A stretch of 64,000 nucleotides of DNA, taken from the sequence record NZ_CP072215.1; one strand, 5' to 3'. This document shows positions 1-64,000 of this stretch, one piece after another. Both the position numbers and the translations under genes were made by a program. Source of the stretch: a plasmid. The notes below the pieces were generated by a model, which was not told the DNA's origin, did not search any database, and saw only the letters and a program-made list of their open reading frames with translations. Numbering within the stretch: position 1 is the stretch's first letter; the number at the start of each line of letters is the position of its first letter.

Positions 1-282
1 TATTCGTTCCATTGTATAGGCTGAAACAGGTATTTCCGGCATCAGATCATCCATCTGTTCCAGACAGTCCACTACTCGTAACAGGGCAAGAAAGTTGCCC
101 ATATTGATGTTATAGGCCTTCCCGTTCTCAAACTGGCGTAAGGTGATAAGGCTGACACCGGCTTTCTCGGCAGCCTCTTTTTGGGTGAGCCTATAGGTTA
201 GCCTGTATTCCTTAAATCGTCTGCCCAGTTCCACTATGATTTCCGGATTGGCCATGGCTTGGGTGATGTGATTCGTTGTCAT
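1..282 (-). CDS. XRE-family HTH DNA-binding protein (partial; C-terminus lies beyond window start)
   Basis: Minus-strand ATG at 282..280 gives MTTNHITQAMANPEIIVELGRRFKEYRLTYRLTQKEAAEKAGVSLITLRQFENGK..., an HTH_XRE-like helix, reading open to the window edge. Absent from the ORF track because it has no in-window stop. Confidence 0.5.
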   Translation of the reverse strand, partial: MTTNHITQAMANPEIIVELGRRFKEYRLTYRLTQKEAAEKAGVSLITLRQFENGKAYNINMGNFLALLRVVDCLEQMDDLMPEIPVSAYTMERI

Positions 283-381
283 TTTACAAAGGTAAATATA
301 TTAATTGTTAAATCAAAATATGATATATAACAATTAATATATTTACTGTTATATTGAATTGTGCGCGATGTAGTTTGTGTG

Positions 382-1971
382 CTAATCCCCCAATTCCATG
401 CTACGTTTATTGCCGCCTGTAATCGGGCTTTGCGCGGGTTTTATGTCCTGAAGGCTTTTTAGCATCCCTTCCATTTGGAAGATTTTGGCGGCAGCGATGA
501 AGGTGGTGGCGGATACATCCGGCTGGAGGCTTTTCAGTGTGTTCTCCGATGGCTGATATCCTCTCATCTTCAGTTTCAGAATGGTATTGAAGTCATCATT
601 TCGCATAGCCTTCATGAAAGCCTGCTCTTGTTCGTTGGCAATGTCCGGCATATGGATCGTATGCAGTTGCTTGCCGAACAAGAGCAGGTTTTCTCCGATA
701 AAATCGGCGTGTTCCGGCTTGACCCCGCAATCCTTGGCAGTCTCATGCCAATGCGATACGGTTTCCTGTATCTCTTCGATAATCTGTTTGTGTTTCCGGA
801 TACCCATGTTCTCACCTACCTTTTGCAGATCTTCCATCGTGAAATTGTCTTGTTTGCCGTTGAGTGACAGCTGGTGGCGGTTCGTCCATTTGCCGCCCGG
901 TGTGTATGAGTAGCAGAGGTCGTATGCTGGGGCCAGTTTCCACTTCCCTTGTCTATCCATCAGGAAAGATAAGTTCTTGCTATGGTCGTCATGGTTCCGG
1001 CTCATGACGTTGAACACCATTCTTCGGTATAGTTCCTCCTGCTCTGGATAAGGGAGGTTCATCTGCCGCATGATACGGAATATCTCTTCGTATGAATGGC
1101 GTTGGTCACGGTCATAGTGGGCAAGCCCGGCCAATGTCTGTACATGGATCTTCTCTCCGTCTTCCATACGGTCAAAACGTCGTGTCATAAAGTGATATGA
1201 CTCTTTTTCCTGAAGTAACCGGCATTCCATCATATCGATACCGCAGGCTTTTGCCATCCGGTGATAGGCATATTCGATATTTCCTATTCCTTGTGGATTG
1301 TCCGTTATCTGCGTGTGTTCGCTGTATTTGCCGCCATCAAATTTCAACAGCCAATACCCGAATCCTTCAGGAGCTTTTACCTGTCCGGAGCGTACCTCTC
1401 CGGTAATATCGTTGTAGGCGATGATGGCCTTGGGCTTGGCACCTCCGGCAGATGTTCCCACTTTCAGTATATCCAGAATGTTTCTTCCTTCCTGGCGCAG
1501 TTGGACCTGAAAAGCCATTCTGTCCGTGAATACGGATTTGGCAAGCTCAGTCAGTTCCTCGATATGGAGCACTGATGATTCGTTCATGCCGTTGATTGGC
1601 GAGGACGGCTCAAACTCCAGTGCGCCCATGCCACGTTTGCCTACATAGCAAAGCCTGTCTAAAGGGGTAATCTCTTCTCCGGACAATCCCTTGCTGGCAA
1701 ACCATTCATTGATGATCTGGTTTCCGAAAGTGTCCGGCAGTGAATCGGCAAACAGGCCGGGCAACCCCTTGAAACAGTCGGTACGGTTTTCAAGGAACCG
1801 GTAGGGGGTGTTCCTGTACTGGCTGATGGGCATGATGATGGGAGAAATGTCAAGACCGGAGCGGATGAACTTCCGTTCATAGTCGAACAAGGCGGCATTG
1901 CTTTCCTTTTCCCAATAGAGAGAGCCTACGCTTTCTCCCCATAGCTTTACATCTACTATCAAATCATTCAT
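382..1971 (-). CDS. hipA: HipA-family Ser/Thr kinase toxin (type II TA), long form with ~90-aa C-terminal extension
   Basis: 529-aa ORF. HipA N-domain (VDVKLWGESVGSLYW), catalytic loop SRNHDDHSKNLSF and FDRMEDGEKIH motif. 8-nt overlap with the upstream HTH gene. Confidence 0.85.
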   Translation of the reverse strand: MNDLIVDVKLWGESVGSLYWEKESNAALFDYERKFIRSGLDISPIIMPISQYRNTPYRFLENRTDCFKGLPGLFADSLPDTFGNQIINEWFASKGLSGEEITPLDRLCYVGKRGMGALEFEPSSPINGMNESSVLHIEELTELAKSVFTDRMAFQVQLRQEGRNILDILKVGTSAGGAKPKAIIAYNDITGEVRSGQVKAPEGFGYWLLKFDGGKYSEHTQITDNPQGIGNIEYAYHRMAKACGIDMMECRLLQEKESYHFMTRRFDRMEDGEKIHVQTLAGLAHYDRDQRHSYEEIFRIMRQMNLPYPEQEELYRRMVFNVMSRNHDDHSKNLSFLMDRQGKWKLAPAYDLCYSYTPGGKWTNRHQLSLNGKQDNFTMEDLQKVGENMGIRKHKQIIEEIQETVSHWHETAKDCGVKPEHADFIGENLLLFGKQLHTIHMPDIANEQEQAFMKAMRNDDFNTILKLKMRGYQPSENTLKSLQPDVSATTFIAAAKIFQMEGMLKSLQDIKPAQSPITGGNKRSMELGD

Positions 1972-2278
1972 GGTTATCTTGTTTTAAATGGCGTACACGG
2001 TAGCGTTTCTTTCCTTGCAGTTTTTTGAGCTCTATCGGGCTGACCCGGATTTCCGGTACCAGTTGCTCCAGGTTCTCCAGCAGGCCGAGCGAGCGGAGTA
2101 CGCTGATGAACAACAGCAGCGATACCGATTTGCCCTTCTCGATGTTCGCAACGGTCAAGGGGCTTACACCGGAAGCCGTTGCCAGTTCTTCCTGCGTGAT
2201 ATGCTGCCTGATACGTGTCTCTTTGATGCGCTGGCCGATTCTCATCAGCACAGCTGGATTGCTCATTTCATTCCACAT
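1964..2278 (-). CDS. hipB: HipB-like XRE-family HTH antitoxin/regulator
   Basis: ORF 1964..2365. The conserved HTH (ITQEELATASGVSPLTVANIEKGKS) begins at internal start MWNEMS (~2278). Translationally coupled to hipA. Confidence 0.7.
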   Translation of the reverse strand: MWNEMSNPAVLMRIGQRIKETRIRQHITQEELATASGVSPLTVANIEKGKSVSLLLFISVLRSLGLLENLEQLVPEIRVSPIELKKLQGKKRYRVRHLKQDNHE

Positions 2279-2443
2279 GGTTGTTCCTTTTTTGCAAATA
2301 TACAAATAATCCATGTAAATATATAGATTAACTTGAATATATGATGTTAATCTATATGAATACAATGATTATAGTTGCTTTATCGGCTGTTTTTTTCTTT
2401 GAACTAGGATGAAAACTGACTAAAATCACAATGTGTTGTGAAT

Positions 2444-2599
2444 ATGAAAGAGCTAGGAAAGATGATTAAAGAGTGCAGGAAGAGTTTGAAGGTCAATCAG
2501 CTGGAACTTCTCCGAACTGGCGGGCGTGGGCATCAATACGCTGGTGGCCATCGAGCGTGGAGAAGGCAATCCTAAATTGGCTACTGCTTTCCATTGGAG
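2444..2599 (+). pseudogene. small XRE-family HTH regulator, apparently frameshifted
   Basis: ATG at ~2444 encodes MKELGKMIKECRKSLKVNQLELL in one frame. The HTH continuation (LA.GVGINTLVAIERGEGNPKLATAFHWS-stop) is in a +1 frame after the GGCGGG run near 2520. Confidence 0.3.
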
Positions 2600-2729
2600 T
2601 TGATTAAAGTGCGGAAAAATGTATAAGATTGCTTCTATTATCTGTTTATTTTAGTATATTTGTGCTTTAAATAAGTGCGGATAAATGTATTATACGCTGT
2701 TTTTACATGTATAAAAATGCTGTTTGTAG

Positions 2730-4010
2730 ATGAAAAGATTTGTTTTGCAACAACTTATAGAATGGAAAAACCGTGAGGATAGAAAACCTCTGATTTTAAA
2801 TGGTGCCCGACAAGTTGGGAAAACATGGCTGCTCCATGAGTTTGCCAAACTTGAATACAAAAAAGAGGCTTATGTGGTATGCCGTAAGAATAACCTTGCA
2901 CGCCAGCTTTTTTCTCAGGATTTCAATGTTGACAGAATTTTACGGGGGCTGCGTGCGATGACTTCCGTTGACATTACTCCGGGTGATACGCTTATTATCC
3001 TTGATGAGATACAAGATATCCCGGAAGCACTGGAATCTTTGAAGTATTTTAAAGAGGAGGTTCCGGAGTATCATATAGCTGTGGCAGGTTCACTTTTGGG
3101 GATATCCCTTCATCAGGATGTGTCTTATCCCGTAGGGAAGGTAAATGTCATCAATATATTTCCTATGAACTTTGAAGAGTTTCTTGTCGCCAAGGGAGAA
3201 GAAGAAGCTTGTAAATTGCTTATGAGTGGGGATTTTGAAACGATAAGCCTCCTGCATGACAAATATACGGATCTCCTTCGGCAATATTATTATGTAGGTG
3301 GTATGCCGGAAGTTGTACTCAAATATGTAGAAACGGATTCCTTGCTGGAAGTCAGAAGAATACAGTCGGAGATTTTGCAAGGCTATGATCTTGACTTCTC
3401 AAAACATGCGCCCAAAGAACAGGTTCCGCGTGTCCGAATGGTATGGAACAGCATTCCTTCCCAATTATTTAAAGAAAACAAGAAATTCATTTACGGAGCT
3501 TTGCGAAAAGGTGCCAGAGCCAATGATTTTGAGATGGCCATTCAATGGCTTGTAAATGCCGGGTTGTTGTATAAAGTGCCTCGATGTACCAAACCGGAGC
3601 TTCCGCTTGATATTTATGAAGACCTGTCGGCTTTCAAACTCTATATGGTTGATTTGGGGCTTATGGGTGCTATGGTCAAGACAGATCCGGCCCAAGTCTT
3701 GATTAAAAACGACATATTTAAGGAATACAAGGGAGGAATGACTGAACAGTATGTATTGCAGCAGATGAAAAGTAAGGGCGTGTCACCGATTTATTACCAT
3801 AACACAGACAATTCGCGTCTTGAGTTGGATTTTGTTATTCAACGTAATGCCCAAATGGTGCCGATAGAAGTGAAGGCCGAAGGGAATGTCCGGGCCAATT
3901 CGTTGACAGCATTACTGGGAAAAAGACCGGAATTGCATGCGGAGAGATTTTCTATGTTGCCTTATAAAGTACAGGGTAATCTTACAAATTTTCCGCTATA
4001 TGCAATATAG
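2730..4010 (+). CDS. AAA-family ATPase with DUF4143-type C-terminal domain
   Basis: 426 aa. Walker A GARQVGKTW, Walker B LIILDEIQ. Typical Bacteroides ATPase architecture. Confidence 0.85.
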   Translation: MKRFVLQQLIEWKNREDRKPLILNGARQVGKTWLLHEFAKLEYKKEAYVVCRKNNLARQLFSQDFNVDRILRGLRAMTSVDITPGDTLIILDEIQDIPEALESLKYFKEEVPEYHIAVAGSLLGISLHQDVSYPVGKVNVINIFPMNFEEFLVAKGEEEACKLLMSGDFETISLLHDKYTDLLRQYYYVGGMPEVVLKYVETDSLLEVRRIQSEILQGYDLDFSKHAPKEQVPRVRMVWNSIPSQLFKENKKFIYGALRKGARANDFEMAIQWLVNAGLLYKVPRCTKPELPLDIYEDLSAFKLYMVDLGLMGAMVKTDPAQVLIKNDIFKEYKGGMTEQYVLQQMKSKGVSPIYYHNTDNSRLELDFVIQRNAQMVPIEVKAEGNVRANSLTALLGKRPELHAERFSMLPYKVQGNLTNFPLYAI

Positions 4011-4125
4011 GTGTATCCTTTTCCCATGCCGGTCATACCGTTAGAACTGATTGATAAGTATGATGCGTATGTTGGCCGGTATGTCTATCTTTGTGGCAAT
4101 GAAAACAGAGAGAGGATTGATTTAC
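4011..4125. repeat. ~110-bp direct repeat, copy 1 (copy 2 at 20557..20668, ~90% identical)
   Basis: CCGGTCATACCGTTAGAACTGATTGATAAGTATGATGCGTATGTTGGCCGGTATGTCTATCTTTGTGGCAATGAAAACAGAGAGAGGATTGATTT seen at both loci. Contains a TAtcTTTG (-7-like) motif. Confidence 0.7.
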
Positions 4126-4234
4126 GCCTTGTTTTCCGGGACGGAAAGGAGATTGGCACGGATGATCTGAATCTGTATTATAATTGATGTGACGGCTTGG
4201 ATGTCCCCCGGATGAATGTTCGGGGGATTCTTTT

Positions 4235-4320
4235 TCTTTTGGGCGTTCCTGTGGGACGGTCGGGCTTTACGTTTCAAGTCCTCGCCTAAAGGCTGTGGGC
4301 TTTACTCTGCAATCCCTAAC
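4235..4320. repeat. GC-rich conserved element, copy 1 (copy 2 at 22395..22500)
   Basis: GGGCGTTCC...GGGCT..TTCAAGTCCTCG...CTGCAATCCCTAACGC shared with 22395..22500. Overlaps the 3' end of the LuxR-type gene. Confidence 0.5.
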
Positions 4321-5422
4321 GCATGGCTGAAAACTCTTCTTGCCGGTGTTCTTCTTCTTCATACAGCCTCATGCGTTCTTGTAATGCTTCTTTTAAATTG
4401 TCGCTTTTTTTCAGTCCGAGTTTGGCACGTATGTTCGCTCGTTGGCTGGTTATGTTTCCGCTACTCCGATGTAATAATTCGCATATTTGGCTGACGGTCT
4501 TGTCTTGCAGTATTAAACGGCAGATGTTTAATTCGGACGGGGATAAATTGGGATATATTCTCCTGATTGTATCAAGTTTACTTTTTTCCTTTTTCTGGTA
4601 TGCGGCAAGGGCTGTAAAAAGATTTTCTTTGGATTGTTCCCCTATTATGTTTAACAGGGAGCTTGTCTTTTCTTCCGGGTTATTCTCGCTTAACAACTCG
4701 GCGAACGCGAATAGTTCTTCCTTTTTCATTTGGAGACGTTTCAAAAGCATTTCCTCTTCCTCTTTTAGCAAGTTGCTACTTTTTAGCAAGCTGCTGATAT
4801 TACTGTGTAAGGATCTTCCTAATAAGGGGATCATGGTGTATATGATGATGATCAAAGGCAGATAACTGTATAGGAACGGTTCGTCGGTGATAAGTGTGCA
4901 GATTGTATAGGAAGCTATGGTAAGGGAGGACAATAGGATGGAGATATTACTCATATAGGCACAGATGGAAAGCATGGTAAATAAGAGAGAGATAGTAATG
5001 TTACTCATTATCAATGCTCTTTGATAACTATATTCATATCCGCTACATATTGAGCAATAAATTATTTCGATAAAAATCTCGATATGTATGGCTATCAGTA
5101 TAATGGAAAAGGTCGTGGTCAGATTTACTCTCTTTTTAAAATAAGCGAGAGTGCACATAATGATAAACAGGAATAATACGCTGTTAATATAATAAAACTG
5201 TTCATTGGGAAATGGAACTGAATATATGTATATGGGTGCGCATAAGACCAGCATGAGCAGGGATAGATGAAAGACTCGTTTTTGTTGATACGTTATTATC
5301 ATTTCTCTTTCTTTTTTGTCGTAAGTTTGAGTTTTTATTGAACTTAGAAAAGAGGCGGCTTTTGTGCTGATTTTCATGTGTTTTATTGTTTTAAGTGTTA
5401 TTAAGTATAATGTTTCCTGCAA
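4316..5422 (-). CDS. polytopic membrane protein with C-terminal LuxR/GerE-type HTH (membrane-bound transcriptional regulator)
   Basis: 368 aa. ~8 hydrophobic helices, then LSPSELNICRLILQDKTVSQICELLHRSSGNITSQRANIRAKLGL (LuxR-family HTH). Confidence 0.7.
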   Translation of the reverse strand: MQETLYLITLKTIKHMKISTKAASFLSSIKTQTYDKKEREMIITYQQKRVFHLSLLMLVLCAPIYIYSVPFPNEQFYYINSVLFLFIIMCTLAYFKKRVNLTTTFSIILIAIHIEIFIEIIYCSICSGYEYSYQRALIMSNITISLLFTMLSICAYMSNISILLSSLTIASYTICTLITDEPFLYSYLPLIIIIYTMIPLLGRSLHSNISSLLKSSNLLKEEEEMLLKRLQMKKEELFAFAELLSENNPEEKTSSLLNIIGEQSKENLFTALAAYQKKEKSKLDTIRRIYPNLSPSELNICRLILQDKTVSQICELLHRSSGNITSQRANIRAKLGLKKSDNLKEALQERMRLYEEEEHRQEEFSAMR

Positions 5423-5441
5423 AAATAACTGTTTTTTTTTT

Positions 5442-5458
5442 TTTTTTTGTATGTTTAA
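5442..5458. repeat. T17 homopolymer tract in the divergent intergenic region
   Basis: Uninterrupted run of 17 T (A17 on minus) about 20 bp upstream of the LuxR-type regulator start and ~225 bp upstream of the fimbrial-operon start. Confidence 0.9.
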
Positions 5459-5681
5459 GTACTTTTCTTTATGATGTTAAGTGTTTTTAATTGTTGTGTA
5501 AGCGTGATTGGCTGCTGTGGTAAGTGTTGTAGCTGTTGTGTGGTTGTCTTTTTAAGTATTTATAAGTTTAAAATACTTGTTTTTTGCTTTGGAGGTTGGT
5601 TTATAAGTGCATATCTTTAGCGGTTGAAATTCAGGGGGTGTAAAAGCCTGGGTTTGGATTGTCATATTAACAAATGATTAA

Positions 5682-6914
5682 ATGACGAAAAGATGTTTTT
5701 TTTATATTAAATGTGTATTGTTCGTGCTCGTGTTGAGTATAAGCGGAGAAATATCCGCTCAGGAGAAGCGTGATTCGGTAAGGATCTATTTTCATCAAGG
5801 AAAGGTAAATATAGATACATGTTTACTTGACAATGGGAACGAGATGGAGCGGTTTGCTAAAATCTGTTCCGCATTGAACGACTCCGTCCGTCTTATCAGG
5901 AAAATTCAAATAATAGGAGGAGCTTCCCCGGAAGGAGGGGGGCTGTTGAATGGAAGGCTGTCTGAAAAACGAGCAGAGGTTTTGTGGCGGTATATATCAC
6001 CTTATATAAAGATTCCGGTATTGGAGAAGGATTTTCATTTTTCGGGAAGCGACTGGAACGGACTTATAACGATGGTGAGAGCGGATGTGAATGTTCCGGA
6101 GAGGGAGGATGTCCTTCGTTTGTTGGAGAAGATCGTCCGTTTGGAAAACCAGGACAGCCCTTATTTGGGGGGAGAACTGAAAAGACTGAAAGGGGGGAGG
6201 CCATACTCATATTTGTATAAATTCCATTTTCCGAAACTTCGTTCGTCGATGGTGAAAATATGCTATGATAGTGATCCGATAAATCCCGTCAGAGATACGG
6301 TATATATACATACACGTGATACGTTGTGCATCCGTGATACCGTTACCGTCATAGCTCCGGTAAAGAAACGGCCGTTTTGCATGGCGGTGAAAACAAACTT
6401 GCTTTATGACGCTGTTTTGATACCTGACATCGGGGTTGAGTTCTGTTTGGGGAAGAACTGGTCTGTGGCCGGGAATTGGATGTATGCCTGGTGGAAAAGT
6501 GATCGGAAGCATAATTATTGGCGTATCTATGGGGGAGATGTGGAGTTGCGCCGCTGGTTCGGTCGGAGAGCGGTGGAAAAACCGTTTTCCGGGCATCATG
6601 TCGGATTGTACGGGCAGATCGTCACCTATGATTTCGAATTGGGTGGGAAAGGTTACTTGGGGGATAAATGGAGTTACGGGGGAGGCGTGGCTTACGGCTA
6701 CTCGTTACCTGTGGGACATCGGTTCAATGTGGATTTCACGTTGGGAATCGGCTACCTTGGAGGATCGTACAAGGAGTACATCCCTTTGGACGGTCACTAT
6801 GTATGGCAGACCACTAAAAACCGCCGCTGGTTCGGCCCGACCAAGGCGGGTATCTCTTTGGTGTGGTTGATCGGGCGGGGGAATTATAGCCGGAAGAAAG
6901 GAGGCAGGCAGTGA
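5682..6914 (+). CDS. secreted protein with DUF3575-like C-terminal beta-barrel-like domain; first gene of a putative Mfa-like (type V pilus) operon
   Basis: Signal peptide VLVLSISGEISAQE. C-terminal half rich in G/Y/W beta-strand pattern (LLYDAVLIPDIGVEF...GISLVWLIG). Gene order matches Bacteroides fimbrillin loci. Confidence 0.5.
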   Translation: MTKRCFFYIKCVLFVLVLSISGEISAQEKRDSVRIYFHQGKVNIDTCLLDNGNEMERFAKICSALNDSVRLIRKIQIIGGASPEGGGLLNGRLSEKRAEVLWRYISPYIKIPVLEKDFHFSGSDWNGLITMVRADVNVPEREDVLRLLEKIVRLENQDSPYLGGELKRLKGGRPYSYLYKFHFPKLRSSMVKICYDSDPINPVRDTVYIHTRDTLCIRDTVTVIAPVKKRPFCMAVKTNLLYDAVLIPDIGVEFCLGKNWSVAGNWMYAWWKSDRKHNYWRIYGGDVELRRWFGRRAVEKPFSGHHVGLYGQIVTYDFELGGKGYLGDKWSYGGGVAYGYSLPVGHRFNVDFTLGIGYLGGSYKEYIPLDGHYVWQTTKNRRWFGPTKAGISLVWLIGRGNYSRKKGGRQ

Positions 6915-7831
6915 TACGGATACGCTTTAGTCTGGTGTTCATATTTTTATGGATAGGACTGACGGCTTGTGAGCATAAGGATTTATGTTACGATCATCCG
7001 CACTTTGCCACGGTGCGGGTAATATTCGACTGGACCAAGATTTCCAATCATGACAAGCCTGAAGGCATGAGGGTCGTATTTTATCCGACCGACGATGAAA
7101 GCAACACGTGGATATTTGATTTCCCCGGAGGAGAGGATGGGGAAGTGGAGCTTCCCGAGAATGATTACCGGGTAATTTGCTTCAACTACGATACCGACGG
7201 GATGGTTTGGAAAGAAAACGGCAGTTACACGCTTTTTACTGCCGATACGCGTGATGTGCAGTCGCCGGATAACCGGACAATGGCTGTCACCCCACCTTGG
7301 CTGTGTGGCGACCATATAGACGAAGTTATCCTCAAGGACATTCCGGGAGGAAGCGCGGAGATAGTACGGCTGACTCCCGTAAACATGGTATGTCACTACA
7401 CGTATGAGGTGAACGGTCTTCGGGGACTGGATAGGGTGGCGGATTTGCGGGCCGCTCTTTCCGGCATGTCCGGCTCGCTTAACATGTCCGCCGACAGTTT
7501 GCCCGCCGGTCTTTCGGAGAGCCTGCTCTTTGATGGAATGGTTTCACGGAATCAGATTATAGGCGGATTCTATACGTTTGGACATTCCGCACTTGAAGGA
7601 GAGCCCAATGTTTTCCGGTTGTATCTCAAGAACCGTTCAGGCAGCATGTCTGTATTGGAACAGGACGTGAGCGGCCAAGTGCATGATGTCCCGGTAGTGG
7701 GGCATGTCGGTGATGTGCATCTGGTGTTGAATTTTGATTATGAGGTTCCATCCGAGCCGGGAAGTGACGGTGCGGGATTTGATGTGGACGTTGATGATTG
7801 GGATGATGTGAATATGGATATAGTGTTGTAA
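6911..7831 (+). CDS. lipoprotein, putative Mfa2/FimB-like fimbrial accessory/anchor subunit
   Basis: Lipobox LTAC. 4-nt overlap with the upstream gene. Sits between the DUF3575-like gene and the fimbrillin gene. Confidence 0.4.
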   Translation: MIRIRFSLVFIFLWIGLTACEHKDLCYDHPHFATVRVIFDWTKISNHDKPEGMRVVFYPTDDESNTWIFDFPGGEDGEVELPENDYRVICFNYDTDGMVWKENGSYTLFTADTRDVQSPDNRTMAVTPPWLCGDHIDEVILKDIPGGSAEIVRLTPVNMVCHYTYEVNGLRGLDRVADLRAALSGMSGSLNMSADSLPAGLSESLLFDGMVSRNQIIGGFYTFGHSALEGEPNVFRLYLKNRSGSMSVLEQDVSGQVHDVPVVGHVGDVHLVLNFDYEVPSEPGSDGAGFDVDVDDWDDVNMDIVL

Positions 7832-7876
7832 TATGAGTTTATTAATTATATGTATCAATTTGATTTATTTTTATTT

Positions 7877-9013
7877 ATGAAAAAAAGTACAGTAATGCTT
7901 TGGGCAATCTTTGGAGCTCTACTCATGGGTTGCTCAGACGAGGAGATTGCGAATGTGGAAACCTCCTCACGGAATGCGATTGGTTTTAACGTGTTAAGTA
8001 ATGCGGCGGAAACGAGGGCTACCCCTACTACCAACACCAACTTGAAGAACACCGATTTCGACGTGTTCGCTTTTACGGCGGATGGTACTGCCTTCATGGG
8101 AAAGGTAGACACGGATTTTGGACATGACGGAGTGAATATCGTGTACAATAATGGTAAGTGGGATTATAAAAATGCGAGCGACCTTCGTTATTGGCCTACC
8201 GAGGCTTTGGACTTTTACGCATTCAATCCCGGAACGGTTGATGAAGCCATGCAGTGGAGTTATATGTGGGAAGCCACCAAGGATACTCAAAAGATAACTT
8301 ATTCCTGCTCCGATGAGTATGGATCTGGTATCAATGCTCATGAAAACTACGACGTGATGTATGCCATAGCCAAAGGCCAGACAAAAGACAAGAACAACGG
8401 AGTAGTGAAATTTAACTTCAAGCATATTCTGTCACAGGTCGTATTCAAAGCAAAGACCGAATACGATAACATGCAGGTGAATATAAAGGACATCAAGATT
8501 TTTAATGTAAAAATGGGCGGCGTCTACACATTGCCTGCGACAGCCGATGGAACGGGAAGTTGGGCTGTGGGTGATTGGCCTGAAAGCTCTACAGGAGGAG
8601 GTTTTATTACCGTAGTGCAAGGCAAATTCATCGAGGTCAATAGTAATACCACAGCTACCGATATTTCCGAAAAAACTCCTATGCTGAATATACCACAGAA
8701 GCTGACAGCATGGAAAGTTTCCGAAGAAGCCACCAATACCAAGATAAAAGCCGACGGTGCGCATCAATGTTACCTGTCGATCACCTGCAAAATCCAGCAG
8801 TCCGGAGGTTATCTGTTGGGTTCAGCAGATAGTTACGGAACAATTTATGTTCCGTTCGGAGATACATGGGTAGCGGGCAAGCGTCATATCTACACGTTGA
8901 TTTTCGGTGGTGGTTATACTGATCAGGGAGAGGCTGTGTTGAATCCGATCCAGTTTGATGCAGAGACAACAGGCTGGGTTGATGCAAATAGCAACGTAAA
9001 CGTTAAACCTTAA
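7877..9013 (+). CDS. fimbrillin-family lipoprotein (Mfa1/FimA-like)
   Basis: ORF from 7850; likely start MKKSTVMLWAIFGALLMGCSDEE (lipoprotein signal). Size and composition typical of Bacteroidales fimbrillins. Confidence 0.5.
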   Translation: MKKSTVMLWAIFGALLMGCSDEEIANVETSSRNAIGFNVLSNAAETRATPTTNTNLKNTDFDVFAFTADGTAFMGKVDTDFGHDGVNIVYNNGKWDYKNASDLRYWPTEALDFYAFNPGTVDEAMQWSYMWEATKDTQKITYSCSDEYGSGINAHENYDVMYAIAKGQTKDKNNGVVKFNFKHILSQVVFKAKTEYDNMQVNIKDIKIFNVKMGGVYTLPATADGTGSWAVGDWPESSTGGGFITVVQGKFIEVNSNTTATDISEKTPMLNIPQKLTAWKVSEEATNTKIKADGAHQCYLSITCKIQQSGGYLLGSADSYGTIYVPFGDTWVAGKRHIYTLIFGGGYTDQGEAVLNPIQFDAETTGWVDANSNVNVKP

Positions 9014-9039
9014 ACAAAAAGTTTATCAATATCGTACCC

Positions 9040-9098
9040 GTTGGCAGGTTAAACATACGCAAGATTAATCCCGCCAACGGGTTCTTTATAGGGAATCG
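9040..9098 (+). terminator. hairpin ACCCGTTGGC...GCCAACGGGT followed by TCTTTAT
   Basis: 10-bp inverted repeat downstream of the fimbrillin stop. Confidence 0.35.
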
Positions 9099-9201
9099 CA
9101 TTTTCAATATACTTTTTGATGTGTAGGGGTGCTTTTTGCGTACCTTTTTCCTGGAGAATTTCTTTTGTGGAGTGTTTGCCCTGTATATTCCCGATACGCT
9201 G

Positions 9202-9459
9202 TTATAGCAGGGAACTGTTTTTATCCAAGTAGTCAGATATAGCCTCTTGCAATACCGATTTTAGCGAATCGCCTTTGCGGATCGCGATCAGCTTTAAGTT
9301 CTGGTGATAGGTTTCGTCCATGACAAAATTACAATGCACGGTTTTCGCTTTCTTCGGCTTTTGAGCCTCTTTTTGCCCGGCCGTGGATTGGATCAGGCTG
9401 TCTAATCCCCCGGTCAGCCCGGCCGACATACTGTTTTTTAAATCGTTCTTCTTTGCCAT
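9202..9459 (-). CDS. small basic DNA-binding protein, putative ParA partner (DUF3408/RHH-like)
   Basis: 85 aa, K-rich N-terminus, C-terminal KTVHCNFVMDETYHQNLKLIAIRKG. Immediately downstream of parA with a 5-bp gap. Confidence 0.4.
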   Translation of the reverse strand: MAKKNDLKNSMSAGLTGGLDSLIQSTAGQKEAQKPKKAKTVHCNFVMDETYHQNLKLIAIRKGDSLKSVLQEAISDYLDKNSSLL

Positions 9460-9463
9460 ATGG

Positions 9464-10222
9464 TTACTTTATTTCTGTTAGCAGTTCGTTACATACCTTT
9501 TCGTAGTCCTCTGCCCCGGCAGATTTGGGGGCATAGTGAAAAATATCCTGCCCTTGTGTCGGGGCTTCGGCCAGCGTAATGGCGTTGCGTATATGGGTGC
9601 TGAACACTTTGCCCTGGAATGTTTCCTGTACCAGTTCCGAAACGCTCTTGTTCAGGTTCTTTCTTCCGTCGTACTGGGTTATCAGAACCCCGGCTATCGA
9701 AAGATCCGAGTTCAAACGTTGCTGCACCTTGTGGACGACCTGCATAAGTTTGGCCATTCCACGCATTGCCAGGAATTGAGCCTGAACCGGGATAATCAAC
9801 CGATCCGAGGCCGTCAGTGCGTTAAGCGTGAGCAGCGACAGCGAGGGGGGACAGTCGATCAGGATATAATCGAATTTCTCCTTTTGGCCCTTGATAAGGT
9901 GGGCTAAGATAAGCTCCCGTCCGGCCTCGTTGATTAACTCCGTTTCAACGGCCGAGAGATCCAGGCAGGAGGGAACGACGCTAAGGCCGTCCTTATGCTC
10001 GTAGATCGGCAGGTCGTATTCGCCTTTCATCGCACCGTAGATCGTTTGGGGAAGCTCCGCAGAGAAGCCCAGCGATTCGGTCAGGTTGGCCTGCCCGTCA
10101 AGGTCGATCAAAAGAACCTTGTACCCTTTTTGACGTAACGCACCGCCCAGGTTGATCGTGGTTGTGGTCTTTCCTACTCCCCCCTTGTGATTCAATACGG
10201 AGATTACTTTTGCTTTGCTCAT
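9464..10222 (-). CDS. parA: ParA/Soj-family P-loop ATPase (TraA-like partition ATPase of Bacteroides conjugative elements)
   Basis: Deviant Walker A KGGVGKTTT; 252 aa. Confidence 0.9.
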   Translation of the reverse strand: MSKAKVISVLNHKGGVGKTTTTINLGGALRQKGYKVLLIDLDGQANLTESLGFSAELPQTIYGAMKGEYDLPIYEHKDGLSVVPSCLDLSAVETELINEAGRELILAHLIKGQKEKFDYILIDCPPSLSLLTLNALTASDRLIIPVQAQFLAMRGMAKLMQVVHKVQQRLNSDLSIAGVLITQYDGRKNLNKSVSELVQETFQGKVFSTHIRNAITLAEAPTQGQDIFHYAPKSAGAEDYEKVCNELLTEIK

Positions 10223-10324
10223 AAATTCAGTTTTTTAAATGGTTGTCATGTCCGCAACATATAGTCAAAATACTAATATACTAAAAGACTAAAAGTAGTA
10301 TTTTCGTTTTTTGCGTGTTTTTTG

Positions 10325-10392
10325 TACCGATCGGGGAAGCGTACCGAAATAAATCCTGTTTCCGTCTTTCGGTACGTTTTGTTTCTGTACCG
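10325..10392. promoter_or_regulatory. GTACCG/CGGTAC repeat cluster incl. perfect 10-bp inverted repeat CGTACCGAAA-N17-TTTCGGTACG; candidate centromere/operator upstream of parA
   Basis: Four GTACCG half-sites within 70 bp in the parA upstream region. Confidence 0.35.
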
Positions 10393-10508
10393 GAATTAAT
10401 CAAAGATTAGAATAACCATAAATGTTTTTATACGTTAATCATACGTATGTATATATGTATATATTTGTTTTGAGTATCTTTGTGTGCTATGAATAAAAAA
10501 TAAAAGAC

Positions 10509-10838
10509 ATGAGCACTTATTCGTATAAAAATCCGAAGTTTATAAATTCCCCTAAAGGGGTGGTTGAAGTTGTAGAAGTGATTTATGACGGCAAAGATGA
10601 TCCGGCCTATTCACTGGCTATTATTAAATGGGAAAATACCTATAAATTAGGTATTCGTTGGAACATCGCTTATAGTGAATGGGACGATTACCGCAAACAG
10701 AACGGGCAAGATGAATGTATAGGTAATCCACAGTCGAGAGGTATTCCCACCTGGTTTGTTTTGCCCGATGATATGATGTTTAGTGAGAAGTTCAGCGGTG
10801 CGATGCAGAGGCTTGATGAATTAAGAAAAGGTAAATAA
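10509..10838 (+). CDS. hypothetical protein
   Basis: 109-aa ORF 4 bp upstream of the RhuM-family gene. No recognisable motif. Confidence 0.4.
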   Translation: MSTYSYKNPKFINSPKGVVEVVEVIYDGKDDPAYSLAIIKWENTYKLGIRWNIAYSEWDDYRKQNGQDECIGNPQSRGIPTWFVLPDDMMFSEKFSGAMQRLDELRKGK

Positions 10839-10841
10839 GTA

Positions 10842-11678
10842 ATGGAACAGGGAGAAATCATATTATACCAGCCGGATGAAGCGGTCAGGTTGGAAGTGAG
10901 GCTGGAAGATGAAACCGTTTGGCTGACACAGGCGCAAATTGTGGATCTTTTTCAATCCAGCAAAGCAAATATAAGCGAGCATATAAAAAACATATATGAT
11001 CAGAAAGAATTAGAGGAAAGTTCAACTGTTCGGGATTTCCGAACAGTTCGACAGGAAGGCAAACGGCAAGTGATGCGCAATCTGACTTATTACAATTTGG
11101 ATGCGATCATATCCATTGGGTTTCGTGTCAATAGTAAAAGAGGTATTTTATTTAGGCAATGGGCGAATAAGGTTTTAAAGGACTATCTTTTAAAAGGGTA
11201 TTCCATTAATAAACGTTTGTCAGAACTTGAAAGGACTGTCGCTCAACATACCGAGAAGATAGATTTTTTTGTGCGTACTGCCTTGCCCCCGGTCGAAGGC
11301 ATTTTTTATAACGGCCAGATTTTCGATGCGTACAAGTTCGCTACCGATCTGGTAAAGTCGGCCAGGCGTTCGATCGTGCTTATCGACAACTATGTGGACG
11401 AAACGGTCTTGCTCATGTTGAGTAAACGCAGCGTCGGTGTCTCGGCCACCATTTACACCCAGCGTATCACGCAGCAACTCCAACTTGATCTTGACAGGCA
11501 TAACAGCCAGTACCCACCTATCGACATCAGGACGTACCGGGACAGTCACGACCGTTTCCTGATCGTTGATGAAACGGACGTGTACCATATCGGAGCCTCG
11601 TTAAAGGATCTGGGGAAAAAGATGTTCGCTTTCTCAAAGCTGGATATTCCGGCGGCTGTGATTACTGACCTGTTATAA
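10842..11678 (+). CDS. RhuM-family virulence/DNA-binding protein
   Basis: N-terminal ILYQPDEAVRLEVRLEDETVWLTQAQI and C-terminal YHIGASLKDLGKKMFAFSKL blocks typical of RhuM/ORF6N-type proteins. Confidence 0.8.
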   Translation: MEQGEIILYQPDEAVRLEVRLEDETVWLTQAQIVDLFQSSKANISEHIKNIYDQKELEESSTVRDFRTVRQEGKRQVMRNLTYYNLDAIISIGFRVNSKRGILFRQWANKVLKDYLLKGYSINKRLSELERTVAQHTEKIDFFVRTALPPVEGIFYNGQIFDAYKFATDLVKSARRSIVLIDNYVDETVLLMLSKRSVGVSATIYTQRITQQLQLDLDRHNSQYPPIDIRTYRDSHDRFLIVDETDVYHIGASLKDLGKKMFAFSKLDIPAAVITDLL

Positions 11679-11919
11679 TATCCTTTGTCTTATGAATGGG
11701 CTGTCGCAAAAGAAAAACCCGTTCTTGATGAACGGGTATATCCTTGACTTGGTTACGTGTTTTGATAACAGAGGCTTTACCAAGCATTACAATGCAAAGA
11801 TAGTAATTATAGGTTAATTAGCGAATTTCTTTTTTGGATAGATCCGGAAATAATGCCTCCTTGAAAGAGGTGGATAAGGTGATTAAAACAATAGATAAGG
11901 AAGAACAAAAGCAAAAGGG

Positions 11920-12558
11920 ATGAATGTGGTTATTTATTCACGTGTAAGCTCGCAGTCGGCCAGGCAATCGACCGAACGGCAGGTTGTCGATCTGGAGAGG
12001 TTCGCAGCCGGACGGGGGTACGAGGTGACGGCGGTCTTTGAGGAAAAGATAAGCGGACGAAAGGCCAATATCGAACGCCCGGTTTTAAGCCGTTGCCTGG
12101 AATACTGCACAGATCCGCAGAACCGGGTGGATATGTTGTTGCTGACCGAGATCTCACGCCTGGGGCGTTCAACCCTGGAGATCCTAAAGTCACTCGATAC
12201 GCTGCACACGCATAAAATATGCGTGTATATTCAAAACCTGAACCTGGAAACGTTACGGCCGGACAAGACGGTAAACCCCTTGTCCTCTCTGATCACTACC
12301 CTGTTGGGGGAACTGGCCGCGATCGAACGCCAGGGGATCATCGACCGCCTTAATAGCGGACGGGAGTTGTACATCCAGAAAGGGGGCAGGCTGGGACGGA
12401 AGCCGGGAAGCCGGAAAACGGCCGAACAGAGGAAAGAGGAATACCGGGAGGCGATCGCCTTGTTAAAGAAAGGCTACTCGATCCGGAACGTGGCGAAGCT
12501 CACGGGAAAGGCCGTTTCGACGATACAACAAGTAAAAAAAGACTTCATTAGTAGCTGA
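11920..12558 (+). CDS. serine recombinase (resolvase/invertase family) with C-terminal HTH
   Basis: Catalytic YSRVSS (Ser10), ISRLGRS motif, C-terminal YSIRNVAKLTGKAVSTIQQV HTH. GC content clearly above flanks. Confidence 0.9.
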   Translation: MNVVIYSRVSSQSARQSTERQVVDLERFAAGRGYEVTAVFEEKISGRKANIERPVLSRCLEYCTDPQNRVDMLLLTEISRLGRSTLEILKSLDTLHTHKICVYIQNLNLETLRPDKTVNPLSSLITTLLGELAAIERQGIIDRLNSGRELYIQKGGRLGRKPGSRKTAEQRKEEYREAIALLKKGYSIRNVAKLTGKAVSTIQQVKKDFISS

Positions 12559-12570
12559 TTATCGGAACAA

Positions 12571-12656
12571 ATATTGTATTTTTGCAACAAATACGAGTAA
12601 ATGCACATAATTAAAAACGAGTATTTACACGTGTCTAAAAACGAGTATTTGCACGA
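12571..12656. promoter_or_regulatory. res-like site: palindrome GTATTTTTGCAACAAATAC plus three direct copies of ACGAGTAWWTRCAC
   Basis: Directly downstream of the resolvase stop. 6-bp-arm palindrome and 3 spaced direct repeats. Confidence 0.4.
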
Positions 12657-12796
12657 AAATAATCAGAATCTAAATAAAAACGGTTATGGCAACAATGGCG
12701 GAGAAAATGGCGGCTTCACTGGAGGAATTAAGAAAGCTCCAGGAGAAAGACCGCTGTGTCGTCCTGCAAGGGACGGCCGAGATAGGGAGGACGCAT

Positions 12797-13309
12797 TTAA
12801 CCCGGCTGTTGGATAACGGCTGGTTGCAGGAAGCCTAATCCGAAGCCGTCTTTTGCGGCGGCATTTGAAAGACGTTCAAATGCACCGAATACTCGTTGTT
12901 GCTCATCTTCGGTCATGCCCGTACCGGTATCTTCAACGATAAGTTTCAGCAAACCGTTATCATAATCCGCTGCCAATGATACACTACCGTTATCCGTGAA
13001 CTTGATGGCGTTTGACAACAAGTTGTTGCCGATTTGCAGGATACGTTCCTTGTCGGTCAAAACCACCGCATCGGTGTGGCTCTCCACTATCAAAGTCAGC
13101 CCCTTGTTCATGGCAATGGGCATGAACTCCGTTTCAAGAATATGCGTGATTGCGGAAATCCTGCAAGGGGAAAGGTTGGGTTGCTCCTTGCCGTTGTCCA
13201 GACGGAAGAAATCCAGCAGCGTGTTGAGCATCTCCCGCATACGCTCGGAAGATTGCCGGATATTATCCACATACATGGTGCTTTTATCCGCGCTACAACT
13301 TTTCTGCAT
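12797..13309 (-). pseudogene. sensor histidine kinase fragment (end of DHp + HATPase_c), truncated at both ends
   Basis: N-box LLSNAIKFT and G-box DTGTGM. No sensor, H-box or TM region. Bounded by the resolvase island and the radical SAM gene. Confidence 0.7.
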
Positions 13310-13324
13310 CAGTCCGGCATAGCC

Positions 13325-14200
13325 TCATTTTGTCAATCGTATTTTTTCGTGGTAGAAGTAGTTTACGATGACAGGTTTGCCTTTTTCCGAGCGTCCGTAT
13401 GGCAGATCGTTTATACGATACGGGAAGCCCTGCTCCTTGGCGTAATTTGAAATGTCCTGCTCCAATGCCTGCCAGTATTCAAGCCTTTTTTTATTGTAAA
13501 TTTCCTCGTAAAGCGGTATGAGGTCAGGATACTTCTCACGGATATACGTCATTATCCCGCCTTTGAACTGCCCGCGTAAATTCAGGTTTTCAAGCCAGAT
13601 TAAATCAGCATAATCTTTTACCTCCTCTATTATTGCCTTTACGTCTGTTATTCTGGGGAATATGGGCGAGACGAAGCATACGGTGCGGATACCTGCCTCG
13701 TATGTCTGACGCATCGCTTTCAGACGGCGTTCAATGCTTACGGCGTTGTCCATATCTGCGCAGAACTGCTCGTCGAGCGTATTGACAGACCATGACACAG
13801 TCACTTTGGGAAAACTCTTCAACAGGTCGAGATCGCGAAGGACAAGATCGGACTTTGTGCATATCATAATCTCGGCATCGCTTCCTCGCAGCTCTTCGAG
13901 CAGCCTTCGGGTACGGTGGAATTCTTCTTCATACGGATTGTAACCGTCCGTCACAGACCCTATTACAACACGTTCACCGTCGTATTTATGAGGATTCGTT
14001 ATCGGCTTCCAGTTTTTTACATCTAAAAACGTACCCCACGGCTCGGTGTGCCCGGTGAACCGTTTCATGAACGATGCGTAGCAATACCTGCAGGCGTGGG
14101 GACACCCTACATAAGGGTTGACCGAATATCCTCCCACCGGCAGAGAGGATTTGGTCATTACACTCTTTACATCTATTTCCTTTATTGTATCCATATTCAT
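13325..14200 (-). CDS. radical SAM protein, spore-photoproduct-lyase-like (SplB-like) family
   Basis: CxxxCxxC cluster GCPHACRYCY near the N-terminus; 291 aa. Confidence 0.8.
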   Translation of the reverse strand: MNMDTIKEIDVKSVMTKSSLPVGGYSVNPYVGCPHACRYCYASFMKRFTGHTEPWGTFLDVKNWKPITNPHKYDGERVVIGSVTDGYNPYEEEFHRTRRLLEELRGSDAEIMICTKSDLVLRDLDLLKSFPKVTVSWSVNTLDEQFCADMDNAVSIERRLKAMRQTYEAGIRTVCFVSPIFPRITDVKAIIEEVKDYADLIWLENLNLRGQFKGGIMTYIREKYPDLIPLYEEIYNKKRLEYWQALEQDISNYAKEQGFPYRINDLPYGRSEKGKPVIVNYFYHEKIRLTK

Positions 14201-14865
14201 TGTATTCGTCTGGTAAATTGTTCCGGCAATTCCTGAATCATTCTTTCGTCGCCCATAATCGGCAGCAAATCCTCTTTCATGAACACCGGTATGCCATGAG
14301 CCTTTGCCTGTTCTGCAATGCTAAGCACCCATTCGGGGCGCGAATATGACTTTCCTTTTCGGTTTCCGGTCTCTGTGCCTATGACAATCCAGTCAATTCC
14401 CTCGAAATCAATCTCGCCGATATCATCGAAGAGAGGTTCAAACGTGACATGGTAGTGTCGTGCTTTGATATTCTTTTTCAAATCATCAATCCTCCTTTTC
14501 TCGGAACTGCGCGTAACGGTCACGCCCATCCATACGTTCTCGTCGTCAGAGGAGAAACTGATTTTGTCAGGGCGCTTCGTCAGAAAGATATAGGCGTGCT
14601 GGGGATTGCTGCTGATCCGCTCGAAAATTTCTGCGTTCCATTCAGGCTTCCAATCGGAGAAATCGCTCATTCCTGTCATGAGCCACACATGAGGACGGGA
14701 CGTATCGATGATGCGCAGTTTTCGTTCCATGTATTCAGGCACGGAAAAGTCGTCGGTAATGTGGAAACGGCGGCAGTTGTTACGGGCATAGCAGTAAGGG
14801 CATCCTATAGTGCACCCTACCACTATGTTCATGTTTTTTATCAGGGATTTAATGCAGACACTCAT
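14197..14865 (-). CDS. DUF5131 / phage Gp37-Gp68 family protein
   Basis: Cys triad GCTIGCPYCY. 4-nt overlaps with both neighbours. Confidence 0.7.
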   Translation of the reverse strand: MSVCIKSLIKNMNIVVGCTIGCPYCYARNNCRRFHITDDFSVPEYMERKLRIIDTSRPHVWLMTGMSDFSDWKPEWNAEIFERISSNPQHAYIFLTKRPDKISFSSDDENVWMGVTVTRSSEKRRIDDLKKNIKARHYHVTFEPLFDDIGEIDFEGIDWIVIGTETGNRKGKSYSRPEWVLSIAEQAKAHGIPVFMKEDLLPIMGDERMIQELPEQFTRRIQ

Positions 14866-15638
14866 AACACAACTGTTTCTCCGTCCTCCGGGATAATCAG
14901 CCGGCTCATGTCGGCTTCGTGATGCGTTGCCTCATTGCGCAGAATTGCACGGGTGGTCTGGCAATGGTCGATGGCATCCATGTGTACGGCTATCAGCTTG
15001 ATATGCGAAGGCAATTCGTCAAGTATCTGCATCACTTCGTTCTCGTCGGGGATGATAGGACCGTCCGTTTTGGAAAATTCGGGAAAGATTGCACCTCCGG
15101 AGTTTACCACGATATAGTCAGGATTGAACCGTTCCACGGTGTCTCGGATACATGCTTCCCATCGGCAGTCACCCATTATATAAACGGTCGGGAAGCCCTC
15201 GGCTTTTAGCACATAACCTGATACAGGTCCCATCATCTGCCCGATCTGCCCGAAACCATGATGTCCGGTCGTGCGGTAAATGGATATGCCGTCTATTGTT
15301 TTTATTTCTTCGATGGGTATCACATTTGTAAATCCGTCGTTTCTGATGGCGTCCGCGTCCTGGGGCTGAACGTAGAAAGGAATTTCTTTGGGCAAATGTG
15401 TGGGGACACTCGGCTCGTAATGGTCGATGTGATTGTGGGTCAGGAGCACCATGTCCACGCCTCCGATAATATCCTGAATAGGAATGGTGAGGTGTACCCT
15501 CGGTGTTTTATTCACACCGAGGGCCGATATCAAAGTGCCTTTGTCGGCTAAAACGGGGTCAATTAGCATGGTGTGTCCCGCATACCTGATTTTCAAGGTG
15601 GCATTGCGCACCAATTGTACTGTAGATGTCTTTTTCAT
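14862..15638 (-). CDS. MBL-fold metallo-hydrolase
   Basis: HxHxDH motif THNHIDH; 258 aa. Confidence 0.85.
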   Translation of the reverse strand: MKKTSTVQLVRNATLKIRYAGHTMLIDPVLADKGTLISALGVNKTPRVHLTIPIQDIIGGVDMVLLTHNHIDHYEPSVPTHLPKEIPFYVQPQDADAIRNDGFTNVIPIEEIKTIDGISIYRTTGHHGFGQIGQMMGPVSGYVLKAEGFPTVYIMGDCRWEACIRDTVERFNPDYIVVNSGGAIFPEFSKTDGPIIPDENEVMQILDELPSHIKLIAVHMDAIDHCQTTRAILRNEATHHEADMSRLIIPEDGETVVL

Positions 15639-15744
15639 GACTATATGTCTTGTTATTGATTACGGGTGCAAAGTTCGGAAGAATCCGGCGAAACATCTAT
15701 GCCTGAAAAAACGGTAATTATGCCATTTTGATAAATGAAATTAT

Positions 15745-15752
15745 TATCTTTG
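15745..15752 (+). promoter_or_regulatory. Bacteroides-type -7 promoter motif TAtcTTTG upstream of the araC-family gene
   Basis: Matches TAnnTTTG ~17 bp upstream of the ATG at 15769. Spacing to the upstream TTTG is shorter than consensus. Confidence 0.3.
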
Positions 15753-15768
15753 CAAAAACGACAAGGAT

Positions 15769-16668
15769 ATGGACGAGATAATCAACCCTGATCGACTGGT
15801 CAGCGTACCGTTCAACAAGACACGCTGCGGCGTGGATTTTTACATCAATACTGCCATAAACAAGGACATCGGACTTGTGCTGACAGAAAACAAGCGGTTT
15901 AAGACAGACTTCTTCAGCTTCTACTTTTTCCGTAAGGCAAACGGATATTTGCTACTGAACTTCCGCAAGATTGAACTGCGCGACGGCATGGTTCTCCTGC
16001 TTTCACCCCATCAGCAACAAGAGTGGCATGTAGATGAGACGGCGTTGGATTACACGTTCCTTATATTCCGCGAAGATTTCATGCGTACTTTTATCGCCGA
16101 CAAGTTCTTCGTTTTTCGCCTTTTGTATTGTTACCAGACAGATACGCCGCCTTACATCAATGCCACACATGACGAAATGAAGGAATATATGCGGCTGCTC
16201 GGAAAGATTAAGTATGAGCTGATGAATCCAGTGTCCGATACGTACAATATCATTGTTTCCTTACTATATTATCTTTTGCTGATTATCAATCGTACATACG
16301 CTGCCGCCTATTGCTTGCCCGCTGAAATTGCTAAAAACAATTTCGCTTTTCGGTTCAAGGACTTGTTGGAACAGAATATCCGCACCCACCAGCGGGTGCA
16401 GGAATATGCAGACATGCTTCATGTCAGTCGCATCACACTCAATAACTCAGTAAAAGCCCAATTCGGAGTATCAGCTACCCATTTGATAAAACAACGTCTG
16501 CTTGAGGAACTGAAGAACGAATTGCTATTCTCCAACCGCACTGTCAGTGAAATGGCGGATGATTTCAATTTCTCTGATCCGAGCCATCTCATGCGCTTCT
16601 TCAAACAGCAAACAGGCAAAACATTTACTCAGTACATGACGGATTACAATAAAGGCATATACGAATAA
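15769..16668 (+). CDS. AraC-family transcriptional regulator
   Basis: C-terminal double HTH (LHVSRITLNNSVKAQFGVS ... SDPSHLMRFFKQQTGKTFTQY). Divergent from the radical-SAM operon. Confidence 0.85.
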   Translation: MDEIINPDRLVSVPFNKTRCGVDFYINTAINKDIGLVLTENKRFKTDFFSFYFFRKANGYLLLNFRKIELRDGMVLLLSPHQQQEWHVDETALDYTFLIFREDFMRTFIADKFFVFRLLYCYQTDTPPYINATHDEMKEYMRLLGKIKYELMNPVSDTYNIIVSLLYYLLLIINRTYAAAYCLPAEIAKNNFAFRFKDLLEQNIRTHQRVQEYADMLHVSRITLNNSVKAQFGVSATHLIKQRLLEELKNELLFSNRTVSEMADDFNFSDPSHLMRFFKQQTGKTFTQYMTDYNKGIYE

Positions 16669-16715
16669 CTTCTTAATATAGTCGATAGCGGCTATCGAAA
16701 TATGGTTGTTGATGT

Positions 16716-16904
16716 TCAGGCGTTTTTGTACTGCATGAACCATTTTACGATTTCTGGATCTTCGTGCGAGCCGAGTAAGAAAGGCTTGTCGGTATCCAGC
16801 GTCTTTATCCGTGCCATGTCGTCGGCCGACAGGGTGAAGTCTAATATGTCGAGATTCTGCTTCATGCGTTCCGGTTTCACAGACTTAGGAATAATTATGC
16901 ACAC
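16716..16904 (-). pseudogene. aldo/keto reductase, C-terminal fragment only
   Basis: IIPKSVKPERMKQNLDILDFTLSADDMARIKTLD matches the AKR C-terminal signature. Only 62 aa present. Confidence 0.7.
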
Positions 16905-16927
16905 TGATATTTATCGCGCCCGGACAG

Positions 16928-17587
16928 GTGTTCGGTGCGGAAGATGACGGCATGCAGTTCCAACCAGATGGCTACCTGCTTATGTTCCATCCCGACCTGC
17001 TGCGGAATACACCTCTCGGGCGGATAATGCGTGAATATTCGTTCTTTTCCTACGAGACAAACGAGGCATTGCACCTTAGTGTGGAAGAACGGCAAATCAT
17101 CATGGATTGCTTCCACAAGATTCAATATGAATTGAACCATCCGATACACCGTCACAGCAAGAACCTCATCACAGACAGCATCAAGACGTTCCTTGATTAC
17201 TGCACACGTTTCTATGACCGTCAGTTCATCACACGCGACAACCAAAACCGAGACATCCTCGCAAGATTTGAGCGGTTGCTTGACGAATACTTCCATGATG
17301 GGGCTGCTAAACGGATAGGCTTGCCCACTGTACAGTATTGTGCAGACAAGCTCTGCCTCTCGCCCAACTATTTCAGTGATTTATTGAAAAAAGAAACAGG
17401 TTCAACCGCCCTGCATTTCATTCATGACAAGTCTATTGAAATAGCCAAGACGGAACTTGCATCTACAGACGACACCGTTAATGAAATCGCCTATAATCTC
17501 GGTTTTCAGTACCCGCAACATTTTACCCGACTGTTCAAGAAAGAGGTAGGTTACACTCCGAATGAATATAGAGCGCAAGTGTCGTGA
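16928..17587 (+). pseudogene. AraC-family regulator lacking ~70 N-terminal residues
   Basis: Complete C-terminal HTH pair, but the ligand-binding domain starts abruptly. No clean N-terminus. Confidence 0.55.
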
Positions 17588-17608
17588 GAATTGGATTAGT
17601 ACAGAATA

Positions 17609-18556
17609 TTAGAACCCAACACCTCTCTTGCGCTTAACTTTCTTCCTTCTGCGAAGTATATCCACCATTTCCTGATTGGCTTCCGCATCAGCAGTGTTAT
17701 AAGATGAGCCACTGCTTTTTAGCAATCCCCAAGAGCCGTTGAACAACTCGCTTTGTGCCGTGCCGGACGGTGCGCTTGGTGTAGCCGTTTCATATATTCC
17801 GGCTGTTATTCCCATACGTTCCCTGCATCTGTTGTGCTGCAAAGCCGCGTCAATCTTGGAATAACTGAAACGCCTGTCCACTTTGGAGCCGTTGAAATGG
17901 TAGCCATTCATGGAGAATACAACACCCTGCACCTCGCTGGTCTGCCCCTTATGCTTGAAATGTACTTCCACTCCCTGCCGTTTCAGGTTGGCGATAAGCA
18001 CGTTCCAGTTGCCGCATCTGCCGACTTCCATTTTGATGATGTCGTAAAGCGCATATTTCGTCCTGTCTGGCTCTTTCAGGCGGTTGCGTTTGACATTGTC
18101 CTTTCCGCCAGCCATATGCAAGCCGTATTTCAAGGTCAATTCCTTGCAGATGCGGGTACTGCGCAGACGCTCGTGCCTGTCCGATATGGTATTGCCGTTG
18201 TTGTCTATGCGGTTGAAAGCAATATGCACGTGCGGATGCTCCTTGTCGAAATGCTGGGCGATGAAGAACTGCGTATTCTTGATTCCCATCCGTTCCATAT
18301 ATTCAAGCGCGATGCCTGCCATGATACGGTTCGTCAGCCGTAACTCATCCTCTTTGGAAAAACTCAACGCGATATGTCCGACAGGTTTTGTCACCTTATC
18401 GTTCATCCGTGACTGGGCATTGAAACTCATGGCGATAGTTTCCAGATTTTCCATAAACAAGCCTTCGCTTGCTACTATCTGCGTATCCTTCTTCTTGTCG
18501 ATGATGTAATCCACCGCACCCTTGAAGTCGCTTCCTTTTACGATTTTCGCCATCAT
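17609..18556 (-). CDS. mobB: relaxase/mobilization nuclease (MobA/VirD2 superfamily; Bacteroides MobB-like)
   Basis: Motif HPHVHIAFNRID (HxH) and N-terminal VGHIALSF block; 315 aa. Confidence 0.85.
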   Translation of the reverse strand: MMAKIVKGSDFKGAVDYIIDKKKDTQIVASEGLFMENLETIAMSFNAQSRMNDKVTKPVGHIALSFSKEDELRLTNRIMAGIALEYMERMGIKNTQFFIAQHFDKEHPHVHIAFNRIDNNGNTISDRHERLRSTRICKELTLKYGLHMAGGKDNVKRNRLKEPDRTKYALYDIIKMEVGRCGNWNVLIANLKRQGVEVHFKHKGQTSEVQGVVFSMNGYHFNGSKVDRRFSYSKIDAALQHNRCRERMGITAGIYETATPSAPSGTAQSELFNGSWGLLKSSGSSYNTADAEANQEMVDILRRRKKVKRKRGVGF

Positions 18557-18945
18557 ATCCCTATCTTGGTTATAAGTTCATGAATCCTTGCCACTGCCAC
18601 CTTGCAGTCCCACCGTTCATCGTGGAAGCCTCCGGCGTTTGCCTTACGCGCAAGCTGGTTGAGATTGTTAGCCATGCCGCAGAGTTGGCGGATGTATCCG
18701 GCATGTTCCTCCGACAGCCGTTCTTTCACATGACCGTTACGGAAACATTCCCTCATGTACTCGCTTGGTGATACGCCCGCCTCATGCGATCGTGTCAGCA
18801 GGCGGAAGTAGTCGGCTGCCGTCATTTTCACTGCGATACGGTATTTCAGTTTCTCGGTTGCTGTTAATTCTTTGTATTTTCTTACCTGCCTCAAATCCGC
18901 AACTAAGCCCTTCAACGTCCTTCTTGCGTGTACACGTCCTCTCAT
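18553..18945 (-). CDS. mobA: MobC-family relaxosome accessory protein (Bacteroides MobA-like)
   Basis: Conserved LCGMANNLNQLARKAN motif. 4-nt overlap with the relaxase gene. Confidence 0.8.
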   Translation of the reverse strand: MRGRVHARRTLKGLVADLRQVRKYKELTATEKLKYRIAVKMTAADYFRLLTRSHEAGVSPSEYMRECFRNGHVKERLSEEHAGYIRQLCGMANNLNQLARKANAGGFHDERWDCKVAVARIHELITKIGI

Positions 18946-18968
18946 TACTGAATTATCAGATAAATTGA

Positions 18969-18990
18969 GGCAGAAACACCCACTTCTGCC
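18969..18990. promoter_or_regulatory. inverted repeat GGCAGAA-N8-TTCTGCC upstream of the mob operon; candidate oriT hairpin
   Basis: Only clear inverted repeat in the ~115 bp between mobA and the IS1380 remnant. Confidence 0.25.
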
Positions 18991-19059
18991 TACAACATCC
19001 CCTTACCCCACAATGCGACTTGAGACAATACGCAGTATCATACCCATAAGTTGTAGGCG

Positions 19060-20301
19060 TTATCCAAAATCAGTCTGAAAAATATCTGCGTAAGCATTGT
19101 TACAGGTATAGATATTCAGCACATACCGCCTTGATGTCCTGATCCACTTGGCTGGTACAGAGATAAACCTGAAGACAAACGCTTTTATGCGACTTGTTGC
19201 ATTGAGTCCGAACCTCTTTACGTCAAGTCTTTGGATAATGGCCTTGTAGAAGTTACGGATAAGTGCTGTAAGAAGAAGGAACACAGTGTTCTCGGCCATG
19301 AAGGATTTGGGCAATCTGTCCCACCCGAAACCATTGTTCATATCATCAAAGATACGTTCCTTTCCTCCACGAAGGTTATAGAACTCGACAATTTCTCTTA
19401 CGGAAGATTCATAGTCGTTAGTCAGGATACAACGGTATGTGTATTCTCCTTCCCAAAGATCCTGCACACCATCCATCCGTTTCTGTCTTTGAATCACAAG
19501 TCGGTATGCTTTACCCTTCCACTTCTCAACAAGGATAGAGTTCAATTCAAACTCAATGCCATTGATTTCCTCAGTCTTCCAGCCTCTGAGAGCAAATATG
19601 TCATTGTAGAGCGAACTGCAGCGGTTAGTGCGGATATAGAAGGACTTGCAGTGTTTCTCTATTTCCTCCACGATTTCCTCGGAACATGATCCGCAATCAG
19701 CTCTGAAACGATTGATAGTGAGCCTGTTCTGTTCAAATCTCTCAAAGAACCTCTTCAGCGTGTCCTTCTGATGAAAACGAAGGTTTTCGTTAAGCCAGAT
19801 GAGCAGAGCTAAGTTTACTTAAGCTCTGCCATGGCGAGAAAACGTGCCATGAAATGGAACTTTTGTGTTACCATCGCTATTCTCAATGCCAACAATCAAG
19901 TCACCAATAACCGCCACGCCAGGGCGATAACCAGAGAACTTCTTGTATGTAGGCTTTGCATCATACTTCTCACCCTCTTTCAGTTGGTCAGATGCAAACA
20001 TACAATTGAGCAGTAAAGTATTGAGAGTGTCAGCCGTGTTGAAATCGTAGTTCTTACCCGTATCTGATGTGTATGAGATGTTTTCTTGCGTCAGTTCCTT
20101 TATCGCTCTGAGGATAGTATCAGAACTACAAGTATGAAGTGTCGGATGAAGCGAGAGATGGTTCATCAAATGAGTAGTGACATCCTCAATACATGAGCCA
20201 CCACAGAAGTAGATACTCATGAGAGAACGGATGATTTCGCTGTACTGATAACCTAACGATCTACACCTTAGACCGAGGGTTGAGTCGATTACAGATGACA
20301 A
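19060..20301 (-). pseudogene. IS1380-family transposase split into two ORFs (N-part 19819..20301, C-part 19060..19671); the N-part has a TTG start and lacks the usual N-terminal ~25 aa
   Basis: SSVIDSTLGLRCRSLGYQYSEIIRSLMSIYFCGGSCIEDV block and a C-terminal DDE region. 147-bp gap and frame break between the parts. Confidence 0.65.
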
Positions 20302-20556
20302 TGTGGAGTCAAATTGCTCATCAGGTAGGGCGGAAGGATTTCGAGGAATTTGGACGACGCATAGGGTTGGGCAATAAATTGATAAAGCGTGAGCTTGATG
20401 AGTTTGTCAAAGAGAAACCATTGGTGCAAGTATTGATAGACCGTTCCTTTTTATCGGAAGAACTGAAAAAGTAATATAGGATGTCTATGGGGTACAGGTG
20501 TAAGATGCTTTCTTTCTGATGAAGGGCGGATAAAGCATTCTTCAGGAAAGTACTTC

Positions 20557-20668
20557 TCCTTTTCCCATACCGGTCATACCGTTAAAACTGATTGATAATT
20601 ATGACGCGTATGTTGGCCGGTATGCCTATCTTTGTGGCAATGAAAACAGAGAAAGGATTGATTTTGTA
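20557..20668. repeat. ~110-bp direct repeat, copy 2 (see 4011..4125); 5' region of the Rep-like gene
   Basis: ~90% identical to 4011..4125. Contains the TAtcTTTG motif ~45 bp upstream of the ATG at 20678. Confidence 0.7.
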
Positions 20669-20677
20669 AGTATTATC

Positions 20678-21886
20678 ATGGCAAAAGAACTGATTCGTGT
20701 CCCTAGGGTGCTTGGGGAAAGCTATAATTCCGTGCTGATTGAACGGTTGTATGAGGCAGGTGGAAATGTCATGCTCGATCTGATCATATACCTGGGCAGC
20801 TATCACCTCAAAGACTTGTTCGGGACTTCCTGGTTCTCCGTAGAAGACTTCTGCCGTAAGATGGGGTATGACCGTACCAACTTGCAGCGCAAGCTGGATA
20901 GCCGGCAGCTCGCGGCCATGTTCGGAAAGAATATGCAGCCGGAATATGTATGTACCGACACGGCAGGACAGAGAATCAGCCATCCTATCGAGACGGTTTT
21001 TGAGGCGGCTCTCTATAAACTGGGATTGGAGAACCTCTGCTATCCGACCATTGGCGAGGATGGCCGTACATCCTATAATTTCGTGCAGATCTTGAAACGT
21101 TTCGACATAATGACCGATTTCAAGACGAAGAAGTCAACGAAAAGGCTGTACTCGGCAGTGGTAAGCCCGGAGATAAAGAATTTCATGTTCTCGCTCTATA
21201 ACCTCTTGGAACTTCAGGATTACCGTAGCCTGCCCAGCCGTTACCGCTATTTCTATCTGGAACTTTCCAAGATGGTTTACCTGATCAAGTATAAGACCAC
21301 CAAGAATGAGGCTCCTTTTTATGTGCTGACAGTCGATCAGCTGGCTAAAAAGCTCGGCATAGAGATTGCCGAACCCAAAGACCGGAAAAAGAAGGTCGCC
21401 TCGATACTGAAAAAGATGAATACTTACCTGAAATATACCAATTTCAATTTCTCTTTTGTGAAAGGCGATCATGAGAGATGGGCATATACCGTGTTGTTCT
21501 CGTTTCCTAGGCATACGCTGCACTATTTTGATGAAGGACAATATGCTGTCGTGGTGAAGAAATTCTATAAGAACCTGCTTGGGCTGTATGTCGAGATTGC
21601 CTACCCGGACACGGATATGGCTGTCAGGAGGAAGAAGATCAAAGAGGTGGAGGAAGATGCCGGACTGTATAAAGAGTTCCTTTTATGGGCAAACTCCCCG
21701 GAAAGCGTAGAAAAGAAGAAACAGATATATATCAGTGATTTCGTGGCTGTATTCGGCAGGTTTCCGGAAGGATGGGCACAGGAAGAGTTGGAGAGTGCCA
21801 ATGGAACGGAAGTTGCTCCTGCTCCTGAAGAGTTCATATCTCCGGAGACGGACGGGGCGGTGAACATGGACGATCCAGCTGTGTAG
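20678..21886 (+). CDS. conserved mobile-element protein, putative replication-initiator-like; paralog of 62876..63979
   Basis: 402 aa, ~45% identical to the 62876..63979 product. Stop codon lies inside the first iteron. Function inferred only from the downstream iteron + AT-rich architecture. Confidence 0.4.
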   Translation: MAKELIRVPRVLGESYNSVLIERLYEAGGNVMLDLIIYLGSYHLKDLFGTSWFSVEDFCRKMGYDRTNLQRKLDSRQLAAMFGKNMQPEYVCTDTAGQRISHPIETVFEAALYKLGLENLCYPTIGEDGRTSYNFVQILKRFDIMTDFKTKKSTKRLYSAVVSPEIKNFMFSLYNLLELQDYRSLPSRYRYFYLELSKMVYLIKYKTTKNEAPFYVLTVDQLAKKLGIEIAEPKDRKKKVASILKKMNTYLKYTNFNFSFVKGDHERWAYTVLFSFPRHTLHYFDEGQYAVVVKKFYKNLLGLYVEIAYPDTDMAVRRKKIKEVEEDAGLYKEFLLWANSPESVEKKKQIYISDFVAVFGRFPEGWAQEELESANGTEVAPAPEEFISPETDGAVNMDDPAV

Positions 21887-22209
21887 AACCGTCCACGTTT
21901 CACGGTTTTTTATAGAATTAGTTGTGTAGAAGTGTCCCTATTGGGGTGATTAGATGTGTGGAGTCATCCGCTTTGCCTGTTTTAGTTGTGTAGAAGTGTC
22001 CCGTTTGTTGCTTCTAGTTGTGTAGAACCGTCCACTCCTTTTGCTTTAGTTGTGTAAAAGCGTCCGGTTTCACTTGTCAGCTGTGTAAAACCGTCCACCC
22101 GTTAATGAAGGGAATAGGTAATCCCTGTTTTTTTTATATGTCGGTATATCAGTGAAATAAAAGAGAGAAATTTTTAAATAAAAGGTATCGGCTGTGTAAA
22201 ACCATCCAC
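21877..22209. repeat. iteron array: 7 direct copies (plus 1 degenerate) of AGYTGTGTARAANNGTCCM, ~32-bp periodicity, then AT-rich tract
   Basis: Copies at 21877, 21919, 21984, 22016, 22048, 22079, 22190; degenerate copy at 21950. AT-rich stretch 22100..22185 before the last copy. Confidence 0.8.
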
Positions 22210-22394
22210 CAAAATACATAATAAAGACCTAAACTCCTAACCCCTTTAAATATCCCCAAAGCGATAACATAGAAATGACTGGGAAAATAAATTTTCCCTT
22301 CACATGCCCTATACGTACTTTCGGAAAAAGATTTTTCGGAAGTATGTGTTGATTTTCACGCTTTTTTATATGATTGGAAGGCGGTTCTGTTCAT

Positions 22395-22500
22395 CTTCTG
22401 TATCCGAATTAGTTTTTCAGGGCGTTCCCTTCTGACCGGGCTATTCGTTGCAAGTCCTCGTTACCCTCCAGGCTTTTCCCTGCTATCCCTAACGCTCTAC
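22395..22500. repeat. GC-rich conserved element, copy 2 (see 4235..4320)
   Basis: GGGCGTTCCCTTCTGACCGGGCT...GCAAGTCCTCG...CTGCTATCCCTAACGC. Confidence 0.5.
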
Positions 22501-22767
22501 GCTCCGGCTATGCCGGAAGAGAGGTATGATGATTTTTTCCTGAACTGATAGGAACATTGCGAAGGTAGGCGTGGCCGGAACGCCCGATATTGAAAAGCCA
22601 AATCTCCATCCTCCCATTCCGGGAGGTAGTATTTACCAGTTCAATCCCGTTCTGATCCGTCTTTCCCGCTTTCTCTTCAATGCACTGTTCCCAATCAGTT
22701 GAGGAAAAATTTATGGTTGGGGCGACAAGCGATGTTTGCGAGTATTAATCTTTTAATTTTTGGCAGT

Positions 22768-23394
22768 ATGAAAACGAAGAGAACCGTATTTGAAGTGAAT
22801 GACGTTTATCGGGTGATGGAAAACAGCGAGTTGATTTATACCTTGACGAACAGTGAGAAACTGAAACGTGAAGAATATAAGTATGAACAGATGGAAATAG
22901 AAGGATTGTGCTTGTCTGATGTACTGGAAACACTAACACCCAGCCGTAAAAAAGTCGCTTATGCGGCGATTGAGCTATATAAACGGCTGAAAGAAGGGCA
23001 AGTTGAAAGTCCTGCGCTTTTATCCAGCAATAATGTTTATAAAATGATGCATCCTGTTTTGTGCGATATAGCTACTGAAGAGATGTGGGTGCTGTTGCTG
23101 AACAGTTCGTCCAAACTCATCCGTAAAGTCCGTATCTCATGCGGCGGGATAAATACCGCCCCTGTGGATATACGGGTTATCATGAAGCAGGCATTGTATT
23201 ATAACGCCGTATCTTTTATCATGGTACATAACCACCCATCAGGAGCACGCAAGCCCAGCAGTGCGGATGACCGCTTGACGGAAGCAGTTAAAAAAGCCGC
23301 TGAAACATTAGACATCCGTTTGGTTGACCATGTGATTGTGGCAGGCAATAACTATTATAGCTATGCGGACGAGGGAAGATTGCAAAATAGGTAA
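22768..23394 (+). CDS. radC: RadC-like JAB/MPN-domain protein
   Basis: HNHPSG motif and helix-hairpin-helix-like N region. ORF from 22699; likely start MKTKRT. Confidence 0.85.
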   Translation: MKTKRTVFEVNDVYRVMENSELIYTLTNSEKLKREEYKYEQMEIEGLCLSDVLETLTPSRKKVAYAAIELYKRLKEGQVESPALLSSNNVYKMMHPVLCDIATEEMWVLLLNSSSKLIRKVRISCGGINTAPVDIRVIMKQALYYNAVSFIMVHNHPSGARKPSSADDRLTEAVKKAAETLDIRLVDHVIVAGNNYYSYADEGRLQNR

Positions 23395-23437
23395 GGTGGA
23401 CGGGAGAAATCCCGTCTGCCCGGGATTTCGGCTTCGG

Positions 23438-23471
23438 GGTTCTTTTTTGGCAGTCACCCCAAAAAAGAACC
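23438..23471. terminator. 13-bp-arm perfect palindrome GGTTCTTTTTTGG-N7-CCAAAAAAGAACC (family with 32977..33009 and 44729..44761)
   Basis: Placed 44 bp after the radC-like stop. Same arms, different spacer, in the other two copies. Confidence 0.4.
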
Positions 23472-23561
23472 AAAAAAATGCTTCCCGGACTATCGGATGC
23501 GACATCGTAAAATACGCAAAGACGTGGCTTTTCAGAATAAATACATATCTTCGCGCCAAAG

Positions 23562-23981
23562 GTGATCGGAATGAATGTATTTTCTACTTTTGATACAGGC
23601 GTTATGGTGGCTCTCTTACTGGGCATTGAGTTTCTTAGAAGTGATATCCGAACGATTCTCTATTGTAAAAGGAATGATCCCAGGATTCTTAAGAGTTGCT
23701 TATATACGCTGCTTATATTATTGACCAGCCTTTATTCTATTGTGGCCGGAGCCATGCTTCATCCGGAACCCGTACCTGTTTATGAGTTGATACCCGGTTT
23801 TCAATATGGGGTTTATGGCTTTTCTTTTTCGTTTATATTGCTCGCTGTTGCATGTCTTTATCGTAAAACATTACCTTTTGTCCTTTTGGGCTACGCTATG
23901 ATATATGTGATCGGTGTATTGATACCACTACTTAGGTATGTAGTGTCTATGATGGATTATTTCACTCGCACAAGGGTATAG
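23562..23981 (+). CDS. hypothetical small membrane protein
   Basis: 139-aa ORF with 4 hydrophobic helices. No other support. Confidence 0.3.
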   Translation: MIGMNVFSTFDTGVMVALLLGIEFLRSDIRTILYCKRNDPRILKSCLYTLLILLTSLYSIVAGAMLHPEPVPVYELIPGFQYGVYGFSFSFILLAVACLYRKTLPFVLLGYAMIYVIGVLIPLLRYVVSMMDYFTRTRV

Positions 23982-24204
23982 CAGGTTAATTTCTTGATTG
24001 TATCGGATTGCCCTTTCTGTGGGCTGCCTCCCCCGGCTTCTTTCCTCCGATCCGAGTCCGGCTTTTTGCTCGGCAAAGGTTTCGGGATTCCGCAAATGGC
24101 AAGTTACGGCCATGCGCCTTTACTGTATGGAAAATAACGATGAAGAAGTGTCTTCCCGACATTTTCCATAAGTGAAACTTGGCTTATTGCTTGCAATCCA
24201 GACC

Positions 24205-24325
24205 TTGATATGCCGAAAAAAGGCTCAGAACTCAGATGGGGAATGACATCAAAAAAAAGGTCGGCTGACCAAAGACCTTCCCGATACAAAAAATGAAAAG
24301 GTCTTGAATCTAGCTGAAGAATAAA
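24205..24325. repeat. partial copy (3'-terminal ~120 bp) of repeat family A
   Basis: AAAAAAGGCTCAGAACTCAGATGGGGAATGA...GGTCTTGAATCTAGCTGAAGAATAA matches the 3' end of the 29973/33044/42146 elements. Ends 5 bp before the gene start. Confidence 0.6.
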
Positions 24326-24329
24326 TCAG

Positions 24330-24728
24330 ATGTTCAACTTAAATAATGCTAATATGGAAAATTTGATTACACAAATCAACAAAGAGAGATTGGTTAATAG
24401 CGACACAGCTCTTATGATGAAGGAATTATACTATTACGTGCCTTGTGAGTATTGGTATGACAAACAGGATAGGCTACGCACCGATATTGAGGGAAGGAAT
24501 ACCCCGATGTATATGTGCGAGTGCCCGACACTGGCAGCATGTATCCAATGGATGATACAGACTCGTGAATATACGTTTCAAACAGAACAAAACGTGGCGG
24601 TCTGGCATGTGGTTGTGAGGGCTGGAGATTATGTGTTGTATGACTCCGAAAGTAATGCGGACGCTTTTTGTTGTTTGGAAGAAGCATTGGAAAAAGCGGT
24701 ACAGGAGTGCATGGAGTTATTGTATTAA
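24330..24728 (+). CDS. hypothetical protein
   Basis: 132-aa ORF. Preceded by the family-A 3' fragment and followed by a strong terminator. Confidence 0.5.
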   Translation: MFNLNNANMENLITQINKERLVNSDTALMMKELYYYVPCEYWYDKQDRLRTDIEGRNTPMYMCECPTLAACIQWMIQTREYTFQTEQNVAVWHVVVRAGDYVLYDSESNADAFCCLEEALEKAVQECMELLY

Positions 24729-24732
24729 AATT

Positions 24733-24765
24733 AAAAAAAATCAGTCCCCGTGAAGGGGACTTTCC
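24733..24765. terminator. bidirectional rho-independent terminator (A8-AGTCCCC-GTGAA-GGGGACT-TT)
   Basis: 7-bp GC stem flanked by an A-run on one side and T's on the other. Serves the convergent 24330..24728 (+) and invertase (-) genes. Confidence 0.6.
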
Positions 24766-24840
24766 TATAATCTTGCTGAGAGGTGGAATTGCAGACGATC
24801 TTTGAGAATCATCTTTGAAGGATGGGCAGAGGTTTATTCG

Positions 24841-25437
24841 TTATTTGTTATTTTTGTTCTCGGATTTCAGCGCAATTCCATTCCTTCTTAATAGGCGATA
24901 TACTGTTCCGCTACTGCCTATGTTTAATATTTTCTGTATCTCCCTTACCGGCGTTCCGGATTCATAGAGTTGGATGCAGCTTTTCTGCTTGGCGATGTTG
25001 TTTTTGTTGATAAGTGTCTTTCTGCCGAATTTGACACCTTTTTCCTTGGCGATTCTTCTGCCTTCTTGGGTTCTCTCATAGATAAGGTCTCTTTCAAACT
25101 GAGCGAAAGCACCGAGAATGTTGTTCATCAGTTGGCCGATTGCGCCTTCCGTACTGATGTTGTCTTGCAGTGAGGTGAATTGGATGCCCCTATTCTTGAA
25201 ATCTTCCAATAGCGTAAGGATATTCTTCAGCGAACGGCCAAGCCGGTCCAGCTTATATACGACAAGTGTGTCGCCTTCCCGGAGAAAGCTCAGGCAGGCA
25301 TCCAGTTCCGGGCGGTTTTGTTGACGTCCGGTCATTTTCTCAGAGAAGATTTTCTCGCATCCGGCAGCCTTCAACGCTTCCAGTTGCATATCCAGATGTT
25401 GTTCCTTGGTGGAAACACGGGCATATCCTATTTTCAT
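24841..25437 (-). CDS. DNA invertase, Hin/Gin/Pin-type serine recombinase
   Basis: MKIGYARVSTKEQ (catalytic Ser), LDRLGRS motif, C-terminal Hin-like HTH (IGSSGTVYRLL); 198 aa. Confidence 0.9.
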   Translation of the reverse strand: MKIGYARVSTKEQHLDMQLEALKAAGCEKIFSEKMTGRQQNRPELDACLSFLREGDTLVVYKLDRLGRSLKNILTLLEDFKNRGIQFTSLQDNISTEGAIGQLMNNILGAFAQFERDLIYERTQEGRRIAKEKGVKFGRKTLINKNNIAKQKSCIQLYESGTPVREIQKILNIGSSGTVYRLLRRNGIALKSENKNNK

Positions 25438-25478
25438 CCTGTTTTCGTATTTAAATGTGTAATGAAGGTTTTAATTCT

Positions 25479-25808
25479 TCACTTTTTCAAATATGAAGAC
25501 ATTAATTCTTCATATTCCTCACGGCTGTATTGGTTGAACCCCTTTTGCTTCATTGCCAAAAGAAGCCTTTCCAGTTCTCCGATAGTCACTACCTGTTTGC
25601 CGATAACGGTAAATTGTTCCCATTCTCCCTTTTCGTTGAGCAGGTATTCCCGGTGTGCAAAACAGTAAAGAGAACCATCGATGTCATTCCGTTTCTGCCA
25701 TTGACGCAGGTGCTTCAAACTGGTGAAATCACGGGTGACAGTACGTGGAATGGGAACCAATACGTCAATTTCCATCTTGAATTTTATATTCTCTTCCGCT
25801 TCTCGCAT
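25479..25808 (-). CDS. hypothetical protein
   Basis: 109-aa ORF between the invertase and the RhuM pseudogene. Confidence 0.4.
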   Translation of the reverse strand: MREAEENIKFKMEIDVLVPIPRTVTRDFTSLKHLRQWQKRNDIDGSLYCFAHREYLLNEKGEWEQFTVIGKQVVTIGELERLLLAMKQKGFNQYSREEYEELMSSYLKK

Positions 25809-25824
25809 GGGTGATTAGCTTATT

Positions 25825-26677
25825 TCATAATACATCAATTATCGTATGGGCAGGAAGTTCCAGTTTGGAGAAAGCAAACATTTTCTTGCCCAAATCCTTT
25901 AGCGATGCCCCAATATGATATACTTCCGTATTATCAATGATTAAGAAGCGGTCATGACTACTTTTGTAGGTTCTAGCTTCAATGGGAGGATATTGGTCAT
26001 TGTGTTTGTTTAAATCAAGTTGGAGCTGTGCGTTTATTTTGTGTATAAATAGTAGCTGATACTCCACTGTTTCGTTTGCTCAACATGAGTAACACGGATT
26101 CATCTACATAGTTGTCGATAAGCACAAGTGAGCATTTGGCAGACTTTATTAAATCTGTAGCAAACTTATACGCATCGAATATCTGACCGTCAAAGAATAT
26201 ACCTTCCACCGGAGGCAATGAGGTGCGTACAAAGAAGTCTATCTTTGCATCATGTTCAGCAATGGTTTTCTCTATTTGGAAGAATCTATTGTTCATTCTA
26301 TATTCCATGTCATTGAGCCGTTGGTTTATAGAATAACCTTTCAATAAATATTCTTTTAAAATTTTATTTGCCCATTGCCTGAATTGCGTACCTCTTACGC
26401 TTTTAACTCTGTATCCAACTGAAATTATTACGTCTAGACTAAAGAACTTGACAGGCTTATCGGAATTAGCAATGTGCAAAAAATGCACATTGCTTTTCTC
26501 TTCCAATTCCTTTTCCTTAAAAACATTATTTATATGTTTGGTAATAACGGTTCTGTCACGTTGAAAAAGTTCTGCTATCTGCGCTTGTGTGAGCCAAACG
26601 GTTTCATCTTCTAAACGTACTTCCAACCTTACAGCTTCATCCGGTTGGTATAGTATGATTTCTCCTTGCTTCTCCAT
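25825..26677 (-). pseudogene. RhuM-family gene disrupted by a frameshift near 26015..26067
   Basis: ORFs 26015..26677 and 25825..26067 together align end-to-end with the intact 10842..11678 product (~75% aa identity). The frame changes after ATIYTQ. Confidence 0.75.
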
Positions 26678-27055
26678 TATATGTTTCGCTTTTATTATAT
26701 TGTTGCAAATGTACGAAAAAGAAACGTTATAAAGTCTGTTTTTTCCGTAAGTATTACCTTAAAAATTTGTTCCCTTTTTATTTTAATAAAACAGAAACAT
26801 TCTGCTGTTTTAAAAATCAGTTATCTGTTTGCTATTCATAGTTAGGGTATCAAATAACTAAAATTCAAATGGAAACGCAAATCTATATTTTATGCAGATT
26901 TGTTTGTTAGAAGCGGAGAAAAGGACACAAGACATGATAAGAATCATAGGTCGGGGAGCGCCGCACGGCAAGGGGGGCACTAGCCTCCCGACGAGTGCAG
27001 CCGTTGGCCGGGTTATCGGTGAAAATGGAAAAAAGTTGGCTTTTCTTTTGGTATT

Positions 27056-27107
27056 GTTATAACTTTGTCTATATTTGTGTTGTGATAATCAATTTTAAAG
27101 TTATAAC
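27056..27107. promoter_or_regulatory. 11-bp inverted repeat GTTATAACTTT ... AAAGTTATAAC immediately upstream of mazE; candidate TA operator
   Basis: Perfect inverted repeat with 30-bp spacer ending 4 bp before the mazE ATG. Confidence 0.35.
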
Positions 27108-27110
27108 ATT

Positions 27111-27359
27111 ATGGTAACAAACATTATTCAGATTGGAAACAGCAAGGGGATAATACTTCCTTCCGAGATATTGAAACAGTTGCGTTTGTCCTTGAAATCG
27201 GCTGTGAGCATTTCTTTGGACGGGAACAATATTGTGATAAAGGCACAACCACGGCAGGGATGGGCGGAAGCTGCCAAACGTGCCCATGAGAATGGGGATG
27301 ATGAGTTGCTTATCCCTGATGTGTTTGAGGATGAAAAGTTTGAGGATTGGACATGGTAG
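27111..27359 (+). CDS. mazE: MazE/PemI-type (AbrB/SpoVT-fold) antitoxin
   Basis: IQIGNSKGIILPSEILKQLRLS swapped-hairpin motif. 13-nt overlap with mazF. Confidence 0.7.
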   Translation: MVTNIIQIGNSKGIILPSEILKQLRLSLKSAVSISLDGNNIVIKAQPRQGWAEAAKRAHENGDDELLIPDVFEDEKFEDWTW

Positions 27360-27673
27360 AACAGTATGGAGTGTATTGGGTAGAGTTAGACCCTACCCGT
27401 GGGGGTGAAATGGCAAAGACACGGCCATGTGTTGTTGTAACTCCTTCAGATTTGAATATGTACCTTACAATAGTAGTCATTGCTCCGATAACCTCCACCA
27501 TAAGGAACTATCCTTACCGGGTTCTGTGTTCTGTAGCCGGGCGTGATGGGGAGATAGCCACGGATCAGATTCGCACGGTGGACAAAAGCCGGCTGAAAAG
27601 AAAGATTGGAGATTTGAATTTCAGTGAGATAAAAAGACTGAAGGAAGTGTTTCATCAAATGTTCTGTGAATAA
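27347..27673 (+). CDS. mazF: MazF/PemK endoribonuclease toxin
   Basis: GVYWVELDPTRGGEMAKTRPCVVV... PemK/MazF signature; 108 aa. Confidence 0.85.
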   Translation: MDMVEQYGVYWVELDPTRGGEMAKTRPCVVVTPSDLNMYLTIVVIAPITSTIRNYPYRVLCSVAGRDGEIATDQIRTVDKSRLKRKIGDLNFSEIKRLKEVFHQMFCE

Positions 27674-27722
27674 TGGAAAGTGTGCAAATAACAGGTTATG
27701 TAGCGTATTCAAAAAAGATATT

Positions 27723-28121
27723 ATGAAGCCAACTACTTATATTAATTGGGACGGTCTGAAAGACATTCCATTCTTCTACTGCGATACAAAGGAAGATGAA
27801 GAAAACAAGGATTTCGACATCTATTACCAGGGCAAGCTGGTGTTGCATGACTACAACCATTGCGGACACTACCTTTACACTGCTGCGCTGCTGTTCAGTA
27901 AAATCAGAAACATTACAGCCGACTGGGTGAACCTGCATAACCTTTGGATTCTGCGTGATTGCGTGCGCGAGAATTACAATCACGGCATAGGAGTGGACGA
28001 CCTTATTTTCGGAGAGAATTTCGATGGCAAGAACCTCGATACACTCACACCGCTTACCAAGAAACGCTTTGATTATTTGTGTAAGCGGATTAAGGAACTT
28101 GACCCATACGCAACAATTTAA
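27723..28121 (+). CDS. hypothetical protein
   Basis: ORF from 27666; start probably MKPTTY at 27723 to avoid overlap with mazF. No known motif. Confidence 0.4.
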   Translation: MKPTTYINWDGLKDIPFFYCDTKEDEENKDFDIYYQGKLVLHDYNHCGHYLYTAALLFSKIRNITADWVNLHNLWILRDCVRENYNHGIGVDDLIFGENFDGKNLDTLTPLTKKRFDYLCKRIKELDPYATI

Positions 28122-28220
28122 CACTTCATTGGGCGAAGGCAGGGCTTGCTGCGGATGCCAGACTTTAAATAATCCATTGGATTAATTATCTTTGCACGCT
28201 AATTTTCAAATTATAAAGAA

Positions 28221-28505
28221 ATGACTAAATCGGAAATCGTAAAGGAAATATCTGCCAGAACCGGCATCGACGGCAAAGCGGTGCTTGCTGTTTTGGAAGG
28301 ATTCATGAACGAGGTAAAGACTTCGTTGGGTAAGGAGGAAAATGTCTATCTTCGTGGATTCGGTAGTTTCATAGTGAAGAAGAGAGCGCAAAAGACAGCT
28401 CGGAATATCTCTAAGAATACTACTATGATTATTCCGGCTCATAACATACCGGCATTTAAACCGTCTGACGAATTTTTGAAAATGGTAAAACAACAGAACG
28501 CATAA
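28221..28505 (+). CDS. HU/IHF-family DNA-binding protein
   Basis: MTKSEIVKEISARTGI...GFGSF...ARNISKNTTMIIPAHNIPAFKPS matches the HU fold signature. Confidence 0.9.
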   Translation: MTKSEIVKEISARTGIDGKAVLAVLEGFMNEVKTSLGKEENVYLRGFGSFIVKKRAQKTARNISKNTTMIIPAHNIPAFKPSDEFLKMVKQQNA

Positions 28506-28517
28506 TAGGTAAACACA

Positions 28518-28790
28518 ATGAAAGATCAGTTACGATTATTGAGAGACTGTATCAATAATGATCGTCCGGCAGTTGTCTTTCAGGGAGACGATTTTTGCGC
28601 TCCTGAGATTTTGGAAGCAGCAAAAGAAATTTATCGTAAACATGGTTGTTCCGAAGAATTTCTTTTTGACTGGCAGCTGCTTATCAATGAGGTGAAGGCT
28701 TACCAGTTAGAAAGTCCGGCAACTGTCAAATTGCCGAAACTCTCCCCGACAGAAACGGAACTGGTGCGGGAAGAGATGACTAAACGCTAA
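28518..28790 (+). CDS. hypothetical protein
   Basis: 90-aa ORF 12 bp after the HU gene. Confidence 0.4.
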   Translation: MKDQLRLLRDCINNDRPAVVFQGDDFCAPEILEAAKEIYRKHGCSEEFLFDWQLLINEVKAYQLESPATVKLPKLSPTETELVREEMTKR

Positions 28791-28851
28791 AAAATATTCT
28801 CGTTTAATACGCACCTTTTATTCTTCAGGCAGCGTATTGAACGGGATGGGA

Positions 28852-29229
28852 TTAAAATGTTGGCGAACCTGCTTTTTTCGAAAGTTCCTGCCAATAGTTG
28901 AAGTCACTCGGTGAAAGATGCTCTTGCATCCAGTCACGCATACCAATATCGTTTCTTTCGTTCACATATCTCGTAAACGGAATCATTGTCTTACATGCTT
29001 CAAATCCAAGCATTCTCATATGGCGTGAAATGTTGGGAGGAAGACCTTCCAACCACTCTTTATAATACATTATCAATCTGTTTTCTTGGATTGGAACCGC
29101 TTGTTGGTGGTAAATATAGCTGGCGTTTCCGATTCTAATATCTCTGGCCTTATTTTCCCGTTCTTCTTCAGGTAGCCGACTTAAATATTCAGCTTGTGCT
29201 ATTCTGCATTTGGAGTTTGGATGTTCCAT
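28852..29229 (-). CDS. hypothetical protein
   Basis: 125-aa ORF; first of three tandem minus-strand ORFs. Confidence 0.4.
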   Translation of the reverse strand: MEHPNSKCRIAQAEYLSRLPEEERENKARDIRIGNASYIYHQQAVPIQENRLIMYYKEWLEGLPPNISRHMRMLGFEACKTMIPFTRYVNERNDIGMRDWMQEHLSPSDFNYWQELSKKAGSPTF

Positions 29230-29243
29230 GGTATTTTATATAA

Positions 29244-29570
29244 TTAAGACTCTTCAATGATACGGTTCATCAAATCACATATTTTTTGGCAGCTATGACG
29301 GTCTGCGCAAGCAGGATAGGGGCATTTCTCAAAGGATGCCTGATTATCCGTAACTATGAAACCTCCGGAACGACGTACATAACTTACCGGATGAAAATAA
29401 ATATCTTCCTTTTTCGGCCTATAAGTACATAGTCTTATAAGGCTGTTCAGCTCTTTGCAAATTTGCTCACATTTTTCTTTGGGATAATGTGGCAAATCAC
29501 TGAATGCTTCGTAGGGGACAAAGGCAAATGCTTTGTCATCCCACATGACAGGTGTGTAATTCTGTACCAT
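29244..29570 (-). CDS. hypothetical Cys-rich protein
   Basis: 108-aa ORF with 7 Cys. Confidence 0.4.
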   Translation of the reverse strand: MVQNYTPVMWDDKAFAFVPYEAFSDLPHYPKEKCEQICKELNSLIRLCTYRPKKEDIYFHPVSYVRRSGGFIVTDNQASFEKCPYPACADRHSCQKICDLMNRIIEES

Positions 29571-29615
29571 TTGTTATTTGGAATAAGGATGGCTGGCAGA
29601 TTCCGTATTTCTGTA

Positions 29616-29870
29616 TCAGTTAGGTAATCCGTCACTATTTAAGTGCGCCTGGGCAAACTCCCGGAGGTTCGTTTCGGCAATGCACTTTTCATAAATCTCA
29701 TCCAATACTTCTTGCATATTTTCTACTTTATTGAATTTTAAGGGGCTGCCGTTTGTTGCGGCTTGCCTTTCCAGTTGTTCGATGATACTGGGAAATATCC
29801 CACGCAATAAACCGACGGTAGCTACGGCTGTAGCTGGTTCTACCTCTATTGTAATCTTTTTCTTTTCCAT
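29616..29870 (-). CDS. hypothetical protein
   Basis: 84-aa ORF. Confidence 0.4.
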   Translation of the reverse strand: MEKKKITIEVEPATAVATVGLLRGIFPSIIEQLERQAATNGSPLKFNKVENMQEVLDEIYEKCIAETNLREFAQAHLNSDGLPN

Positions 29871-29972
29871 ATCGTTGTATTATGTTATCAAAAGTAATAA
29901 TTATTAGGATATTGGTAAGCATTTCTTCTGAAAAACTTTTTAAAGATATTGTTTTAAGATGACATACTGTGT

Positions 29973-30659
29973 TTTTGCGTTCACGCAGTATTCTTTCCCA
30001 CCCTCCCCTTCATCGGAATGACTGTTCTCATTTCCGGTTTACCCGTAGTCATCCGCTATGCGGCTGATTATGGGCAAACCAGAAAAGAGAAGTTCCAAAC
30101 GTGGGCGGGATTGCAATGGTCATCATCCGGAGCTTCGGCATTGCCGAAACAACCTCCTTCTTCCGTATTGCAGCCCCGTCCTTTTACCGTTTGTCCCGGC
30201 AGTCCGTTGCTAACCCGTTCCCCCCTGCCACTTGTGGCAGGGAGATAGGAATACGGTTTTGCAGGCAAAACCGTATGGCTTGTTTTACTTTCCGTACTGC
30301 CCTTTTCCTAGTTTTCTGCCTCCCTTAATGTGCGTTTTTCATAGCCCCATCTGAGACCCTTTGTTTTTGAACGGCAAATTTATTTCGGTGGATGGATACG
30401 AAAGAGTTCCGGTCTTCGCCCTTTGTCCCGAAAAAAATAACGCCGGACGGCTTCGCTGTCCCCAACATTTTTTGTCGTCCAAAACTTTTCTTAATCCCTC
30501 CTTCCTTATTGTTGTGTGCCGTAAAAAAAAGGCTCATAAACTCAGATGGGGCATGAAAGCTCAAAAAAAAAGTCGGCAGAAAGAAAAGGCCATCCCGGAA
30601 AGGGGTTTTAAAAAAAGGTCTTTAAATCTAGCTGAAGCATAAAATTAGAAGTTTAACAA
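29973..30659. repeat. repeat family A, copy 1: ~690-bp hairpin-rich non-coding element ending 20 bp before a gene start
   Basis: Near-identical to 33044..33711 and 42146..42833. Starts TTTGCGTTCACGCAGTATTCTTTCCCACCC, ends TCTAGCTGAAGCATAA(AATTAGAAGTTTAACAA). Confidence 0.85.
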
Positions 30660-30678
30660 TCCCAAAAAACAACGAGTT

Positions 30679-31158
30679 ATGTCACGAGTACACTATTTAG
30701 AAGGAGATTATGAACAGTTAGTTATTAATGAAACGATAGACGGTCTTTTTTCCAGTTATCGTATAGACCGCAATTCATTGCCAAAAGGATTTTTCCTTTA
30801 TGAGATTAGATGGGATGACAGCTTATCTTCATTGGCAGAGATTAGCCCCTCTGTGGTGGTGAATCATGCAGGTTCATTCATTACAAAGTCACCCCTTGAA
30901 TTTGATGCAAACAATAGCATACGGATAACCTATACCAATTTTATCGAGTTCTGCCAGTTTGGTGAGTGGGCTTATGAGAAACTGGCTGTATTGGATTGTA
31001 ATTCCGGTAATGTTGCGGTGATAAGCCCAGACAGGAGATTGCAGACCACTGAAGAGATTGAGATTTTTTTGAGTGGGCATTGTGGCTATCATCTGAGTGA
31101 GATTAATTGGATGGTGATGAAAGGCGATGTGCTGTTTTTGAACGAGAACGATTTTTAA
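30679..31158 (+). CDS. hypothetical protein
   Basis: 159-aa ORF; first gene after A copy 1. Confidence 0.5.
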   Translation: MSRVHYLEGDYEQLVINETIDGLFSSYRIDRNSLPKGFFLYEIRWDDSLSSLAEISPSVVVNHAGSFITKSPLEFDANNSIRITYTNFIEFCQFGEWAYEKLAVLDCNSGNVAVISPDRRLQTTEEIEIFLSGHCGYHLSEINWMVMKGDVLFLNENDF

Positions 31159-31214
31159 TGAGTATAACCGTAACTGCCTCTTGGAATGGGGCAATTACAT
31201 AAAATATTATAAGT

Positions 31215-31478
31215 ATGAAGTGGATAGATAAGATGGTAGAACGCATTACCCGAAAAGAAACTGCTTTAAATGACCACTTTTGTGTAAATCGGCATACGGT
31301 TGTATGTCAGAGTGGTATGACTGATTATGTTTCTGTAACGATTGATAATACCGATGGTTTTGATTTCGATTTTTGGACAAAACAACTTTGTTTTGAGAAG
31401 GACTGTAAATATCGCTCGGAGATAAAAGCGGCTTTTGATAAAATCTATGGCACAAGGAATATAGAATGTTGTGAATAA
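31215..31478 (+). CDS. hypothetical Cys-containing small protein
   Basis: 87-aa ORF. Confidence 0.4.
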   Translation: MKWIDKMVERITRKETALNDHFCVNRHTVVCQSGMTDYVSVTIDNTDGFDFDFWTKQLCFEKDCKYRSEIKAAFDKIYGTRNIECCE

Positions 31479-31493
31479 TGAAGTCAGAAAAGT

Positions 31494-32219
31494 ATGATAC
31501 CAAAGGAGATAATGAAACTTTATGAAAAGCTTGCTTTCAGTCGGGGATATGAAGAAGCCTTTCGGGATTTTTTGGATGTTTGTCTTTACTATTTGTCTGT
31601 CGGGATGTTGGCGGAGGATTATCGTAGAGTGGAAAAAAGATATAAGCCATATGAAATGGAACTTTTTGTTCAAATGTTTTATAGGGTGTCTGAATATTCG
31701 GAAGGATTTTGCGATGTCTTGGGAGATATGTTCATGGAGTGTGTCAGTCATGGGAATAACGGACAGTTCTTTACCCCGATACACGTTGCTGATTTGATGG
31801 CATGTATGGGGGGAAATAGGCTGAAACCTAAACAGTCGGTCTGTGATTCGTGCTGTGGTTCCGGCAGGATGCTACTTTCCGCTGTAAAAAAATGTGCGGA
31901 AGAGAATGATGGAGGAAGGCTTTTTTGTTATGGCTCGGATATAGATTTGATTTGTGTAAAGATGACCGTTGTCAATCTGATGATGAATAGCGTACCCGGT
32001 GAAGTCGCATGGATGAATACATTGACAATGCAGCATTGGAGAAGTTATCATATAGATTTACAGCTGATAGCCGGAGTATGGTTGCCTATTTTAAAGATAA
32101 CGGAAGCAGGTGACACTTCTTTTATTAGGAAACTTGAAAATGCAATGGAGGATAATTCTGAATTGAAGAGGTCGATTCAGAGCAACGCAAGGGCTACGCA
32201 GCTGACTTTTGATTTTTGA
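31494..32219 (+). CDS. SAM-dependent N6-adenine DNA methyltransferase-like protein, short, with degenerate motif IV
   Basis: Motif X GQFFTPIHVADLM and motif I VCDSCCGSGRML present. NSVP sits at the position of catalytic (D/N)PP(Y/F). No target-recognition domain; 241 aa. Confidence 0.55.
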   Translation: MIPKEIMKLYEKLAFSRGYEEAFRDFLDVCLYYLSVGMLAEDYRRVEKRYKPYEMELFVQMFYRVSEYSEGFCDVLGDMFMECVSHGNNGQFFTPIHVADLMACMGGNRLKPKQSVCDSCCGSGRMLLSAVKKCAEENDGGRLFCYGSDIDLICVKMTVVNLMMNSVPGEVAWMNTLTMQHWRSYHIDLQLIAGVWLPILKITEAGDTSFIRKLENAMEDNSELKRSIQSNARATQLTFDF

Positions 32220-32248
32220 CAAGATAAATATGTAAAAAGGATTTTGGT

Positions 32249-32572
32249 ATGAAAGCAATAAGAACAAAAGAGGTGAATGAGAACGTCAAAGCGGCGAACA
32301 GTTGTTTGCGTAAAGCGAAATGGCAGGCTAAGGAATTGGCTGTTTTTACAGGTGAAGTAGTGCGTCTGATGGATAAGGAAGGGCATTCTCTACAAGGGTT
32401 CTTTAATCGGGTGGAGTTTGTTCTGGTGGACGGCACTATTAAATTCCGTGTAGTTATAAATCCTATTCTTGAATGTGAGAACTGTATAATGGCTTCTTGC
32501 CATGAAGACTATCTTTATGAGGTGGTCTCGGTGGAAAAGTTTACCTATAAAAATTATAGGTATCATTTGTAA
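32249..32572 (+). CDS. hypothetical protein
   Basis: 107-aa ORF. Confidence 0.4.
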   Translation: MKAIRTKEVNENVKAANSCLRKAKWQAKELAVFTGEVVRLMDKEGHSLQGFFNRVEFVLVDGTIKFRVVINPILECENCIMASCHEDYLYEVVSVEKFTYKNYRYHL

Positions 32573-32925
32573 TGATATTGTATTTTAATGATTATAAACT
32601 GATTTATATTATAACAATGATGGGCAAAATTAATAATATTCCCGTTTTGAATGAAGATGTTATTCGTTTGGTTGTACTCAATGAGGAAATTATTGGGTAT
32701 ATCTATCCACGAAGGACTTCTTATGTGGTGGCATTGGAGATAAAGCCGGGACGTACTACCTCTTTGGCTACATCTGTCAATAAACAATGCATGGTTTTGT
32801 TGAGTGATAAGGTTCGTTTGGCCACGGAACAGGATTTCGATGATTTTCATATATGCTTTGATGGTTTCAGAAATAACACTATGTATTGTTATAATCAGGG
32901 AACGGAACCTATATACCTTCAATGA
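32572..32925 (+). CDS. hypothetical protein
   Basis: 117-aa ORF; start uncertain. Confidence 0.35.
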   Translation: MILYFNDYKLIYIITMMGKINNIPVLNEDVIRLVVLNEEIIGYIYPRRTSYVVALEIKPGRTTSLATSVNKQCMVLLSDKVRLATEQDFDDFHICFDGFRNNTMYCYNQGTEPIYLQ

Positions 32926-32976
32926 AGCACATTCTCCCTTCTTTTGGATTAGGGAAGGGAGGGTATTTTGCTGTCC

Positions 32977-33009
32977 GCTACTTTTTGGCAAGCACCCCAA
33001 AAAAGTAGC
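32977..33009. terminator. palindrome GCTACTTTTTGG-N7-CCAAAAAAGTAGC (same family as 23438 and 44729)
   Basis: 52 bp after the cassette's last stop and 35 bp before A copy 2. Confidence 0.4.
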
Positions 33010-33043
33010 AAAAAACGCTTGGAGTTACTGGTAATCCCATTAA

Positions 33044-33711
33044 TTTGCGTTCACGCAGTATTCTTTCCCACCCTCCCCTTCATCGGAATGACTGTTCTCA
33101 TTCCCGGTTTACCCGTAATCATCCGCTATGCGGCTGATTATGGGTAAACCGGAAAAGAGAAGTTCCAAACGTGGGCGGGATTGCAATGGTCATCATCCGG
33201 AGCTTCGGCATTGCCGAAACAACCTCCTTCTTCCGTATTGCAGTCCCTTCCTTTTACCGTTTGTCCCGGCAGTCCGTTGCTAACCCGTTCCCCCCTGTCA
33301 CTTGTGGCAGGGAGATAGGAGTATGGTTTTGCTTGCAAAACCGTATGGCTTGTTTTACTTTCCGTACTGCCCTTTTCCTTGTTTTCTGCCTCCCCTAATG
33401 TGCTTTTTTCATAGCTCCATCTGAGAGCCTTTGTTTTTGAACGGCAAATTTATTTCGGTGGATGGATACGAAAGAGTTCCGGTCTTCGCCCTTTGTACCG
33501 AAAAAAATAACGCCGGACGGCTTCGCTGTCCCCAACATTTTTTGTCGTCCAAAACTTTTCTTAATCCCTCCTTCCTTATTGATGCGTGCCGTAAAAAAAA
33601 GGCTCATAAACTCAGATGGGGCATGAAAGCTCAAAAAAAAAGTCGGCAGAAAGAAAAGGCCATCCCGGAAAGGGGTTTAAAAAAAGGTCTTTAAATCTAG
33701 CTGAAGCATAA
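33044..33711. repeat. repeat family A, copy 2
   Basis: Near-identical to copy 1. Ends 26 bp before the ATG at 33737. Confidence 0.85.
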
Positions 33712-33736
33712 GTTTAATTTTAATAGATAAAAGACT

Positions 33737-34303
33737 ATGGCACATCAGAGTAAATATCCTAGTTTAGACAGACAATGGCATAAGATGATGTTTTCTTTCT
33801 TTGAGTATCTTCCTATGCAATATCGGCAGGCAACGGAAAGAGAATGGCAAATTCGTAAGATGATATGGAGTTTTAAGGATGGAAAAGCTTATTTGAATAT
33901 AGCTTGGATGATAGCGAATAAGTTACATCAAGTTTTTGGTGATGATGTTAAGAATATTGTTTTTGCTTGTGTTCCGGCTTCTTCCGCTGATAAGAATGAA
34001 CTTCGTTATAAGGGGTTTGCTTCGGCTGTGTGTAAGTTTTCAGGTGCTATCAATGCGTATGAACATATACGTGTCAGTGGAGATCGTTTGGCTATTCACG
34101 AGAAATTTGACAGCAAGTCGCTTCAAAAAGTACAAGTGATAGAATTTGACAAGGACTTTTTTCGGGGTAAGAAAATCTTGGTATTTGACGATATTTTAAC
34201 AAAAGGGTTTTCGTATGCTCGTTTCGCATGTCAGTTGGAAAAAATAGGAGGTGAGGTTTTGGGAGGTTTCTTTTTAGGTAAAACAGTTGTCCGTATGTTA
34301 TAA
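33737..34303 (+). CDS. ComF/GntX-family phosphoribosyltransferase-domain protein (no zinc-finger)
   Basis: PRTase signature KKILVFDDILTKGFSYARFA, preceded by VPASSADKNELRYKGFAS as in the ComFC core. 188 aa; 17-nt overlap with the next gene. Confidence 0.65.
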   Translation: MAHQSKYPSLDRQWHKMMFSFFEYLPMQYRQATEREWQIRKMIWSFKDGKAYLNIAWMIANKLHQVFGDDVKNIVFACVPASSADKNELRYKGFASAVCKFSGAINAYEHIRVSGDRLAIHEKFDSKSLQKVQVIEFDKDFFRGKKILVFDDILTKGFSYARFACQLEKIGGEVLGGFFLGKTVVRML

Positions 34304-34919
34304 GATGAAAGAAAAAGAGAGTTATATAGAGAAGCAGAAGGATATCTTTGGAGATACTACTTGGTTCACTTATCGTTATGAGGTGAATGGAATGGTGTAT
34401 GAAACTTCGGCAGGTTCGTTGGATATATGTAGAAAGGCACGTGATAAATGGATGAAAATGATGTCCGTTGCTTTTACCGGTCATAGAACGATACGAACAA
34501 ATAAATATGCTTTGTCCGTATCGTTGAATGAAGAGGTACGTTTCTGCTATGAGAATGGAATCCGTTTTTTCTATATTGGTTGTGCGGTTGGATTTGACAT
34601 GATGGCTGCTCATACCGTACTTGAACAAAGGAAACAATATCCCGATATGGTTTTGGTGGCGGTTGTTCCTTATGTCGGGCAAGATGTGTATTTCAACAAA
34701 GAGGACAAACAGAGGTATGCTGATATTTTGCGCCAAGCCGACAAGGTGGTAGTTCTATCCGAATATTATTATGCCCAATGCTATGCCCACCGTAATGATT
34801 ACATGATTTCACACGCCTGTAGGCTGATTGCCTATTGGGATGGAAAATCTGCCGGAGGAACTTCTTATACGTTTAACAAGGCACAAAAAAAGAAATTGGT
34901 GATATACAATCTGTTTTGA
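34287..34919 (+). CDS. YpsA-like SLOG-superfamily protein (DUF1273)
   Basis: AFTGHRT N-motif, GCAVGFDMMAAHTVLEQRKQYPD, and C-terminal LIAYWDGKSAGGTSYT align block-for-block with B. subtilis YpsA. Confidence 0.7.
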   Translation: MSVCYKMKEKESYIEKQKDIFGDTTWFTYRYEVNGMVYETSAGSLDICRKARDKWMKMMSVAFTGHRTIRTNKYALSVSLNEEVRFCYENGIRFFYIGCAVGFDMMAAHTVLEQRKQYPDMVLVAVVPYVGQDVYFNKEDKQRYADILRQADKVVVLSEYYYAQCYAHRNDYMISHACRLIAYWDGKSAGGTSYTFNKAQKKKLVIYNLF

Positions 34920-35054
34920 TTCAGATTGTATATCGTTGTTTTCCAGCGGTATGATCAAACGTGGCGATGTCATACTGTCTGGTTGCTGTAAGTGCTAATA
35001 CTTCCGATGCAAAAGAGAAAGACACAATAAATATGAAAAGCAATGATAGATGAA

Positions 35055-36418
35055 TTTTACTTAATTGTTTTACCTTTGTAAAACATTAGTGTCCCATTAA
35101 AATTGGGACGAATTAAAAATTAAATAAACTTGGCCCATTTGGTCCGAATCGTTCTTTGTCATTTTGAAATTTAGTTTTATCAAAGAGGTCTCTCAGATGA
35201 GTCTTATCAGTCAATGAGATGCTCAGTATTTGTAACACTTCATATGTACTTCTGTTCAGTTGCATATCGTGTTGAATGATTGCCACCAAACAGTAAGCGC
35301 ATATAGCAGCATATATCTGTATTCGAACAGCATTCTCTGTAGTTCCCCAAAATCTTTTGATTTTAAGGTGCTGCTTGAGCCATTTGAAAAACAGCTCTAC
35401 CTGCCAGCGATTTTTATAAAGTTCAGCAACTTGAAGCGCAGATATATGCATCGCATTGGTTATGAATGTAAATTCTCGTTCTTGTTCTTCATCCCAATAT
35501 TTAACCAATCTAAGTGGCTCTGGATAATATTGTTTAGGATAGAATCCTGTCAGAAATACACTTGCGTCTGAAAGCACATTCTTAGGCAGCCTACGTTTCC
35601 ATTGGATGGATTTGTACCCGAGATTCTTTTTTGCTCTGACAACAAAGTAGGCTTCAATTTGATGAATTTTATACAGTATTTTGAAGTTGTTATAACCGCG
35701 GTCAAAGATGTAATAAGAGCTTGGTTCATAAGGAATTTCAATCATAACTTTAGAATCGTGTACGGATGCTTCCGTGATATGAAAGAATGCAGGAATCTGT
35801 GTTTCCACATCATATAATGTATGCACTTTGATACCACCTTTCTTTTTGCGGAATTTTGCCCACCAAAAGACTGAAAGGCACAGGTCAATAGTAGTCGAAT
35901 CGAAAGCATAAACGTTACCGCCAAGTTTGAAAATATGATTAGCACACTTTTGTCGTGCTTCGCTAACCAGGTAGTAAGCATATTCTTCAAAGATGTGATA
36001 GTCTCTATCTTGATTTGCTCTTGCCAGCGATGACTTTGATACATTTTTACCCATTCCTAAATGATAACATTTGGAATGATGAGCTTCAAGAGCAACTATC
36101 AAATCTCGCAGACTTTCACGATTAGAAAGTTGACCAAACATCAAAGCAAGTAGTTGATTCCAGCAGGTGAAGTGCTTCACATATTTATCACCATCATACT
36201 TGGTGACTATGCGGTTAAACTTACTTCGATTCAGAAATGAAGCCAATTGAGCGAAAACGTATTTGTCTTGGAACATATGCCATCGGATTAATCTGATGCA
36301 AAGCTACAAATTCAAGTCCGTTCGCTCGGAAAATCGCTGTAACTAACTAAATTTCAAATATTTCAAAGAACTCTTTTAGATTTTAATGGGACAACAATGT
36401 TTGTAAAAGGTAAAACAA
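35055..36418. mobile_element. IS4-family insertion sequence (~1.36 kb) with ~38-bp imperfect terminal inverted repeats
   Basis: Left end TTGTTTTACCTTTGTAAAACATT-AGTGTCCCATTAAAAT; right end is its reverse complement with 3 mismatches. Single transposase ORF inside. Confidence 0.7.
35113..36276 (-). CDS. IS4-family DDE transposase
   Basis: 387 aa. Conserved C-terminal YKNRWQVELFFKWLKQHLKIK block. Confidence 0.85.
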   Translation of the reverse strand: MFQDKYVFAQLASFLNRSKFNRIVTKYDGDKYVKHFTCWNQLLALMFGQLSNRESLRDLIVALEAHHSKCYHLGMGKNVSKSSLARANQDRDYHIFEEYAYYLVSEARQKCANHIFKLGGNVYAFDSTTIDLCLSVFWWAKFRKKKGGIKVHTLYDVETQIPAFFHITEASVHDSKVMIEIPYEPSSYYIFDRGYNNFKILYKIHQIEAYFVVRAKKNLGYKSIQWKRRLPKNVLSDASVFLTGFYPKQYYPEPLRLVKYWDEEQEREFTFITNAMHISALQVAELYKNRWQVELFFKWLKQHLKIKRFWGTTENAVRIQIYAAICAYCLVAIIQHDMQLNRSTYEVLQILSISLTDKTHLRDLFDKTKFQNDKERFGPNGPSLFNF

Positions 36419-36712
36419 TATGCGTTTTTCAGATACAGAGAACAATATGACCTTTTGCATAGGTGTGTGTTGGTTAGGAACTCCAAATATGGAGTCGTTG
36501 CAGAAAATAATGATGAACTTGAATATTATTGATAAGGATGGAAACAATGGAAGCTAATGAACTGATGCGATATGCCTATGAATTACTGCAAGGGCATTCG
36601 AATGAAGAATGTGCCCGAATATTAAGAGAAGTGGTGGCCGAGTGTCAGGTGTGTATAAAGAACTGTGAAGAAGGTGTTTTCGAAAATATGCTAAAGTAAT
36701 AACAACAAGAAT

Positions 36713-37162
36713 ATGGAAATTACTCATAAAAATCAAGGAGAACTTGACTCAACCATGCTCCCATTCGTGATGAGAGAGCTGGTAGAACTGGTCATGAAGA
36801 AAAAGGCATTGCCTTTAGGCGATGCACTGTATTATATATATTCTTCCAAGTTGTATAAATCTTTGCTGGATAAGAGTACCAAGTTATGGTATTCAAGTAC
36901 ATTGTCGCTTTATGAAACATTGGAGAAGGAAAAAACAGAAGAAAAACGACGGTATAACGGTGACACGAAGATCCTGCTTTTCAAGATGTTCTGCATTGAG
37001 AATTATAGGGAGGAAAAGAAACAAAGTGCGGAAGAAACCTTGTTGTTGTTTTCGGACTATGGGGTTTTTGATTTTTTGGATGAGACTTTTGAAATGCTTC
37101 ATACCCAAGACCCCGAATATATATTAGATACTATAACGACTTATATCAATAAAAGAAAATGA
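36713..37162 (+). CDS. DUF3791-like protein
   Basis: 149-aa ORF. 4-nt overlap with the downstream gene, the known DUF3791/DUF3990 pairing. Confidence 0.45.
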   Translation: MEITHKNQGELDSTMLPFVMRELVELVMKKKALPLGDALYYIYSSKLYKSLLDKSTKLWYSSTLSLYETLEKEKTEEKRRYNGDTKILLFKMFCIENYREEKKQSAEETLLLFSDYGVFDFLDETFEMLHTQDPEYILDTITTYINKRK

Positions 37163-37641
37163 GACTATTTCATGGATCTACAGTTACCGTGAAACGCCCT
37201 AATATACAGAAAGGACGGAAGGCTACGGACTTTGGGAAGGGATTTTATACGACAACCAACTTTGAACAAGCAAAAAAATGGGCTTTGTTGAAGAAGAACA
37301 GGGAACAGAGCGAAAAAGCAATCGTCTCTGTTTATGAAGTTCCCGATGATATTCTTGATAGGGAATATCCGGTTCTTCGGTTTATGGGTGCAACAAAAGA
37401 ATGGCTGGAGTTTGTTGTCAACAACCGCAGAGGAAGAGAAAACGGTGACTATGACCTAATAATGGGGCCTGTCGCAAATGACCAGTTATATGCGACAATT
37501 CGGCTTTATGAACAGAGAGTTGTTACGGCTGAAGCCGCTATTGAGATGCTGAAAGCGCATAAGTTGTTCAATCAGCTTTCATTTCATACGGTAACAGTCG
37601 CTTTGTTGTTGAAGTTTGTTGAATCAATTGAAGTGGGGTAA
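37159..37641 (+). CDS. DUF3990-like protein
   Basis: MRLFHGSTVTVKRPNIQKGRKATDFGKGFYTT N-terminus typical of DUF3990. Confidence 0.5.
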   Translation: MRLFHGSTVTVKRPNIQKGRKATDFGKGFYTTTNFEQAKKWALLKKNREQSEKAIVSVYEVPDDILDREYPVLRFMGATKEWLEFVVNNRRGRENGDYDLIMGPVANDQLYATIRLYEQRVVTAEAAIEMLKAHKLFNQLSFHTVTVALLLKFVESIEVG

Positions 37642-37694
37642 AGAATATGTGAAGTGAAAATAGGGGGAAGTTTATCCCCCAATGGTAAGGTTGT

Positions 37695-38905
37695 TTTTTG
37701 CGTCCACTTAGTTTTTTCCCACCCACCCTTTCAGCGGAGTGACTGCCCGGCAGTCTGTTGCTTACCCATATGTCCTAGCCTTTTAGGGCTGTAGATAGGT
37801 AGTTGGATATTTCGCTGCCAAATCGGCAGTCCGCTTCAATCGTTTGCTTGCTTTTCTCCGAGTGGAGCCTTTCTGCTTTTCCGGTGGTGTAATCTTCTTT
37901 TATTGGAAACAGGTGTAGTGGCTGTATGCCTGTGTGGTTATGTTCTCCCGCAGAATCCGCAAGTCAGTTCTTCCGTTGCAGCTTTTCATTTTATCGTGCA
38001 GTCACTTTTTTCGATACGTGGAATATGATATGCTTCATTCTTCGGCTTCATTTTTTTAAAAGGAATTGCAGATGTTTCTTCCGGTGTGTCGATAGGCGGC
38101 TGACCATCTTTTCGGGATGTGCCATGCTTGCTGTCTAACCGGTTGTTTTTTGCATCCTTTCCAAACCTGTTACTGATTTTCAAGTTTTGTCTTTTTCATA
38201 TCATTTTTTAGGGAAGTCAAATCATTTTCCGTTGCAAATATAGATTGTTGCTAACCCCTTTTACGGGGATAAGGGGACGATTCACAAACACCACGTTGTT
38301 ATTCGTCTGAAATCTTCCTTTTTTTGCCTTGCACAAAAAGCGTATTTAACCCGAATTATTCGTTGCCATCTTCACCAATAAAAAAGTTACAAATCTTCCT
38401 TTTTCCGGCCAGCATAAAAAGAGTATTTATATCTTTTTTCATGGTGTCCCCCAAAGCCAACAATCAGTTATTGCACTGTAAAATTGATTAATTAACTTCT
38501 AAAAAATCAGAGATATGAAAAAGATTGAAAATTCATTCGCAGTAACAGGCAGGATTTGTAGGGATGCAGAAATCCATTTATTCGAAATAGTAAAGGTTGC
38601 ACACTTCTCTATTGTGGTCAGTCGCATAGGCAAGATAAATGAAGAAAAAACATTTGTTTCCTCTGTTATGAAAGTTGAAGCCTAGAGTAAGATGGAAGAC
38701 CGCTATGCTTTTTGGATACTGCAAAAAGATGTACTGATTACCGTTGAAGGCTACTTTAAGCCGGAAGAATGGACGGATTCTAAAAGTGGGGAGAAACGTA
38801 ACCGCATTGTGATGGTAGCTACTAAGTTCTACCCGACTCCGGAAAAATAAGAACCCCCGGACTAAAAAGAAAAAGCAATCAAACGATTGAAGCGGCACAA
38901 GGTCG
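37695..38905. repeat. segmental duplication, copy 1: family-B structured element + ssb-leader region + decayed ssb (deletion variant)
   Basis: Near-identical to 40735..42105 apart from an internal ~120-bp deletion and the decayed ssb. Confidence 0.75.
38520..38852 (+). pseudogene. ssb-like gene copy with in-frame stop and multiple substitutions
   Basis: Aligns with 41699..42097 but carries a TAG (GAAGCCTAGAGT) and divergent codons. Not present as an ORF in the track. Confidence 0.6.
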
Positions 38906-39019
38906 CTTCAATCGTTTGCTAATGCGGCAGAAGATTATAAAAAAAGTGTTTCTTAATTTGGTGATTTTCAGATTTATCGGTATTTTTGTATCAAAAATGA
39001 TACCTAAATATGTTTTTCT

Positions 39020-39358
39020 ATGAAAAGATTATATGATACATATACAATATACGAATTTTCAGATGAATGTATTGTAAAGGAAATCTGCAAGAGAGTTAAG
39101 TCTATAAGACTTAGCTGCTGTTTTTCCCAGCAAGAATTTGCGGATAAGGCAGGAGTATCTATCGTTACTATTAAGAGAATAGAATCTTGTAAAGTAAGTG
39201 ATATTGCCCTAAGTACATTGCTTAAGATTTTGCGTATAAGTGGAACTCTTGAAGGCGTTGTCGGTTTGGTTCCGGAACTTCCAGACTCCCCTTTCCTAAT
39301 CAATGAAAAAACAGGTAAAAGAATACAAAGAATTAACGGTAAACGTAAGATGGTATGA
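39020..39358 (+). CDS. hipB: HipB-like XRE-family HTH protein
   Basis: FSQQEFADKAGVSIVTIKRIESCK HTH. 4-nt overlap with the hipA-like gene. Confidence 0.6.
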   Translation: MKRLYDTYTIYEFSDECIVKEICKRVKSIRLSCCFSQQEFADKAGVSIVTIKRIESCKVSDIALSTLLKILRISGTLEGVVGLVPELPDSPFLINEKTGKRIQRINGKRKMV

Positions 39359-40632
39359 AGAAAGAGCCGATTATAGTGAATGTATATCTGTGGGGGACTT
39401 GCATTGGCAAATTGAATTGGGACTTTGAAAAGCATTGTTCTGTATTCCAATTTACGGATGAATATAGGAAACAAGATTATGATATATGCCCTTCCACACA
39501 CCCTAAGAGAACCCCTTTGTTTGCGTCTTTCTATGGGAATAAAGATAAATTATATCAAGGGCTTCCGGAATTTCTTGCAGATGCGCTTCCTGACAAATGG
39601 GGGGCTTCCCTATTTGACCAATGGCTCACGGATAATAATATAAAGGTTACGGAATCATTGCCTCTATTGAAGCTCTCTTATATTGGCAAGAGGGCTATGG
39701 GAGCATTGGAATTTGAACCGGAATTTAATGATGATGCCATCCATGAGTCAGTAAATATGTCATCATTGGCAACTTTGGCTTCTAAAATATATAATGATCG
39801 AGATGCTGCTGTCATATCACCGGAGGATAGCCTCACGATGAAAAAGTTGATATATCTTGGAACTTCTGCCGGTGGCATGCGCCCGAAGGCAGTGATTGCC
39901 TATAATCTCGAAACGGAAGAGTTTCGTTCCGGCCAGGTGGATTTGCCTGAAAATTTTAAGCAGTATATCATCAAATTTAAAGAAGCAGATGACTCTCCTA
40001 CCACAGAGATAGAAATGGTATATAGCGAAATGGCAAAGGCGGCGGGAATCAACATGATGCCATGCTTCCTGAAAGAAATTGATGGAAGAAATCATTTCGT
40101 AACGGAAAGATTTGATCGTAAGAATGGAGAAAAGCTCTTTAGTCAGACCCTTGCGGCCATTATGCCGGGTGCAGATGATTATATGAAGCTGTGTTGGATA
40201 GCAGAGACTCTGAAACTTCCCCAGGAAGACAAAGATCAGATATTTATCAGAATGGTATTTAATTATGTCGCAGGTATATCCGATGATCATAATAAGAACA
40301 TATCGTTTATCATGGATAAGGCAGGGGTATGGCGTTTATCACCTGCATATGATGTAATGTTCACGGCAAATACATGGGAAAATTCTTCAGCACACATTCA
40401 TTCGATGGGCGTGATGGGCAAAAGGTCTGCCTTGACTACAAGTGATTTCGTCAACTTTGCCGAGGATTTTGTAGAGGAGCCCGAAAAGAAGATATTACAG
40501 GTGTTCGATGCTGTAAGCAAATTTCAATCGTTATGCGCCACGTATGGCATAGATAAGGCTATATTTGATAAAATCCAACATGTATTGGATGGATTGGTCA
40601 CTGATGATTTGGATTTGCTGCAATTAACTTAA
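39355..40632 (+). CDS. hipA: HipA-family kinase toxin (second copy, canonical length)
   Basis: 425 aa. Catalytic loop ISDDHNKNISFIMD and TERFDRKNGEKL motif. ~40% identical to 382..1971. Confidence 0.8.
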   Translation: MKKEPIIVNVYLWGTCIGKLNWDFEKHCSVFQFTDEYRKQDYDICPSTHPKRTPLFASFYGNKDKLYQGLPEFLADALPDKWGASLFDQWLTDNNIKVTESLPLLKLSYIGKRAMGALEFEPEFNDDAIHESVNMSSLATLASKIYNDRDAAVISPEDSLTMKKLIYLGTSAGGMRPKAVIAYNLETEEFRSGQVDLPENFKQYIIKFKEADDSPTTEIEMVYSEMAKAAGINMMPCFLKEIDGRNHFVTERFDRKNGEKLFSQTLAAIMPGADDYMKLCWIAETLKLPQEDKDQIFIRMVFNYVAGISDDHNKNISFIMDKAGVWRLSPAYDVMFTANTWENSSAHIHSMGVMGKRSALTTSDFVNFAEDFVEEPEKKILQVFDAVSKFQSLCATYGIDKAIFDKIQHVLDGLVTDDLDLLQLT

Positions 40633-40734
40633 AGAACAGTAGATGGTGATAGTTGCTCCAGTCTTTTCTGGAACGGCTTTCTTTTCTTTTGAGATCTTTA
40701 TACCCCTATTTGTTATTTTGGAGAAAGTCACATG

Positions 40735-42105
40735 TTTCCCACCCACCCTTTCAGCGGAGTGACTGTCCCCGTTTCAGGATTTCTCATAGTCACTCGCAGG
40801 CTCCGTGATTGTGTGAAATCCAGGAATGGGGAAGGCAAAGGAGAGAGGCATATCCGGTCTGCTTTCGGAGCTTCGGCCACATCGAGACAACCTCTTTCCG
40901 GCGGCTATGCCACTCTCCTTTTATTTGCCCGGCAGTCTGTTGCTTACCCATATGCCCCAGCCTTTTAGGGCTGTATATAGGTAGTCGGATATTTCGCCGC
41001 TAAATCGGCAGTCCGCTTCAATCGTTTGCTTGCTTTTCTCCGAGTGGATGCCTTTCTGTTTTTCCGGTTGTATAATCTTCTTTTTCCGGAAACAGTTGTA
41101 GTGGCTGTATGCCTGTATGGTTATGTTCTCCCCGCAGAATCCGCAAGTCTGTTCTTCCGTTGCAGCCTTTCATTTTATCGTGCAGTCACTTTTTTCGATA
41201 CGTGGAATATTGTATGCTTCATTCTTCGGCTTCATTTTTTTAAAAGGAATTGCAGAGGTTTCTTCCGGTGTGTCGATAGGCGGCTGACCATATTTTCGGA
41301 ATGTGCCATGCTTGCTGTCTGACCGGTTGTTTTTTGCATCCTTTCCAAACCTGTTGCTGATTTTCAAGTTTTGTCTTTTTCATATCATTTTTTAGGGAAG
41401 TCAAATCATTTTCCGTTGCAAATATAGATTGTTGCTAACCCCTTTTACGGGGATAAGGGGACGATTCACAAACACCACGTTGTTATTCGTCTGAAATCTT
41501 CCTTTTTTTGCCTTGCATAAAAAGCGTATTTAACCCGAATTATTTGCTGCCATCTTCACCAATAAAAAAGTTACAAATCTTCCTTTTTCCGGCCAGCATA
41601 AAAAGAGTATTTATATCTTTTTTCATGGTGTCCCCCAAAGCCAACAATCAGTTATTGCACTGTAAAATTGATTAATTAACTTCTAAAAAATCAGAGATAT
41701 GAAAAAGATTGAAAATTCATTCGCAGTAACAGGTTTTATCGGTAAGGATGCAGAAATCCGTAGTTTTGAAACAGCAAGCGTAGCACGCTTTTCTATCGCG
41801 GTCAGCCGTGCAGACAAGACAGGTGAAGAAACCTCTTATGTTTCCGCTTTCATGGGGATTGAAGCCTGGAGAAAGAATGAAGCACTGGATTCCTTCGATG
41901 TATTGAAAAAAGGTGAGCTGATAACCGTTGAAGGCTACTTTAAGCCGGAAGAATGGACGGATTCTAAAAGTGGGGAGAAGCGTAACCGCATTGTGATGGT
42001 AGCCACCAAGTTTTATCCGGCTCCGGAAAAAGAAGAAGAAAAACCGGATCAGCCTAAACAGAAGGCTGTCTCTAAAAAGAAAAAAGCAAGCAAATGATTG
42101 AAGCG
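40735..42105. repeat. segmental duplication, copy 2: family-B element (full length) + leader + intact ssb
   Basis: See 37695..38905. Its family-B element retains a segment homologous to family A (GGAGCTTCGGCCACATCGAGACAACCTC). Confidence 0.75.
41699..42097 (+). CDS. ssb: single-stranded DNA-binding protein (OB-fold, conjugative-element type)
   Basis: FAVTGFIGKDAEIRSF...ARFSIAVSR...WRK...GELITVEGYFKPEEWTDSKSGEKRNRIV pattern and acidic/K-rich tail. Confidence 0.7.
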   Translation: MKKIENSFAVTGFIGKDAEIRSFETASVARFSIAVSRADKTGEETSYVSAFMGIEAWRKNEALDSFDVLKKGELITVEGYFKPEEWTDSKSGEKRNRIVMVATKFYPAPEKEEEKPDQPKQKAVSKKKKASK

Positions 42106-42145
42106 GCCTAGTGCCGCTTTTTTTTGCTACATATCCGAGAGTGTT

Positions 42146-42833
42146 TTTGCGTTCACGCAGTATTCTTCCCCACCCTCCCCTTCATCGGAATGACTGTTCT
42201 CATTCCCGGTTTGCCCGTAGTCATCCGCTATGCGGCTGATTATGGGCAAACCAGAAAAGAGAAGTTCCAAACGTGGGCGGGATTGCAATGGTCATCATCC
42301 GGAGCTTCGGCATTGCCGAAACAACCTCCTTCTTCCGTATTGCAGTTCCTTCCTTTTACCGTTTGTCCCGGCAGTCCGTTGCTAACCCGTTCCCCCCCTG
42401 TCACTTGTGGCAGGGAGATAGGAATACGGTTTTGCAAGCAAAACCGTATGGTTTGTTTTACTTTCCGTACTGCCCTTTTCCTTGTTTTCTGCCTCCCCTA
42501 ATGTGCTTTTTTCATAGCTCCATCTGAGATCCTTTGTTTTTGAACGGCAAATTTATTTCGGTGGATGGATACGAAAGAGTTCCGGTCTTCGCCCCTTTGT
42601 CCCGAAAAAAATAACGCCGGACGGCTTCGCTGTCCCCAACATTTTTTGTCGTCCAAAACTTTTCTTAATCCCTCCTTCCTTATTGTTGTGTGCCGTAAAA
42701 AAAAGGCTCATAAACTCAGATGGGGCATGAAAGCTCAAAAAAAAAGTCGGCAGAAAGAAAAGGCCATCCCGGAAAGGGGTTTTAAAAAAAGGTCTTTAAA
42801 TCTAGCTGAAGCATAAAATTAGAAGTTTAACAA
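42146..42833. repeat. repeat family A, copy 3
   Basis: Near-identical to copies 1 and 2. Ends 19 bp before the ATG at 42852. Confidence 0.85.
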
Positions 42834-42851
42834 ACTAAGTAGCAGAAGTAT

Positions 42852-43043
42852 ATGCAAATCATTCAATTTGTTTTTTCGGTCATCATCGCTCTTTGTGCAG
42901 TGGCTATGTTTGTCGGAGCGGTAATAACGCCAAGTCCGATAAAGGTTGTGTCGGTTACGTTGTTGGCTCTTATTTGCCTATTCTCCTTGTTTCTCGTGAA
43001 ATTGGCTTATTGTGAAATGAAATCTAAAAATGATATACTATGA
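42852..43043 (+). CDS. small hydrophobic membrane protein
   Basis: 63 aa, two TM helices. 4-nt overlap with the PcfK-like gene. Confidence 0.35.
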   Translation: MQIIQFVFSVIIALCAVAMFVGAVITPSPIKVVSVTLLALICLFSLFLVKLAYCEMKSKNDIL

Positions 43044-43450
43044 AAGTGTCAGAACAATTTAAAAGTACCATCAAGGCATACCTTGATAATATGGCAGCGG
43101 TGGATAGTCTGTTTGCTCCAGTCTATCAAAAACCTACAAAGAATATAGATAATTGCATTACCTATATTTTAAACCAAGTGAAGAAAAGCGGTTGCTGTGG
43201 TTTTAGTGATGATGAAATTTTTGGTATGGCGTTGCACTATTATCAGGAAGATAATATTGAGGTGGGTAGCCCATTGAAATGTAATGTAGTCGTAAATCAT
43301 CATGTTGAATTGTCAGAGGAAGAAAAGAAAGCGGCTCGTGAGGCTGCTATCAAAAAATTGCAGGAGGAAGAATTGGCAAAGTTGAAGAAGCGTCAACAAG
43401 CTAAACGTGAGAACAACACCGAAGTACAAACCCAGTTAACTCTTTTTTGA
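43040..43450 (+). CDS. PcfK-like protein
   Basis: 136 aa with a charged C-terminal coiled region. Directly precedes the PcfJ-like gene with a 2-bp gap, as in Bacteroides CTns. Confidence 0.55.
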   Translation: MKVSEQFKSTIKAYLDNMAAVDSLFAPVYQKPTKNIDNCITYILNQVKKSGCCGFSDDEIFGMALHYYQEDNIEVGSPLKCNVVVNHHVELSEEEKKAAREAAIKKLQEEELAKLKKRQQAKRENNTEVQTQLTLF

Positions 43451-43451
43451 T

Positions 43452-44699
43452 ATGAAACCCAAGACAAAATTACAAATGGAAATCGTGAATGGGAGCAGGA
43501 AGTTAGCTCCCGTTTCAGAGGCTCAAAAGCGTTATGCCTATAAACATTGCTTTGTGCATTATTTCAAGCGTGATGCAAAGGGGAATTGCTTTTGTTTGGA
43601 TTGTGGGCATACATGGCGGGATAAGGAAGATAAGAAAAACTGTAAATGTCCTCATTGCGGTATGAACCTGAAATTGGAGAATAGCAGGAAAAGGACGGCT
43701 GTATATAAAGAATATTTTTGTGTGATTACTACATACAAGCAATATCAAGTTATCCGTTTTTTTATGGTGGACTGCCGGCTGAAAAAAGGGTCTCCGGCTA
43801 ATTACTTTATAATTGAGGCGGTACAGTGTTGGATGAATAAAGAGGGCAAGACAGAAACGCTGTCTTTGCTGCGGGGCATGTCTATATTTTATTACGATGC
43901 ATGGATATATGGAAGTTCTTTGGAATTGCGTAAGCGGAATGTGCATCATGACCGTATTTATGATATTTGCCCGGCAGTTATCTATCCGAGAATGAAAGTG
44001 ATACCCGAACTTACGAGGAATGGATTTAAGGGTGCCTTTTATGATATTTGTCCGAGTTCCTTCTTTATGACATTATTAACTGATAATCGGATGGAGATAT
44101 TATATAAGGCAGGGCAAATGAATTTGTTCTTGAGATTTTTAGAGAGAAAATACGGTATAGATAAGTATTGGACGTATGTAAAAATCTGTTTAAGACATGA
44201 CTATGTGATACATGATGCGGACTTGTGGCTGGACTATGTGGATATGCTGATAGAAAATAAATTGGATGCGAGAAATCCTCATTATTTGTGTCCGTTGAAT
44301 GTAGAAGAAGCGCATGATTGGGTGATGGGGAAATGTAAGAAAAAATATTCTGAAAAGGATGAAAAAGACTATATTGCTGCCAAATCACGTTTCTTTAATC
44401 TTTCGTTTGCGGATGGAAATATTATGGTTCGGGTATTGGAAAGCCTTTCGGACTTTTACAAAGAGGGAAAGTTGCTGCATCATTGTGTATTCAGCAACGC
44501 CTATTATAAGAGAGAAGATTCGTTGATAATGTCGGCAACGGTGGATGGAAGGCGCATGGAAACGGTGGAGTTTTCACTTAGCAGGATGGAGGTGTGCCAG
44601 TGTCGTGGAAAGTCTAACCAATTATCAGCCTATCATGACCGGATTCTGAATTTGGTACGGGATAATATACCGTTGATAAGGGAAAGGATGGTAGTGTAA
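43452..44699 (+). CDS. PcfJ-like protein
   Basis: 415 aa. N-terminal Cys4 ribbon CFCLDCGHTW...CKCPHCG, then a conserved large domain. Confidence 0.6.
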   Translation: MKPKTKLQMEIVNGSRKLAPVSEAQKRYAYKHCFVHYFKRDAKGNCFCLDCGHTWRDKEDKKNCKCPHCGMNLKLENSRKRTAVYKEYFCVITTYKQYQVIRFFMVDCRLKKGSPANYFIIEAVQCWMNKEGKTETLSLLRGMSIFYYDAWIYGSSLELRKRNVHHDRIYDICPAVIYPRMKVIPELTRNGFKGAFYDICPSSFFMTLLTDNRMEILYKAGQMNLFLRFLERKYGIDKYWTYVKICLRHDYVIHDADLWLDYVDMLIENKLDARNPHYLCPLNVEEAHDWVMGKCKKKYSEKDEKDYIAAKSRFFNLSFADGNIMVRVLESLSDFYKEGKLLHHCVFSNAYYKREDSLIMSATVDGRRMETVEFSLSRMEVCQCRGKSNQLSAYHDRILNLVRDNIPLIRERMVV

Positions 44700-44706
44700 T
44701 GAATAG

Positions 44707-44761
44707 CCCACACATCTAAATGTGTGGGAGTTCTTTTTTGGAAGACGCCCAAAAAAGAACC
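44707..44761. terminator. tandem hairpins: CCCACACA-TCTAAA-TGTGTGGG, then palindrome GTTCTTTTTTGG-N7-CCAAAAAAGAAC
   Basis: Begins 8 bp after the PcfJ-like stop. Second hairpin is the third copy of the 13-bp-arm palindrome family. Confidence 0.5.
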
Positions 44762-44798
44762 CCAAAAAACGTTGTCGCTACACATCGTTACGCTCGGA

Positions 44799-45284
44799 TT
44801 ATTTGCTTGTCGGCTTTAGTTTGCCGATACATTTTTCCATGTCGGGGGACAATAGGAAAGAAGCCGTCTTTTTCTGCTGCACCCCTGAGTGTGGCTGGAC
44901 GATGGCATACCTGCATTTTAATATCTTGCCGATAACTTCCGTACTGTCACGGTGCAGGTACATGGCTTTCATGGCATCCGTTGCTTTCAGGCTTTTTTCG
45001 GCTTCCATATAGGCGGAAAAGGACGGTTTGAATAAGGCACGGGGACTTTCCGCTTTCTGTATGACAGCGGATAATTGTGCGCTTTTGTTGTTCAGGTAGC
45101 ACAGGCTGTCCGATACGGTGACGTCTTCTGTTTCCAACACTTCCAGTAGTTCGAACTTTAAATCCGTCCAGGTGCCGTGAGAATCTGTCTGAACCCATTC
45201 CGCAATGGCCTTCTCATAGCCGGGTTTGCTGCATGAGGAAAAGGCAATGAGCAGCATACAAAAAAATAAATGCTTGATATTCAT
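44799..45284 (-). CDS. hypothetical lipoprotein
   Basis: Signal + lipobox LIAFSSCSK; 161 aa. Confidence 0.5.
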   Translation of the reverse strand: MNIKHLFFCMLLIAFSSCSKPGYEKAIAEWVQTDSHGTWTDLKFELLEVLETEDVTVSDSLCYLNNKSAQLSAVIQKAESPRALFKPSFSAYMEAEKSLKATDAMKAMYLHRDSTEVIGKILKCRYAIVQPHSGVQQKKTASFLLSPDMEKCIGKLKPTSK

Positions 45285-45337
45285 ATTGATCTGATTTTAT
45301 AGGTTGTCGTATTATGTGATGGAGCAAATCTATGAGG

Positions 45338-46363
45338 TTACTGGCCGTCCTCCGTGGAGGAACAGATGCCACACGAGATTTTCAGATCATCGTTCCAATC
45401 CTTGTTTTCCGAAAGTTCGACGTTCTTCAGTTTCCGTACCTTGTTGCGGAGTTCATCGTTACTCAGGCTCTCGACATCAGTCGTATCGCCATGAAAGTAA
45501 CGATGCAGCCATAGAGTGTACTTGTGCCCTTGTTTGTCGTTGTCAAAGATGCTCCGGAGCTCCTTTACCTGGTTCTTGTCAAGAATCAGGCGTAATAGCC
45601 TCATTTGTCCTTCCGTGAATGTCCCTTCCGTAGATACATATACAAGATTGAGGTCGTTTCCGGAATGGCGTAATTGATAGTGGGAGATACAGTCTATAAA
45701 TGACTCCCCAATGTAGAGAATGTCTATCGGGCGGCTTTTGTCATGGTTGCTGGTCGCCAGACAGTCGAACTTGCCACCGATAATCCCTTTGAATGTTTCA
45801 TTTCGTTGAGAAATGGCTTGCACACCGTTTTCATTGTACATCTTGATGCACACGTTGCGGTAAACACTCCCTTTGTTCTTTACCTCACGGATAAAGAAAG
45901 TGTCTTTGAAGAACCGGCTTTCAATGCTTTCTTTCAGGATACCTCTTTTCTGGAGATAATTGCCCTTGTAGGGTTGTAGCTGGCTCAAGTAGAATTGAAG
46001 TTCGTCCGCTCTCATGCTTGTGTTACCTACTTCATACCGGCTTTTTTCGGGTGTCGTGATGCGGTTGGTGTTGATGTAGTTCTGAAGGATCTCCCCCACC
46101 TCGCGCAAGGACGGCATTTTTCCGGTTGTTTCAAATAGATGTTCCTGCATCAGATCCATGATACTGCGGCCACGCACGCTGTCACTATGCACGTCCCAAT
46201 AGGTGTATTGGTTCTGCGAGTTCCGCTTGATGACGATGGTATGCGTTCCGTTGCTCATTTTGGGACAGGAGTTGGAAGAGCCTTCCACGATTTTCCATCC
46301 TAGTTCCAGCAGGAAATCGGGCAGAGAAATGGTTGTTTTTATCTGATTGAAATCGACTTTCAT
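45338..46363 (-). CDS. Toprim-domain protein with DUF3991-like N-terminus (primase-like protein of Bacteroides conjugative elements)
   Basis: ILYIGESFIDCISH (Toprim Glu) and DNDKQG (DxD) motifs; 341 aa. Confidence 0.6.
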   Translation of the reverse strand: MKVDFNQIKTTISLPDFLLELGWKIVEGSSNSCPKMSNGTHTIVIKRNSQNQYTYWDVHSDSVRGRSIMDLMQEHLFETTGKMPSLREVGEILQNYINTNRITTPEKSRYEVGNTSMRADELQFYLSQLQPYKGNYLQKRGILKESIESRFFKDTFFIREVKNKGSVYRNVCIKMYNENGVQAISQRNETFKGIIGGKFDCLATSNHDKSRPIDILYIGESFIDCISHYQLRHSGNDLNLVYVSTEGTFTEGQMRLLRLILDKNQVKELRSIFDNDKQGHKYTLWLHRYFHGDTTDVESLSNDELRNKVRKLKNVELSENKDWNDDLKISCGICSSTEDGQ

Positions 46364-46498
46364 AACGTTGACTGGATTAGTTGAATCTCATTTTATCTGA
46401 GCTTAGATTATAAATGAGAAAGATTATCTTTCATAAAGATAAGAAATATCATCTAAATATGGAAGAGAAAGTATATGTTTTTTGATTCGTCTGCATTT

Positions 46499-46918
46499 TT
46501 ATTTCAAGGTACTGTAAACCAAATCAACAGTAGTGTCTATACCGGGAACGGCCTCCAACTGTTTGCTCTGGTTGAATACGCTTTCCCCGTCTTTTTTTAT
46601 CTGCATGGTGATGATAGCACTCTCTTTTGAATAGAGAATGCCTTGCACGGTAATTTGGCTGACAGGCTTTTCCGTGCTGTATTCCGCTTTATCGGTGAAA
46701 CTCTCATCTACGGAAGCTGCGGAGGTACCGGTGCGTTCGTTCCTGAATCTCACGCCGTCAAGATTATATATATGCACACTGCCTTTGGGTGAGGAACCGG
46801 TTACGGCTACGGTGATGTGATACATGCCGGCTTTGTCTGTTTCCGATTGGATTTCCTCTTTGTTGCATGAAGCGGCCAATAAGCAGGCTGCCGCTAATAA
46901 TGAATGAATTTTTCTCAT
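46499..46918 (-). CDS. hypothetical lipoprotein
   Basis: LLAAACLLAASCNKEE lipobox; 139 aa. Confidence 0.5.
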   Translation of the reverse strand: MRKIHSLLAAACLLAASCNKEEIQSETDKAGMYHITVAVTGSSPKGSVHIYNLDGVRFRNERTGTSAASVDESFTDKAEYSTEKPVSQITVQGILYSKESAIITMQIKKDGESVFNQSKQLEAVPGIDTTVDLVYSTLK

Positions 46919-46940
46919 GGTAGGATTCTTTTGTTGAATG

Positions 46941-48887
46941 TTATCGGATGATTTTTTGTTCTGTCTTGTGTGTCCCGGTTGGCGGAACTGCTGACTTTTC
47001 TTTTAATTTGTCCTCTATCTTTTTGAGGATGGCGTTGACATCTTCAATGATTTTGATGTAGTTCTGCTGGATAATCTCTTCCAGGATTTCCAGTTCCATC
47101 TCTTCTTTGCCGTTGCCCAGTTTGACCGGTAAGGAGAAACGGGGTATCTCCTTCTCTTCAAAACGGCACATATCCATCTGCACGCTGAAGAATGGCGGCT
47201 TGCCTCCGGCAATCTTGCCAATGAAGTGTCCGGCTGCTTGTCCGGCAATGTCCCTTGCCTTTAAGACTTTTTCTTTTTGCAGGCTCTCCGTGACACTGTT
47301 ATTGCCACCGGCTTGGTGTGAATAAGATTCTTGCGCTTCTTTCTTCTCCCCAAGCAAGTTCTCGATGTCTTTGGCGGTCTTCTCATTTCCGGTCATACCG
47401 TAAGCCTGCGTTCCGCAGGAGGCTTTCAGGATGTTGGCACTTTTCTCTCCATAGTCCCTGACCGCTTGGTTGAAGTCCTGAACGGCGAGAATGGTAGCGA
47501 CATTGTGCTTCCGGGCGGTTCCGATGAAAGTGTCAATGCCTTGCAACAGGATGGTCGGAAATTCATCTACCATGAATATGCTGGTCGCTTTGCCGGGATT
47601 GTTCATCTGTGACATCAAGACGCTGCCGATGCAGGAAATAGCAGGGGAAACGGCTTCCTTGATGGTGGGCGCATTGCCTACGCATAACAGCGTTGGGTGT
47701 TCCTTGTTGGTTATATCCAAAGAGAACTCTTCTTCGGGAAGTGGCGACAACACCCAGAAGATGTATTTGTTGTTCAGGAGTACCAACGGAGTCTGTGCGG
47801 ATGATACGGCTCCGGCTGTCTGCTGTTGTGCACCCAGTTTCCAGGCGGTCAGCATGGAGGACATGTTCAATGCGATTTCAGGATCTTCCGACAGCCAGTG
47901 GAATACTAGGTTGCTGTCAGAAAGGGCAAGGGCTATCACATGGGGCAGCGTACAGATACCAAGCTTCCTTTCCTTGAAACATTTATAGGCGATTGAATAG
48001 ACGTAGTTGATGGCATTGTTGGCCCAAAAGTCGGTCTTTTCCTTCCAGCTTGCTTCCAGATTCTTCATCAGTGTCATGATGATATTGCGGATGAATAGCG
48101 ATTCGTTTCCCTTTGACATGTATTGCGGAGAAAGTACGTTCACCCTGACCGTGCGTGACATATCCACAAAGTTGATATAGGCGAAACGGGGTGTTTCCAT
48201 CCCCTTGTTCCGGAAATGTTCGATGCTTCCGTATGCGATACGTGAGAGGATGGGTGACTTGTCCTTGGTGGGATCACCCTCCCAATCGTACACGAATCCG
48301 GCATAGTTGCGCTCGGCGCACTGGTAGATGATTCCCTTGATCCAGCTCTCTGATTTACCGCTTCCCGGACCGCCGTCGATATAGACATTCTGCTGCGGCT
48401 TATGGATGACCAGCGGCCCGGAGGCGGTTTCAAAGCGGAAGTAGAAAGCCGATTCTTCCCGGCTTAACCCGAAAATGCTATCATCGGATTGGGCATGACG
48501 CCGGATGAAATAAGGCAGAGTCTTGATGACAAGCAGCGTGTACGCTACGAATAGAATGGGAAATACAAATAGGTTATACCACGCTGATAACCGGCTGAAT
48601 CCGACAACCAGCATGGATGCCGTAACCAGTGTCATACTGGTGTAAACCCATTTCTTGTTTTCGTCTTTCACTTTGCCAACCGGAAAGAGAAAAGCGAGGC
48701 CTCCGATCAGGATAACGTAGAGAAACCGGAATAGGATATCCTTCTCCATCAGCCTTTCCCACATGGCCGGATTACGTAGTGGAGCGTATAATCCCGTAAC
48801 GATAGCCCACTGAAACAGTACGGCTGTCCCGATGAGCGTGGATAGCAGGATCAGGATGAATGACAGGTCTTTCTTCTCTCTTTCCAT
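46941..48887 (-). CDS. type IV coupling protein (TraG/TraD/VirD4 family)
   Basis: N-terminal TM helices and Walker A IDGGPGSGKSES; 648 aa. Confidence 0.85.
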   Translation of the reverse strand: MEREKKDLSFILILLSTLIGTAVLFQWAIVTGLYAPLRNPAMWERLMEKDILFRFLYVILIGGLAFLFPVGKVKDENKKWVYTSMTLVTASMLVVGFSRLSAWYNLFVFPILFVAYTLLVIKTLPYFIRRHAQSDDSIFGLSREESAFYFRFETASGPLVIHKPQQNVYIDGGPGSGKSESWIKGIIYQCAERNYAGFVYDWEGDPTKDKSPILSRIAYGSIEHFRNKGMETPRFAYINFVDMSRTVRVNVLSPQYMSKGNESLFIRNIIMTLMKNLEASWKEKTDFWANNAINYVYSIAYKCFKERKLGICTLPHVIALALSDSNLVFHWLSEDPEIALNMSSMLTAWKLGAQQQTAGAVSSAQTPLVLLNNKYIFWVLSPLPEEEFSLDITNKEHPTLLCVGNAPTIKEAVSPAISCIGSVLMSQMNNPGKATSIFMVDEFPTILLQGIDTFIGTARKHNVATILAVQDFNQAVRDYGEKSANILKASCGTQAYGMTGNEKTAKDIENLLGEKKEAQESYSHQAGGNNSVTESLQKEKVLKARDIAGQAAGHFIGKIAGGKPPFFSVQMDMCRFEEKEIPRFSLPVKLGNGKEEMELEILEEIIQQNYIKIIEDVNAILKKIEDKLKEKSAVPPTGTHKTEQKIIR

Positions 48888-48898
48888 GGCCGTTGCTG

Positions 48899-49240
48899 TT
48901 ATTGGGGTTGTCCGGATGCCGTTCCGTCACCGCTCTCTTTTTTCTCTGCCTTTCCCAGTAACTCAATGCGTGAGACGGTCAGGCTGACGGATGGGATGTG
49001 GCTACCGTCATCCTTCTGGAATACATCGGCATACACATCGCCGCAGACATATACCTGTGTCCCTTTTTTCAGATACTCAAAGACTTTACTCTCGTAATTC
49101 ACGAAACAGCATACCCATAGGGTCTGTTCCTCGTTGTTCACGTTCTTGTACTTGGTGGATACATGGAAGTTGAATCCTTTTCCGTTCTTGTTCTGCCGGG
49201 CATCCGCACCGACATAACCGATAATTTGTCCTGTAAACAT
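48899..49240 (-). CDS. SSB-like OB-fold protein
   Basis: ORF from 49282; likely start MFTGQIIGYVGADA. Pattern LWVCCFVNYESKVFEYLKKGTQVYVCGDV typical of short SSBs. Confidence 0.6.
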   Translation of the reverse strand: MFTGQIIGYVGADARQNKNGKGFNFHVSTKYKNVNNEEQTLWVCCFVNYESKVFEYLKKGTQVYVCGDVYADVFQKDDGSHIPSVSLTVSRIELLGKAEKKESGDGTASGQPQ

Positions 49241-49259
49241 AATGATGGTTTTTAAAAGT

Positions 49260-50453
49260 TTATAATCCGAGCTGTGGCTCATTCATATTTTTCATGGCTG
49301 GCTCCGCTTCCATGGAAGGCAGCGAAATGCCGAAAGTGCTGTGTAGCGTTTCAAGGTTGTCGGCTGTAGGATGGTTTGCCGCAACACTTTCCAATAACCG
49401 TGATGAAGGGGTAAAACCTTCGTTTTTCATCTGCTCCAATACCGGACGGTTGTCTTGCAGGACGGCCTGCGTGAACCGTTCCTCCGGTGTGAGGTACTGT
49501 TCCATCCGTGCGGTATGTTCCTGAATCATATTGCTGGCTTTTCCTACATCGGCAAGGATGTTGTAGATGAATTTGGGATCTTCTTTCAAGGCTCCCAGCC
49601 AGTTTTTTAGATACATGGCATTTTCTTCCCGGATATGGGTGGATATTCCCAGGCTTTGCCCGACGGTAGCGGAGGTGAGTTCGGCAACCAGTTCCTCTTT
49701 GGCATATTGCTTGTCTCCGAAAATCACGCCTTTTTCCCGGTTCAGATGCTCAGGTTCTCCAGTCGAGTGCGCCATCTCATGCAGTAGTGTGGAGTAGAAA
49801 TTCTCTCCGTCCTTAAACTGCCCCTTCAGGGGTACGACGATATGGTTATCTTCTCCCCTTGCATGGTAAGCACTATTTCCTTCCTTGGAATAAATGGGGC
49901 AGATCCATTGCTGTTCCCGTACCATCGCATCAATCAGAGGCACGGTGAGCATCCCTTGCTCGTCCTTGATGGCCGGTATCTTGAATTGCTCCTTCAATGC
50001 TTCCCATTTCTCCGGTTTCGTTTCCTGAAGATTGGTCTGCTGTACGTTGAACACATTGTATGTCTTCAGAAACGGCGTGACCTTATATTCCTGCTGCTCG
50101 TTTTTATCCAGGTTCTTATATACGTCGAAAGGTATTTTCTTTCCGTTCTTGTCTCTTACTGAGAAATTCCAGTAAATGACTGGGAATGACTTTTCTCCTT
50201 TCAGTATGTTAAGGCCGTTGTCTTTGGCTTGCATGAAGGTCATATAGACCGGCAGGCTGTACTGCTCTTTTTCCGAAAGTAGAAACAACATGAAGGAATT
50301 TACTCCGTTGTAGGTTCTTCCCTCGATATTTTGCGGAAGTCCCCCACCCTTTATCCCGAACCAAGGCTTTTGCCAGTTGTCTTCCACCTGCTTTATCTTT
50401 TCGATCATCAGTTCGGCGAAACGCTGTAATGCTTTATCACTTGCTGTATCCAT
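49260..50453 (-). CDS. ardC: ArdC-like antirestriction protein (DUF1738 ssDNA-binding N-domain + zincin HExxH domain)
   Basis: WQKPWFGIKGGGLPQNIEGRTYNGVNSFML N-domain and LLHEMAHSTG metalloprotease motif. Confidence 0.8.
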   Translation of the reverse strand: MDTASDKALQRFAELMIEKIKQVEDNWQKPWFGIKGGGLPQNIEGRTYNGVNSFMLFLLSEKEQYSLPVYMTFMQAKDNGLNILKGEKSFPVIYWNFSVRDKNGKKIPFDVYKNLDKNEQQEYKVTPFLKTYNVFNVQQTNLQETKPEKWEALKEQFKIPAIKDEQGMLTVPLIDAMVREQQWICPIYSKEGNSAYHARGEDNHIVVPLKGQFKDGENFYSTLLHEMAHSTGEPEHLNREKGVIFGDKQYAKEELVAELTSATVGQSLGISTHIREENAMYLKNWLGALKEDPKFIYNILADVGKASNMIQEHTARMEQYLTPEERFTQAVLQDNRPVLEQMKNEGFTPSSRLLESVAANHPTADNLETLHSTFGISLPSMEAEPAMKNMNEPQLGL

Positions 50454-50456
50454 GAT

Positions 50457-50642
50457 TTATTGGTATAGATTTCTGTTCTCGTAATCAAGCAGCCATTCTC
50501 TGGCCGTTTGGTTGTTTGTCTCTTGCTGCTTGGCAGCCATCTCTTCTTGATAGGCTTGTGCAAGCTCTTCCTGTGCAAGTAGAAACTCTAAGTCACTGAT
50601 TTCTCCTGCAATGTTTTTCTGTACTAATTCATCGTAATCCAT
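50457..50642 (-). CDS. small acidic hypothetical protein
   Basis: 61-aa ORF. Confidence 0.3.
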   Translation of the reverse strand: MDYDELVQKNIAGEISDLEFLLAQEELAQAYQEEMAAKQQETNNQTAREWLLDYENRNLYQ

Positions 50643-50660
50643 AATTCCTGATTTTTTAGG

Positions 50661-52133
50661 TTATAAGTCATTGAAAGCCCGGTTGATGGTGCTGGCTATC
50701 GGACGGGCCATTTCCTTGCTGTTGTCGGGTTTGGGTGTGCTGGCCAGTTTGACATCTCCCAGTGTCTTTGTGCTGCCTTCCATCCCGAAAATCTTTTGTA
50801 CGGCTATCAGTGTGTTGGCTTGCACACCCGTTTCACGCATCCGGGTAAGGTCTTCTTGAGTGAGCCGGTACCCTTCTTTCTGTATCTCTTGGATGACATG
50901 AAAGTTGTCGGTCTGTGCGGCATCCAACAGACGTGCGGCCTGCCTTTCATGTTCGCCCTGTTCTTCCGGCTTGGTGCCGAACAGCTGGATGACTTCATGG
51001 GTTTGCCTTTCATCCAGACCGTGTTCCTTACCGATTCCTTTGATAAACTCTTCACTGGGTTTATATCCTTCCTCTTTGAGCTTCCCGATTTTTTCAAAGT
51101 CATGTTTGCCCACCGCTTCCTTAAACTCGGCTTCCATATTGCGCCCCTCTTCGTGTTTTTGCTCTTTTGCAGCTTCTATGTTGGCCGCATGGGCTTCCAG
51201 TTTGGGGGTCATGGCCTTGATCAGCTCTTGTGCCTTGCCGGGAGTGATACTCTGTATGTTCTGTATCATGACTCCTTTCCTGTCATCCGTCAGTTGGATG
51301 TCGGCAATGAAGTAGCCTTCCGGACTGTGCAGCAGCTTGTTCTCCAGTGCATGGCCGTTGGCGAGCAGGTATTTGTCGGCTTTGGTTAACTTGTAGCCGC
51401 CATATTCGCTGGTCTGCCCGATGATGTCGGGAATCTTGATTTCCTGGTTGGTGCGCAGGATGACGGAGTTCAGATCCCGGTCAACTTGCAGCAGGATGTC
51501 CTTCTTATTTACGGTGATGGGTACGATGTCACCGGCAAGCAGCTGTTCTTTCTCTTTCTTGCCCAACTTCTTTCCCAGCACCTTGTCCGGGATAACCAAC
51601 GCCTCTTTGCGGTAGAATACGGAGATTCCGTCATCGTTGAAACGGAGCTTCCCCGGTTTGCCGTGTATCTCCATCAAATCAGACATGACACCCTTTTCCA
51701 GCTTGGTGCCTTTCCCGTCGAGGATGTTCCCTTGCTTGTAGGCGTATTCATAGAGCGACTGTCCGGTGTAGCATACCTTCAGGCGATGGTCGATGACGGT
51801 AAAGCCGTCCTTGTCATGTCCCTTCAGGTTCTCCCACCGCTTGATGCTGATGCCATCCTTCTCCAGCTCGGCGACATATTTAGGATCATTGGCACGTTCC
51901 TTGTCAAAAAGGGCGGATACACGTTCTTTTGATTGGTCACGAAGGCTTTCATCGTACTTTGCTCCGGCTTTTTCCCTGATTTCGCTTACGCTCATGCTCA
52001 GCTCTTCCCCGTCTTTGCGGAACCGGAAATATCCGTCCCGGTATTCGGTCTGATAGCCCAGTGATTCGGCGATGCCGCCGAACTGTCCCACGTTGTCGAA
52101 CATATAGGTGTCTAATGCTTCTCTCAGTTTCAT
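50661..52133 (-). CDS. K/E-rich conserved conjugative-element protein (DUF3945-like?)
   Basis: 490 aa. No catalytic motif recognised. 4-nt overlap with the traN-like gene. Confidence 0.4.
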   Translation of the reverse strand: MKLREALDTYMFDNVGQFGGIAESLGYQTEYRDGYFRFRKDGEELSMSVSEIREKAGAKYDESLRDQSKERVSALFDKERANDPKYVAELEKDGISIKRWENLKGHDKDGFTVIDHRLKVCYTGQSLYEYAYKQGNILDGKGTKLEKGVMSDLMEIHGKPGKLRFNDDGISVFYRKEALVIPDKVLGKKLGKKEKEQLLAGDIVPITVNKKDILLQVDRDLNSVILRTNQEIKIPDIIGQTSEYGGYKLTKADKYLLANGHALENKLLHSPEGYFIADIQLTDDRKGVMIQNIQSITPGKAQELIKAMTPKLEAHAANIEAAKEQKHEEGRNMEAEFKEAVGKHDFEKIGKLKEEGYKPSEEFIKGIGKEHGLDERQTHEVIQLFGTKPEEQGEHERQAARLLDAAQTDNFHVIQEIQKEGYRLTQEDLTRMRETGVQANTLIAVQKIFGMEGSTKTLGDVKLASTPKPDNSKEMARPIASTINRAFNDL

Positions 52134-53242
52134 GGCTGTGGCTTGTATAAGGGTTCTGCGGAAAGGATGTATTCGTTCAACACGGCCAGCTTGATGTGCC
52201 GCCCGCCGTTTCGCTCGTAAATCTCGATCTCGAATACCTTATCATCGGGTATCGTGAATTTGTCGAAACCAAGTATCAGCCGGTTCCGGCTCTTGCCCTT
52301 GATTTTCGTATCAAAATCTTTCTGATAGATAGGTTCGATGGTCGTTTCTTGCTGGATGGCGTTCTTGCTCTTCTTTTGGTCACGCTGGAAACATTTGACA
52401 AACTCGATGTCGTAGTCGATGTATGATTTGTTTTTCAGGTCAAAGATGAAAAACATGAAGTCCTCATGCACATACAGATTGGCCATTGACAACTCAAACT
52501 TGTTCTCGATGACCCCCAGGCTGTAGATGTTGCGCTTCTTGGTGCGCAGCTCTTGGATGCATCTTTCCATTTCCTCGCTGTTCACATCCACATGGGCGGT
52601 ATATTTGCGCTGGTCATCAAAATTGTAGGTGAATACGGAGGTATTGCCCCGTTTGATGGTGATGTGGTAAGTGTTCATGGCCTTATCCACCACAAACAGG
52701 TTGGAATATGCCACGGCATCTTTGGCGGTTGATACTTTCAACTGGTTGTTGTAGGCGGCCAGAGTGAAGGACACCTCGTTGCCGGGCGTTCCGTAAGCGA
52801 TGTCCTCCGGAAAGAAGAACTCGGCCAGATGGAGGTCGCTGACTTCTGCCTGATAGTCATGGTGCTGCCATTTCCCGTTGTCCTCGTAAATGTTCGGGTA
52901 CGAATCCGTGCCGCCTTCGGGAAGGTAGCGGATGTGATAGGTGTAAACGCTTCCGTCGATGCAGACTACGGTCAGGTTGGTCTCTTCGGTGAATCCTTCC
53001 GCTTGCGCCGAGAGCCTGACGATATGGGGCGCCTCTTCTACCCGGCTGGCCATGACAAGCTCCTGTTCGCCGATGGCGATATCAGATACTTGCACAGGAA
53101 ATACCAGGTGTTTCACACAGTCGAAAGAGATAAAGATGTCTTTTTGGCTGATGGCTTGTTTCCGGGGAGTGCCGTTTTCCTGAGCGAAGAGCGGCAGACT
53201 GCACACAAAGCAGTAAAACAGTAGATAAATATATTTCTTCAT
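52130..53242 (-). CDS. traN: conjugative transposon protein TraN-like (VirB9-like)
   Basis: Signal peptide LPLFAQ. 370 aa. Position after traM in the Bacteroides tra order. Confidence 0.6.
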   Translation of the reverse strand: MKKYIYLLFYCFVCSLPLFAQENGTPRKQAISQKDIFISFDCVKHLVFPVQVSDIAIGEQELVMASRVEEAPHIVRLSAQAEGFTEETNLTVVCIDGSVYTYHIRYLPEGGTDSYPNIYEDNGKWQHHDYQAEVSDLHLAEFFFPEDIAYGTPGNEVSFTLAAYNNQLKVSTAKDAVAYSNLFVVDKAMNTYHITIKRGNTSVFTYNFDDQRKYTAHVDVNSEEMERCIQELRTKKRNIYSLGVIENKFELSMANLYVHEDFMFFIFDLKNKSYIDYDIEFVKCFQRDQKKSKNAIQQETTIEPIYQKDFDTKIKGKSRNRLILGFDKFTIPDDKVFEIEIYERNGGRHIKLAVLNEYILSAEPLYKPQP

Positions 53243-53254
53243 GTTGTCGATATG

Positions 53255-53440
53255 TTAAACGGTTCTTGAAAAAAAGGCGGTGAATACGGTAATGCCCCAT
53301 AGAAGAAGCAGGGTAATGCCGAAAGAAACGGTCAGCGGACGGATTTCTTTAAAGGCTCGTCCGTTCCGGCGTGATACGTAGATCCGATAGCCGAAAAAGA
53401 CCGCTGACAGCGCAAGCAGGTAATTGAGAATGTCTATCAT
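53255..53440 (-). CDS. small membrane protein
   Basis: 61 aa, two hydrophobic helices. 4-nt overlap with traM. Confidence 0.3.
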   Translation of the reverse strand: MIDILNYLLALSAVFFGYRIYVSRRNGRAFKEIRPLTVSFGITLLLLWGITVFTAFFSRTV

Positions 53441-54720
53441 AATTTGTCTATCAATGTTTGAAGGGGATGATTTTTCTTGTTCGTTTTCTCTTGTTCCATT
53501 TGCTCATAGAGCTTCTGTAACTCCGCTTGCACGGCTTGCCTACGCAACTTCGATTCCTGACTCTCTTCTTGGATATACATTTCGTAGTTGGACTTGAGAT
53601 GTACCTTCACTTGTGAGAGGCTCATGTTCAAGATTTGCTTGGCTACCTGGGTGGTGGCGTTGACTACGCTGGTCACTTCGCTGGCCATCGTGCCGATGGA
53701 AGAGAGCGGCATGTCAATGTTCTGTACAAGACCTTGTTCCATACGCTTGGCTGCACTGGCTTTCAGGTTATTGGGCAGGTTCAAACCTTCCATGGCATCA
53801 TTGTCGAAGACAACCACCGATACGGGATTGAGGTTGTCTCCTACCTTCAGGTTGCTGACTACCACATCGAGGCGGTTGGCTCCCAAAGTGGCGATACCGT
53901 AAAACAGCGTGTTGGCCGGTATCTTCATGCCGGATAGGGTTACGTCCTGAAGCAACCGCATCCGTACCGTACTGCCCGTGACTACGGTCTGGTCGCCGTG
54001 GATGCAAGCCCTGAAGAGGTTGCTGTTTCCCGGTGCGGAGGTCGGTTGGCGGCGTACCCGCTTGCCGTTTTCGGCATGGTAGATCGGGCCTTTTTGCATC
54101 AGGCTGTCGGCGGATGGATGGCCGGAAGGGTTGGCAGCGGCTTTCTCCGTTTTTCCCTCTTGGTCATAATTGACAATCCGTTCATACATGCGCTTGCGGT
54201 ATTTGTCGGATTCTTCCAGTTCCTTGCGGATGCGTGAGTTCTTCTTGGCTTCCCGGATAATCTCGTTGAGCGCCTGCTCGTCCTCCAGTCCGTCCAGTTG
54301 GCTTTCCAGCTGATGAGAGAAGCGTCCGTTCCGGCCACCTCCGTATTCTGCCATGACTTCGCTGTACGGATCGTTCTGCATACGGCGGATGCGCTCCAGT
54401 GTGGCACGGTCATACCGCTCCTGCTGGTTTTGCAGCTCGAAGTAAAAATCAGATCCTTTGACCTGAGACTCTTTCAGGATGCGTGCCTTCTCCTGCTCTT
54501 CCAGTTTGTCCTGCTTATAGGCTTCCATCTTGTCGTTCACCTTGTCGGCCATTTCCGACTGTGGTTCCAAAAAGGCTTGCGAGGCGGCCTGTCTGTCACT
54601 CCCTGACGGCACGTTCCCGTCCTCACGGATGAAGAATACATAAAGGAAGAGGATGCCCAGGATTACCGGGATGGCCATCAACAGCTTGTTCTTGTCTTTG
54701 ATAAGTTTATTCGGTTCCAT
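53437..54720 (-). CDS. traM: conjugative transposon protein TraM-like
   Basis: ORF from 54825; likely start MEPNKL. Single N-terminal TM (AIPVILGILFLYVFF), charged coiled region, C-terminal beta-rich domain. Confidence 0.65.
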   Translation of the reverse strand: MEPNKLIKDKNKLLMAIPVILGILFLYVFFIREDGNVPSGSDRQAASQAFLEPQSEMADKVNDKMEAYKQDKLEEQEKARILKESQVKGSDFYFELQNQQERYDRATLERIRRMQNDPYSEVMAEYGGGRNGRFSHQLESQLDGLEDEQALNEIIREAKKNSRIRKELEESDKYRKRMYERIVNYDQEGKTEKAAANPSGHPSADSLMQKGPIYHAENGKRVRRQPTSAPGNSNLFRACIHGDQTVVTGSTVRMRLLQDVTLSGMKIPANTLFYGIATLGANRLDVVVSNLKVGDNLNPVSVVVFDNDAMEGLNLPNNLKASAAKRMEQGLVQNIDMPLSSIGTMASEVTSVVNATTQVAKQILNMSLSQVKVHLKSNYEMYIQEESQESKLRRQAVQAELQKLYEQMEQEKTNKKNHPLQTLIDKL

Positions 54721-55405
54721 GGTCGGTTGGTTTAGAGGTTTCTGACTGGTTTTCATTCTTGCCCGGAGAAGCTGCCTGCGATGTGTTGGTGCCGTTGCTT
54801 TCCACGGGTTCGGAATAGCGGACAATCCAATCTTCTATCTTGGCTCCGTGCGCATTTTCCTCGCTGCGGGACAGCATATCATAGATGGTGAACTCCGCTT
54901 CGATATTACGTGAGATGCTTCCCCGTGCCCGGTACCCGGTCTGCGTGAAGATTATCTTTCCGGAAACGGGTATCGTTTGTGTGTTAATCTCTACATCCTT
55001 GATGCGTACCCCGTAACGGATATTCTTTTGTATGAGTGAGTTCAGCATATTCACATCGTTGTACTCGTTCAACAGCTCCTTCCCCTTGTTGCCTATGAGG
55101 TTGAGCGCAAGCGAAATGTTCTTCTCGTAGCTGCTCTCGTCAAAGGCATACCAGTGGGTTACGAAGGTCTTTACATGGTTCATGTATTCGTATTGCCGCA
55201 TATCGCTGGCAGACAGGCTGCTTGCCTCATAGACTTCTCCCTGCCTGTCGATGACGAGAGCCTGGCCGTATGCTTTTTCTATTTTGTTGATAAGGAAGAT
55301 GATACTGCTGGCAAAAGCGATAGTCAGAATGATGCAGTACCCGGCTGAAAGCCGGATAGTCAGCTTGACCGCATCATCTGCTCCTTTGAATTTCATCAGA
55401 TTCAT
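54707..55405 (-). CDS. traK: conjugative transposon protein TraK-like
   Basis: N-terminal TM CIILTIAFASSIIFLI; 232 aa. Confidence 0.6.
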   Translation of the reverse strand: MNLMKFKGADDAVKLTIRLSAGYCIILTIAFASSIIFLINKIEKAYGQALVIDRQGEVYEASSLSASDMRQYEYMNHVKTFVTHWYAFDESSYEKNISLALNLIGNKGKELLNEYNDVNMLNSLIQKNIRYGVRIKDVEINTQTIPVSGKIIFTQTGYRARGSISRNIEAEFTIYDMLSRSEENAHGAKIEDWIVRYSEPVESNGTNTSQAASPGKNENQSETSKPTDHGTE

Positions 55406-55409
55406 AGTT

Positions 55410-56465
55410 CTATTTTTTATTGTTGTCGTTTATGAAACTTGCCCCGATAGAGGCGGCACCGCCTACGTTGGTCAGCTTGCCGCCTGCCGCTGCGCCTCCC
55501 ATCAGGGCGATGGTGGCCGCCGTGGTGACGATTGACACGGTTTTCGAAATGATTTTCCCGGCATCGCTGTGTCCTACGATTTTGGAGGATAGCCAGAAAC
55601 AGCTGCAATAAGCACCAATCAGGGCGAGATCCATTCCTAAATATTGTATCTGCTGCGTAGCTGCGTCCACCATGTCGGCACTTTCCGTATAGATGGCCTT
55701 GAAGGTCTGCCATATGATTTGGTTCAGAATATTGATGACGGTGAATACCATACAGGCGGAGCAGAGCGTACCGAACCAGATACTCAACTGTTTCTGAAAG
55801 ACCGGCAACATGCTTACGGCAAAGACAAACGGGCCGAGAATGACCAGTAGCTTGACAATGACCACGCCGATACCCAAGATGACTACTTGTATGATTCCTA
55901 CCAATAGGGCGGAAATGCCATGAAGCACAAGGGTGGCGAGGTTGGCGGGGTTGAGCAGCTGCACAATCTTCTCCACGCTGGAGCGTACACCGGTCATTTC
56001 GTCCTCTTCCATCTTTTTATCCAGTTCGTGCTGCATGGCGCCGGTGCTGTCTTCTCCGGCTGCTACCTCCGACTGGAGGCTGTGTTTGTCGTATTCGGCA
56101 ATCATCTCTCCTTGTTCGATGGCTGATTGTGCCATGAACTGGGCAAATTCCTGCGCACGCTCGGAGGTCAGCGAGGTGGCTTCGTTGATTACTTCCATCG
56201 TGCCTACGATGGTTTGGGCGATGGGGGTGTATATGCTTAGGCAGAAGAACAGTACCAGGCAACGGGCGATTTCCATCATGTCGGGAAATTTGTCCTCATT
56301 CGGGCTTAACAGCTGGCTGGCTCCGTGATAGAGATAGTTGTATGCTAGGTTGCAGATAAAGCAGATGACACCAACACCGAAGGCGATGACTGTCATTTGC
56401 GAAACGAGTTCCATCGTCAGACCGTCCGTGATCTGAAGTCCCCAGAGAAAATTATCTTGATTCAT
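55410..56465 (-). CDS. traJ: conjugative transposon protein TraJ-like (VirB6-like polytopic membrane protein)
   Basis: 351 aa with >=6 TM helices. Confidence 0.7.
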   Translation of the reverse strand: MNQDNFLWGLQITDGLTMELVSQMTVIAFGVGVICFICNLAYNYLYHGASQLLSPNEDKFPDMMEIARCLVLFFCLSIYTPIAQTIVGTMEVINEATSLTSERAQEFAQFMAQSAIEQGEMIAEYDKHSLQSEVAAGEDSTGAMQHELDKKMEEDEMTGVRSSVEKIVQLLNPANLATLVLHGISALLVGIIQVVILGIGVVIVKLLVILGPFVFAVSMLPVFQKQLSIWFGTLCSACMVFTVINILNQIIWQTFKAIYTESADMVDAATQQIQYLGMDLALIGAYCSCFWLSSKIVGHSDAGKIISKTVSIVTTAATIALMGGAAAGGKLTNVGGAASIGASFINDNNKK

Positions 56466-56471
56466 AACGCT

Positions 56472-57068
56472 TTAATTGGTGTGTCGTGTGAAAGCGGCCA
56501 ACCGTCCCTGGTAATAGGTCTTCCGGTTATGCCCCTTCATGGATTTGTAAATGACCGTGGAACGCACGGATTCGTTAAACTCACGCATCTCTTCGGCGGC
56601 TTTTTCCACCGATTCCTTCACCTGCTCGATAAAGGACATGCGCCCTTCCGAGTTCATCGAGAAGTAACTGGTCACGGTGGCCACCTTGAACAGCAGGTCG
56701 GTACTCAGGCTCAGATTGACGGTCACACGCTGAAAGTTGAGAAATTTCAGGCAGTGGTAATTCGATCCTACGTTCAGGTAAAAGCTGTAGTCGCTGCTCA
56801 GGCAGGCTACGTCGTCCAGCAGGTCGGCAAGCTCTTTCAATGATTTGAGTTCCTTCAACTGGTCGATCTTTTGCAGGCCGAGCCGCAGTTCCTGGGCATC
56901 GATCATTTCATTGATTTGTGTAACCCATTTCTTGACATTGGCGATCCATTCCGTTGAGTTCAGCAGGGTGTGGCCGGGATCATGCACGACGAACTGGGCA
57001 TGAACACTGCCGGTTCCCATCAGCCCTATCGAGGCGGCAAGTCCGAGTATGAGAATGATTCTTTTCAT
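56472..57068 (-). CDS. traI: conjugative transposon protein TraI-like
   Basis: ORF from 57170; likely start MKRIILILGLAASIGLMGTGSVHAQ (signal peptide). Confidence 0.5.
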   Translation of the reverse strand: MKRIILILGLAASIGLMGTGSVHAQFVVHDPGHTLLNSTEWIANVKKWVTQINEMIDAQELRLGLQKIDQLKELKSLKELADLLDDVACLSSDYSFYLNVGSNYHCLKFLNFQRVTVNLSLSTDLLFKVATVTSYFSMNSEGRMSFIEQVKESVEKAAEEMREFNESVRSTVIYKSMKGHNRKTYYQGRLAAFTRHTN

Positions 57069-57073
57069 GACGG

Positions 57074-57295
57074 TTATTTGTTGGTGATGAATAATAGGGT
57101 GAATATGACACATACCAGCCAGGCTGTCAGATAGCTCTTGGCATTTTCCTTTTTCGTGGCGAGTGCCCATACCACGAAAATGAGCGCAACGCCCAAAAGT
57201 GCGGCGGCAATGCTTCCGGCAAGATTGTATGCGCTGCCGTTGAAGTCGGTTGACCAGCCTAGAAGGGCGGTCAGCCCTTGGGTGGCGTCATCCAT
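57074..57295 (-). CDS. small membrane protein (TraH-like position)
   Basis: 73 aa, two TM helices. 8-nt overlap with traG. Confidence 0.3.
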   Translation of the reverse strand: MDDATQGLTALLGWSTDFNGSAYNLAGSIAAALLGVALIFVVWALATKKENAKSYLTAWLVCVIFTLLFITNK

Positions 57296-59894
57296 ACTTT
57301 TTCCTCCTTTCCTCCAGATAGCGGTTGATGGCCGTATAGGTCGAGCCGCTTTCGTTGAACAACTGCTTCAGTCGTACTACTGTCGCCTGGCGCGAATCGA
57401 AGGCTACGGCGGCGAAGTCGGACACCTCGTTGCGGAAGATGAAGGCATCGTTCGACATCTTGATGAAAAACTCTCTCCAGCGTTCCGTGCGCTGCAACGA
57501 CTCGATCATATAGGCCTCTTCGTCCGTGATGGAAAGCACGGCTTTCACTTCCGGCAGGTTCTGCCGGTGTTCTGAATGGTCGAGGATAATCTTGGTCGCG
57601 CAGTTGATGATGATGGAGTCCTTGATACTGGACGGCATGTTTTTCAAAAACAGGATGTTCTGTGCGGCCAGCGTGATGCTTCCCTCCTTTTTACGGAAGG
57701 TTCGGTACAGGTAGGCGATGAAGTCTCCGAATTTCTCGTCTTGCAGGAAGTCGAGTGCTTCGTCGATGATTAGCTCTTTGGCAAACCCCTGGCGTTTCTT
57801 GATTTTATCCACGATCATTTGCAGGGTGATGATGGCAACGAGTGGAAAGTACTCTTTCTTAGAGGCATCTTCCATATCGAAGGCTATCAGCCGGTCATGC
57901 ACGATATCCACGTTCTCGGTAGCGTTCAGCAGGAATGACAGCTCTCCGTCCGTATAGGGTTCCAGTAAAAGCAACAGCTCCTCTATCTCGAATTTCTGTT
58001 TCTCAAACTCGGTCATCCGTTTGCTGAACACTTCCTTCAGATAAGCCCGGTAAGTTATCAGCGTCGGGAAGATACGCTCATGCTTCTCTCCTATTGAAGA
58101 ATTGTTCACATAGTCGTAAAATCCGATGACGGATTTCCTGAGAATGGCGTTTTCGGCAGGCAGCATGGGTTCACGTACCTTCCAAATGTAGCTGATAATG
58201 GCGACGATGGTCTTTATCTGGTCATCGGCAGACTCGGCATCCGTGGTGTCGATGTACAGGTATTTGCCGTTCTTGTCACGGTCACACAAGAAGGGGTTGA
58301 ACGCAAATTTCTTCTGCTCGGTAGAGTCGAAGTATTTGCCCCGGTTCAAGGCTATCATCGAGCGGTAAGAGCCGCCGATGTCAATGATCATCACATCCCG
58401 GCCCAGCTCATAGCTTTGCAGGATGTAATTGTTCAGCCAGAAAGATTTACCGGAACCGGACGGGCCGATAACGATGCGGTTCTTGTTGTTCAGCGCCGGA
58501 TAATCCCAGAGGTTTATCTTGGCGGGAGTACCGAAACGGTCATGGTAGATATGCCCTTTCTCGTCCGAAAGGTACATCCCCTCTTTTTGCAGATAGCAGA
58601 TGGCCTGCTTGGTCGTGTTGACGAAGCCCCGGTAATTGGCCCTGGCATTGCCGGGTATGTTGCAGAAGAACAGGTTGCACAGCTCGGCGTTCTCCACATA
58701 GCACGAACTTTGGTTCATAAAGCTGAAGCCTTGCTGTACCAGTGCGGTTTTCCGCATGAGCGAGGTGCGGTCTGTATCGTTCAGCACGACATTGAAGGCG
58801 GTATAGGCGGTCTGGTAGTCGAACTGGGTAATCTCATCGCAGAAGGCTGCCTGCTCGCGTTGCTTCTCTGCCGCCGGAGGGTAGAAGTTGGTGATGTAGT
58901 TCAGCGCGTCTTTCTCCGCACCGATGGCCGTTACGGTGGCATCTGGATCGGTTATCTCTATCACGATGTTTACGATGTGGTTGAACGGCAGGCCAAGTCC
59001 TACGGGGTACAGCATCGAGCATTTGCTCCGTATGCTGTCCGGTATCTCTATGTTTCCCCCGTATGCCTTCGACTTGCCGGTGTGCGGCACGGCCAGTTCC
59101 TGAAGATGCTCGCCTTCGTTGGTCAGCGAAAGGATGGAAACGTGCTGCTGCCCTATTTTCATGCTTCCGCTTTCACTGACAGCCATAGGGTTGACGCTCT
59201 TCTGCGTGGCATCGTTTTCCGGTGTCTCGTAAGAGAGGTTGACGTAGTCGTAGATGGCGTTGTTCAGTTCCGTATCATCCATCTTGCGTATCTCAAACTG
59301 CTGGATGGACGACAAACCGTTCTCAAAGTTCATCAGAAAGGCTTCCATTTCTGTCAGCCGTTGCTGATATTCCTTATAAGGTTGCTTGAACGGGTAGTGC
59401 AGCTTTCGCATCAGCGAGGTGCCCGATGCGCTTTTGCGTATCTTACCGTTTCGGCTGCCGTTCGTGAACGTCACATACAGGTTGGTGTAACTGTTCAGTA
59501 TCTCCTTGCCGTTGAAATGACGGTTGTTCTCCGCTATCAGGGCATTGGAAGAGTATTCTGCATGATGGTATCGCCCCGTATAGTAGAAATTCTGCTGATG
59601 GATGACCGTGCCTGCCGGAAGCAGCTTCAAAAGAGCCTCCAACCGCTCATGGATGTATTGCGCCTCGCTTTCCGACAAGGTGAACACTTCGGGCAGAAGC
59701 AGCCGGTAGCCGACGGTGATGTCACCGTTCCCGTTGATGACGGCGTTCTCCGTGATGGTCTGGATAGGCAAGACACTTTCCAGATCCACGGATTTGTCCT
59801 TCACCTCTATCTCTGTCTGCCGGATATACAGCAGAGCAATCAGCAGGCACAGCGCACAGATTAGCAGGGATATGAGTATGATGATTCCTATCAT
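57288..59894 (-). CDS. traG: conjugative transposon ATPase TraG (VirB4 homolog)
   Basis: 868 aa. Walker A IVIGPSGSGKSFWL, Walker B MIIDIGGS. N-terminal TM. Confidence 0.9.
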   Translation of the reverse strand: MIGIIILISLLICALCLLIALLYIRQTEIEVKDKSVDLESVLPIQTITENAVINGNGDITVGYRLLLPEVFTLSESEAQYIHERLEALLKLLPAGTVIHQQNFYYTGRYHHAEYSSNALIAENNRHFNGKEILNSYTNLYVTFTNGSRNGKIRKSASGTSLMRKLHYPFKQPYKEYQQRLTEMEAFLMNFENGLSSIQQFEIRKMDDTELNNAIYDYVNLSYETPENDATQKSVNPMAVSESGSMKIGQQHVSILSLTNEGEHLQELAVPHTGKSKAYGGNIEIPDSIRSKCSMLYPVGLGLPFNHIVNIVIEITDPDATVTAIGAEKDALNYITNFYPPAAEKQREQAAFCDEITQFDYQTAYTAFNVVLNDTDRTSLMRKTALVQQGFSFMNQSSCYVENAELCNLFFCNIPGNARANYRGFVNTTKQAICYLQKEGMYLSDEKGHIYHDRFGTPAKINLWDYPALNNKNRIVIGPSGSGKSFWLNNYILQSYELGRDVMIIDIGGSYRSMIALNRGKYFDSTEQKKFAFNPFLCDRDKNGKYLYIDTTDAESADDQIKTIVAIISYIWKVREPMLPAENAILRKSVIGFYDYVNNSSIGEKHERIFPTLITYRAYLKEVFSKRMTEFEKQKFEIEELLLLLEPYTDGELSFLLNATENVDIVHDRLIAFDMEDASKKEYFPLVAIITLQMIVDKIKKRQGFAKELIIDEALDFLQDEKFGDFIAYLYRTFRKKEGSITLAAQNILFLKNMPSSIKDSIIINCATKIILDHSEHRQNLPEVKAVLSITDEEAYMIESLQRTERWREFFIKMSNDAFIFRNEVSDFAAVAFDSRQATVVRLKQLFNESGSTYTAINRYLEERRKKYG

Positions 59895-60202
59895 GGTTGC
59901 TGTTTTAGGATGAATTTGAAAATCTGCCGTTTGTCCGTTATCTGCCGGGGGGTGGCGTTCTTGATCCGGAGGCCGGTCAGGTAGTCCGGGTTACCGGCCT
60001 TGTGTTCCTTTTTCAAGGTTTGGAACAGCAGACCGGATAGAAACAGAATGGCGGAAATGATTCCGATGATGAGTATCGGGTGCAGCTGCTTGAATATGCT
60101 CACGATGATGATGATGGCCGTCAGCAGCATGAAGATGGCGAACTGTCCCGATGACAGACCGAAGAACTTGATCGGCTTGTTGATTTTACGCATGGTTCTC
60201 AT
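59891..60202 (-). CDS. traF: conjugative transposon protein TraF-like (small membrane protein)
   Basis: 103 aa, two TM helices. 4-nt overlap with traG. Confidence 0.5.
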   Translation of the reverse strand: MRTMRKINKPIKFFGLSSGQFAIFMLLTAIIIIVSIFKQLHPILIIGIISAILFLSGLLFQTLKKEHKAGNPDYLTGLRIKNATPRQITDKRQIFKFILKQQP

Positions 60203-60214
60203 GGCTCTTCGTTT

Positions 60215-60559
60215 TTAGATAATCAGGAAGGCTACCATGATGACTACCACGGCGATGATCCAGCCGAGCAGGTATTCCTTGGCATGGGGATTGTTCGTGG
60301 CAAGCGAATAGATGACAAAGACCAGAGCGATGCCGAGTACCGCCGCCAAAATGTATTTGGCTACGTCCAGAATGGTGTCCGCACCCTCTTTGGCTTTGTC
60401 TGTCACTTCGGATAGGCTGTTAATCTTCAGGCCGCTTTGTGCCTCCGCCACTTGTGCCGTTCCCAACAGCGTGAAGAATATGAGAAAGGTGAAGATAACC
60501 TTTCCATAGCGGTTAATGACTTGGTTCGCTTTTTCTCTTACATTTTCGATTGCTTTCAT
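60215..60559 (-). CDS. traE: conjugative transposon protein TraE-like (pilin-like, signal peptide + C-terminal TM)
   Basis: Signal peptide ending AQVAEAQ and C-terminal hydrophobic helices; 114 aa. Confidence 0.55.
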   Translation of the reverse strand: MKAIENVREKANQVINRYGKVIFTFLIFFTLLGTAQVAEAQSGLKINSLSEVTDKAKEGADTILDVAKYILAAVLGIALVFVIYSLATNNPHAKEYLLGWIIAVVVIMVAFLII

Positions 60560-60577
60560 TTTGTTCCTATTTTTTAA

Positions 60578-60946
60578 TTAAACATGAATCGTTTTCAGTC
60601 TCTCCCATTGCACATCCTTATACTTGATGGATATGGGCTCTTCTTTCGGCTGTTCCGGCAGTGGTTTGCCTGAGTAGTAGTAGGCTCTTCCATGCAGGTA
60701 CATATCGGCTATCTCGGCAGCCAATTCCTCTTCTTCCAGCTCAGGCTGAAATACCACGCAGATGACCGGACAGGCTCTCTCCTGCCCTTCCTTGCGCACC
60801 GCCTCCCTTATCGGCTTCTCTTTCTCCTTTCCGGAAGAAAGTGCTTTCTTCTTTTTCCGAAAGTAAAAGTGAAGCGTGACACAGGCGAGTATGGCAACCA
60901 GTATCAAATCCACTACGTTCATAAGAGTTGCCAGATAATGAGCCAA
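60578..60946 (-). CDS. hypothetical membrane-anchored protein
   Basis: 122 aa, N-terminal TM, acidic C-terminal region. Confidence 0.35.
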   Translation of the reverse strand: MAHYLATLMNVVDLILVAILACVTLHFYFRKKKKALSSGKEKEKPIREAVRKEGQERACPVICVVFQPELEEEELAAEIADMYLHGRAYYYSGKPLPEQPKEEPISIKYKDVQWERLKTIHV

Positions 60947-61131
60947 GTGACCAATGCCGTGATATAGGTGATGATGGCCTCTTTGGTGCGCTCGTGGTTG
61001 CTTATCAGCTTTTTAAGTACCGCTAGTCCGGCACATAGAAAGCCTACCCCTATCAGCATGGCGCCTATTTCACGGTATAAGGAGATCAGGCCGGATACAT
61101 TTGTATCGGCTAACAATATGATAATAAGCAT
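60919..61131 (-). CDS. small hydrophobic protein
   Basis: 70 aa; overlaps the previous ORF by 28 nt. Confidence 0.25.
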   Translation of the reverse strand: MLIIILLADTNVSGLISLYREIGAMLIGVGFLCAGLAVLKKLISNHERTKEAIITYITALVTWLIIWQLL

Positions 61132-61149
61132 GGTGATATGATTTGTCGG

Positions 61150-61728
61150 TTAGTAGAGCAGTATCTTTATTCCTACGTTCCAGACAGTGTTCCACTTGTC
61201 AATGGATAGGGGATTCCAATGTTGTTGTATGCGGGCAAGCAATGCCGTTCGGGGCAGGATGAATACTTCCAGTTCCGTTTCCAGTTTCGGGCCGATGATG
61301 AAGTTGTATTCCTTATCGGGGTGGCGGACGTATTCTGTACCGATGAATCCTCCCAGGCCGATGCCCCAGTAAACGGATTTCAGGTTGCAGGCCAGGGTTC
61401 TGTAATAACCGCCGTCCACAAAAAAGTCCTTACCCTTGTCATGTATCGTTTCGGGAATCGTTTCTTCCGGGTTCAAGGTAGAGACTTGCGGTAGGTTGGC
61501 TGTATATTCGTAAGGTTTCTCAAAATAGCTAAACCCGGCTTTCCAATAGCTTGTCCGGTTGATGTATCTGGAAAAGGACAGGTTGTAATAGTTGCCTGCA
61601 TTGCCGAACAGGTTAGTGCCGTAGTTCAATTCAAGTGCCGGGATGTTCTCATAATGGCGTTGCGCAAAAGCGCTTACGGTGCATAACAGCAGGCTAAGGC
61701 TGATAGCAGTCAGTCTGATGTGTTCCAT
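61150..61728 (-). CDS. secreted beta-barrel-like protein
   Basis: Signal peptide TVSAFAQ, alternating aromatic/G pattern, C-terminal KILLY; 192 aa. Confidence 0.4.
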   Translation of the reverse strand: MEHIRLTAISLSLLLCTVSAFAQRHYENIPALELNYGTNLFGNAGNYYNLSFSRYINRTSYWKAGFSYFEKPYEYTANLPQVSTLNPEETIPETIHDKGKDFFVDGGYYRTLACNLKSVYWGIGLGGFIGTEYVRHPDKEYNFIIGPKLETELEVFILPRTALLARIQQHWNPLSIDKWNTVWNVGIKILLY

Positions 61729-61997
61729 GGGAATTACTCTTTAGGTTATTAATGTTATATATTTTTCTATTTGTCTCATACGGTGTTTCCAATTTACGCG
61801 GATTCCTGTCGGCAGAACCGAATCAAGGTGCTTATCGCGTTGTTTTCGCTCCAAACATATAGATTATATACGGGAGGACAAATTTTATGAAGGGCTTTTA
61901 AAGGGCCTTTCGTGTTTATTTAATGTGCATTAAAAAATACATGTGCCGTAAACCGGCAGGTGTGGAATAATTCTACAGAAAAAAGCCGGATAGGATT

Positions 61998-62016
61998 AGT
62001 TGTGTAAAACTGTCCT
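61998..62016. repeat. isolated iteron-like copy AGTTGTGTAAAACTGTCC
   Basis: Matches the 21877..22209 iteron consensus. Lies within AAGCCGG...CCGGCTT inverted flanks just downstream of the Crp gene stop. Confidence 0.5.
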
Positions 62017-62037
62017 GCCCGGCTTATAGGGTTTGGT

Positions 62038-62631
62038 TTATATGCGCTTTCGGATGTTGCTCAATGCTTGTGGCGTGATGCCGATATAACTTGCTATGTC
62101 TTTTAAGGGTATTGAACGTAACAGCCATTTTTCATTGGCCAAAAGCGCTTTGTAACGCGCTTCGGCATCCAGTGTGTAAAACTCCTCTTCCCTTATTATT
62201 TTGCGGTTGATGGATCTTACCAAATGTATTCTGGCCAGCTTGTTGAAATTGATGGATAACTCATATAGCTGATGAAGATCTTTTTTGGGCAATCTCCAGA
62301 TCTTGCATGGCTCCAATGCCTTGATATTGTAGTGGGCATGGTGTTCTTCATGTGAAAGGAAAAAATTGATGAACTCTTTGGCTTGGATAAACCGTGCTGA
62401 AATCTCTCTATTCTCTTTGTCCGGAAACCATAACCGGACGATGCCGGATTCCAGATAATAGAGGTAGCATACTTCCTCGCCCCTGGTGACGAGGTGTTCT
62501 CCCTTTTTGATATGGATAAGCTCGAAATGAGCATCAAGATACGCCTTTTCTTCGTCTGTCATCCGCACGTGAAGATGGGCGCCCATTACCATGAGCGTCT
62601 CATCTATCAGGGTGGCAATTGTTTGAACCAT
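62038..62631 (-). CDS. Crp/Fnr-family transcriptional regulator
   Basis: ORF from 62727; likely start MVQTIATL. cNMP-binding-like beta-roll region and C-terminal HTH DIASYIGITPQALSNIRKRI. Confidence 0.8.
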   Translation of the reverse strand: MVQTIATLIDETLMVMGAHLHVRMTDEEKAYLDAHFELIHIKKGEHLVTRGEEVCYLYYLESGIVRLWFPDKENREISARFIQAKEFINFFLSHEEHHAHYNIKALEPCKIWRLPKKDLHQLYELSINFNKLARIHLVRSINRKIIREEEFYTLDAEARYKALLANEKWLLRSIPLKDIASYIGITPQALSNIRKRI

Positions 62632-62875
62632 TGAATTTGTTTTATGTTTATATAAGGGTACGGAAACGTACCCTCTAACATGGACGTGGCGTTCCAACAA
62701 CAAAGGCACGCCCCGTACCAGTTTCATACTGGTACAGGCATGCGCCTGTTGTTGTTAATTCCTTAACGATAGATGCCACTCTTTTGTTAGACAGACGGAC
62801 GTATGTAAAAAGCGGGCTGCCAATTTTCTGACAATCCGCTGCAAAGATACTATTTTATGGTTTTTGTTCCAACTT

Positions 62876-63979
62876 TTAGGGATTTAAGTTGACGGCAAGG
62901 TCTTCTGGACGAATGCCTACTACCTTTATATAGATATCCCGGTAGATGTTCTCCTTAATCTCCTTGTCCTCTTCAGAATAAAGCCATGCGGTAAATTCAT
63001 GATAATATTCGCCGGTTCCCAATTTAAAGAAATCCTTATATTGATAATGTCTGCTCACGGGAATGCCTTTCTTGTTTAACAAGAAGCATGATTTAAGCGC
63101 ATCGTGATATTGCGAGGTCAGTATCGCCTTTATCTTTTCGTCGAAATATTCCAATGTTTCCTGGTCAAAGAAAAACTGTACGGTGTAGGGCCACTTCTCC
63201 CCTTTTCCTTTGATGTACTGGTATTGGAATTTGGTTCTCTCCAGCTTTTTGTTGATACCGTTTAAGATGCTGGTCACCTTCTTCTTCCGGTCATGGTTGT
63301 CCTTTACCGTTACATCAAATTCCTTGGCAAGTTGGTCAACCGTAACGGTGAAATAAGGTGCTTGTCCTTGGTCAATCTTATACTTGATCAGGTAAATCAT
63401 TTTCGCCAGGTTCAGATAAAACTTGCGGTAGCCTTTGCGGTTGGGCAGGTTACGGTAGTCTTTCAGTTCCAGCAGATTGTATTCGGTAAGCAAAGTATTC
63501 ATCAGATCTTTGCTCAGATGCACGTTGTAATTCCGCTTGGTGCGCTTTTTCGTGCCGAAGTTATCCTTTATCTCAAAGCGGTCCAGTATTTGAATGAACT
63601 TATATTGCGTCTTGCCGTTCATGGCGTATGCTACACTGAGGTTGGATGTCCCTAAACGGTATAACGCCGCTTCAAAGGTGTTCTCTATCGGATGCTCTAT
63701 CTTTTGGCCGTTCTGTTCGGTGATATATACCGGACGTTGGTTGCTGAACAGGAAATCAAGCTGCTTCTCGGTCAGTTTTCGTTGCAACTTGGTTCGTTCA
63801 TACCCCATGACCTCACAAAAATCGTTGATGGAGAACCAGCAGTCGCCGAACAGATCTTTCATTTGTGAAGATGCCACGTAAATGATAATGTCAGACATGA
63901 CAGTGCCGCCTGCATCAAATAGAACTTCCAATACTTTCGTGTTGGAAGACTCGCTGAGAGTCCTGGGGACTCTGCTCAA
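62876..63979 (-). CDS. paralog of the 20678..21886 replication-initiator-like protein
   Basis: 367 aa. Conserved blocks SWFS..DFC..MGY.RT.LQRKL, YNLLEL.DYR.LP and VDQLAK shared with 20678..21886. Confidence 0.4.
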   Translation of the reverse strand: MSRVPRTLSESSNTKVLEVLFDAGGTVMSDIIIYVASSQMKDLFGDCWFSINDFCEVMGYERTKLQRKLTEKQLDFLFSNQRPVYITEQNGQKIEHPIENTFEAALYRLGTSNLSVAYAMNGKTQYKFIQILDRFEIKDNFGTKKRTKRNYNVHLSKDLMNTLLTEYNLLELKDYRNLPNRKGYRKFYLNLAKMIYLIKYKIDQGQAPYFTVTVDQLAKEFDVTVKDNHDRKKKVTSILNGINKKLERTKFQYQYIKGKGEKWPYTVQFFFDQETLEYFDEKIKAILTSQYHDALKSCFLLNKKGIPVSRHYQYKDFFKLGTGEYYHEFTAWLYSEEDKEIKENIYRDIYIKVVGIRPEDLAVNLNP

Positions 63980-64000
63980 CTCTTTTTGTGTATTACTTTC

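Follow-up and report, generated by a model that had tools for sequence, protein, structure and literature searches.

The PRTase-SLOG locus and its plasmid setting

The DNA analysed here (the window) is a 64,000-nucleotide stretch of a plasmid (sequence record NZ_CP072215.1) and is 99.97% identical to a 72.5-kb conjugative plasmid of Bacteroides cellulosilyticus of the pMMCAT type. Its conjugation genes encode a relaxase, a T4CP, VirB4/TraG, TraM and TraN, and two adjacent genes on the plus strand encode a phosphoribosyltransferase (PRTase; ORF1) and a SLOG family protein (ORF2). The features of this cassette and its surroundings are as follows:

17609-18556, minus strand: relaxase gene, found by a search of the window
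32974..33016, plus strand: terminator-like hairpin of repeat family D9, ending the preceding cassette (LPD28, then N6-methylase, then orf117)
33044..33729, plus strand: family-A repeat, copy 2, about 690 nt, non-coding, ending 7 nt upstream of the PRTase ATG
33737..34303, plus strand: PRTase gene, 188 aa, type-I phosphoribosyltransferase of the ComF/ShosT-like clade (RefSeq WP_005868760.1, 'phosphoribosyltransferase')
34004..34006, plus strand: codon of Arg90, after the second core strand (P80...R90..F94), invariant in the PRTase homologue alignment
34169..34216, plus strand: PRPP-binding loop K145-Y160 (KKILVFDDILTKGFSY), with the acidic pair D151-D152 at 34187-34192
34301..34307, plus strand: junction TAA-G-ATG, consisting of the PRTase stop (34301-34303), one spacer base and the SLOG ATG at 34305
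34305..34919, plus strand: SLOG gene, 204 aa from ATG, YpsA/DUF1273 clade (RefSeq WP_005868759.1, 'SLOG family protein')
35064..36419, minus strand: IS4-family insertion sequence with 40-nt inverted repeats (I5) and a DDE_Tnp_1 + DUF4372 transposase

The family-A repeat is present in three copies with a mutual identity of about 97%, and copy 2 is presumed to be the promoter/leader of the PRTase-SLOG cassette. On either strand the element forms strong secondary structure (z about -10), and its 3' half is 75-78% conserved where it immediately precedes the PRTase in related elements. A search of the whole window against Rfam at gathering thresholds gave no match for the family-A or family-B leaders, and the strict Bacteroides promoter pattern TTTG-N17-23-TAnnTTTG was uninformative, with 5 matches against 2.85 expected and none in the A elements. 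The D9 repeat also follows other cassettes, at 23436 and 44727. On the 3' side, the IS4 element lies outside the module and marks the present boundary of the cassette; it is missing at the same position in a 95%-identical locus (L013).

The cassette is located within a run of about 25 kb of small genes, most of them in the same orientation, on the non-relaxase side of the relaxase. This run includes RadC, HU, LPD28 with an orphan N6-methylase, two SSBs and PcfK/PcfJ, and it carries MazEF and HipBA alongside the PRTase-SLOG cassette; an MPTase-ArdC-N protein is encoded in the window as well. No comFA, comEC or other com genes were found near the PRTase on the plasmid.

ORF1 is a PRTase of the ComF/ShosT-like clade

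ORF1 is a type-I PRTase with a predicted role in phosphoribosyl transfer. The PRT core fold, a parallel beta-sheet with flanking helices and a hood/flexible loop, is present, and in structural comparisons ComF is the nearest solved fold. The original prediction had placed a PRTase fingerprint in this reading frame, and this was borne out: KKILVFDDILTKGFSY occupies residues 145-160, and the residues 147-159 within it (ILVFDDILTKGFS) satisfy the pattern of a hydrophobic strand, two acidic residues and hydrophobic-T-x-G-x-(T/S). D151, D152 and G157 are invariant in an alignment of 43 homologues, T155 is at least 90% conserved, and the loop aligns with the PRPP loops of OPRT, HGPRT, APRT and ShosT. 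Pfam PF00156 remains below threshold on ORF1 (15.2 bits against a gathering cut-off of 26.3, E=0.014), which reflects the sensitivity of the model and not the fold, since a precomputed PF00156 match is present in several family members. The ShosT model of PADLOC is the only defence model matching ORF1 (E=1.2e-10, profile positions 74-212 of 237). Every one of the 43 aligned family members matches it as well (best 4.7e-15), and the C-terminal PRTase part of the PsyrT model is matched by 24 of them.

The similarity to ComFC is more limited. A ComFC-core block had been proposed, and it stands at the level of the fold and of a shared Arg-containing loop: Iyer et al. 2017 described a conserved Arg after strand 2 that is common to invasive-element PRTases and ComFC, and R90 of ORF1 appears to be this residue. 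It does not extend to family models, as an NCBIfam scan of ORF1 at E<=10 returned pyrE, HGPRT and APRT models only, all far under their cut-offs, and none named ComF. The protein contains three Cys residues (C78, C99 and C165) and no CxxC pair, hence the N-terminal zinc finger is absent, as had been stated. Lacking both the zinc finger and a ComF model match, ORF1 was not filed as ComFC. The 188-aa protein is a single domain without a HAD/PPase domain, and there is no adjacent HAD gene, the flanks being the non-coding repeat and the SLOG gene.

ORF2 is a YpsA-clade SLOG protein

ORF2 consists of a YpsA/DUF1273 core (about residues 53-204) and a 52-aa N-terminal beta-beta-beta-alpha extension. 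Pfam PF06908 passes its gathering threshold (73.5 bits against 27.7, E=2.7e-20), and the motifs T58-G59-H60-R61, G96-F97-D98 and G184-G185-T186 agree with the earlier assignment of 34287..34919 to YpsA/SLOG; in the alignment R61 and D98 are invariant, with conservation of 90% or more at T58, G59, H60, G96 and F97. The fold is a SLOG Rossmannoid with YpsA as the nearest relative, ShosA as the second-best match and DprA also right behind YpsA, and with ComF as the best fold for ORF1 the proposed analogy to ComFC and DprA is structurally sound. ORF2 received neither a DprA-family PF02481 assignment nor a SAM domain, the PADLOC ShosA model was not matched, and catalytic residues of LOG-type hydrolases were not assignable. 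The Firmicute 'YpsA proper' clade is described as syntenic with gpsB in PMC6459960; this synteny is absent for ORF2, which is preceded by the PRTase instead. A literature search retrieved no paper tying DUF1273 to conjugation.

The longest open reading frame for ORF2 opens at TTG 34287, and with this start the two genes would overlap by 17 nt, as first described. This start was rejected for ATG 34305, one base past the PRTase TAA, because RefSeq calls the ATG (204-aa form) and because the layout of a stop codon, 1-2 nt and an ATG recurs in many diverged PRTase-YpsA loci. Hence, the overlap is probably a longest-ORF artefact. Translational coupling is still plausible, since the genes are tightly juxtaposed.

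Distribution and partner genes

The PRTase family is confined to Bacteroidales mobile elements, its loci being found on plasmids, integrated conjugative elements and prophage-like regions and not in housekeeping contexts. The prediction of a two-gene module carried by a conjugative element agrees with a conserved arrangement on a pMMCAT-type plasmid. Of 79 genome loci, 37 have YpsA after the PRTase, 32 have RadC and two have RadC then YpsA, and in 71 of the 79 the partner gene lies within 0-50 nt 3' of the PRTase. The 'pair' is really a modular set, in which RadC is about as frequent a partner as YpsA and both occur occasionally. The PRTase-RadC version occurs in prophage-like regions. An SSB gene is located upstream on the same strand in 29/80 genome loci, often about 1.4 kb off, and toxin-antitoxin or Abi genes (AbiEii, HicA, AbiH) neighbour the PRTase in other loci.

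An ordinary nucleotide-salvage or housekeeping pair that resides on the plasmid by chance, or two adjacent genes without a functional link, could be considered, as some database records call homologues 'ribose-phosphate pyrophosphokinase' or 'amidophosphoribosyltransferase'. We regard this as highly improbable: the best salvage PRTase model (NCBIfam) scores 16.8 bits on ORF1 against a cut-off of 150, the family is limited to the mobile elements described above, and adjacency of PRTase and YpsA with a 1-2-nt junction is held from 100% to about 45% identity. In addition, the PRTase-YpsA coupling was noted in silico in 2019 as a conserved neighbourhood (PMC6459960). The pair had been taken to be uncharacterised in conjugative elements; this holds in so far as the coupling on record is in silico only, but the coupling itself had been reported there and both genes carry RefSeq annotations.

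Intact PRTase genes with neither YpsA nor RadC are found in three loci (L077, L078 and L086). In L077 and L078 an unrelated 185-aa ORF occupies the partner position; it was rejected as a third partner, since hhalign did not relate it to YpsA and the PDB contained no relative of it. The PRTase shows several independent frameshifts of a single base in homopolymers (P0048, P0083, P0114 and P0116), and these were considered as a signal of selective toxin inactivation. This was also rejected: the SLOG gene has similar frameshifts (P0129, P0130, P0133 and P0135), so that the signal is non-discriminating, and assembly error is possible.

A PRTase profile search of 1.84 billion representatives recovered 1,662 relatives, many of which are C-terminal domains in proteins of 400-1060 aa. 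All four long relatives that were looked up are encoded in DprA(PF02481)-HAD-PRTase operons, one of which adjoins an MmeI-type RM system. Pfam searches with ten long relatives left the N-terminal regions unmatched and revealed no MuF or polyvalent-protein domain, and phmmer searches of two long relatives against the PDB did not find ShosT.

Possible roles in handling incoming DNA

The recurrence of YpsA, RadC or both beside a mobile-element PRTase, with a same-strand SSB gene upstream in the loci mentioned above, is consistent with an ssDNA-handling kit resembling the late-competence proteins of the cytosol. In such a kit, the incoming strand would be received by the ComF-like PRTase and handed on to the DprA-related SLOG protein; together with RadC and SSB, the latter would protect it and help to load RecA or to make the second strand in the recipient. 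The two proteins are basic, with a pI of 9.45 for the PRTase and 8.92 for the SLOG protein, as might be expected for such a function; however, we know of no YpsA protein that binds DNA. The PRTase-RadC version resides in prophage-like regions, where DNA entry is double-stranded. The 1,662 relatives recovered are also few if ComFC is as widespread as we assume, suggesting that bona fide ComFC proteins are largely missed by the profile. Among characterised proteins, ComFC is an ssDNA-binding protein and an interaction partner of DprA (PMC9005727), and the pneumococcal late-competence regulon includes comFC, dprA and radC (PMC6560143). However, ComFC requires for uptake (PMC9005727) the very zinc finger that is absent from ORF1, and ComF-named models do not match ORF1. 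On balance, we consider an ssDNA-handling kit unlikely. A broader version, also doubtful in our view and drawn by analogy, is that PRTase, RadC and a YpsA-type SLOG, usually with SSB nearby, represent a plasmid or phage copy of the late-competence set ComFC, RadC, DprA and SsbB, an 'incoming-DNA reception kit' that would be expressed in the recipient from structured cassette leaders. In that case a conserved pathway for handing off ssDNA would be common to conjugation and transformation, and ShosTA and PsyrTA would be host-side derivatives monitoring the same pathway.

Alternatively, the two enzymes might act early in a new host, during establishment, to blunt recipient defences. They would do so by producing, sequestering or destroying a molecule of the nucleotide type, such as a cADPR-like or ribosyl-nucleotide signal or PRPP-derived metabolites. 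PRTases convert a base and PRPP to an NMP and LOG-type SLOG enzymes convert an NMP to a base and ribose-5-P, so that the two reactions are chemically reciprocal; however, no catalytic residues of the LOG type could be assigned in the SLOG protein. A long structured repeat leads each cassette. The composition of the 25-kb run matches that of leading-region anti-defence islands, TA genes included (PMC11541004), but the leading-region survey makes no mention of PRTase, RadC, YpsA, ComF or DprA, and the plus-strand cassettes combined with the minus-strand relaxase (17609-18556) would be opposite to what the F-plasmid rule predicts. Viral YpsA-like SLOGs are predicted to degrade cADPR-type signals (PMC9503650), and invasive-element PRTases and RadC have both been counted among the domains of polyvalent proteins that act at DNA entry (Iyer et al. 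2017). However, the closest sequence relatives of the PRTase lie in the ShosTA-like DprA-HAD-PRTase operons with a defence-type context and not in polyvalent proteins, and MuF/polyvalent domains were not found in its long relatives. The original prediction had seen a fit to anti-defence, but the closest characterised PRTase + SLOG systems, ShosTA and PsyrTA/RqlHI, are toxin-antitoxin/anti-phage defence systems, and we think an anti-defence role somewhat unlikely.

A tentative ShosTA-like reading of the cassette

We tentatively favour, with a little less than even confidence, the hypothesis that the PRTase-SLOG pair is a minimal ShosTA-like toxin-antitoxin or abortive-infection cassette. This hypothesis is based on several points. 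ShosT is the sole PADLOC defence match of ORF1 and is matched throughout the aligned family, and the operons of the long relatives have the ShosT architecture in a split or extended form with a ShosA-like neighbour. The acidic pair that is critical in ShosT is invariant in the family (D151/D152), and the equivalent ShosT substitution, D331A/D332A, abolishes toxicity (PMC11961720). Finally, the coupling to a partner is tight and conserved, TA/Abi neighbours are frequent, and the combination of PRTase and SLOG recurs as toxin and antitoxin in ShosTA and RqlHI.

The analysis shows the folds, the motifs, the homology, the conserved synteny and the mobile-element location, and from these we infer toxicity, neutralization, a trigger and a biological pay-off as follows. 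The two genes would form one co-transcribed and probably co-translated cassette in the style of a type-IV-like toxin-antitoxin module. The PRTase, a small PRPP-binding enzyme of the clade to which the toxin PRTase domains of ShosT and PsyrT/RqlH belong, may use or sequester PRPP and thereby disturb nucleotide metabolism and DNA replication. The SLOG protein, which shares its superfamily with the DprA-like antitoxins ShosA/PsyrA and is their nearest structural kin, would neutralize this effect without a need for toxin contact, through binding or hydrolysis of the nucleotide product or through an action on ssDNA/RecA. When the supply or function of the partner is lost, the PRTase would be unleashed, and possible triggers are plasmid loss, shut-off of host expression and foreign ssDNA brought in by a phage or a competing element. 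An acceptor substrate has been identified neither for ShosT (PMC11961720) nor for ComFC (PMC9005727).

Several observations count against the ShosTA-like hypothesis. Neither a HAD/PPase domain nor a neighbouring HAD gene is present, the partner belongs to the YpsA clade (PF06908) and not to DprA (PF02481), and the PRTase-first gene order is the reverse of that in the DprA-HAD-PRTase operons. RadC replaces or joins YpsA, which is odd for a dedicated antitoxin, and intact PRTase genes stand without either partner in the three loci named above. The neighbours SSB, methylase, HU, ArdC-N and PcfJ/K are of an 'establishment' type, and PRTase and RadC are known as invasion-phase polyvalent-protein domains.

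Significance

Plasmids of the pMMCAT type have been reported among the most widely shared mobile elements of human gut Bacteroidales, and factors for their stability or invasion therefore affect gene flow in the microbiome. The PRTase-SLOG pair is the smallest version seen yet of a recurring partnership (ComFC-DprA, RqlH-RqlI and ShosT-ShosA). With a PRTase of 188 aa, a partner of 204 aa and the RadC variants, it represents a tractable system for studying PRTase products and ligands, how SLOG proteins counteract or cooperate with PRTases, and the role of the long-enigmatic RadC. Should the pair be an establishment factor and not a toxin-antitoxin, it would form a new class in the anti-defence repertoire of conjugative elements.

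Comparison with known systems

ShosTA of E. coli APEC O1 (PDB 8ZVA-8ZVD, 9W2P/Q) resembles the window pair in having two genes for a same-clade PRTase and a SLOG-superfamily partner, and the catalytic DD pair is common to ShosT and the window PRTase. However, ShosT has 424 aa with an N-terminal HAD-like pyrophosphatase, whereas the window protein is the PRTase domain alone and in sequence only marginally similar to E. coli ShosT itself (E=0.16). ShosA combines SAM and DprA (PF02481) and binds ssDNA and RecA, whereas the window partner is a YpsA-clade PF06908 protein with a small beta-rich N-terminal extension. ShosTA resides in a chromosomal defence island, in contrast to the window pair, which is carried by a Bacteroidales conjugative plasmid. 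PsyrTA/RqlHI, a RecQ-like helicase-PRTase fusion with a DprA-like protein, likewise couples a same-clade PRTase to a SLOG, but the window pair lacks the helicase domain and its partner is YpsA and not DprA. Outside its own family, the PRTase domain has its nearest relatives by sequence in the DprA-HAD-PRTase metagenome operons (L096-L102; E 1e-39 to 1e-67 with the family profile), which follow the same PRTase + SLOG logic. In these operons the PRTase domain sits at the C-terminus of proteins of 600-1060 aa, with N-terminal regions that Pfam leaves unassigned. They encode DprA as the partner and invariably a HAD hydrolase, their gene order runs opposite to that of the window, and the surroundings are of the chromosomal/defence-island type, unlike the plasmid studied here.

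With ComFC-DprA the window pair shares the conservation of the PRPP loop, the PRTase + SLOG pairing and the RadC and SSB associates. It differs in that the PRTase has neither the 4-Cys zinc finger nor a match to a ComF-named model, comFA and comEC are not nearby, the genes are plasmid- or phage-borne, and the partner is of the YpsA clade and not DprA. B. subtilis YpsA (PDB 2NX2) inhibits cell division on overproduction; the window protein differs from it in being plasmid-borne, PRTase-coupled and equipped with an extra N-terminal domain. The window pair has in common with the invasive-element systems of Iyer et al. 2017 that these include solo PRTases in phage and conjugative contexts with the ComFC-like conserved Arg; RadC is typical for the polyvalent proteins of conjugative elements described there, and the window contains LPD28 and MPTase-ArdC-N. 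It differs from the polyvalent proteins in that its PRTase is a stand-alone gene, and the long PRTase relatives examined have no MuF/polyvalent domains. Finally, the PRTase-coupled YpsA branch in the analysis of Burroughs and Aravind (Brzozowski et al. 2019, Front Microbiol; PMC6459960) is reported as a neighbourhood observation. Function, host range and mobile-element setting are not given in the accessible part of that paper, nor does it mention RadC as an alternative partner, a three-gene form or a connection to ShosTA; the window pair fits its account of the branch.

The gene pair and its junction

Read directly from the sequence, both genes are present as the original prediction described them:

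33737-34303, + strand: ORF1, PRTase gene, 188 aa, stop codon TAA at 34301-34303
34287-34919, + strand: ORF2, SLOG gene in its longest form from TTG 34287; 204 aa from the alternative ATG 34305

The 17-nt overlap proposed for the two genes requires initiation at TTG 34287 and is not upheld. ATG 34305, one base past the ORF1 stop codon, is favoured because it gives the 204-aa form called by RefSeq on an essentially identical plasmid, the 51%-identical ORF2 homologue P0136 starts with MK at the aligned position, and a junction of stop codon, 1–2 nt and ATG is repeated across many diverged loci. Hence, ORF1 and ORF2 are tightly juxtaposed, probably without overlap; their translational coupling is plausible.

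A divergent PRTase and a YpsA-clade SLOG protein

ORF1 is barely detectable by single-sequence model scans, scoring 15.2 bits against Pfam PF00156 (cut-off 26.3 bits) and far under the cut-offs of NCBIfam salvage-enzyme models. The PDB matches of the 43-member family profile are PRTases without exception, aligned on the PRPP loop, and those of the single sequence are PRTases except for two (sorting nexin-25, E about 0.17). No family member departs from D151, D152 or G157, and T155 is conserved in at least 90%. AlphaFold predicts the structure with confidence (pLDDT 89.6), and all 50 Foldseek matches listed are PRTases. Profile, PRPP-loop residues and structure thus bear out ORF1 as a genuine but divergent PRTase. 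Its earlier description as ComF-like without a zinc finger stands for the fold and for the missing finger, which follows from three cysteines and no CxxC pair, but not for membership of the ComFC family: no ComF-named model is among the NCBIfam results, and the finger and a competence-gene context are both lacking. ORF2 is a YpsA-clade (DUF1273) SLOG protein as predicted, matching Pfam PF06908 (E=2.7e-20) and, by phmmer, B. subtilis YpsA (2NX2; 4.3e-10), with a predicted structure of pLDDT 94.0.

Distribution and partner genes

The PRTase family is restricted to Bacteroidales mobile DNA, the few matches in MAGs labelled as other taxa lying on short contigs. The original prediction had named a ubiquitous, non-mobile housekeeping context as the finding that would count against it; the family's range is the opposite, and a role in housekeeping salvage is all but excluded. 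Among 79 genome loci carrying the PRTase, the gene immediately 3' is YpsA in 37, RadC/JAB (PF04002) in 32 and RadC followed by YpsA in two, with neither in the remaining eight, three of which have no room on the contig; metagenome loci present the same trio of forms. The PRTase–YpsA pair lies in conjugative elements, beside Toprim, T4CP, ArdC and TraN/M genes. The PRTase–RadC pair (L018, L020, L022-L042 and other genome loci; metagenome contigs L091-L094) is about as common and lies in prophage-like regions with ClpP/S49 proteases and large unannotated structural-looking operons, with HicA and AbiH nearby. No description of this coupling was found in the literature searched, so that RadC as an alternative to YpsA appears previously unremarked.

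The three-gene form PRTase–RadC–YpsA (L001-L005, 6001-7885; L014/L015, 8001-9826) shows that one locus can have RadC and YpsA as partners at once. The YpsA protein of L001 has a weak N-terminal DUF3873 match. In a neighbour-joining tree, the YpsA clade of the window is nested within the RadC clade, RadC+YpsA intermediates occur and the partner must have changed at least twice, which argues that the PRTase is constant and its partner modular. PRTases of the clade that diverges most, at about 41% identity, are followed by an unrelated ORF of ~185 aa (L077, 8812-9369; L078, 8822-9370), a possible third partner type that resembles neither YpsA nor any Pfam or PDB entry. At 29 of 80 genome loci the PRTase has an SSB gene on its 5' side and on the same strand, frequently at a distance of about 1.4 kb.

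Near-identical metagenome-derived variants of the PRTase (P0048, P0083, P0114, P0116; homopolymer runs T4, G4, T5) and of the SLOG protein (P0129, P0130, P0133, P0135; short homopolymer runs) carry independent single-base frameshifts that truncate the PRTase ahead of the PRPP loop and the SLOG protein ahead of the GGT loop. Among the PRTases, one frameshifted cluster comprises 103 sequences. The frameshifts may reflect either genuine, repeated inactivation or errors of assembly.

The plasmid and its cassette island

Plasmid p1 of Bacteroides cellulosilyticus PL2022 (NZ_CP102939.1, 72.5 kb) is 99.97% identical to 21737-46300, a match that probably extends over the whole window, and in Bacteroides, Phocaeicola and Parabacteroides species, plasmids of 70-111 kb encode identical PRTase proteins. 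The window holds a full conjugation gene set (relaxase, T4CP, ArdC-N/MPTase, TraN, TraM, VirB4/TraG), which confirms that the module is carried by a conjugative element. PLSDB/MOB-suite types these plasmids as 'non-mobilizable' although the relaxase/T4CP/T4SS set is complete. With its Mfa-like fimbriae and LuxR regulator, a radical-SAM gene and several TA pairs, the window fits what has been published on pMMCAT, a pervasive gut plasmid.

382-1971, - strand: first HipA-family kinase toxin gene
4316-9013: Mfa-type fimbrial locus with LuxR-type regulator
10842-11678, + strand: RhuM-family gene
13325-14200: radical-SAM gene (at least one in the window)
17609-18556: relaxase
26015-26677, - strand: RhuM-family gene
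39355-40632, + strand: second HipA-family kinase toxin gene, with an HTH (HipB-like) gene at 39020-39358
46941-48887: T4CP
49260-50453: ArdC-N/MPTase

Within the RhuM genes, 10848-11461 and 26040-26668 form long imperfect inverted repeats (72–75% complementary, about 15 kb apart) that bracket the radical-SAM gene, an AraC regulator, the relaxase and RadC.

A ~25-kb series of small cassettes, mostly on the + strand, separates the relaxase from the convergent transfer genes: RadC/JAB, MazEF, HU, LPD28 with an orphan N6-methylase, PRTase–SLOG, an IS4-family insertion, DUF3791–DUF3990, SSB, HipBA, a second SSB and PcfK–PcfJ.

22768-23394: RadC/JAB
23436-23478, 32974-33016 and 44727-44769: related D9 hairpins (GC-stem/T-rich), each at the 3' end of a + strand cassette (following RadC, orf117 and PcfJ, respectively)
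29974-30659, 33044-33729 and 42146-42833: family-A repeats, non-coding, ~690 nt
35064-36419: IS4-family insertion sequence, transposase on the - strand, 40-nt inverted repeats, DDE_Tnp_1 and DUF4372
36713-37162: DUF3791 gene
37159-37641: DUF3990 gene
37744-38853 and 40926-42037: family-B copies
38515-38850 and 41699-42097: two SSB paralogues, each behind the same family-B leader

The three family-A copies are about 97% identical and precede the first genes of unrelated cassettes (LPD28, PRTase, PcfK), at distances from 7 nt (PRTase) to about 200 nt (PcfK). Very strong folding as ssDNA is seen for both strands of the copy tested (z about -10), and the repeat matches no Rfam family. Its 3' half is 75–78% conserved upstream of cassettes in the related plasmids/ICEs L016, L019, L021, L050 and L095, and related elements keep this half immediately before the PRTase. 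The repeats could serve as long structured leaders or promoters, or be analogues of ssDNA promoters/ssi. Family B is a ~1.1-kb duplication (91% identity) of a non-coding leader plus SSB gene, and the D9 hairpins look like a common terminator module marking off cassettes. The IS4-family element begins about 145 nt past the SLOG stop and is missing from the 95%-identical locus L013, where a HipB/HipA cassette comes next instead. DUF3791 and DUF3990 overlap by 4 nt (ATGA), forming a further compact two-gene cassette.

Proposed function and relation to ShosTA

ShosT is the only PADLOC model that ORF1 matches (E=1.2e-10); it matches all 43 family members, and the PRTase end of PsyrT matches 24. ShosTA is an experimentally characterised type-IV toxin–antitoxin anti-phage system, in which PRPP-binding ShosT (HAD-like PPase plus PRTase) disturbs purine metabolism and makes cells filament, and ShosA, a SAM and DprA protein with ssDNA and RecA as binding partners, neutralises ShosT without contact (PMC11961720, PMC12961424). 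We tentatively hypothesize that the pair is a minimal ShosTA-like cassette, in which a PRPP-binding PRTase would arrest growth and the SLOG protein would act as its neutraliser or sensor, and which would help to maintain the plasmid and/or exclude phages and rival elements. What the data show is the folds and motifs of the two proteins, their homology to PRTases of the ShosT/PsyrT type and SLOGs of the ShosA/DprA type, a tight and conserved synteny, a mobile-element location and TA/Abi neighbours; toxicity, neutralisation, trigger and benefit are inferred.

The anti-defence role originally suggested, as an early-acting nucleotide-directed pair, is kept as a less likely rival, since the nearest characterised systems suggest toxin–antitoxin or defence instead. 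Neighbouring genes typical of an establishment or anti-defence island are a main objection to the ShosTA-like reading; published leading-region islands also include TA systems, SSBs and methylases (PMC11541004), and therefore gene context does not separate the hypotheses. Slightly less probable still is a reception kit for incoming ssDNA resembling ComFC/DprA/RadC/SSB: comFC, dprA and radC are late-competence genes (PMC6560143) and ComFC binds ssDNA and DprA (PMC9005727), and the ComFC/DprA analogy drawn earlier holds structurally. Searching 1.84 billion representatives with the family profile returned only 1,662 relatives; if ComFC is as widespread as assumed, canonical ComFC proteins would lie largely out of the profile's reach.

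Many of these 1,662 matches are C-terminal domains of 400-1060-aa proteins, and all four long relatives looked up lie in operons of DprA, HAD hydrolase and a large protein with C-terminal PRTase (L096, 2614-6519; L097/L098, 5085-13014; L099-L101; L102, 6470-11183), one of them beside an MmeI-type RM system with three PRTase paralogues. The N-terminal regions (400–800 aa) of these PRTase proteins have no Pfam match. The operons resemble ShosTA systems that have been split or expanded. In L097/L098 the three paralogues are consecutive and adjoin the MmeI-type RM enzyme, an ExoVII-L-like gene and a PLD/SNF2 helicase, and in L102 DprA is fused to HAD.

The pair is not categorically new, since RefSeq already names both genes on PL2022 p1 (WP_005868760.1, 'phosphoribosyltransferase'; WP_005868759.1, 'SLOG family protein') and PRTase–YpsA coupling is a published conserved neighbourhood of one YpsA-family branch (PMC6459960); Iyer et al. 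2017 discussed invasive-element PRTases with a ComFC-like arginine as 'enigmatic'. A characterised equivalent, of which the original prediction was not aware, exists for the architecture in ShosTA. The other main objections to the ShosTA-like reading are differences from these systems: ShosT has a HAD/PPase domain, whereas ORF1 has none; ShosA is DprA-type, whereas ORF2 belongs to the YpsA clade and RadC can replace or accompany it; and the PRTase comes last in the DprA–HAD–PRTase operons, whereas it comes first in the window. The pair may be regarded as an unusually compact, putative variant of the PRTase plus SLOG theme on a very widespread gut plasmid.

What the first reader, a model, noticed from the sequence alone, without database searches (positions are those of the whole stretch)
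37695..42105. ~1.3-kb segmental duplication (family-B element + ssb) flanking the second hipBA module, one copy decaying
Seen:
- 37695..38905 and 40735..42105 are near-identical.
- Copy 1 has an internal ~120-bp deletion inside the family-B element, and its ssb (38520..38852) has an in-frame TAG plus substitutions.
- Copy 2 is intact.
- The hipB/hipA pair (39020..40632) sits exactly between the two copies.
- Family B shares its 5' end (TTTCCCACCC...TTTCAGCGGAGTGACTG) and a central segment with family A.
- The ~330 bp upstream of ssb carries two ~45-bp direct repeats (AAATCTTCCTTTTTT..GCA.AAAAAG.GTATTTA).

Inference: hipBA was gained by recombination between repeated elements, or the duplication was generated around it. 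Having a decayed and an intact copy side by side gives a built-in control for which bases in the element are under constraint.
Basis: seen in the sequence. Interest (0 to 1): 0.6.

Follow-up and report, generated by a model that had tools for sequence, protein, structure and literature searches.

The report
Recombinant ssb cassettes flanking hipBA
The two ~1.3-kb repeats around a hipBA toxin-antitoxin pair are real, but they are two different versions of an ssb gene cassette brought together by recombination inside a Bacteroidales conjugative element, not a fresh duplicate decaying in place; each cassette starts with a conserved folded non-coding leader whose function is unknown.

Summary
The internal deletion is 162 nt, not ~120. 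The ssb cores are only 67% identical. The direct repeats are 39 nt.

The "family-B element" is composite. It contains a ~280-nt GC-rich structured leader shared with family A, a full-length inverted degenerate ssb, and a 300-nt spacer with the two direct repeats. ssb follows the spacer.

The same architecture occurs in independent metagenome assemblies, so it is not an artefact.

The two copies are different haplotypes:
- The 162-nt deletion removes exactly two hairpins inside a closing helix. The same short leader is the only leader in front of intact ssb genes in other elements.
- Copy 1 carries a distinct, common ssb allele that is intact elsewhere. Here it has two nonsense substitutions.

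Segment-by-segment comparison shows a mosaic built by homologous recombination and gene conversion between cassettes. hipBA has its own consensus promoter and always travels with an ssb 3' end.

The leader has no Rfam match. Its closest analogue is EGeRS1 of the pLS20 plasmid family, whose mechanism is also unknown. Whether it acts as RNA or as transferred single-stranded DNA is unresolved.

Overall this is an ordinary recombination story sitting on a possibly new structured element.

The parts
37695..37830 (+). Leader, copy 1, short variant: 5' flank resembling the start of family A, C-rich box TTTCCCACCCACCC, closing helix P1 capped directly (P2+P3 missing), hairpin P4
   Evidence: Covariance model R1 hit 37705-37841, 102.6 bits. 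The deletion equals 40766-40927 of copy 2. An identical short leader occurs in L007, L038, L070, L087 and L118, and a closely similar one in L035.
37831..38212 (-). Inverted degenerate ssb pseudogene, copy 1
   Evidence: 95.1% identical to the copy-2 segment, which aligns end to end with ssb in reverse orientation.
38213..38514 (+). Spacer between the head-to-head ssb copies, copy 1, with 39-nt direct repeats at 38310-38348 and 38391-38429
   Evidence: 99.0% to copy 2. About 50 nt next to each start codon are inverted copies of each other.
38515..38853 (+). ssb allele 1, inactivated: TGG>TAG at 38683-38685, GAA>TAA at 38848-38850, short-tail 3' end
   Evidence: Translation. Five differences from the intact L034 allele. 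Intact relatives P0001-P0003.
38854..39019 (+). ssb1-hipBA junction: 15-bp perfect palindrome (about 38876-38914) in place of the terminator seen in L034 and L001, then the hipBA promoter TTTG (38957-38960)-N20-TATTTTTG (38981-38988)
   Evidence: Sequence, comparison of junctions, promoter scan.
39020..39358 (+). hipB-like HTH antitoxin gene
   Evidence: Pfam HTH_3 E=9e-6. Overlaps the hipA start by 4 nt.
39355..40632 (+). hipA toxin kinase gene
   Evidence: Pfam HipA_C E=8e-41 and Couple_hipA E=1.5e-13. 35% identical to the other HipA in the window.
40633..40734 (+). 102-nt spacer between hipA and the next leader
   Evidence: Conserved length in all B-type hipBA loci. A different spacer precedes type-C leaders.
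40735..41012 (+). Leader, copy 2, full form: C-rich box, P1 closing a junction with long hairpins P2 and P3, then P4
   Evidence: R1 hit 40729-41023, 258 bits. Consensus structure and covariation.
41013..41396 (-). Inverted degenerate ssb pseudogene, copy 2 (from the ribosome-binding region and ATG at ~41383 to the 3' end at ~41010)
   Evidence: Local alignment with ssb scores 219, against 28 +/- 4 for shuffles. 31-nt inverted repeat with the ssb 3' end (I3). L113 is a recombinant across the two.
41397..41698 (+). Spacer, copy 2, with direct repeats at 41494-41532 and 41575-41613
41699..42097 (+). ssb allele 2, intact, long basic tail
   Evidence: Pfam SSB. An identical protein occurs in L087, L040, L027, L022, L012 and L006.
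42100..42125 (+). Intrinsic terminator of ssb2 (GCGGC-CTAGT-GCCGC + T8)
   Evidence: Sequence.
42141..42851 (+). Family A element, third copy (leader 42156-42463 plus 3' part), starting the PcfK-PcfJ cassette
   Evidence: 364.7 bits.

Best explanation
The window is a Bacteroidales integrative conjugative element. Between the relaxase end and the T4SS genes lies a co-oriented array of establishment and anti-defence-type cassettes: RadC, LPD28 + DNA methylase, YpsA/SLOG, DUF3791/DUF3990, ssb, hipBA and PcfK/PcfJ.

Several cassettes start, right after the previous terminator, with a ~280-300-nt GC-rich leader. The leader has a C-rich box and a closing helix around two long hairpins.

The finding is two ssb cassettes of different ancestry placed in tandem, with hipBA riding on the 3' side of the first.
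- Cassette 1: short leader, inverted ssb pseudogene, spacer, ssb allele 1.
- Cassette 2: full leader, inverted ssb pseudogene, spacer, ssb allele 2.

The arrangement arose by homologous recombination in the shared leader/ssb sequence between related elements. It was then partly homogenised by gene conversion. It did not arise by in-place duplication and decay.

The upstream ssb is redundant here and has picked up two stop codons. hipBA has its own promoter and most likely acts as an addiction or establishment toxin-antitoxin module.

Shown: the anatomy, the mosaic, the population variants and the conserved fold of the leader. Inferred: the recombination route, the redundancy, and what the leader does.
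For: Context: relaxase, T4CP, TraG/TraM/TraO, ArdC, PcfK/PcfJ, SSB, methylase.

Mosaic:
- Copy 1 37650-38070 is 100% identical to L038, which has no hipBA and one intact ssb.
- 38250-38490 is 100% identical to copy 2 but 78-92% to L038 and L034.
- 38550-38730 is 97-100% identical to allele 1 in L034, L065, L035 and L057, but 62-70% to allele 2.

The short leader precedes intact ssb genes in L038 and L118.

Allele 1 is intact in L034 and in clusters P0001 (315 members), P0002 and P0003. It differs from the window copy by TGG>TAG and GAA>TAA. The core has dS 0.65 and dN/dS 0.59; the flanks have dN/dS 0.06.

The TAG allele also sits at the downstream position in L035 and L057, so alleles move between positions.

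hipBA-less relatives with 98-100% protein identity have a single cassette (L022, L012). Tandem units hipBA-leader-ssb-hipBA exist in L101 and L017.

The ssb 3' end/terminator-hipBA junction is kept even where ssb is truncated (L001) or deleted (L027).

hipBA has a perfect Bacteroides -33/-7 promoter.
Against: - The order of events cannot be reconstructed. No haplotype with hipBA but without any neighbouring ssb remnant was found, so how hipBA first became linked to ssb is unknown.
- Several comparison contigs are low-coverage metagenome assemblies, and their frameshifts may be errors.
- dN/dS of 0.59 in the allele-1 core does not prove that allele 1 is functional.
- The window's element ends and nic site were not located, so 'establishment region' rests on gene content.
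Confidence: 0.75

Rival explanations
1. In-place tandem duplication of a leader + ssb segment around hipBA, followed by neutral decay of the upstream copy.
For: Two direct repeats flank hipBA. The upstream ssb has two stop codons, and its leader lacks 162 nt.
Against: - Divergence is concentrated in 189 nt of ssb (67%), while the adjacent non-coding 302 nt are 99% identical. Neutral decay would not do this.
- The divergent core and the short leader both exist alone and intact in other elements.
Confidence: 0.08
2. Assembly artefact (collapsed or expanded repeat).
For: Repeats of ~1.3 kb at 93-99% identity can mislead short-read assemblers.
Against: - The copies are distinguishable by a 162-nt indel, 33% divergence in the ssb core and different 3' ends.
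- The identical architecture was assembled independently in L087, L070 and L105 (left half also in L039 and L065).
Confidence: 0.02
3. The leader acts on the transferred single strand. If the + strand is the transferred strand, the folded leaders are priming sites (sso/ssi-like) or hairpin promoters. They would start complementary-strand synthesis cassette by cassette in the recipient, and so switch the establishment genes on early.
For: - The fold is conserved with 13 compensatory pairs.
- G.U outnumber A.C cells 449 to 48 on the + strand. The consensus fold has 54 pairs on + against 10 on -.
- The relaxase gene is on the - strand upstream of the array. By the usual rule that the relaxase gene enters last, the + strand would be transferred.
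- In the L122 family the folded part lies between a terminator and a consensus promoter, outside the gene's own transcript.
- ICEBs1 has an sso (PMC4595007).
Against: - The nic site and transferred strand are unknown.
- Single-sequence energies are equal on both strands.
- No -33/-7 promoter mimic was seen by eye in the P2 and P3 hairpin sequences of families A and B (not scanned computationally).
- The usual rule is an analogy from other MOB families.
Confidence: 0.35
4. The leader acts as RNA: a structured 5' leader or small RNA transcribed with the cassettes. It would control their expression, for example by transient post-transfer induction, antitermination across the cassette terminators, or stability.
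For: - The folding strand is the sense strand of all the cassettes.
- No consensus promoter lies between the leader and the start codons in families A and B, so the genes may be transcribed through the leader.
- In family A the fold ends in a hairpin plus U-rich tract.
- EGeRS1 regions in pLS20 are similar and regulate establishment genes (PMC8708921).
Against: - No promoter was found upstream of the leader.
- No Rfam family matches.
- In the L122 family a consensus promoter lies downstream of the fold.
- There are no expression data.
Confidence: 0.4

Closest known systems
EGeRS1 (establishment gene regulatory sequences) of pLS20-family conjugative plasmids of Bacillus (Val-Calvo et al. 2021, PMC8708921)
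   Same: - Several copies per element of a conserved, several-hundred-bp, non-coding region in front of establishment genes.
- GC well above the element's mean: 51.4 vs 37.7% there, 51-53 vs 40.6% here.
- Many inverted repeats predicted to form branched structures.
- Natural variants lacking or duplicating a block: 180 bp missing or 131 bp duplicated there, 162 nt missing here.
- No strong canonical promoter.
- The transferred strand is the non-template strand (shown there, inferred here).
- Mechanism unknown.
   Different: - Different phylum and conjugation type.
- EGeRS1 sits immediately upstream of the ribosome-binding site. Here the fold is 380-690 nt upstream of the start codon and is followed by other sequence: in family B an inverted ssb pseudogene, in family A an unassigned 3' part.
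Frpo/ssi single-stranded DNA promoters of F and ColIb-P9 leading regions (Masai & Arai 1997; Bates et al. 1999; Samuel et al. 2024, PMC11541004)
   Same: Repeated ~300-nt folded non-coding elements in one orientation in front of ssb, anti-restriction and toxin-antitoxin genes of a conjugative element.
   Different: - Frpo folds on the template (transferred) strand and rebuilds -35/-10 boxes.
- Here the fold leans to the sense strand and no -33/-7 mimic was found.
- The genes point away from the presumed oriT rather than towards it.
Single-strand origins (sso) of rolling-circle plasmids and ICEBs1 sso1 (Wright et al. 2015, PMC4595007)
   Same: Orientation-specific, highly folded non-coding DNA on the displaced or transferred strand. 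It would fit if the + strand is transferred.
   Different: - sso elements are usually single copy and not tied to cassette starts.
- No RSB/CS-6 motif test was done, and function is untested.
HipBA type II toxin-antitoxin modules
   Same: An HTH antitoxin gene overlaps a HipA kinase gene with the HipA N- and C-terminal domains. Toxin-antitoxin genes are common in plasmid leading regions (PMC11541004).
   Different: Only 35% identical to the other HipA of the same window. Activity is untested.
rAID-1 arrays and integron cassettes (Ross et al. 2019, doi 10.1101/471110)
   Same: Arrays of co-oriented cassettes in Bacteroidales mobile elements, separated by repetitive intergenic sequence. Cassette order differs between relatives.
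   Different: - No tyrosine recombinase or integrase lies next to the array.
- The repeats are 280-700 nt, not attC-like.
- The exchange seen here is explained by homologous recombination.

Membership tests
HipBA toxin-antitoxin | HipA kinase with HipA_C and N-terminal coupling domains | tested here: met
   Pfam HipA_C E=8.4e-41 and Couple_hipA E=1.5e-13.
HipBA toxin-antitoxin | Upstream, overlapping HTH antitoxin gene in one operon | tested here: met
   hipB 39020-39358 matches HTH_3 at E=9e-6 and overlaps hipA by 4 nt. A consensus promoter lies at 38957-38988.
HipBA toxin-antitoxin | Growth arrest by HipA that is neutralised by HipB | not testable with these tools
   Needs expression assays.
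SSB (OB-fold single-strand binding protein) | Intact ORF matching PF00436 | tested here: met
   Copy 2 matches at E=3.2e-13. Copy 1 is interrupted by TAG and ends early at TAA, so it does not meet the feature.
Frpo/ssi single-stranded DNA promoter | The fold is on the strand that is the template for the downstream genes | tested here: inconclusive
   G.U/A.C counts and consensus folding favour the sense strand. Energies are equal on both strands.
Frpo/ssi single-stranded DNA promoter | The hairpin rebuilds the promoter hexamers (here the Bacteroides -33 TTTG and -7 TAnnTTTG) | tested here: not met
   Checked by eye only: no such pair was seen in the P2 or P3 sequences of families A and B on either strand (sequences). 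The promoter scan on linear DNA finds none inside the fold.
Frpo/ssi single-stranded DNA promoter | Location in the leading region, with genes pointing towards oriT | tested here: not met
   With oriT next to the relaxase operon (17.6-19 kb, - strand), the array genes point away from it. The oriT itself was not mapped.
EGeRS1-type establishment gene regulatory sequence | Multiple conserved copies of several hundred bp in front of establishment genes | tested here: met
   Five copies in the window. Three to four copies per element in related and unrelated ICE families.
EGeRS1-type establishment gene regulatory sequence | GC content well above the element's mean, and many inverted repeats forming a branched fold | tested here: met
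   GC is 51-53% against 40.6%. 65-pair consensus with 97.8% of cells paired and 13 compensatory pairs.
EGeRS1-type establishment gene regulatory sequence | Sequence homology to pLS20 EGeRS1 | not tested
This is filed as 'works like', not as a member.
Any Rfam RNA family | Score at or above the gathering threshold | tested here: not met
   No hit in the whole window. Only chance hairpin-level hits at E<=1. The same holds for L122.
Integron-type cassette array | Adjacent integrase and attC-type recombination sites | tested here: not met
   No integrase was found among the array ORFs that were scanned; not every ORF was scanned. The only recombinase found is a serine resolvase at 24841-25437. The repeats are 280-700 nt.

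The most novel reading that the evidence does not exclude
The GC-rich leader is a previously undescribed class of single-strand structured element of Bacteroidales conjugative elements. It consists of a short palindrome, a C-rich box, and a closing helix around two long hairpins, and it opens the cassettes. It would be the counterpart of EGeRS1 and Frpo. It would time the expression or second-strand priming of establishment genes just after transfer, and it would also provide the portable homology that lets cassettes such as ssb and hipBA be shuffled, duplicated and lost.
Probability: 0.35. Interest if true: 0.7.

Novelty: new variant of a known kind. Interest (0 to 1): 0.42.

Why it matters
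The duplication itself is ordinary mobile-element mosaicism. It still gives a clear, population-level example of how establishment and anti-defence cassettes, including a toxin-antitoxin pair, are exchanged between gut Bacteroidales conjugative elements.

The more useful by-product is the leader. It is a conserved fold with no Rfam family. It recurs, in different sequence families, in front of cassettes in at least two further element families (L122, and the type-C leaders of L124). It also mirrors the unexplained EGeRS1 regions of Bacillus plasmids.

If its role were worked out, it would show how these very common gut elements switch on ssb, methylase and other early genes after transfer. The natural variants (full, minus 162 nt, 5'-truncated, type C) would serve as ready-made mutants.

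Tried and rejected
- **Rfam.** Searched at gathering and E-value thresholds. Only chance miRNA-like hairpin hits.
- **tRNA/tmRNA.** None in the window or in L121/L122, despite a GGTTCGATTCC motif in the L122 leader.
- **tblastn of SSB against the window.** It missed the inverted pseudogene. A DNA local alignment was needed.
- **Genome-collection scan with the 28-nt box pattern.** Only 6 loci, mostly mis-binned contigs.
- **Metagenome two-part pattern.** About half the loci returned were chance soil hits with no similarity.
- **MAFFT + RNAalifold on all unique A and B leaders.** Gave a poor consensus. The covariance-model alignment was used instead.
- **Strand test by minimum free energy.** No difference between strands, so the strand call rests only on G.U/A.C counts and consensus folding.
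- **Bacteroides -33/-7 promoter scan.** Only the hipBA promoter was convincing. No promoter was found for the leaders or for ssb.
- **Site-specific insertion or transposition of hipBA.** Considered and rejected: no terminal repeats, no transposase, and 1.3-kb 'target duplications' are not plausible.
- **oriT or attC identity for the leader.** Considered and rejected for lack of the defining features.
- **Literature searches** for a described Bacteroides equivalent found none.

Full report
**1. Observation**

The window between 37.7 and 42.1 kb holds two direct repeats around a hipB/hipA pair. Identity by segment is:
- 31/31 in the 5' box
- 92.9% over the rest of the leader
- 95.1% over the next 384 nt
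- 99.0% over the 302 nt before ssb
- 97% in ssb nt 1-36
- only 67.2% in ssb nt 37-225
- 93.7% in ssb nt 226-336

Copy 1 lacks 162 nt (40766-40927 of copy 2), not ~120. Its ssb has TAG at 38683-38685 and also ends early at a TAA at 38848-38850. The two direct repeats upstream of ssb are 39 nt long and 81 nt apart.

Families A (three copies) and B (two copies) share the box and about 230 nt at 69% identity.

The repeat is not an artefact. The copies are easily told apart. The same two-cassette architecture was assembled independently in metagenome contigs L087 (essentially identical, differing in the ssb1 lesions), L070 and L105; L039 and L065 share its left half.

**2. Context**

The window is a Bacteroidales integrative conjugative element.
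- A MobB-like relaxase and an MbpA-like accessory gene lie at 17.6-18.9 kb on the minus strand, followed by IS1380 fragments.
- The coupling protein, ArdC, a second SSB and the TraG/TraM/TraO-type transfer genes lie at 45-62 kb on the minus strand.
- Between them, from ~22 to 44.7 kb, most of the identified genes are on the plus strand (a resolvase, a RhuM-like gene, two small ORFs and the IS4 transposase are on the minus strand). They have the content typical of establishment and anti-defence islands: RadC, a PemK toxin, LPD28 with a DNA methylase, YpsA/SLOG, DUF3791/DUF3990, ssb, hipBA and PcfK/PcfJ.

Samuel et al. report the same gene classes, including toxin-antitoxin genes, in plasmid leading regions (PMC11541004).

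**3. What 'family B' really is**

The reverse complement of 41006-41400 aligns end to end with ssb, from the ribosome-binding region to the 3' end. The score is 219, against 28 +/- 4 for shuffles.

So the 'element' has three parts:
- a ~280-nt structured leader (40735-41012)
- an inverted, degenerate ssb (41013-41396, minus strand)
- a 300-nt spacer

In the spacer, the ~50 nt next to each start codon are inverted copies of one another. Between them lie the two direct repeats.

Contig L113 is a recombinant between ssb and the inverted pseudogene. In L027 the whole quasi-palindrome has been deleted, leaving leader-terminator remnant-hipBA.

**4. The leader**

A covariance model built from A and B copies finds exactly the five known copies in the window and 63 full-length copies in related loci.

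The consensus, 5' to 3', is:
- an unpaired C-rich box (TTYCCCACCCWCCC)
- helix P1, closing a junction with two long hairpins (P2, P3)
- a conserved linker
- hairpin P4

Across 57 distinct sequences, 97.8% of cells pair, against 41-53% when partners are slid. Thirteen pairs carry compensatory changes, mostly between A and B.

GC is 51-53% against 40.6% for the array. No Rfam family matches.

The 162-nt deletion of copy 1 removes exactly P2 and P3. It leaves P1 capped by a short loop.

*Which strand folds.* On the plus strand G.U cells outnumber A.C cells 449 to 48. The consensus fold has 54 pairs on plus against 10 on minus. However, single-sequence energies are the same on both strands, and family A P2 has two C.A mismatches that would be G.U on the minus strand. 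I take this as a lean towards the plus (sense) strand, not as proof.

**5. The two copies are different haplotypes**

Window-by-window identity shows:
- Copy 1 from 37650 to 38070 is 100% identical to L038. That element has DUF3990, the short leader, one intact ssb and no hipBA.
- From 38250 to 38490 copy 1 is 100% identical to copy 2, but only 78-92% to L038 and L034.
- From 38550 to 38730 copy 1 is 97-100% identical to the 'allele 1' ssb of L034, L065, L035 and L057, and 62-70% to 'allele 2'.

The short leader also precedes the intact 132-aa ssb of L118; in L035 it precedes a TAG-bearing ssb1.

Allele 1 is intact in L034. It is represented by protein clusters with 315, 104 and 30 member sequences. 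The window copy differs from L034 at five positions, two of which create the stops.

Between alleles, the core has dS 0.65 and dN/dS 0.59. The flanks have dN/dS 0.06.

The TAG variant also occurs at the downstream position, with the long tail, in L035 and L057. This shows exchange between positions.

**6. Relatives with and without hipBA**

| Locus | Arrangement |
|---|---|
| L022, L012 (98-100% protein identity to the window) | YpsA - 5'-truncated leader - inverted pseudogene - ssb2 - family A - PcfK; no hipBA |
| L101, L017 | hipBA - leader - ssb - hipBA |
| L001 | YpsA joined to the last 135 nt of allele 1, then hipBA and a full leader |
| L092, L034 | the same ssb - hipBA - leader order, with a third 'type C' leader |

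The junction between the ssb 3' end/terminator and hipBA is conserved in all of them. hipBA therefore moved as part of an ssb-linked unit.

hipBA has a perfect Bacteroides promoter, TTTG-N20-TATTTTTG.

In the window the ssb1 terminator has been turned into a perfect 15-bp palindrome.

**7. Explanation**

The locus is best read as two ssb cassettes of different ancestry. They were joined by homologous recombination in shared leader/ssb sequence and then partly homogenised. hipBA rides behind the first cassette. The redundant upstream ssb was recently knocked out.

In-place duplication with decay does not fit the pattern of divergence. Nor does it fit the existence of each 'decayed' feature alone and intact elsewhere.

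**8. Generality and closest known**

Other Bacteroidales element families show the same design.
- L122 has four ~580-nt leaders at 2-kb spacing. Each follows a terminator, has a C-rich box and a closing helix around two hairpins, and is followed by a consensus promoter. The locus also has two ssb genes.
- L124 has three type-C leaders, two ssb genes and a permuted cassette order.
- L127 has hipBA next to ssb on the opposite strand.

The nearest published analogue is EGeRS1 of pLS20-family plasmids. These are 400-600-bp, GC-rich, inverted-repeat-rich regions before establishment operons. They have natural block deletions and duplications, no strong promoter, a non-template transferred strand and an unknown mechanism (PMC8708921).

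Frpo-type promoters, sso elements and integron or rAID-1 cassettes share some features but fail defining tests here.

**9. Verdict**

The duplication is ordinary. The leader is the part worth following up. Its mode of action, as RNA or as transferred single strand, remains open.

Noticed in passing
L122:1367-7952 (also L120, L121, L123): A distantly related element family (SSB 58% identical) has four ~580-nt non-coding leaders at ~2-kb spacing. Each sits between an intrinsic terminator and a perfect Bacteroides promoter, and has the same box + closing helix + two hairpins design. The locus also has two ssb genes. The leader contains GGTTCGATTCC, but no tRNA/tmRNA or Rfam hit.
   Followed up: partly
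L113:1523-1817: ssb nt 1-138 is fused at the shared GAAGAAACCTC patch to the reverse complement of the inverted ssb pseudogene. This is an inversion-type recombinant between the head-to-head copies.
   Followed up: partly
L027:4860-5290: The whole quasi-palindrome (inverted pseudogene - spacer - ssb) is missing. A B-type leader is left joined to a terminator remnant and hipBA. This looks like palindrome-mediated deletion.
   Followed up: partly
L007:1-5576 (junction equivalent to window 38029): In an IMG/VR contig that is 100% identical to window 35288-38029, the sequence switches at 38029 into a block of three tyrosine recombinase genes, the nearest one truncated. This is either another mobile element inserted into the inverted ssb pseudogene or a chimeric contig.
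   Followed up: no
window 35064-36419: IS4-family insertion sequence (DDE transposase 35113-36276, minus strand) with 40-nt terminal inverted repeats. It is absent from L022, L012, L027 and L001, and present in L038, L070, L087 and L118.
   Followed up: partly
window 38876-38914: The ssb1 terminator seen in L034 and L001 (GCGGC-N5-GCCGC + T-run) is replaced here by a perfect 15-bp palindrome, CAAACGATTGAAGCG/CGCTTCAATCGTTTG. This may be a template-switch correction of a quasi-palindrome, or conversion from the leader's 3' end.
   Followed up: no
window 42548-42555, 33445-33452, 30375-30382 (minus strand): Each family A 3' part carries a perfect -7 box, TAAATTTG, on the minus strand, with a weak -33 (TTTC at spacing 17). 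It points back into the leader. An antisense transcript is possible.
   Followed up: no
window 24216-24338; 30519-30660; 33589-33711; 42693-42833: A ~110-130-nt module (AACTCAGATGGGG...GGTCTTNAATCTAGCTGAAG) directly precedes the start codons of four different cassettes, including one (o24330) that has no leader.
   Followed up: no
window 4016-4123 and 20557-20664: A 108-nt direct repeat at 94% identity, 16.5 kb apart. It brackets the fimbrial, ParA, radical-SAM and relaxase region. It may mark the ends of an inserted segment.
   Followed up: no
window 13325-14865 (minus strand): A 'radical SAM mobile pair' A and B (TIGR04471 and TIGR04470, E about 1e-137 and 1e-182) lies next to a metal-dependent hydrolase.
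   Followed up: no
window 48899-49282 (minus strand): A third, divergent SSB-family gene (Pfam SSB E=1.5e-7) lies between ArdC and the coupling protein gene. The element therefore keeps an ssb outside the cassette array.
   Followed up: no
L124:8001-12781 and L125, L126: A related backbone (same YpsA, Toprim and T4CP end) has the cassettes in a different order and two ssb genes 4 kb apart. Three type-C leaders begin with TTGCGTWCACGCAG and a CCCACC box.
   Followed up: partly
L127:8001-10800: In another element family hipBA again sits beside ssb and PcfK/PcfJ, but on the opposite strand. The association of hipBA with this region is therefore recurrent.
   Followed up: no
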